A DNA stretch of 32,385 nt from Chrysochromulina tobinii (taxonomy: Eukaryota). Each line of letters begins with the position of its first letter. Positions within the stretch are counted from its first letter, which is position 1. The translations under genes were made by a program, and so were the position numbers. The stretch covers positions 1 through 32,385 of the forward strand of contig JWZX01002813.1 of the NCBI GenBank assembly GCA_001275005.1. The letters run 5' to 3'. The notes beneath the pieces are model-generated. The model had not been told where the DNA came from, did not search any database, and worked only from the letters and a program-made list of their open reading frames with translations. Below, in pieces: positions 1 to 32,385 of the stretch.

Positions 1-535
1 GGGCCCGCGCTTCGCGCAGGAGCCGGGGGCCGCCGGCGCCGCGCTGCGCTGCGCTTTCGCGGCGCTCGGGGCCGGCGTCGGATGTTCGTCGGCGACTCGC
101 GGCTCTCGCGGGCGGCGGCGCGACGCCGCCCCGCCCCGGCCGGGCCCGACACGCTCATTCTCGCTCCGCGACACGGGCCGGGCGGACACGCGACTTTCGC
201 TCGCTAAATCACGCACCAACCAAACGTGTCCGGCCACGACCCACGACCCGCGCCGCGTCCGGCGGCCGCGCACAACCATGCAGATCATGCGGCCATGGAT
301 GCATGCGGCACAAATTACAAACCGAACCACAAGCCGGCCGAGGACGCAATCTCCGGCATCCCGTGTACCTCCTCGTGTAGCATACGCGGCCTGTTCACTT
401 GGCCGCGGGGTGCATCATGTGCATGCCGCTCTCGCCCGGCCGTTGCACCTTTGAGCACGGCGCGTCGCGAGAACAACTGCCCGATTGGCAACTGCCCGAT
501 TGGCCCGTCGCCACCTGCCGAGAGGGGAGAGCTTT

Positions 536-1528
536 TCAGAGCGCCCGGAGCGCGGCAATAGCGAGCGCAATGTCTTTTATGAGGGCCACCGGCCCGGCTG
601 CGTCACGCAGATTCGCGTCGGAGAGCTGCGCGGTCGCCTCGCTCAGCCGGCTGCTCAGTACCGCCACCGCCTGCTGGACGTGAATCCGCTGCACCGGTGC
701 GCCTACGCCCCCGATCGCTGCGGCCGGCTGCAGAGCGTTCGGCGGCGCGCGCGGGGAGAAGCCCGCGTACGCGTTCGCATCGGCAGCGGCAAGGAGCGCA
801 GACGCCACGGCGCCCGAACCGCTTGGGAGCGGCGACTGTGGCGGCATGGCCCGCGGCGGCGGCGCGGAGCCCTGAGGCACAGGCCGCGCCGAATAGTTGG
901 TCGAGACGAAGCCCGAGTTCGGAGCGACAGCTGGCGTGTACGACTTGTATGGTTGCGGCGCGGACGGCGTGTACGCGGCGGGCTGGTACGGGAAGGAGGC
1001 CGGGGGTGCCGGGGTGCCAATCGTGGAGCCTGACATGCTTTCGAGGAGTTGGCCGCCAGTGCGCTCGTACCACTTACCGGTGCCTACTGAGAGGATGCGC
1101 CCGTGCTGGTCCTGCACGAGCGGCACCGACGTGACTGGGCATGACTCAGAGAGCAGCGTGTACCCCTCGAGCAGCTTGGCCGCCACGCGCGAGGAGAGCG
1201 ACTGGCCACCCTCCGTCGTGTCTGCACGCTGCGGCGAGTGATGGCTCACGCTAACCGATCCAAGTGGCGCATTGGTCGCTCCGCTGCGATACATCGATGC
1301 CGACTTGGGTGGTGAGCTCGGAGGAGGGAGCGCGTGCGAGGAGATCTTGACCAGCTCGCCGCCGTCCCGCACGTAGTAGCAGCCATTGCCAACAGAATAC
1401 ATGCGCCCATCGGCAGTGGACACAAGCGGCACATTGGTCTCCGGGCACGACTCGGAAAGCAGCTTGCAACCTTCCAACAGCTTCTGGCTGAGCTCGTTGA
1501 CATTTTTGTTGATGCGCTCTTGCTCCAT
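536..1528 (-). CDS. SSSCA1/ZNRD2-like protein with two degenerate Auto_anti-p27 repeats and a C-terminal helical domain
   Basis: Two copies of KLLEGx(K/T)LLSESCPxTxVPLV...G(R)xxSVG resemble the Auto_anti-p27 motif LLxGxxMLxxxCPxCxxPL. The C-terminus (VAVLSSRLSEATAQL...LIKDIALAIAALRAL) resembles the SSSCA1 C-terminal helices. Confidence 0.75.
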   Translation of the reverse strand: MEQERINKNVNELSQKLLEGCKLLSESCPETNVPLVSTADGRMYSVGNGCYYVRDGGELVKISSHALPPPSSPPKSASMYRSGATNAPLGSVSVSHHSPQRADTTEGGQSLSSRVAAKLLEGYTLLSESCPVTSVPLVQDQHGRILSVGTGKWYERTGGQLLESMSGSTIGTPAPPASFPYQPAAYTPSAPQPYKSYTPAVAPNSGFVSTNYSARPVPQGSAPPPRAMPPQSPLPSGSGAVASALLAAADANAYAGFSPRAPPNALQPAAAIGGVGAPVQRIHVQQAVAVLSSRLSEATAQLSDANLRDAAGPVALIKDIALAIAALRAL

Positions 1529-1922
1529 AGTGGTTCCAGCACAAGAGTGGTGCGCAGACTATCGATTCAGCGCACTCGTGCTGGAAGGTGTGGCCGCACT
1601 TTGAGTGAGAGAGTTCTCACCTGTCGCCCGCGTTGTGTTGGGCGGATGCTCAGACCGACCCCCCCAGGACCTGGTCATGTACTAAAGACTATTCGATGTG
1701 GAGACGGATGTTAGAGTTTGGAGAGATGTTCGGTCTCTCGAGAACAATCAATGCGCATCGGTCGAGCGTCACCACAAAGGTCGTCGTCTTCATCGGACAT
1801 CATGGCCAGTTGGCCAGTGACCACAGCCATGCAGCATGCACGCACGTGCCATCTGCGCAGCCACTCACGCGCGGGAGACCTGGACGCCGGAGAGGGCGGC
1901 GCATCTCTACGCCGTGGCGCTC

Positions 1923-2971
1923 TCACATCGCCTTCGCCTTCGCCAGATCCTTCTGGCGCTGGTCCCATGCGTCTTGGCCGAGTCGCCAGAGCACGGAGAA
2001 GAGGATGCCCTGGAAGCCGTTGGATATGATCTTCGTCACCAGTCCACGGAAGAGGAGGCCCGACACGCCATCCTTGGCGATCACCATCGAGACAGCCTCG
2101 CCGTACCCGATCGGGGTCGTGCTCGACTGGACCGTCGTCTTGAGCACGCGCACCGAGTTCGAGATCGTGTCAGAGACGGCGCTGCTGCAGAAGCCCACGA
2201 CGGCGTTGCGCGCGAGATACATGGGCAACTCCTTCTTGCGATCATACTTGGGCAGGTAGTCGTTGAGTACGTTGTTGGTGAGGAACCACGGGTAGTGGCC
2301 CACAAAGGTGGCCGACATGGCGCCAATCGAGCCGTGCCAGAGCACAAAGATGCCGTTCGTCCTGATCTTGGCGCCGAGCTTGGCCAGGCCGGTCGAGCCC
2401 TCGACCTGCATGATCGTCTTCATCGCGTCAATAGGCATCAGGAAGACGCGAAACCCCGCAGCTGCCGCCGAGGCGGTGACCGTCTTGGCCGCGGCGGGCG
2501 CATTCTTGGTGACCTCGTACGAATCCCAGATGGCGAGCATGCCCGCGTTCGCGGCCGTGTCGCCCTGCGAAGCACGAGAGGCGACATCAAGCCACCCGGT
2601 GAGTACACAGGAGTTGCAGCTGCGGGCTGTGGCGGTTCGGCATCGCCTGTGTCACTTACGAAGCGCGAGAGCGGGCCCTGGAAGAGCGCTGGGCCGAGGC
2701 CCGCGTAGAAGCGGGGAATACCACCTTCCTTGTACAGGTGCCTGAGGGCTTCCATGGTGCCCATGCCGTACCGATACTGGAAGTTGACCGTGGTGCGCAT
2801 CCACATGAGTGTGCCGACGTTGATGAACATTGCCCCCGCGCCGGCGATACCGCCGCCGGCCGCCTGCCAGGCTGCCTTCTTCAGCGTAACCATCAGTGGC
2901 TGCTGCTCAGCAGGCGCGGGCACGAGCATCGTGCGCTGGAGCGAATGTAGGTGCTGCAAAGGCACTGCCAT
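1923..2971 (-). CDS. Mitochondrial carrier (SLC25) family protein; 2 exons (2971-2660, 2564-1923), 317 aa
   Basis: Carrier motifs PIDAMKTIMQ, LYKEGGIPRFYAGL, IAKDGVSGLLFRGL. Splicing joins GPLSRF|GDTAANAGMLA in frame. Confidence 0.92.
2565..2659 (-). other. Spliceosomal intron (95 nt) in the mitochondrial carrier gene
   Basis: Minus strand GTAAGT...GCAG; removal fuses two ORF frames into one continuous carrier sequence. Confidence 0.9.
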
Positions 2972-3363
2972 TTGGACTGCGAGAGCGACTCAACAGTCTG
3001 CTGCGTCACGGAGAGAGTCGAGCGCGAGCTGCGCCCTCACGTTGCGGTTGTGGCGCGGGCACGCTGGAAACGAAGAGCGCAAGGGGTGTGCTCTAGATGC
3101 CGCGTGCATGGATGCGCACCTGTGCTGATGAAGTGTGCCCTTCTTCGCTCGTCAAAAGAAGAGTCATTTTGTGGTCGATCCGGAACTTTTTAGTGGCACT
3201 GCCATGAAAAGCAATTATGGGTCCACATAGAGTCGACGCCGAAGCGGATATTCGTTGTTTCGACACTTGCCGAGTGTGCGAGCCTCGCCCTCCCCGCGCG
3301 CGTTCTCATCGAGCGCGCGTCTCCGATTGCAGCCGCGGCAGCATATCGCAGGAATCGACCTGA

Positions 3364-3969
3364 ATGGCGGACGCGAGTAGGCCTCTGCCCAGCACAGCAC
3401 TGACGACGCTGCGTCGGATGCTCAACTCGACCGACAAAAATGCCACAACGTTTGGTGAGCTCCGCGCTGCGCTGGGCGCAAAGTTGGGCGTCGCGGTGCC
3501 ACGCTGGTGGCTCAAGGCTGCGCTGCCCGAGGCAGCAAACACCCCTATAGATGCTCCATACACGGCGGCGCGGCTCGCCAAGGACGCACACCTCGTGGCG
3601 TCCATGTACGAGCCTCGCAGCAGTAAGCGGAGGCGGGCATCCCTGCCGATCGACAGCCAGTCAGTGCCCAATGACGCGACGACGCAACCTTCTGCTCGCA
3701 CATGTACGCCCGAGGTTGGAAGTCTGCTGCGGCACACCTTGGCGTCGTTCCCGTCGCAGCATGGCGCTACACTATCCGAGTTGTGTGCGGCACTTAAGCC
3801 GACGCTGGGGCGCGTCGACCGTGCAGAGATGAAACTAGCACTGCGGGATTGCGCCGAGATCAAAAGGACTCGCCGAGCAGGCGAAGGTGGCGTTGGCGTA
3901 TGGTGTTACATGTTGCGTTTGCGCGCTCCGTCGACAATGGCGGCGGCAGTAGTGACCAACGTCACTTGA
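3364..3969 (+). CDS. Hypothetical protein (201 aa), possibly two small helical/winged-helix-like repeats
   Basis: ATG-initiated ORF divergent from the carrier gene. Internal similarity TLRRML...ATTFGELRAAL vs LLRHTL...ATLSELCAAL; basic KRRR stretch between them. Confidence 0.5.
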   Translation: MADASRPLPSTALTTLRRMLNSTDKNATTFGELRAALGAKLGVAVPRWWLKAALPEAANTPIDAPYTAARLAKDAHLVASMYEPRSSKRRRASLPIDSQSVPNDATTQPSARTCTPEVGSLLRHTLASFPSQHGATLSELCAALKPTLGRVDRAEMKLALRDCAEIKRTRRAGEGGVGVWCYMLRLRAPSTMAAAVVTNVT

Positions 3970-4516
3970 AAGCACGGCCGAGCAGGAGCACGTGTCGTTC
4001 ACCGGCACGTAATATTCGAAATATCGATAAAAACATAAAATTATTCGTTAACGGGCCGTAAACGGGTCTTGGGACGGCCCGCCCCCGCCGCATAATCGGC
4101 AGACGCGCTGAAGCTTCCAACTATGCGAGCTGCACGGCACCTTCCGAACTACGTATTTCCGAACGGAACCTGCACGACATAACCTCGACGCCGCGTCCCG
4201 ACACACGCCGACACGCGCTCGTGCATGCCTTAACATTTCGTCGGCGGTCGATCGCCCGTTCTCGAAACGGCCGCACGGCTTCGCTCATGCACTACTTACT
4301 AGATGACTTCACGACTGACGACACTCCAGGGGCTGCTGGGGGCCATGGATCCTGCTCATGATAGTCGAGAGTGTCCTGGGTTCGAACCATGCAGTTGCAT
4401 CTCCCTCCAGTCCCATCTCTTGGCCATGATCGCCGTGCACAATTAGAGTCCGTTTTCAGCAGTCCGAGCAGTCCGGAGGCACGTACGCTGCTCCTACCGG
4501 AGTGATCGGGCAGTCT

Positions 4517-5026
4517 CTACTGGCGGCGATACTGCAGGTGCCATTGGCAGCAGGCTCGCCCATCCTGGTCTTGCCCTTGCCCGCTGCTGCCACTCGGGGC
4601 GCCTGCCCCGAGGCCTCTGCTGCCCATTCTTCCGGCACTAGCGCCGGCAACGGCGATGGTGCGGATGCCGCCGTTGGCACCACCGCGGCCGCCAGCGCCG
4701 TTGCCCCCATTCGAGCTGCTGTCGCTCGACTCGCCTAGCTCTGCATGCACGATCCAGTCGATTTGGACCTCGAGGCTGCTGTGCGCGGTGGCGGTGGCGG
4801 CCTGGCGCGCGAGCGCCACGTCAAAGCCCATCGCAAGCAAAGCGGCTTCGGTGTGCGAGAATTCCGCGCCTGCCGTTCCTGCCGTGCCTGCCGTGCCTGC
4901 CGTGCCTGCCGAGCCTGCCGTGCCTGCTGTGCCCGAAGCGCCTTCCGCGCCTGCCGCAACACACGAAGCCGACGTGAAGGGCTTGGCGTGTGGGTTGAGT
5001 ACGAAGCCACTGGCAACGGCGCAGGG
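4517..5026 (-). pseudogene. Detached 3' part of the ankyrin-repeat gene (PAM2 motif + UBA domain), cut off by the transposon
   Basis: Reads PCAVASGFVLNPHAKPFT...(GTA)n...EAALLAMGFDVALARQAATATAHSSLEVQIDWIVHAE..., in frame with the 12355-9764 ORF once the element and one TSD copy are removed. Confidence 0.88.
4868..4931 (+). repeat. 9-bp tandem repeat (GCCTGCCGT, ~7 imperfect copies) encoding a Gly-Thr-Ala linker on the minus strand
   Basis: gcctgccgt-tcctgccgt-gcctgccgt-gcctgccgt-gcctgccga-gcctgccgt-gcctgctgt. Confidence 0.85.
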
Positions 5027-5035
5027 CTTCGAGGT
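5027..5035. repeat. Left target-site duplication CTTCGAGGT
   Basis: An identical 9-mer at 9764-9772 directly abuts the other terminus. Confidence 0.95.
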
Positions 5036-5143
5036 TACGGCTGCCTATTTGCCATAAACACTGTGTGACAGAGAACAGCTCTTGGCGTGACCTAAAAAAT
5101 TATCGAACGATTGGGTTGGAATCTAGATTTTTTTCTCTGTACC
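5036..5143 (+). repeat. Left terminal inverted repeat (~108 bp)
   Basis: TACGGCTGCCTATTTGCCATAAACACTGTGTGACAGAGAACAGCTCTTGGCGTGAC...CTAGATTTTTTTCTCTGTACC aligns to the reverse complement of 9655-9763. Confidence 0.95.
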
Positions 5144-5254
5144 ATGAGCTAACGAGAGTGGGGTTGTTCCTATGTAAGTTTTTAATACTTAGGCGATAAG
5201 ACGAAAGAGTATCGTTTTCGGCGGCTTTTTCCATGGCCGTCCTTGGCACTTTTT

Positions 5255-7450
5255 ATGGCTGACGGACGCAAGCGGCCGTGGAAGCCCGTGAAGCGCCGCT
5301 CGGCGTCCACTGGCAGCGGCGGCGACGTCGCCGACGAGGGTATCGAACTGGTCGACCTAAGAGCCGTCCACGACGAGCTCGTCGATGAGCGGCGACTTTT
5401 GATGCAGCCGCTGCAGAGTGAGGGCCTCTACAACATGCACGAGGCCGATGAGAAGGCTCGACTTGCGCGCGACTTGTGGAAGGGCGATTTTTCGGCATCG
5501 ATGCTCCTGCTGCGCGATCAGAACCCGCAGCTCGTCGAGGTGCTGCGGGCAAAGCTGGCCAACTCGTCGGATGCGACACGTTCAAGGGTGGCAGCTGTGG
5601 AGCGGTACATTGACGGTGTGCTGCTCGACTTATGCAGGGCGCAGAACATGTTCAAGATCCCGCTGCTCACCGCGGCTACGAGTCTGATGTGCGAGGTTAA
5701 CAAGACCGCGCGCGAGTACCACGACACTATCTCCGCGTTCCATCTCGGCGCGGCGTGCTCGGAGCGTTGGGTTGACGAGTTCCTGACCCTCGCGAACGCT
5801 TGCCGGCCGGCTCCGACCGAGGCGATGCTCCCGGGCGTGATGGCGTGCTGCTTCGACAACCTGTCGATGAAGATCGACTACAGCTCGTACTCAACCGAGG
5901 GCGAGACAGGCCGTCTGCTCGACATGACCAACTGGTTTTCGACGCAGCTGCCGGCGCACCTCGCGCCAAACTTCGACGCGGCGGCGATCTGTGCGCGCCG
6001 CGCCGCCCCCCCGCATCCCTGACCTGCTACTGATGACATGCGTGTGTGTGCCGGCATCGTGGCAGTTCATGATGGTCCCTTCGCACGCCTCTCGCTCCGC
6101 GACTTTGGCAGTTTATTTTATTCGGATAATCCAGATATTGTTGCGAATAAGACAGCGCGATGGATTCGGTTTTTGAATGCTGAACGCAATGGGCGCTTAC
6201 TTGATCGCCCTGCGTATGTGGCAGAGTGGCAACCACACAAGGTTTATCATGAACCTATGTACGGTGTGCTCCAATCATCGTACCAAGACGTGGAATTAGA
6301 GCTCCGAGTCATGTGTGGTCGACCGGCCGTGTGTGGCACCCCTCCGGCCCCTTATACGGACCATGACCCAGACTACCCAACCAAATTCAGATCGTGCAAG
6401 ATAATGTTTGTGGCTGGAGATGGACTGGCACTGATGCGACTCAACCACTTACTGGCAAACAAGCCTGATGTGTATATTGACCAGACCCCGTTGATTATTC
6501 CTATTCAGGGTGAGCATCCACATGGGCTTTTTCATGTCATGCATTGCGAGTGGCGCCTGCACCGCCAATTTATAATGTGGTGCGCTGGCGAGGTGAACAA
6601 CCAGCAGGTGATCGATGACCCAAATGTTTCCGTCTTCAATGAGCATCGATTTTTTTACCTCCATGTGCTTACCCGTGCGTGTGCACAATATATTATATTC
6701 ATCTCGAAGACCGCGGGGGCGGAGACTCTTGATGAGCCGATTGCTTTTTTGGCCAAGTCAGAGGCCAACATTGATTTTGCATGGGTTTGTCATTTCTTAT
6801 ACGATGCAGGGTTTTTCGTGCTCGATTTTTTGCAGTCAGTCCGTGCAAATCGCAGTCATACGCTTGATTTACTCTGGCGGGAATTCTTTGCGTCTGCGCA
6901 CAGTGGCACAGCCAATAAAACGCAGTATGTGCCTATGTCAATCATGCGAGTATTTTGGGGTATGGCCCTCACCCCTGAGCTCAGCAAGCTGTACCATAGA
7001 ATCCGTACTTTGCCCGGTGGTTTGGGGGCGGTCGGGTGGGATATGGCAGTGGAGATGCTCAATGCAGCGATCAAGGCACACGTCGCACACAGAGTCAGCG
7101 AGGCTCAGATCAATAGGTTCATTCGTAGCTGGGCACTCTTGGAATGTGTGCAGAAGAAGATGCGCGAATTCATCTATCCCGGGCGGAGTGCGCGCCAAGT
7201 TCCAAATTTGGCAGATGCGAACAGGGATGTTGCGCGCCTTGTTGAGCGCTTCAAGGCTGTCATTGGTACTACCTGGGCTCAAGCTGTGCGACCGAATCAG
7301 ACCAGCCATGTCACCACTGGAGCTCAGCGCCTCATGGTACCATGGCGCGAGGTCGCAGCTGTCATGAACCGGACGGGCGCGGAGGCTCCTGCAACGTACG
7401 TGCGCAACCATGTGACCCCCCTCACTCCCTTTTTTACCTGGGACCCATGA
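5255..7450 (+). CDS. Putative DDE transposase (DUF6589/Academ-type); 2 exons (5255-5990, 6066-7450), ~706 aa
   Basis: Lies inside the TIRs. Motifs CCFDNL (Asp 5855-5857), FVAGDGL (Asp 6419-6421), GLFHVMH (His 6533-6535), GTANKTQY and GWDMAVEMLNAAIK (Glu 7052-7054) follow the DN / GD / GLFH / DxxxExxN pattern I recognise for DUF6589/Academ transposases. Confidence 0.82.
5991..6065 (+). other. Intron (75 nt) in the transposase gene
   Basis: GTGCGC donor, CTGAC/CTGAT branch-like motifs, GGCAG acceptor. Phase-1 join T|TT gives AAIF-HDGPF and links ORFs 5243-6022 and 6038-7450. Confidence 0.85.
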
Positions 7451-7732
7451 GTAGAGTTCCGATTATCGGAGATTATAATAGATCCCATCCTTTAAATATA
7501 TTTTTTGTATAAGTCGCTTCCCAGTGCACAAGGGAGGTACCGCAAGACGGAGAAACGCAAACGGAACAACTTAATTATATTTACGGGCGGCCGGCGGCGT
7601 CTGTGCTGCTCCCCAGAGTATTACTAGAGTATTACTGAGGTGAGTGTGGATAAGATGTGGATAAGATTGTGGAAAGAGGGATAGGGTGGTGTTAATAAAC
7701 ACCGGGGTAAAATGAGTAAAACCGAAGTATGA

Positions 7733-9554
7733 TCAGTGGCACTCGAAAAATAGATCGAGTGCCACTGGTGTCGCCGCCGCCCCTGCACCGGGCGTCATCT
7801 CGGCTGCGCCTGCGCTCGTCGTGCGCACACCCTCAGCGCGCTTGAGCATGAGCAAGCCCGCCTGCATCTTGGCTTGGAGGACCGCGATCTGGATGTCCTT
7901 ATCCGTTGAGGCCTTGAGCTCCTGGTACTTCTGCTCGACCTCGTTGGCCTTTTTTTCCGCGGCAGCCGCTTTCGCCTCCGCGGCAGCCTTGTCCTTCGTG
8001 AGCGCGTCGACCTTGGCCTTGAGCGTGGGGTGCTCCTGGATCATGCGCACCTGCTCTGGCGTCAGCTTCACACCTGCCAACACGCCAGGCAACCACACAC
8101 GAGGCACGCACGCTGGATGAGGAATCAATTCGGGAATATAAATATTCCGTCGGATGTGGGCATGGCGCGCAGGAGCACACCGTCAACCTTGGGCTTCTTG
8201 TTCGGGTCGACCGGTGCCGCTGCGCCTGGCAGCTGGTCCGGCTTGCGCTTGTTGAGCGCCCCTGGCGGGCGCCCACGGCCACCTTTGGCAGGTGGTGGTG
8301 GTGGTGGTGGTGGCTCGCCGCCTGGCGCGGCTGCAGGCGCGGCGGCCGTCGCCGCGGCGCCAGGTGGTGGTGGCTCGCCTGGCGCGGCTGCAGGCGCGGC
8401 GGCCGTCGCCGCGGCGCCAGGCGCGGCGACCGCCGCGGCAGCGGGTGCGGGGCGGCGCAGCCTCCCGTTGCCTGCAGCCGCCGCAGCGGCAGCAGCAGCA
8501 TCGGCGTCATCAGTGCGCGCGCGCGTCAGGAGCTCGCGCACGGGTGTGATCTTCGTGATGGCGTGCTCGCCCGAGCCAAGATCAGCCACAGCCGCCTCGA
8601 GCGCCGCCATCAGCAGCGGCGCAAACTCATCAGTCCTGCCAGCATGTGCGCGACGAAGCGAAGTGAGAATAAAATCGGAATATATTTCGGAGGCAATCAT
8701 GCGCGCGTGTGCGGCTCTCTCGCACGTGCGTGGGGATGGGCGGGCGCACACCGGAGCTCCTCCATCACCTTCGCCACCATCTCGGCCGTGGGCTTGCCTG
8801 TCGAGAGGTCAACGGGCACCTCGATGATGCGCTCGCGCAGCGGCTCGCCGTAGAAATTATTCACGCTGAGCATCGCCTTGGTCACGAGCGCCCAGCGCGC
8901 ACCTGCCTGTGTGCCGCCGGCGGCCGACTCGCCTGCATCTCGTGCGCGCGCCCCGCGCCCCGCCGCCGTCACTCGCTCGGCCTTCTCCATCTCGAGGAGG
9001 ACCTTCTTGATGGCCACCTCGTAGCCCTTGTCGACCCACCCCTTCAGGTTCTTGGTGTTTCGGATGCCAAGAACCTTGAACATGCCGAGGTGCGAGATCA
9101 GCACGTCCGCGTAGTCGCGTAGCTTGTCGGTCTCGGTGTCGACGAGCACCGAGAGCGACTCGAGGTTGGGGTCCGGGAACTTGAAGGACTGCAGCCACTT
9201 GTTCTCGTCAAGAAGCGCATTGGCAGCAGGCCGCGACTGCATCATCTCCTTGAGCTTCTCGACCGTCACGCCGTAGAGGTAGGTCGCGCCGGTGTTGGAT
9301 ATCTTGGTGGCGACGATCACCGCGTCGAACTCCTTGAACTTGGCAATGAGCGGCTCGCCCGAAGTGACCGCCACCTCCTTGCCAAAGTGGAAGTAGTGGC
9401 CGGGCACGCCGGCGTTGTAGGTGAGCTTCTGCACAACCGAGGCGACGTTGGCGCAGATAATCGCCGGCTCCTCGAGGTCGTTGGTAATCGCGAGCGGCGC
9501 CGCCTTGTTCGGGATGAGCACGCGGCCGTCGGTGACGAGGTTCAAGGCCGCCAT
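7733..9554 (-). CDS. Transposon ORF2: unknown N-terminal domain, Ala/Pro linker, AT-hook, coiled coil; exons 9554-8752, 8635-8181, 8073-7733 (532 aa; possible extra 66-nt in-frame intron 8907-8972)
   Basis: Two GTGTGC...GGCAG introns (8636-8751, 8074-8180) join three ORFs in frame (EELR|TDEF; KVDG|VKLT). AT-hook-like KGGRGRPPGALNKRK; coiled coil LKAKVDALTKDKAAAEAKAAAAEKKANEVEQKYQELK. Confidence 0.8.
8302..8420. repeat. ~57-60-bp tandem duplication in the ORF2 linker (PGAAATAAAPAAAPG(G)EPPPP x2)
   Basis: GGTGGTGGTGGCTCGCC...TGGCGCGGCTGCAGGCGCGGCGGCCGTCGCCGCGGCGCCAGG occurs twice. Confidence 0.85.
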
Positions 9555-9654
9555 GTACTGGTCTCGTTATACGCGTGACAATGAGCTATTGTTAGGCGGG
9601 ATTGTATAATTCGGGATTAAGACCGCGTCTATGTACTACTTTCCTCATATGTAA

Positions 9655-9763
9655 GGTGTAGAGAAAAAAATCTAGTTTTCAACCCAATCGTCGATATTTT
9701 TTTACTGTCACGCCTAGAGCTGTTCTCTGTCACACAGTGTTTGATGGCAAATCCTCAGCCGTA
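9655..9763 (-). repeat. Right terminal inverted repeat (~109 bp)
   Basis: Reverse complement reads TACGGCTGAGGATTTGCCATCAAACACTGTGTGACAGAGAACAGCTCTAGGCGTGAC...CTAGATTTTTTTCTCTACACC. Confidence 0.95.
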
Positions 9764-12355
9764 CTTCGAGGTCAGGCTGAGCCCAGACAAGCCAGAGGCA
9801 CTCGCGCTGAGGGCTTTGGTCGAGGGCGAGGCTGACAGCGCCGCCTCCACTATCTCCCTCTCCCCAAGCAATTGCTCCATCGAGCTCGGTCCGGACATGA
9901 TATTCGGTGGCGGCTGGGGCGAAGCCTTGGGCGACGAGCGCGAGCCGCCCATGGGCGAGCCGCCCGTGGGCGAGGGCGGCTCATGACGACCGATCGCGTA
10001 GACCTCACTGGAGACGGAGGTGGAGGCGGTGGGCGATGTCCCGGATGAGGTTGATGAGACGCGGTCGTCCTCGTCGTGCGTCCATTTGCGTCCCTTGCGC
10101 CGGTTCGGGCTCTCGACCACATTCCACGCGCTGCCAGCATCGCCCTCGCCTCGATGGCCCACTGGAGGTGCAGCGTCGAGCCACGCCCACTCCGTATGCG
10201 ACGAGCTGCCGAGCGCCATAGGGCCGGGCTCCATCACACTGTGTGGCGAGCGCGGTGCCGCAACCGGCTTATTGTGGCCGATGATCTGGCCGACGGAGAC
10301 AGCGCCCGCTCGAGCTTTTCGTTCAGCCAAGGCGGGCTGCGTGGGCGGTTGTGTGGGGTTGCTCACCTTTGGCCGTGCAAGCGCCCGTGCAAGCGCCCTG
10401 GCCATGCTACGCAGCCGCCGGCCCACCCAGCGCAGCAGCTGCCCCCCCTGGAGCAGCACGCCCACTACGACGCCCAGCACGGCGGTGAGAGCTGCACCAC
10501 GGATCACCGTAGGGTCATGCCAGCTCGGGGGGCTCGAGAGGGCGCCGCCCGAGACGACGCCCGCGCGAGCGCGAGCGCTCGACACGGGCTCAAACGGCGC
10601 TGCTTCGAAGGGCATCGCGCCGGTCCCAGGCCGAGGTGCGCTCGCGTGGCTACCAATGGCACCTGGAGTAGCGCCGGATGCGCCGGCGGCCGTCGCGGCG
10701 CTGGTCGTGGTGGCGGAGGCATCCGGCGCAGAGTTCCGGAGACCCGCCTTGATTACTTTGATGAGGCGACGGGTAACGGCGACGTGGTGCGTGCCGATCG
10801 GCGGCCCGAGCGCGCGCATGGCGAGGCCGTTGACCTTCTCGAGCGCCTCCCTCGCCAGATCGAGTGCGCTCAGCCCTTGCCAGCACACATGCGGATCTGC
10901 ACCCGCGCGGAGCAACTCCTTGACAACCTCCGAGTGCCCAGCCCACGAGGCGAGCATCAGGGCGCTCATCCCGGGGACGCGCCGTCCTGCAAATGTTGGC
11001 TGCTGGAGGGCCGCGGGCGAGGCCGCCACAAGCGGCGCCACGAGCTCCGCGTGTCCACGCCACGCCGCCAGGTGCAGCGCATTCATCCCGACCATTGCGC
11101 CCGAATGTGCTATCGCTGTTACACGTGCTATCGCTGTTACACTCGCTTTGGCGCTGAGGAGCACTTGGGTAGCCTCAGCGTGCCCGTTGGCGAGCGCGAG
11201 CAGGAGCGCCGTTGCACCGTCCAGAGGTGAGCGAGCATCCGCCTGCGCGCCCGCCCCGAGCAGGCGCTTGAGTGCGGGCAGCAGATTGTGTGCGCTTGCC
11301 AGCTGGAGCGCCGAGCGAGCGGGCGCACCGCTGTCCACGCTTGTGGCCAGATTCCCTATCAGCTCGTGGAGCTTCGATGGCACGGCGGCTGCCTCGCCCG
11401 AGGCCAGCGGAGGGACGCCCAGAAGCGCCTCGACCACCTCACGAGCCAGCCTGGCGGCGCGGCTCACCCGCACACGACGCTCCTCGGACGCCTCCCGAGC
11501 ATGAGGAGCACTCGCCTCGTTCGTCGGCGAGATGCCGTCGGAGCTTTCTTCCGAGAGGACGGCCCCCGTGGCCGAAGGCCGCAGCTCCTGTTGGGTCATC
11601 GATGCGAGCGTGAGCTGCTCGTGCAAGGCAAAGAGCTGCCCGACGGGCATGTCGATGGGCCCGGGCGGCACGCAACGGGGGGGCAAGGCCGAGAGCGCCG
11701 GCAACGGAGGGAGTGGCGGCAAGTCGGCGCATCGCTTGGCAATAGGCGGGGAGGCTGGTGTGGGGACAGACCGAGAGTCCATTTCCGCGTGGTCTTTAGC
11801 GGCGGGTGCGGAGTCGTGCACACTGCCAACTGCGCCGGCCTGCACCAACGCCTCCACCACGCCCACGTGGCACTGCTGCACCGCGAGCGAGAGGATGCTC
11901 ACGCACGAGCCCGGCAGGAGGTTGGGGTCGGCACCCCCGGCGAGGAGCAGGCGCACGATGTGCGCGTGCCCCCGGTTGGTGGCCGCTGAGAGCGCGCTAT
12001 CTCCAAGAACGTCTTGCGCATTCACGTCGGCTCCGGCAGCCAGAAGGACGGTCACCGACTCCTCAAGACCGGATGTGGCTGCCGCCATGAGCGCCGTTTG
12101 CCCGTCAGCGTCACGAAGGTTGGGGTCGGCTCCAGAGGTTAACAGAGCGCGCAACACCGCGACACGCCTACGCGAAGCGGCCAACATTAGGCTTGTTGAC
12201 CACGGGTGCGACTCGATTCTTTCGTCACCGCGGGCCTCGCCAGAACGGATCAGACGGAGAACCTCATCAACTTTCCCGAGCGCCGCTGCTTCGGTGATGA
12301 GGCGGGCGGATGAGAAGGTGAGAAGGCCGGCGAGGAGGGCATACATAAGGCGCAT
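9755..12355 (-). CDS. Ankyrin-repeat membrane protein, 5' part; truncated by the transposon (stop TGA inside the right TIR)
   Basis: Signal-peptide-like MRLMYALLAGLLTFSSA; many ankyrin repeats (GQTALMAAA...LLAAGADVNAQD, GDSALSAA, GMNALHLAAWRGH, GMSALMLASWAGH); hydrophobic AALTAVLGVVVGVLL followed by an Arg-rich segment. Confidence 0.88.
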   Translation of the reverse strand: MRLMYALLAGLLTFSSARLITEAAALGKVDEVLRLIRSGEARGDERIESHPWSTSLMLAASRRRVAVLRALLTSGADPNLRDADGQTALMAAATSGLEESVTVLLAAGADVNAQDVLGDSALSAATNRGHAHIVRLLLAGGADPNLLPGSCVSILSLAVQQCHVGVVEALVQAGAVGSVHDSAPAAKDHAEMDSRSVPTPASPPIAKRCADLPPLPPLPALSALPPRCVPPGPIDMPVGQLFALHEQLTLASMTQQELRPSATGAVLSEESSDGISPTNEASAPHAREASEERRVRVSRAARLAREVVEALLGVPPLASGEAAAVPSKLHELIGNLATSVDSGAPARSALQLASAHNLLPALKRLLGAGAQADARSPLDGATALLLALANGHAEATQVLLSAKASVTAIARVTAIAHSGAMVGMNALHLAAWRGHAELVAPLVAASPAALQQPTFAGRRVPGMSALMLASWAGHSEVVKELLRAGADPHVCWQGLSALDLAREALEKVNGLAMRALGPPIGTHHVAVTRRLIKVIKAGLRNSAPDASATTTSAATAAGASGATPGAIGSHASAPRPGTGAMPFEAAPFEPVSSARARAGVVSGGALSSPPSWHDPTVIRGAALTAVLGVVVGVLLQGGQLLRWVGRRLRSMARALARALARPKVSNPTQPPTQPALAERKARAGAVSVGQIIGHNKPVAAPRSPHSVMEPGPMALGSSSHTEWAWLDAAPPVGHRGEGDAGSAWNVVESPNRRKGRKWTHDEDDRVSSTSSGTSPTASTSVSSEVYAIGRHEPPSPTGGSPMGGSRSSPKASPQPPPNIMSGPSSMEQLLGEREIVEAALSASPSTKALSASASGLSGLSLTSKYG
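9764..9772. repeat. Right target-site duplication CTTCGAGGT
   Basis: Identical to 5027-5035. Confidence 0.95.
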
Positions 12356-12650
12356 CTCCACCTAGCTAGGGGCTCCGTCTCAGGCTCGTCGCCCGGGCTC
12401 GTGCAGCACCCTCACCACGAAGGCCCCTACCAAGCCTGTTCCGTGAGCGGGGGGGAATCGGTGCTTACGGTCGGGAAGGCCGACAGGAAGTTTCGAATTG
12501 ACGAAATGAAATGAATTTTCAAGAAATGCGTTGGAAGAATACGGGGTGGGGAAGTATGCGTTTGGAAAAAAATCCCGTTGAAACACATACATGTAACAAG
12601 TGTTCACACGTTGAGCAAAATTCCTCAGCGGGACCTCGAAACGAATTTCG

Positions 12651-15600
12651 ATGCTTGTTCACCAGCGAGCGCCGTTCAACGCTTCCGCCCTCCTGCGCGC
12701 GGACCCGACCGTGGCGGCTGTGCTCGACTGGGCCCACAATTCCCAAAAGGTGGCCGTGCTCGCTAAAGCCTTCCGGTGCCTTCTGGACGCGAGCGCCGCG
12801 GCTACCAAGGCCACACGATGCCGGTGGCATGAGAGGACTCAGAGGTATAAATTGGAGCGGCGGCGCTTGCTAACATCTTTAATATGCTGGCACCGCGGCA
12901 CGGCGTCGCTCATCGCACGCAGGGCCGAGATCTCCCTCCGGCGCGGCCGAAGAGCCGTAGATCATGCCTTTGCCTTGTGGCTGCGCTGGTGTGCCTTGCA
13001 CCTTCGATTCGAGAAGGTGGCAGTGCACAGGTACCAGCTGCGGGCGGCCAAGCGCGCTCTGACGCTCTGGCGATGTCCGCAGCAGGAGCTCAAGGCGCGG
13101 CGGCAGCTCGTCGAGCCGCGGTACGTCTATGCACAGCACAGGCGGGTGCGCGCGTGCCTACTCGGCTGGGGACGTCGACAGCACGAGGTACGCGGCCTTG
13201 GCGAGGCGTCTGCGCGCGCCCACACCGCCCTCGCGCAACGCAGGCTGACTGCCGCGGTGCTCCGATGGCGCTACCAGTGGGAGGAATGGGCGTGCTTGCA
13301 ATTCGCGGTGTCAGCCCACATGCGCTCAGCACTCCGCCGCGTCTGCGCCGCGATGCGCGCTGCCGGACTGGCCGATGCGATGCGATGCGGTGCTGAGGCG
13401 ATGATGCACATGGGCGCGGCGCACCATCGGTCGTGTGCGCTGCCTCACTCGATGCTCAGCTGGTGCCGTCGAGCACGTTGGTCCGCACAGGCGCGCGCGC
13501 TCGATGGTCGGGGTCGACGCATCTGGCTCATCTCAATCAGTCGACGCGTGCTGGTCAAATGGCGTGCCTCGTGCCGGGCGCATGAGGCACGGCTGTCGCT
13601 CGAGGGCACTGCCGTCTTGGTGTGCTGCAAGCGCGGCGTGTACCGGTGGGCTGAGGCCGCGCAGCAGCGGCGCGCGATCAACACACGGCTGCCCGTGCCG
13701 CGGCTGCGGACTGCGCTCCGTCGGTGGCGGCGCAGCAGTGCCTACCTGCGCGCGTCGCGCGCCGTAGCGGAGCACGTGCGCGCAGTCAGCGTGCTGCGCC
13801 ACTTTGGGGGCAAGGCTGTGCGCCGTTGGCGGGCGCGCTTTGGCGCGACGAGAGACGCCGCTGCGCTGCAGCTGACTGGAGCGCTCTACTATCGGCGTCG
13901 GCGCATGGACTGGGCGAACATTCGGATTCGTTCGTGGTGGCGTGCGCGCGTGCGCGTGCGCCTCGGACGCGCACTCGAGACCTGGCATGGGCGCGCGCAG
14001 TGCGCGCGTCTCGAGCGCCACTTGGACGATGTGCTCAGCCAGCCCGATAATTGGATAGAGCGCTGGCAGCAGCAGCGCGCGCTCACGGCAGCGCTCGGCA
14101 CATGGAACACGCGAGCGCGCCAGTCGTCGCCTTTACATGGCGCTGCCGCTCGCAATTCTGGCGCTCGCAATCCTGATGCCGCTCGCAATCTTGCATCCAC
14201 AGCTCCATCTACGCGTACTCATTGCTTGCATCAGTGGGCTCGTCCTCCAAAGTTCGACGTTGCCTTGAGCACCTGCGCTCTCAAGCACTCTACGAGCCGA
14301 GGGCAGGCTCGCGTGCTGCAAGGGCTGCTACGGCACGCGACCCAGAGACAGGCGGATGCGCGCCTGTACGCCCTCGCGGGGCGCCAGGCTCGGCGCCTTG
14401 GGCTCTGGCAAGTGTGGCGGCCGTTGCTCGCCGCTCAAGAAGCGCACCGCATCGCCTCACTGGGCTTCGTGGCGAGCTGTAGATTCGGCCTCGCGCGCGG
14501 CTGGCGCAGCTGGCGCTCGAGGCGCTCCGCGCTGCGCCGAGGACCACGCTACACCGCCGCCGACGACACCCGCATCGCCCTGAACCGCGGCCTCTACCTC
14601 TGGTGCGAATGGCACAAGGCGGAGAATGTGATTGGCCACAGGCGGTTTCGACGGCGCGGAGCGTGGGCCCGGCTGCTCTTGTGGTATGCAGAGGCGCAGG
14701 TGCGTCGGGCAACGAATGGTGCCGCCGACACGCTGGCGCGGCGCAAGCAGGCACCCGTTGTGATGCAAGCCTTCCGCAGCATGTGCGCCGCCACCGCGCG
14801 CGACCTTCAGCTGCAGGCGACTGCTGGGCGAGTCGCTGCGTGGCGATCGACGGAGCGCCGGGGCTTCGAGCGCCTGCAATCGTACGTGGCGCTCACGATG
14901 ACGCTCGAAGCCACGGGCACGGCCGTGCATGAGCTGCTCGCACGTATTGGGTGTAGACGCGCCATCGCCAAGATGCACACGCACGCCCTCCCTCTGGCTC
15001 ACGCAGCACGCTGGCGGCGGCGCAGGGCTCTCGCGCGCTTGCTGCGCCTGTGCCTGGATGCACGTGTCTGGAACTTCGAGCGCGCCACCGCGAACGAGAT
15101 CGCCTCAATTTGGGTCTCGCGGCAGATGCGGCGGCGCGGCTTCGAGGCGTTCCAAAGGCACCAGGCGTCCACACTGCTCGCGTCCAGACTGCTCACCACG
15201 GCGCTCCAAAGGCAACGTCTCGATGCCGAGCACGAGCATACCCGCGGGCGGCGTGCGGAGGCGAGCGCGCGCGCGCCTCTCTTCCTGCTGCGCCGCCCCT
15301 TTGCCCGCCATCATGACGAGTCTCGGGTGCGGTTGGCTCTCGAGGCGGCGTCCGACCAATTCCGCCGCCTCGTGCAGGCCCGAGGCCTCAGCGCCTATGT
15401 CGCCGGCGTGCGCACGTGCGCCGTCTTGCGGCGGGCGCGAGAGCGGAACGTCGCGCTCGTCGAGTTGCGACGCGCGACGCGAAAGATGCGCGCTGCGTGC
15501 GAAGCGCGAGCTCGCCTCGTTGCGCTCTCAGCCCAGGCGTCCACACTGTTTGTGCGCCGAGTGGCGCCGGCACGGTCACTGGTCGCCTGGCGGCGGATGG

Positions 15601-17348
15601 CGGACATTCGATGGGCGGCCGCAACAGTCACCGAGCGCTTGCGGCGTGGGCGCCTTGGGTCCGCGCTTGGCATGCTGAGGACGACGGTCAGCATGGCTGC
15701 GTGGCGTGTGGCCTCCAGCGCGACCGGACTCTCACACTATCGGCGCGGCCGCCTAGGGTCCCATTGGGTAGCATGGCACACGTTCCTCTTGAGCGAGTCC
15801 GCATTGGCGCTGCAACGGGAGGCGGCGGCACGCATGCATCGGCGGCGGCAGCTGTGGAGTGCCACTGTTGCGCTCTCCGAGCACTGCCACTTCCAAATGA
15901 GCATCCCTCGCGCGACGCGGCGCATCGAGCGGCGCCGGTACGCGGAGGCACTGGCGCTCTGGCGCGGCAGGAACCACATGGTTTGCCAGTTTGTGGAGGT
16001 CACCCTGCTGCTGAGGGCGCAGGAGGCTATGCATATGGCCCTCGTGCGCTGGCGCCGCTGGCATGAGTCCCGAGTCTGCTGTTCGCTGCTCGACACAGCG
16101 TCCTCGAGCGTCGCAGCCGAGTTTACAAGATCCGTGGGCGGAGGGCAGCGCTGGCGTGCGTGGCACCTGTGGCGAGCGTGGGCGATCGAGCAGCGCCTCG
16201 TGCAGACGCTGCAGCTTGCCACGGTACGGCTGCGCGCCGTCACGCTCGCGCGCGCGTGCCGCTCATGGCTGAGCTATTCGATCAAGCGATGCGAGCTCGA
16301 GCTCTTGAGCGATCGTGGGGCCAAGATCGGCTCCAGGTATGCCAAAACGATCGCGATGCGCCGCTGGCGGCCTCTCAAGTGGTTTGGAGAAACCACCTCG
16401 CTGCTCTGGCCAAACCACCACGCCTCGCTCGTTGTCGAAACGCTGTACCGGCGCCCCGTTCGCAACGCACTGCAACGTTGGCACTCGCACGCCGTCGCGG
16501 TGCTCATCAGCGAGCGGAGCATGCAGATGGCGGCCCTGGGTGTGCACAGAATCGCACTCGAGCGAGCCTTGTTAATCCTCGCACGGCACGCAGTGCGCAC
16601 CATCCGCTCCCTGGTGGTCGACCAGCTTGCCACCGAGATCTGCATGCGTCGAATGATCCTTGAGTGGTCCGTCAAGGCACGCCGGCTGCTTGTGCCGAGA
16701 GTGCACGAGTTCGATATGACGACCATCGCGCTGCGCTTCTGGCGGCTCCGGAGCCTCTTCGACGCCTTTGCGCGCCTCGTGGGCACTTCCTTCAAATACT
16801 CGCCGCTTGCCCAGACATTCCTCCAGGGCACTGCCGAGCAGGGGATTCTGCAGGGGACTCGCCGCTCGCCCTTGCCGCCGAGCCGCGCCGCCATCGAGCT
16901 GCCGCCGTCACTGCCGCCGGCCAAAGGATTCGTCACTGAGCCGGCCGAAGACTCCGCGGTGCCCCTCACGATCACTTCCAGGGTGGTGCGTGGCATTTTC
17001 AGTCAAACGGCCGATGGCCCGGCGGTGCACCTCAGCCGCGGCGTCTACAGTCACAGCCAGGAGAGGCGCGAGCACGCACGGTTCGAGGTGCGCGTCGAGG
17101 CGTGCCTGACGAGCGCGACGGGCAAAACAGAGGCGGCAGGGCTTTCGCCGCCGGCCTCACCTGAGGCGCCCACGACAGAGGCGCCTACCCTCCGCTGTCT
17201 CACGCCGCCGACAGGGCTCTCGCCGCCGCCGCTGATGGCTGAGGTGGAAGCGGCGCTTCAGCGGCTCAACGCCACCGCCGCCACCGCAGCCGCGCACCCG
17301 CGCTCCGATCCAACGCTCCTCTCACGAGCCCAGAGAGACGAGCAGTGA
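12651..17348 (+). CDS. Sfi1-like Trp/Arg-rich repeat protein (putative centrin-binding, basal body/centrosome), 1565 aa
   Basis: Long ORF with recurring helical motifs of the type A..H....L..A/F..WR (LTAAVLRWR, LRTALRRWR, ALTAALGTWN, HMALVRWRRW, VRNALQRWH) and a Pro-rich C-terminus. Confidence 0.65.
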   Translation: MLVHQRAPFNASALLRADPTVAAVLDWAHNSQKVAVLAKAFRCLLDASAAATKATRCRWHERTQRYKLERRRLLTSLICWHRGTASLIARRAEISLRRGRRAVDHAFALWLRWCALHLRFEKVAVHRYQLRAAKRALTLWRCPQQELKARRQLVEPRYVYAQHRRVRACLLGWGRRQHEVRGLGEASARAHTALAQRRLTAAVLRWRYQWEEWACLQFAVSAHMRSALRRVCAAMRAAGLADAMRCGAEAMMHMGAAHHRSCALPHSMLSWCRRARWSAQARALDGRGRRIWLISISRRVLVKWRASCRAHEARLSLEGTAVLVCCKRGVYRWAEAAQQRRAINTRLPVPRLRTALRRWRRSSAYLRASRAVAEHVRAVSVLRHFGGKAVRRWRARFGATRDAAALQLTGALYYRRRRMDWANIRIRSWWRARVRVRLGRALETWHGRAQCARLERHLDDVLSQPDNWIERWQQQRALTAALGTWNTRARQSSPLHGAAARNSGARNPDAARNLASTAPSTRTHCLHQWARPPKFDVALSTCALKHSTSRGQARVLQGLLRHATQRQADARLYALAGRQARRLGLWQVWRPLLAAQEAHRIASLGFVASCRFGLARGWRSWRSRRSALRRGPRYTAADDTRIALNRGLYLWCEWHKAENVIGHRRFRRRGAWARLLLWYAEAQVRRATNGAADTLARRKQAPVVMQAFRSMCAATARDLQLQATAGRVAAWRSTERRGFERLQSYVALTMTLEATGTAVHELLARIGCRRAIAKMHTHALPLAHAARWRRRRALARLLRLCLDARVWNFERATANEIASIWVSRQMRRRGFEAFQRHQASTLLASRLLTTALQRQRLDAEHEHTRGRRAEASARAPLFLLRRPFARHHDESRVRLALEAASDQFRRLVQARGLSAYVAGVRTCAVLRRARERNVALVELRRATRKMRAACEARARLVALSAQASTLFVRRVAPARSLVAWRRMADIRWAAATVTERLRRGRLGSALGMLRTTVSMAAWRVASSATGLSHYRRGRLGSHWVAWHTFLLSESALALQREAAARMHRRRQLWSATVALSEHCHFQMSIPRATRRIERRRYAEALALWRGRNHMVCQFVEVTLLLRAQEAMHMALVRWRRWHESRVCCSLLDTASSSVAAEFTRSVGGGQRWRAWHLWRAWAIEQRLVQTLQLATVRLRAVTLARACRSWLSYSIKRCELELLSDRGAKIGSRYAKTIAMRRWRPLKWFGETTSLLWPNHHASLVVETLYRRPVRNALQRWHSHAVAVLISERSMQMAALGVHRIALERALLILARHAVRTIRSLVVDQLATEICMRRMILEWSVKARRLLVPRVHEFDMTTIALRFWRLRSLFDAFARLVGTSFKYSPLAQTFLQGTAEQGILQGTRRSPLPPSRAAIELPPSLPPAKGFVTEPAEDSAVPLTITSRVVRGIFSQTADGPAVHLSRGVYSHSQERREHARFEVRVEACLTSATGKTEAAGLSPPASPEAPTTEAPTLRCLTPPTGLSPPPLMAEVEAALQRLNATAATAAAHPRSDPTLLSRAQRDEQ

Positions 17349-17864
17349 GGCGATCTCGATCGTGCGGATCTCATCGCTTGAATCATTTTTTTTAGTCTCT
17401 AAAATTTCAGTATAGTCGTTAGTCCGTGCGTGGCTGTTTAGGTGTATACTACGCTAGTTATTACCCTTTGAACACGGCGTCACGGAACCGCGCCCCCGGC
17501 CCGGCCGGCGGCCGCGCAGCGTCGCTCCCGGAGATCGGTGGCCCGGCGGTCCGAGCCTTCGACCCCGGCCCTCTCGGGACTCCGCGGCGTCACACGTCGA
17601 GCCCAGACGCCGTGCGGACGAGGCGCGACAGAGACAGGACTCAGGAGAGAGAGAAAGGGAGCTCATGCAATGGAGCTCACGATTACGAGATCGGGCGAGA
17701 GGGGCGCTTGCGTAACCCCGCAGCTCTCGAGCCGCAACCGAGGGTTGACTGATAGCTTTCATCAGCTCCAGCACTCGCGTTGCTGAACACCGTACACGCT
17801 TAGTATGCCTGGGGGAGACCCCCTCGCCACGTGTACGCTGCCGGTTGGCGATGTTTACTTACTA

Positions 17865-17884
17865 ACTTACTTACACGGTGCGGA
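17865..17884 (+). repeat. Imperfect (TTAC)n microsatellite
   Basis: tttacttactaacttacttac. Confidence 0.6.
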
Positions 17885-18355
17885 CGGACGAGCGCCAATT
17901 AGCAATTTTCGCAACTTCACTCCGGTCAGCGTAGAGGGCGAGAGTCGCATACGCGACCGGTCGCCCGGTTTCGTTGAGTCGTTAACGCGAGTTACGCCCG
18001 GTTTTTGCGGTTACAGGGGCGCGGGCCCGGCGGATGATTCGGTTCTCGCCCCGGCGCATGGATCATGGATCATCGGACGGGACATCGCAACAAATCTCAA
18101 ATGCGAAATGGTTCGTTGGTTGATGCATGATGGTTCCGGCTGCGGCTCGCGGTTCGGTTCGCGTTGCGGGCCGCCCGCCCGCACCCGCGCGCGCACCATC
18201 ATGCATAAAATCGAGTTTACATGATATTTCTCACGTGATCGTGAAAGCTAAACCTAGTACGCTGCGTATGCTATAATGTAAGAGTGCACCATGAGGTGCA
18301 CGCACGCGCTCGTTCGCTTGGTGCTGGCGTCGAGGGTTTCACCTTTCACGGCTTC

Positions 18356-19558
18356 CTATGGCAAGCGCAGCAATTCCCAATCAACCGACTCCGCCATCGA
18401 CACGAAGCCCGTCTCGCTTCTCCAGCGCTCCACGCGCGCTTCCGCCTCGGGGCTGAGAAGCTCCTCAAACTCGACCCTCGTGATCCAGCGCATGACGGAC
18501 TCAGCAAGCACCCTCCTCGCCCCTCCATCCTCATTCGCGCCGGCACCGTGGCTCTGTAGCATCTCATCAACGTCACCCGGCCCGCCCTCGTCTGCCTTAG
18601 CCTCCTGCCCCCACCAGCCGACGCGCGCCTCGTATCCCCAGTCCTCAAGAAGTTTCAGCGTCTTGCAGTAATGCAGCGCCACCACGGGATTGCTTTGGCT
18701 CCCTGCGTCCGCCAGAAGCACCACCACCGGCGACGGGCGCGGCCCTGCAGCCGAGGACGACGAGGGCGGCGGCACCGCGTCGGACGCTGGCACGCCTTGC
18801 TGCTCTGATGCGGCCAGCTGCAGATACGCACGTAACTGCGTGGGCGAGCGATAAAACTGACCGCCGCCGCAGCTCCACTCCCCAAGTACAGGTACGCCAA
18901 AAGCCTGCGCGGCGCTCATCGACTTGAGAACCCCCTCGCACAGCCCGACCCACGCCGGCGAGGCGCTGGAAAGTGCAGGCGAGGCCGCTCCCGTCGCTCC
19001 CGCCGCTCCCGCCGCTCCCGCCCATGCGGAGCTCGCCATCGGCCGCGAAACGTGCAGAGGCATCTCAATGACCTCATCGACGCCTTGACCGCTGCCGCGG
19101 CTTCTTAGAATGCGCATCGACGCGTAGCCGCGCCCTGGCCGAGCTTGAGTGAGCGAAAACTGGTCGCCGAGCGTGAGATAGCGCCGGCCTGCGACGCGCC
19201 GCTCCAATGCCGCGGCTTCGGCGGTCTGCTCCCCGCAAGTCATCGGCAACATGATCCTGAGCGCGCCGCCGCCGATGCGCTGCTCCCAGTCGAGCGAGGG
19301 CACGAAAAAGGCGTCGAGATCGGCCAAATGCGCGAGATTGGGTACGCGAGGCATGCGGTCGTCCAGTTCTACGTGCGCAAGCACCGCCGGCCGCCACGTG
19401 CGGAGAAGATCGTCACCTCGGATCGAACCACTTCGGATGCCATACTTGCGCTGCAAAAAGGCCGCGTGCGCGTCCTCCAGCGGTGCCCGGCCTTCGACCG
19501 CCATGCGGCGAAGTAGCTGCCGAAATACCGCGTCCATGTCGGACGGCGTGAGCAACAT
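18356..19558 (-). CDS. Hypothetical protein (start uncertain; ORF extends to the ATG at 19597, 413 aa)
   Basis: Long ORF with protein-like composition, divergent from the 19820 gene across an AT-rich spacer. The N-terminus MQSALRGLARARQML looks like a mitochondrial presequence. No family recognised. Confidence 0.55.
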   Translation of the reverse strand: MLLTPSDMDAVFRQLLRRMAVEGRAPLEDAHAAFLQRKYGIRSGSIRGDDLLRTWRPAVLAHVELDDRMPRVPNLAHLADLDAFFVPSLDWEQRIGGGALRIMLPMTCGEQTAEAAALERRVAGRRYLTLGDQFSLTQARPGRGYASMRILRSRGSGQGVDEVIEMPLHVSRPMASSAWAGAAGAAGATGAASPALSSASPAWVGLCEGVLKSMSAAQAFGVPVLGEWSCGGGQFYRSPTQLRAYLQLAASEQQGVPASDAVPPPSSSSAAGPRPSPVVVLLADAGSQSNPVVALHYCKTLKLLEDWGYEARVGWWGQEAKADEGGPGDVDEMLQSHGAGANEDGGARRVLAESVMRWITRVEFEELLSPEAEARVERWRSETGFVSMAESVDWELLRLP

Positions 19559-19819
19559 CTGGCGGGCGCGCGCAAGGCCGCGCAAGGCGCTCTGCATCGC
19601 GTGGCGACGCGAACAAACGATTTCATTGATTTTTACCCGAGAGTTCCGGCATCTGAGAAGACTGGCAAAACTTACTTTGGGGACCGTTTTACTTCATATA
19701 CCATTTTGAGTTTTTTCTTGTGGAATTTGAGGACTTTTCAGGTGAGGATTTCGAAACGGACGAGCCTCACGCACGCTGTTCTAGAACAGATCGAGGCTAC
19801 ACCCGGCACCGGAGCTGAA

Positions 19820-22800
19820 ATGACTGTCATGAACCACAGCCCTTCCGGTACCTTCAATTCCGGCTCTTTCATTCAAGCACAGCTGGAGGAGGTTCATCGA
19901 CTGAAGGTTCAGGCCGATCACCTCCATGTCGAATGCATGGAGATGAAGATGGTCCTCGTCGATGCTTCGCAGCTCAGAGCGCGTGGCCTCGAAGCTTTCT
20001 ATGGCCGTGGCCTGAAAGAGCATAAAATGAACCTTGCGGACGTGCATCGTATACGTGCTGATGTTCTCGCCGTGTGCGAGCCATCCTGTTCGCTCCCTAG
20101 CGCAAACAAGGACGAGCAATCTAGTATGCTTGCGGTCCTTGCCATAGCATGCGCCGATATCAGCATCAAGTGGGTGTGGTGGGCTCGTGTCTGCGCTCCG
20201 TCGCTACGAAGCATGCCTAACGTGCTCGGTAATCTCGACCGGCCGAACGAGGCGACACCCGGCGACGAGGCGGAGCGCGAGCGCATGCGCCACAACGCCC
20301 TCTGGCTCTTCCTCACTTGCCGAGTGCTCGTGCTCTCGCGAGAAGGCGACGAAGCCAGGGCGCCGCCCCAGGCACTCGCCGAGCTGTGGCTGGCGACAAA
20401 GACGGCCACGCCATTCGGCATACGCCAGTGCCGGCCGGGGCACGAGCGTTGCGTCTCGATTCTCGTCGCACCCGCTACCTTGACGCCGGCGGAGGCTCGG
20501 CCCGGGGCTCAGCATGATGTGGAGAGTACGGCGGGAGGAGAGGCCGCGCCGCTCGCCTTGGAGGCTGCCGCAGCTGGGAGCAACGACGAGCAGGGCGCAG
20601 CTCGAGCCGCGACCGTCCCGACGAGCGGCTTCTCGCTCCGGGTCGCGATCGGTGGGAGCCCTACGCCAAAAGCGAATCGAACCGATGCCTCGCCGATTGT
20701 TGCCCGCACCTCTACGGCGCAGGTTGCGCTAGAGTCGGGGTCAAAGCTGTCGCCGGACCGTCGGCGAATGCATGAGCAGCTCCAAGCATGGGCGGCCCGC
20801 TCGTTGCTCGAGGCATACCTGGCCCTGCGGCCTCAGGCTGGCTATGCACTGAACGAAAATGACGACTTCGAGCGCACTGGGGTGCTGTCGCAGCTGCTGC
20901 TGATAGATCAGCACGTACGCGAAGCGGGCGCCACGACGGCCAGTGCCGAGAAGCCACCGCCACCTGTATGGCCGGCTCGCTCAGCGGCCCGTCTGCACGC
21001 CAGTGCAGCCGGCGAGCCAGCCGACGAGGCAGCGAGACTGGACCAAGGCATTGAGGAGGTCCAAGGACTCCCTCTCGCGTGGCACGTGGCCCCGGATTTC
21101 GGCTCGCCCGCTCCGTCGCCCACGGCGATTCGGCGGTCCACGGCGACGCACCTACGCAGCGCGCTCAAGGGCGAGAAGGATGGTGATGCGTTCGGTGGCG
21201 GACGCGGATTGATCCGTAAACGTCGCAGCCTAAGCCAGGGGTCACAACCCGTCCAGCTGGCGGAGGAACAGCTGCAGGACATGCTCAAGCGTTCGCTCGA
21301 GAAGCTGCAATCGCGGCTACCCGAGGTGCTCACCAAGGACGATTGGGCGCAGAAGCAGCTTGCAATGGCCATGGTGCGACTGACGACCACGGGCGAGGAC
21401 TCTCATGTGAGCCCGATGATGAAGAAGCTGACCCGCGCCGCGGCCAAGGTGATGGGGATGAACCGGGCCGCCCGGCGGGAGGATATCACCTCGAAGAAGG
21501 TGGAGATGTTGCAAGGAATGCACAACTCCCGTGCAAAGGGGGCTACGTTTCGAGACGTGCGGGAGTCGCTCAATGAGCCGGCGCAGGCGCTCATTCGAGC
21601 AAGCGCGGAGCGGCGCCAGCTGCTGCGCCAGATGCAAGTGCTGCAGGAGCACCACGCGCTGCTAGCCGACGAGAGGCGCATGGCAGAGGCCATTACCATG
21701 CACAGACGAGTGCGCCAGCTGCAGGCGGTGAATGAGGCAGCCATCCAGAGGGGCGACGACACGTTCGCCGACGTGACGCTCGAGATTGAAGCCATCTTTA
21801 AGATAGCCTCGGCACCGGCGGCCGTTGTGGCGCAGCTTGCGGCAGAGCATGGGGGGACAGTGGACGGAGCGCTCGGGGCGGTGGGCGAGGCGTTGCGTGT
21901 CAAGGAAGCGACGCTGCGCGAGCTCGGCCGTGCGTACCAGGAGGCGCAGGTCGCGACTATCGAGGCGGCCCGACAGTGGAATGACGCGACGAAAGACTAT
22001 GCAAAGAGCAAAAAGGAGGAGGAGGAGGTGATGGTTGAGGAGCTCGAGCTCGTTTGCAACGCTCAGGTGACCTCGTGGCAGCGCCAACTCTGCGAGGCCG
22101 AGCACACGCAGCTTGAGTACTTGTTTGCCCGCCTGGAGAGCAGTGGCGAGAACGCGGCGCCCCATCAGGTGCATGAGTCCTCCCCATCTCGCCTTGTCGC
22201 GTGGAATCGCGCCGCGGCCGAGCAGAAGGCGAAGAACGCCGAGATGCTCAACGGGCTGAGTACCGCCCATGCGGAGGTGGCCACGGCGGCGGCGGCATTT
22301 GCCGAGGCGGCCGAGAGCGCCAAGGCAGCTGCGCAGACGGTGGGTCAGCTGAAAGAGAGCTTCGAGCGCATCTCATCCTTCCTGTCGGTACGTCCCAAGG
22401 GCAATGCGGCGCAGTGGGACAAGTGGCTCATCATTCTGCTCGATGCCGCGGACGCAGTGCGCAGCGCGCAAGAGGAGTACGCGCCGCACGTGCCAAAGCC
22501 GTCCGTGATTCCTGACTCCTCTTTGGCAGCGACGCCCACAGCTCGGGGAAGCAAGAGCGGCGCCGGTAAGCGCGGTGCCCCTGTGGGGATCGTCAGTGCG
22601 CGAGAGAAGCGGATGGCAGCCGAGAAGGCGGCGTTGGAGAAGGCGTTTGCCAACATAGCGGCGTTGGAGAAGGCGGCGGCCGAAAGGGCTGCATCTGAGC
22701 GGGCGCAGCGGGCGGAGAAGGCAGGTCGGGCAGCGGCGGAGCGGGCGAAGACAGGCGACTCGGGGAGCGACGACGAGGTACTGCACCGTGCCGAGAAGCG

Positions 22801-23755
22801 CTACAGGCAACAGCTGGACCACGCGGTGGACGAGATGGCCCGGCTGGTGCGGGAGTGCCGCGGCGTGCGACAGGCGTGGGAGGTCGAGATGCTCGCGCTC
22901 GCACGCGAGGAAGAGGCCCTTCTCGACCGCTTTGGCGTCGCTCCCAAGCCAAGAGCAAAGAGCCGAGAGGAGGAGCCAGCCTTGGGCATCGACTTTGGCA
23001 TTGCGCCTAGCTCTGCACCCATCTTCCAGTGGAGTGAGCTTGAGCGAGTCCAAGTGGACGAGGAGGCCGAGGAGCTCGCCCCTCCTGCATTTTCTCCAGC
23101 TGCCGAGGAGCTCCCGCTTCCACCTGTGCCGGCCCCAACCCCAGCCCCACCCTCGCGCGTGCCCACCCCTCCCCCAGCGCCCGTACTGCCACCGCGCAAG
23201 CCACGGCCAAAGCTGCCCAAGTACGCGCCCTTCAGCCCGCAGGCGCGCGCCAAGGACGGCTTCATGGAGAGCACCGGCTCGAGCTCAGCACGGCTCGGCG
23301 TGCGTGATGCGGACTCCACATGGCTCGAGTCGTCACTTCGAGTGCCGACTCCCCTGGCTGGCCGACACTGGCTGCTGCGCGATCTGGACACCGGCTCAGT
23401 GCCCCCTCACCGGCGGCCCAAACTGCGCAACGAGTGGTCTCTCCACTCGCCGCCGCGCGGGCCGGTCGTAGTCAACGCCTTCGGTGGTGCTGTCTCGACA
23501 GCTTTCTCGAGCTATGTCGGGCAATGGCAGCCGATCAGTCCGCGACCGTTGCCTCCGCGCCCCATCTCCACAGCCCCTGGTGGCACTCGTGCCGGCCTAG
23601 GCCCACAGCCCCTGCCGGCGGGATGCTGGGGCAGCCTCGCGATGAGGGATCCGCTTTTAGCGCCGCCTCTTGAGAGCCCACGCCCGCTCTTAGCGCCCCT
23701 CTTAGCTGCTGAACGCAGACCCGTGGATCCAGAGATCCAGCGATCGTGGTGGTAG
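19820..23755 (+). CDS. Large coiled-coil protein with Pro-rich C-terminal region (~1311 aa from the first ATG)
   Basis: Uninterrupted ORF with extended Ala/Glu/Arg-rich heptad-like regions (AAEKAALEKAFANIAALEKAAAERAA). Start and 3' end uncertain. Confidence 0.7.
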   Translation: MTVMNHSPSGTFNSGSFIQAQLEEVHRLKVQADHLHVECMEMKMVLVDASQLRARGLEAFYGRGLKEHKMNLADVHRIRADVLAVCEPSCSLPSANKDEQSSMLAVLAIACADISIKWVWWARVCAPSLRSMPNVLGNLDRPNEATPGDEAERERMRHNALWLFLTCRVLVLSREGDEARAPPQALAELWLATKTATPFGIRQCRPGHERCVSILVAPATLTPAEARPGAQHDVESTAGGEAAPLALEAAAAGSNDEQGAARAATVPTSGFSLRVAIGGSPTPKANRTDASPIVARTSTAQVALESGSKLSPDRRRMHEQLQAWAARSLLEAYLALRPQAGYALNENDDFERTGVLSQLLLIDQHVREAGATTASAEKPPPPVWPARSAARLHASAAGEPADEAARLDQGIEEVQGLPLAWHVAPDFGSPAPSPTAIRRSTATHLRSALKGEKDGDAFGGGRGLIRKRRSLSQGSQPVQLAEEQLQDMLKRSLEKLQSRLPEVLTKDDWAQKQLAMAMVRLTTTGEDSHVSPMMKKLTRAAAKVMGMNRAARREDITSKKVEMLQGMHNSRAKGATFRDVRESLNEPAQALIRASAERRQLLRQMQVLQEHHALLADERRMAEAITMHRRVRQLQAVNEAAIQRGDDTFADVTLEIEAIFKIASAPAAVVAQLAAEHGGTVDGALGAVGEALRVKEATLRELGRAYQEAQVATIEAARQWNDATKDYAKSKKEEEEVMVEELELVCNAQVTSWQRQLCEAEHTQLEYLFARLESSGENAAPHQVHESSPSRLVAWNRAAAEQKAKNAEMLNGLSTAHAEVATAAAAFAEAAESAKAAAQTVGQLKESFERISSFLSVRPKGNAAQWDKWLIILLDAADAVRSAQEEYAPHVPKPSVIPDSSLAATPTARGSKSGAGKRGAPVGIVSAREKRMAAEKAALEKAFANIAALEKAAAERAASERAQRAEKAGRAAAERAKTGDSGSDDEVLHRAEKRYRQQLDHAVDEMARLVRECRGVRQAWEVEMLALAREEEALLDRFGVAPKPRAKSREEEPALGIDFGIAPSSAPIFQWSELERVQVDEEAEELAPPAFSPAAEELPLPPVPAPTPAPPSRVPTPPPAPVLPPRKPRPKLPKYAPFSPQARAKDGFMESTGSSSARLGVRDADSTWLESSLRVPTPLAGRHWLLRDLDTGSVPPHRRPKLRNEWSLHSPPRGPVVVNAFGGAVSTAFSSYVGQWQPISPRPLPPRPISTAPGGTRAGLGPQPLPAGCWGSLAMRDPLLAPPLESPRPLLAPLLAAERRPVDPEIQRSWW

Positions 23756-24075
23756 ACAGGGATCATGCTCACCTGCCCTCAGGGGGTGAGTGCGCTGAGT
23801 GGTATGGTATACATGTACATAGGAGGCCAGGTTGTGATTAACATCAGTGGTCGTGATGTTGTTGCTTGTGAGAGGGGATCGATCGTGGTGGTAGAGCACA
23901 GTGACTCAGAGTGTGTCTCCTTGCAGACGTGTGCGGAGCGCCGTGGCGGGCGGACGTCCGAAACGCACACACTGACGATTCAGTACCTCTGGGCCAGCCC
24001 CTTTGCCTGGGCCCGCGGTTATTGCGGTGTGCCGCTACCCGCACGTGTGCATCGGCAGCTTGTCCTTGGCGGCAG

Positions 24076-24417
24076 ATACGGATGGGTCGGCAGCTACGGA
24101 TCACGGCTGATCAGTACAAACAGTGCTGGGGCGATCGCATCGCCACGGACCAAGATAAGCTTGTGGACCTCCTCCAGAAGCAGGCAGACGCGGCGGCAGC
24201 GGCACCTTCACCAACGCCTGCTGCGCCTGCCTCTCGTGCGCCCAGTGATGCAGCTTCGGACGTGGCATCGGTTTCCGGATCGACCTCGAGATCATCGGTG
24301 CCCAGCTCTCGCATGGATGCGCGTCTAAAGGTTGAGGATCTCCAGGAGAAGCTAGCTGCGGAGCTGCGCATGCGAGACGAGCTGGAGATGCGATTGGCAA
24401 GCATCAGAGGACAATGA
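24076..24417 (+). CDS. Probable terminal exon of a small coiled-coil protein gene (upstream exons unresolved)
   Basis: GGCAG acceptor ending at 24075, then IRMGRQLRITADQYKQCWGDRIATDQDKLVDLLQKQ...LKVEDLQEKLAAELRMRDELEMRL. Confidence 0.45.
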   Translation: MRMGRQLRITADQYKQCWGDRIATDQDKLVDLLQKQADAAAAAPSPTPAAPASRAPSDAASDVASVSGSTSRSSVPSSRMDARLKVEDLQEKLAAELRMRDELEMRLASIRGQ

Positions 24418-25100
24418 TGCGTTGCGAGCTGCCCGACGGGAATCGCATGGCACACGGTGTGGCAGTGGGTCAGCAAAGCCATCTCATGCGGCACGATCAC
24501 CACCTCCTCGCTTGTCACTACGATCAACGAACACCGCCAAACAGCCAAATGTGTACTCTCTACATTAAGGCTGTGTACATGTATTCTCAAACTCTTCACG
24601 TTCTTGTGTGCCACCACAATTCGAAATGAGCTCACTGACCAGACATGTTCTACCTGAGTACGTCCGGTCGTAGGGGGGTCAACGAACAATCAACGAACCG
24701 CCCCTCGCCACAGGGGGCGAGTTCTAGGTATGGTCGCCCGCCTAACCCTTAAGCCCTAACCCCCCGGCCTCGTACATGTACCGGGTAGCTCGTTTGCGTT
24801 TCTCGTAAGATAGACAGTCCGGTGAGACCATGAAAAAAGACAACTTTTATACCTGAGTACTTTACATCGCTCTTCGCATAGGATATTTCAGCGAAAAGTT
24901 GTGCGCAATCAGTGCGCAATCAGGTAATAAGAAGCTTTTTACCGGTACAAAACTTGCCAGAACTTAGCCACTGGCTGTCGTGTGATCGCTCGGCTCGCGG
25001 TAAATCGCCCATGCTGGCTGCGCAGCGCTCTTTCAAGGCATCGTACGACGTGCTCATGTGTGACACTAAGAAGAGCAGCGCCCCGCCCCGCAATCCAACG

Positions 25101-26130
25101 ATGAAAGAGAAGGACTACACCGAGGTCAAACGGATCGGAAAGGGCTCTTTTGGCATGGCGATGCTCGTGCTCCGAGAGGAGACTCGGGAGCATTTTGTGG
25201 CAAAATACATGAAGTTCAAAACGTTGGAAAAGGAGCAAAAGGAGTTCATGCTCAGAGAGGTCCAGACAATGCATCACATTAGCTGCCAAGGTAGCCATCC
25301 TTACATTGTCCAATTCCGCGAGTCCTTCGTTACATCCTCAGGGCTGCTGTGCATCATCATGGACTATTGTGACAGCAGCGACATGGCCCACCTGATCGCG
25401 ACACAAAAGAAGCGAAGCGTCCCCTTCACCGAGGAGCAGGTGCACCTCTGGCTTCTGCAGCTTCTGAGCGCCCTCAACTTTCTGCACTCGTGCGACATCC
25501 TCCACCGAGACATAAAGCCAGCAAATGTCTTTATGAACGCGGGATGCTGCAAGCTCGCCGACTTTGGCCTTTCGAAACAGGTTCTGACAGCCTACGGAGG
25601 CAGGCAGGCGCACACTCAATGCGGTAGCCCGCTGTATCTTGCGCCAGAGGTGCACATGGGCCGCAAATATGACAGGGCTGTCGACATATGGTCGCTTGGC
25701 TGCACGCTCTTCGAAATCATGATGCTCTCGCACGCCTTCGTGGGCGCCGACAATGCCGAGATCTTGAAGAACATCGCCTGGGGGCGCCATGCCCCGATCG
25801 CAGGCTCCTGGTCGAACGAACTCAAGGCTATTCTCAAGGGGATGCTTGTCCTTAAAGCGAGTGACCGCCCTTCTGCTCTCGATGTCGATGCATCAGCCCA
25901 TGTTTGCTCCAGCGCTCCACGCCAACAGCCTGCACCCGGAGGCGCTTGCTCACGTTGATGTAAAGGAGCGGCCAGGCATGACAACGAGGACTCCTGCCAT
26001 CGACTGTGCTGCCTTGCAAGCTGACTTAGAGGGAAACCTCGGCACACTCCAGGCCATACTCGAGAAGCAGGCCATCCTCGAGAAGCAGGCGCATGACACG
26101 CTTCGGCGCGCAAATGAAAAGCTCATGTGA
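25101..26130 (+). CDS. NIMA-related (NEK) Ser/Thr protein kinase; apparent 1-nt frameshift at ~25887
   Basis: IGKGSFG, VAK, HPYIVQFRESF, LCIIMDYC, HRDIKPANVF, DFG, GSPLYLAPE, DIWSLGC, DRPSA. The expected end of the kinase domain (MHQPMF) and a coiled-coil tail lie in the next frame. Confidence 0.88.
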
Positions 26131-26948
26131 CAAGTGGAAGTGACAACTGCCATAGCGCGCTTGCATTGAAAGAGCAGCTCCCCGCGCCGCAGACCGTGCG
26201 AGCAGGTCGAGGTGTGCGGCGCTATTCGTTTCGATTTCCCCCCGCACGTGTTCCAGAGCGACAGCGATCAGCGTCTGTCCTTCCCGCGGAGACAGTCCCG
26301 GACGCCCGGCGGGACGCGACGGGAAGTCGCCTCCGCCGCCGATACGCCGCCGAGCCCGATGCCCGACAAGCTTACAACGCGGTCGACATCGTCAATCGTC
26401 TCGATATCGAGCCACTAGCGATCTACTGGCGATCGTACGGGGTACACATGCGATACACATGCGAACGAGGATCGCGTGCCCCGGATCGCGCAGTGGCTCG
26501 GCCGGGGCGGGAAGGACAAGGAGCGGCCGCGGTGCGTCGTAGCCGGTCGGGTACGGTCTATCGTCGAGGACGAGGCTGCCGTACACGCGATAGTCGAAAT
26601 ATTTTCTTTCGACTAGTAACACGTAATCGTCATGCCTCTTCACGTGCCGCGGTGCAAGATCGCGAAAGATGCACCCACCCCACCGCCCGACGTCGACGAC
26701 GGGACCCCCGCGACGAGCGTCGCGGCTCCAACCATACAGCTCTAGCCGTCATAGAATACCGGATACCGCGCACACTGGGTGAATTTGCTGCCTTCAGTGC
26801 TGCCTTCGAACCTTCGTGCCGCTGGGTATACTCGGCACGACCACGCGCCTTGGTCCCATCACCCGCCCACACTCATCTACGCTCCACACGGAAGCGGCAG
26901 CATCATGGCAGCCATCATAGCGCACCCATCTGTGGTCCACTGCCCTGC

Positions 26949-29110
26949 TCACATCTTCTGCAACGCAGCCACCAGGAATGCGATGGGGTCATCGGGCTTC
27001 TCCTTTCCGAGCGCGTTGACCGCCGCATTCAGCTTCGCGGTGAGGCCGTGCTGGGCGAAGTACTCAAGCATCCCCGAGGCGCCCCCTGCTGGAGCCGCGG
27101 GTGTGGCAGCCGGTAGGCTGCCTGTGCCGTAGGCAGCCATCAGGTCGGCGAACGTGAGCGGATGAGCAGTGCTGAGCTTGGTCAGAGTGTCGGCGACGTC
27201 GGTGAGCGGCAGCCGCACCTGGCTCGTCGAGTCGCGATCGCGCAGCGTCACAGTGCCCGCTTTGCTCGGATCGTCGCTCTTGCCGAGGGTATCGAAGTCG
27301 ATGGTGACGGCGTATGGGATGCCGAGCTCGTCAGCCCGCGCGTATCGGCGGCCGATCGAAGCGCCCGACTCGTCGACCTTATACTGCAGCCCGTTATCGG
27401 TGAGTTTGGTGCGCAGGGTGTCGAGTGCCGCGGCATACGCGGTCGCATTGTCCTTGATCAAGTTGAGTTGGATCGGAAGGATGACCGCCTTGTAGGGGGC
27501 GATCTCGGCCGGGAAGCCGAGCACGTTCGGCTTTTGCTTGTCGTCGCTGCCCTCCTCCTTGCCCTTCTTCTTCTTCTTGCCATCATCCGTCGGCGGTGCG
27601 GATGCCGCCGCCGCGTCGCCGCCCTCGGCTTCGCGCGTGTAGAACGTGTGCTCAAAGATGGCCGCCATGATACGGTCGATCCCGAATGAGGGTTCGACCA
27701 CATTCGGGACGAAGACCTCGACGTGCTTCGTCTCGGTCTTGGACTCGCACTCCAGCAGCTCCTTGCTCAGCGAGAAGTCCTCGCCGTCCACGCTCACCGT
27801 CGCCGCGCCGTCCGCCTCAGCCTTGGCCACGAGGGCCTTGAGCGTGGCCTCATCGAGGCCTTGCAAGTACTCCTTCACCTTGGGTCCAGCTCCCTTGAGC
27901 TGCTTCCCAATGAGACCCTCCGCTTTCTTGGTGAGCGCGTACGACTCGATCGTGATCGGCTTGTCCAGGTCGACCTGCGCAGTCAGCGACGTCTTCGTCG
28001 CCTTGCCGTGGCACGTCAGGTCGTACGCCGAGCGGTCCGCAATGCCAACGCACTCGACCCAGCCAAGACTCATCTCGATCTCAGCGTCCCAGCAGTCCGC
28101 GGCGTAGTGGGCCATCTCGTCGGGCAGGTGCTGACGGAAGCGAATGTGCTCGGCCAGGCACCCCGCGCGCACCAGGAACAGGAACGTCCTTGCGATGAAG
28201 TAGCCGAGGGTCCCGTTGGCGATCGTGCGTTGAGCCACCGCCTCGCCCAGTGTCATGGTCACGGTACCCTCGCCCGCGAGCTGCTGCTGATGCGGATGCA
28301 ATTGCATCGCAAGGGACGCGACGCCCGCAAACTTGGGGTGCGGCTTGTCGCCCGGCTTGCAGAAGAACTCGATCTCCGCCTGCGTGAACTCGCGCTGCCG
28401 GATCAGACCGCCACGCGGCGCAATCTCGTTCCGAAAAGCCTTGCCGATCTGCGCCACGCCAAATGGGATCTGGCCGGCGTTCTGCTCGAGGCAGAACTTG
28501 AAGTTGAGGAAGATGCCCTGCGCCGTCTCGGGGCGCAAGAAACCCTGGAGCATGCCCGACGGGCCGATGGGCGTCGGGAACATCAGGTTGAACGCAACAG
28601 GCTCAGTCAGGTCATTCCCCGTGTCCGGCGACTTGATCTGATACTTTTGGAAGACAACCCACAGCTCGTCCTTGGAATATGCGTCGGCCTGATTCTTCAC
28701 CCTCTGATACTCCTGCTTAAGCTCGGGCGTCGTCTCCTTCGCCGCCATCCTGGCGTCCATCACATCCTCGAGCAACTTGTCGGCGCGGAAGAAGATGTTC
28801 GGGTCCTTCGAATCCTTGACGATGAAGTCGCTGAAGCGATCGACGTGACCCGAGGTTTTCAGTACGTCGTAGGGCATGATGTTGGTGTCATCCACCTCGA
28901 GCAGATTCTCCTCAACGATGAAGTGCTTGCGCCAGAGCGCGATCAGATTCTGCTTCACGGCGGCACCAGGCGGCCCATAGGTCCAGAAGCCGCCGACGCC
29001 GCCATAAATCTCGAAAGCCTGGCGAAAGAGAAGCGCCGCTTGATCAGGTCGTCCAGGTCCGGTTTCGACGTCGCGAACTTCAGCGAGCCCTCCGAAGCGG
29101 TGATCGGCAT
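26949..29110 (-). CDS. GARS: Glycyl-tRNA synthetase (eukaryotic homodimeric class II type); apparent 1-nt deletion at ~29028-29029
   Basis: KRRF..(F)RQAFEIYGGVGGFWTYGPPG, VLKTSGHVDRF, FNLMF, LRPETAQGIF, AQIGKAFRNEI, REFTQAEIE, EMAHYAADCWD, EPSFGIDR and the anticodon domain SIGRRYARADELGIPYAVTIDF. Confidence 0.96.
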
Positions 29111-29592
29111 GCTTTCGTGTCGATTACAAAGCCGAGGTCCAGACACCTCAGTGCACGTGGCCGTTTTGACGAGCGCCCGGTCGAGCGCCCTAAAATTGTA
29201 TGTCACAAGTCATCCCAAGTCATCCCGTTACTTCTCACCTACTCGTTCTCCGAGGGCACGTATGCCAGCACTTATGACGTGTCACCTAATTTTGGATCCC
29301 CCTTCGCCATCTCCATCGACTCCCGTCCTGGTGTCCTCCCACCTGCATGCTGCGCTTCCTAGCTCAGAGCCGCTTTCGATACGATAGCCACCGATATGCT
29401 TCCGTATGGTTGTCTGTTGTTTATGTATAGACTTGACTTGACCCTAACTTGACCCAATCACAAAAATCTCAAACCGGCCGCTCTGAAAACTGCACGAACT
29501 CGCTGAACGCACAATTCCAAACTTAGAGTTCTGAGACAGACCCCGACTGCTCACCGCTCCGCCCCGCCGCGCGCGCGTTTCTCGCGCGCACG

Positions 29593-31155
29593 TCATAGTG
29601 CCTTGCCCTTGACGTGCAGGAGCTCGGTACCGCGTGTGGCTGCCCTGCCCGCTGGCATGCCGCCGCGTCGCAGCATCTGCTGCGGCACCCGCCGACGCCA
29701 GAGCGCTGCGCACACGACCATGGCCCAGCCCACCACAAAGCCACCGCCGATAGCCACGAGCCAGCGGTACTTGGCGGCTGCCTCCAAGACGCTCGGCATG
29801 GCAAGCGCGTGCTCCCAGCGGAGAGCCTCTGCCTCTGGAGGCAGCCCCAGCGGCAGACGGTGCTGCATGACCGTGGTGCCGTTGACGTTGTGGATGCGCA
29901 CGAGCAAGTGCGGTGCTCCCGCGCCCGCGCCCGCGGAGAGCAGCTCCGAGTCGCCGTCCTCACTCGACTCGGCATGACCATCAAAGCGCGCTACTACTGA
30001 TCCGAAGTTGAGCGCGGGAAAGCTCGCGCCGAGGGGCCAACTGTCGGTGCCCCCGGGCGGATGCAGCCGGTGGCTCCCAAAGAGGCGTAGCGCCGCCTGG
30101 CACGCGACCCATCCGAACAGCTTGTCGCCGCACGAGTGCGTCAGCCCTGAAGAGGTGACTTCGAACAGACCAGCACCCTCGGGGAGCATCGGCGCAGAGA
30201 CCGAGGTGGCTGTTGCCGGCACGGCCGACCCGAGTCGAGCCGACGCAGATGAGGCAAACGTGCCCAGGAATTCGGCATAGTGCACGTCGCCCGAGATCAG
30301 CAGAGCGGCGGGCGGTCGTGTCCTGGCGAGCAGGCGAAGCAGCCGGCGGCGGCTGTTTGGGAAGTGGCCCCACGACTCCACAGGCGCGTTCGTCGTGAGC
30401 ACCTGCACCGATGAGACGATCAGGTGCGCCGCAGCGGTCGAATTGGTGAGTTCCTGCTCGAGCCACTCCCACTGCTCCTGGCTGCCCAACAGGTCCTCGG
30501 TGCTGCCGATTCCGAGGAGCGCGCACAGGGCGCGCAGTATGCCTGCGATGTTGCCCGGGCTTGGCAACCACGTGACGGCACCCACGGACGGCAGCGCTGG
30601 CTCGCCGCGCGCAAAACGGGTATCGAGTAGCAGCAGCTTGAGCTGGTGCGGCGGCTCACCAAAAGTGCGCATCCCGTAAAGGCCACCACTCTGTGTGCGC
30701 CGAGGAGAATCTGCTGGAGCGCCGACGACCTCATCGAGGAAGAGTTGGCGTGAGAGCTCACGTAGCTCGAAGGAGCCGCCAGCATCATTCTCGCCGTAGT
30801 CGTGGTCATCGTATACGCCGTCGATGATCGGCACGGCGGCGCGCAGCTTCCGTTCGCCATCCGTTGCTGCGGCCTCCAAATAGCTTGCCTTCAGTGCCGC
30901 AGCTATGTCGCCGGCGAGTCGCGCCTTGGGCTTGAAGTACAGGTAGTCGCCCGTCCAGACCCATGCGTCGGGTCTCTGGCGCGCGATCGCGTTGAAGATT
31001 GGCTGCGGCAACACCTGTTTGCGGCACGAGCCGAAAGCGATGGTCGCCGACGGCATCGCGGCGGCGCTTTTCGCGTCCAGACCGCACTCCTGTGGATTCA
31101 GGATGTCTCGGAGCGGATTACATGTAACGCGCCGTGAATCTCGAAAGCGATGCAT
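29593..31155 (-). CDS. PhoD-family alkaline phosphatase/phosphodiesterase with C-terminal TM helix
   Basis: IAFGSC, WTGDYLY, YDDHDYGEND, LLDTR, SSVQ, ESWGHFP, ISGDVH, EVTSSGLTHS; TM WLVAIGGGFVVGWAMVVCAALWRRR. Start codon uncertain. Confidence 0.92.
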   Translation of the reverse strand: MHRFRDSRRVTCNPLRDILNPQECGLDAKSAAAMPSATIAFGSCRKQVLPQPIFNAIARQRPDAWVWTGDYLYFKPKARLAGDIAAALKASYLEAAATDGERKLRAAVPIIDGVYDDHDYGENDAGGSFELRELSRQLFLDEVVGAPADSPRRTQSGGLYGMRTFGEPPHQLKLLLLDTRFARGEPALPSVGAVTWLPSPGNIAGILRALCALLGIGSTEDLLGSQEQWEWLEQELTNSTAAAHLIVSSVQVLTTNAPVESWGHFPNSRRRLLRLLARTRPPAALLISGDVHYAEFLGTFASSASARLGSAVPATATSVSAPMLPEGAGLFEVTSSGLTHSCGDKLFGWVACQAALRLFGSHRLHPPGGTDSWPLGASFPALNFGSVVARFDGHAESSEDGDSELLSAGAGAGAPHLLVRIHNVNGTTVMQHRLPLGLPPEAEALRWEHALAMPSVLEAAAKYRWLVAIGGGFVVGWAMVVCAALWRRRVPQQMLRRGGMPAGRAATRGTELLHVKGKAL

Positions 31156-31273
31156 GTACCGTGGGCATTATCTTTTTTTTGAGTAAATTCCTAACTCGCC
31201 GCGTCAAGTTTTTCATTGGACCTTGTCCTTGGTCCCGCGTTCCGTCCACAGGTGGGCGATCGGGTCCGCGTGA

Positions 31274-31978
31274 ATGGCGTCGTGGACGACCATGGCGACG
31301 ACCTTCGCGACGGTAAACACGGAGTGGATGGAGGCGCTCGATGTCGGTTCCGGCCGGTTCTACTTTATCAATCTAAACAGCAATGAGACCTCGTGGGAGT
31401 GCCCGCCTGGCTTCCTGATCCGCAAGGACCTCGTGGCAGCGCACGCAAAGCTGATAGGGAGCGGCGCCGGCGCGAACAGCGGGTGCATGACGGCACCGAT
31501 AGACGACGTCGCCTTTCTCGCATGTGTACGAGAGCGATTCCCGCCGCCGGTGACGCCACAATCAGGGGGGGGCGATGATGTCAACGAGCTTAAGAAGCTC
31601 AAGGCGAAGCTCGTGGAGATGGACGCACAAAAGGCGGACCTGCAGGCGGCGCTCACGGCTGCAACCTCGGAGAAGGCATTGCTCGAGCAGACCCTCGAGA
31701 CGCTTAGCGCTGTCCCCAGCATGGGTGCAGCGCCACCCTCTTGCGTGGCGCCGCCCATGCTCAGCGCGGCTGAAGCGATGCTGCCTACATGGAAGCGCGG
31801 GGCCTCGCAGCGCTTCGCGGGCGTCGAGATGCCACCCGCGCCACCGCCATGGGCGATCTGCCAGAGCAAGAGTGGCATACCAACAGTTGTCTCTTCAAGC
31901 GGGCCTCAGCTCGACACCTCACGTGCGGACGCCTTACGAGCCGCCCGACTGGAGCAGCGCAACAGCGTCCCAGAGTGA
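31274..31978 (+). CDS. WW-domain and coiled-coil protein (234 aa)
   Basis: WMEALDVGSGRFYFINLNSNETSWECPP is a canonical WW pattern; coiled coil VNELKKLKAKLVEMDAQKADLQAAL...LEQTLETL. Confidence 0.85.
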   Translation: MASWTTMATTFATVNTEWMEALDVGSGRFYFINLNSNETSWECPPGFLIRKDLVAAHAKLIGSGAGANSGCMTAPIDDVAFLACVRERFPPPVTPQSGGGDDVNELKKLKAKLVEMDAQKADLQAALTAATSEKALLEQTLETLSAVPSMGAAPPSCVAPPMLSAAEAMLPTWKRGASQRFAGVEMPPAPPPWAICQSKSGIPTVVSSSGPQLDTSRADALRAARLEQRNSVPE

Positions 31979-32385
31979 CTGCTAGAGTGATGCATGCTGT
32001 TTGAATCTCCGGGAGGGATGGACGCCCGAGCCGCCGGACGCCAGAGCAGGAGGCGGAACTACCTCCCCTTTAATGTGCGGCTACGGACGAACGTGGACCG
32101 CCCCGCTGGCGGTCGCCACGCGGGCCGGTCGCGTCCACAGTCACGCCACACCTCACGCGCCGGGCGTCCGCCGGACGCGCACATCACGTCCGACGTCGCG
32201 GACCGAACACTGTACACGCCCTGCCCCCGCGCGCCCGCGGCGCCCGCGGCGCCCGTCCGCCCTCTCTAAGTCTAAATCTTTCGACCGCGGAGCGCGGTCG
32301 CGGTAAACCGGGGCCGTATCCAGTTGGGACACTTTTTCTCTCGTCCTATCGTCTCCTCACACTCTCTCCTCACAGCCTCTTTCAA

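What the first reader, a model, noticed from the sequence alone, without database searches (positions are those of the whole stretch)
5036..9763. Intact Academ-like transposon with AcademH-type 9-bp TSD but no helicase, in an alga-like genome
Seen: long TIRs, TA...TA ends, a 9-bp TSD, an intact spliced transposase and a second non-helicase gene, with no room for another large ORF. Established: AcademH elements (animals, fungi) make 9-10-bp TSDs and encode an SF2/RecQ-like helicase; AcademX elements make 3-4-bp TSDs and encode an XPG nuclease. I see neither Walker A/DExH nor XPG motifs. Inference: a possibly undescribed compact Academ-related lineage (transposase plus AT-hook partner) in a new host group.
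Basis: partly seen in the sequence, partly recalled or inferred. Interest (0 to 1): 0.88.

Follow-up and report, generated by a model that had tools for sequence, protein, structure and literature searches.

The report
Helicase-free two-gene Academ-like transposon lineage
This is an intact, spliced jumping gene that split a host gene and left a 9-base duplication, and it belongs to a widespread group, likely Academ-related and likely algal, that carries no recognisable helicase but a conserved, fast-changing partner protein predicted to bind DNA or chromatin.

Summary
5036-9763 is a 4,728-bp element with ~110-bp inverted ends (TA...TA) and an exact 9-bp duplication; removing it restores a 1,035-codon host ankyrin frame. 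It encodes a 706-aa DDE transposase and a convergent 532-aa second gene; RNA contigs show all three introns spliced. No helicase or XPG motif is present. The transposase folds like P-element/Hermes/RAG1 enzymes, and its only recurring Pfam link is DUF6589 (13 of 40 relatives), which fits Academ; no catalogued Academ could be put in a tree. It is not a deletion derivative: 24 of 27 related loci of 3.8 kb or more carry the homologous partner, in two layouts, with trees largely matching the transposase. The partner evolves faster than the transposase, has an AT-hook-like motif, a predicted coiled coil and a weak BAH-like fold match. This scan noted a similar two-gene element with a 5-bp duplication in another genome (e1-7360957, unchecked). 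New variant of a known kind.

The parts
5027..5035 (.). Left copy of 9-bp target-site duplication CTTCGAGGT
5036..5143 (+). Left terminal inverted repeat, begins TACGG; TGTGYGAC box at 5062-5069
5255..5990 (+). Transposase exon 1 (residues 1-245; first catalytic Asp D201 at 5855-5857)
5991..6065 (+). 75-nt GT-AG intron
   Evidence: joint in RNA run X14; intron-less relatives align across it
6066..7450 (+). Transposase exon 2 (D364 at 6419-6421, ExxHxxxH 395-402, E575 at 7052-7054, stop)
8752..9554 (-). Partner gene exon 1: conserved ~265-aa folded domain (beta-rich part with weak BAH-like match, then helical hairpin)
8636..8751 (-). Partner gene intron 1 (116 nt, GT-AG)
8181..8635 (-). Partner gene exon 2: Ala/Pro-rich linker with AT-hook-like GRGRP at 8283-8257
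8074..8180 (-). Partner gene intron 2 (107 nt, GT-AG)
7733..8073 (-). Partner gene exon 3: likely coiled-coil C-terminus and stop
9655..9763 (-). Right terminal inverted repeat, ends CCGTA; TGTGYGAC box at 9729-9736
9764..9772 (.). Right copy of the 9-bp duplication
9773..12361 (-). 5' part of interrupted host gene (ankyrin repeats)
4517..5035 (-). 3' part of interrupted host gene (PAM2-like and UBA-like parts, below Pfam cut-offs)

Best explanation
This is an intact, likely autonomous cut-and-paste transposon of a compact two-gene lineage, likely Academ-related, whose DDE transposase would cut at the inverted ends and insert with a 9-base stagger without an element-encoded helicase, and whose conserved partner protein likely works as a non-enzymatic DNA/chromatin-binding helper. 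Shown: ends, duplication, host-gene disruption, spliced genes, invariant D-D-E, absence of helicase motifs, and a homologous partner across the lineage. Inferred: the transposase binds the TAC(G)G end and the TGTGYGAC box at +27; host repair fills the gaps; the partner uses a BAH-like module, an AT-hook and a coiled coil to sit on the element or on chromatin. Its fast evolution makes anti-silencing or target-steering the favoured job (about 0.4 on its own; the comparison with VANDAL/VANC and Harbinger Myb helpers is recalled, not tested).
Confidence: 0.62

Rival explanations
1. The lineage is real but already catalogued in Repbase, either as the haptophyte hATv group (Shanks) or as algal Academ entries.
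For: PMC10138859 section 2.4 describes Shanks: two ORFs (793 and 580 aa) with no Pfam or HHpred hit, in a 16-element Repbase group from three haptophytes. A window-encoded 397-aa piece of the transposase is already in NCBI nr, UniRef and EukProt, so the genome is public. L007 begins TAGGG like Shanks.
Against: Shanks is 6.8 kb with 26-bp TIRs starting TAGGGCGG and a 7-bp TSD; these elements are about 4.2-4.9 kb with 60-190-bp TIRs and 9- or 5-bp duplications. The Shanks end motif is absent from 79 of 80 loci, with one internal 2-mismatch match. No hAT Pfam family is hit by any of 40 transposases.
Confidence: 0.2
2. The transposase is not an Academ but a separate branch near the P/hAT/Kolobok group, and DUF6589 similarity reflects only a shared DDE core with helical insertion.
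For: [quoted passage not shown]
Against: No Academ structure was identifiable among the PDB hits, so P is only the nearest solved fold; DUF6589 hits fall in two separate regions of the profile (about 67-160 and 269-400) and no P, hAT or MULE family is hit; the Atlas agrees.
Confidence: 0.12
3. The partner is an unrecognised enzyme (nuclease or DNA remodeller) that replaces the helicase or XPG step.
For: It is well folded (pLDDT 84.5), kept across the whole tree, and occupies the slot held by enzymes in AcademH and AcademX; no clear fold match exists.
Against: It evolves faster than the transposase (tree 2.3 times longer), shares no obvious invariant acidic or histidine cluster across the three groups, and L035 has swapped it for a SAP-bearing gene.
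Confidence: 0.12
4. It is a deletion derivative or dependent element that borrows a helicase from a longer AcademH-like partner.
For: The whole genome could not be searched; a 9-bp duplication is the AcademH length according to PMC10045372.
Against: Same compact two-gene plan in TIR-bounded relatives across the tree; no branch to extra sequence inside the two long contigs; no longer fused transposase among 7,987 candidates of 1,316-3,755 aa, which is weak evidence.
Confidence: 0.06

Closest known systems
AcademH (Kojima 2020, Mob DNA 11:15; paper not held, known from passages of PMC10045372 and PMC10799480 and from recall)
   Same: DUF6589-like DDE transposase, TIRs, 9-bp duplication at this site, separate second gene.
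   Different: No helicase; 4.7 kb; novel partner; sister family with 5-bp duplication; likely algal host.
AcademX
   Same: Lacks a helicase; same superfamily if the DUF6589 link holds.
   Different: No XPG nuclease; duplication 9 or 5 bp, not 3-4 bp; two separate genes.
Repbase hATv / Shanks of haptophytes (PMC10138859)
   Same: Two ORFs of similar size without database hits, TA-ended TIRs, likely similar hosts.
   Different: 6.8 kb, 26-bp TIRs starting TAGGG, 7-bp TSD, filed as hAT; proteins could not be compared.
P-element transposase (PDB 6p5a)
   Different: 9% identity, no THAP or P-element Pfam hit, second gene present.

Membership tests
DDE cut-and-paste TIR transposon | TIRs and target-site duplication | tested here: met
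DDE cut-and-paste TIR transposon | RNase H-fold transposase with conserved D-D-E | tested here: met
   (model is of relative P0008)
Academ superfamily | Transposase homologous to Academ transposases (proxy: DUF6589; the equivalence is recalled) | tested here: inconclusive
   13 of 40 relatives hit DUF6589 at E<=1, 1 above cut-off; window exons none; Atlas 0.98
Academ superfamily | Phylogenetic placement with Repbase Academ references | not testable with these tools
   No reference sequences could be fetched; trees hold only this lineage
AcademH | Encodes SF2/RecQ-like helicase | tested here: not met
AcademH | 9-10-bp TSD | tested here: inconclusive
   9 bp in the window; 5 bp in sister family L015
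AcademX | XPG nuclease with the transposase | tested here: not met
   No XPG Pfam hit; full-length relatives are about 680-750 aa
AcademX | 3-4-bp TSD | tested here: not met
hAT (incl. hATv/Shanks) | hAT Pfam domains such as PF05699 | tested here: not met
   0 of 40 members; Shanks itself also had no Pfam hit
hAT (incl. hATv/Shanks) | Protein homology to Shanks ORF1/ORF2 | not testable with these tools
   Coding sequence not readable in the supplement parts seen
MuDR/MULE | MULE or FLYWCH/SWIM Pfam domains | tested here: not met
BAH domain (partner protein) | BAH fold | tested here: inconclusive
BAH domain (partner protein) | Aromatic cage and methyl-lysine or nucleosome binding | not testable with these tools
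   No coordinates or binding assay available

The most novel reading that the evidence does not exclude
A third, uncatalogued Academ lineage of planktonic algae in which the helicase/XPG slot is held by a fast-evolving BAH-like chromatin reader that counters host silencing, and in which duplication length (9 versus 5 bp) is set by the transposase alone, overturning the proposed link between Academ accessory enzymes and TSD length.
Probability: 0.25. Interest if true: 0.8.

Novelty: new variant of a known kind. Interest (0 to 1): 0.6.

Why it matters
PMC10045372 states that the TSD difference between AcademH (9-10 bp) and AcademX (3-4 bp) seems related to the helicase and nuclease they encode. 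An intact, transcribed 4.7-kb element that made a 9-bp duplication with neither enzyme, and a close relative with 5 bp, makes that idea directly testable. The lineage is large (403 representatives at 50% identity with E<=0.001) and carries a previously unnamed, co-inherited, fast-evolving protein family that may be a transposon-borne chromatin factor.

Full report
The observation. The stretch 5036-9763 begins TACGGCTG and ends CAGCCGTA; the two ends are inverted copies over about 110 bases, 97 of 110 columns identical. Testing duplication lengths 2 to 15, only 9 matches; random junction pairs in the flanking DNA matched at 9 bases once in 300,000 draws. Removing the element and one duplicated copy joins the flanking minus-strand frames into a 1,035-codon ORF with ankyrin repeats, a PAM2-like and a UBA-like part, so this is a true insertion into a host gene. 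The plus strand gives a 706-aa protein with one 75-nt intron; the minus strand gives a 532-aa protein with two introns. RNA contigs skip the first intron in 1 of 2 RNA runs laid and both others in 2 of 2. Only 219, 282 and 209 bases remain outside the two genes. No DExH motif occurs in six frames; one Walker-A-like string lies in a short antisense frame.

Copies in the culture. In two DNA runs contig depth is about 114 and 140 over the element against 37 and 43 on the flanks, the contigs 5056-8348 and 8392-9763 are unbroken, and one contig carries a different flank ending exactly at 5036. This suggests about three alike copies with no longer version, but depth is not a copy number, these runs may be the window's source, and the loose-end table was cut. 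No empty-site joint was listed. A second, related 4.5-kb element is present in the same runs.

The lineage. Eighty metagenome loci were fetched. Several are bounded by inverted repeats at about 4.2-4.9 kb (L001, L015, L024, L027, L042, L046, L056, L060). Eight ends from five families share TAC(G)G and a TGTGYGAC box at +27 or +28, a likely transposase-binding site; other TIR-bounded loci lack the box near their held ends. The partner's N-terminal domain occurs in 33 of 80 loci (11 convergent, 22 divergent) and in 24 of the 27 loci of 3.8 kb or more; the exceptions are L007 (only the C-terminal part held), L009 and L035. One of the 24, L011, is the window's own family, and the profiles were built from many of these loci; the independent test is that the three sequence groups align by hhalign at 97.6% and 97.7%. 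The convergent layout is one side of a fully supported branch (unrooted). For 27 loci with both genes, 16 of 24 splits are shared, including all 11 partner splits with support of 94 or more, and the partner tree is 2.3 times longer. No helicase or XPG family was hit in 88 long frames or 18 further frames; a motif scan found one DExH-like string, inside a transposase frame. The element is therefore not a deletion derivative.

Duplication length. L015, a sister family about 72% identical in DNA over the matching coding stretches, is 4,710 bp, TA-ended, and flanked by an exact 5-bp duplication whose removal keeps a long host frame open; a 9-bp removal does not. A 5-bp match arises by chance about 2 times in 1,000. 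Its left end has one extra base, so a 9-bp duplication damaged later cannot be fully excluded. With two sites, 9 bp is not a lineage constant.

Comparison with what is known. Passages of PMC10045372 give AcademH 9-10-bp and AcademX 3-4-bp TSDs and tie the difference to helicase and nuclease. This element fails the helicase and XPG tests, so it is neither. The strongest 'already known' rival is Repbase hATv/Shanks (PMC10138859: passages, section 2.4, supplement S5 and part 1 of S6 read), a two-ORF haptophyte group without database hits; size, TIR length, end sequence and 7-bp TSD differ, but the proteins could not be compared. Passages were also read in PMC10799480, PMC5751038, PMC9587614, PMC12730594, PMC10294476 and PMC12210899; none described this design. 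Kojima 2020 was not available. Ten searches found no report of a helicase-less algal Academ lineage; Repbase itself was not searchable.

Verdict. Real, intact and transcribed; a new variant of a known kind, probably a third Academ-type design. Interest 0.6.

Noticed in passing
L035:504-1943 and 3-500 (minus): A transposase nested among partner-bearing elements has an unrelated 480-aa frame followed by a SAP domain (PF02037 above cut-off) in the partner's place: accessory gene swap.
   Followed up: partly
L015:4941-9650: Sister family, 5-bp duplication, inserted in a host frame of more than 1,600 codons; both insertions with known flanks hit long coding frames.
   Followed up: partly
window 12361-4517 (minus): Host gene with ankyrin repeats, PAM2-like and UBA-like parts is disrupted; no empty-site joint was listed in the four runs laid.
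   Followed up: partly
window 9569 and 9594: The window has A where the run contigs have T, so this copy differs from the collapsed family sequence at two positions.
   Followed up: no
window 5255-7450: Third-position GC falls from 0.82 in transposase exon 1 to 0.55 in exon 2, while the partner gene has 0.82.
   Followed up: no
window 5991-6065: The 75-nt intron holds a stop in this copy but is open and in frame in close relatives such as P0001 (731 aa).
   Followed up: no
L009, L020, L021, L022 introns: Telomere-like (TAACCC)n runs sit inside introns of several related elements.
   Followed up: no
window 539-1558, 24882-25955, 26952-29123, 29596-31167, 31274-31975: Ordinary host genes: autoantigen p27 zinc finger, protein kinase, class II tRNA synthetase, PhoD phosphatase, WW domain; long frames 12615-17348 and 19517-23755 have no Pfam hit.
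   Followed up: no
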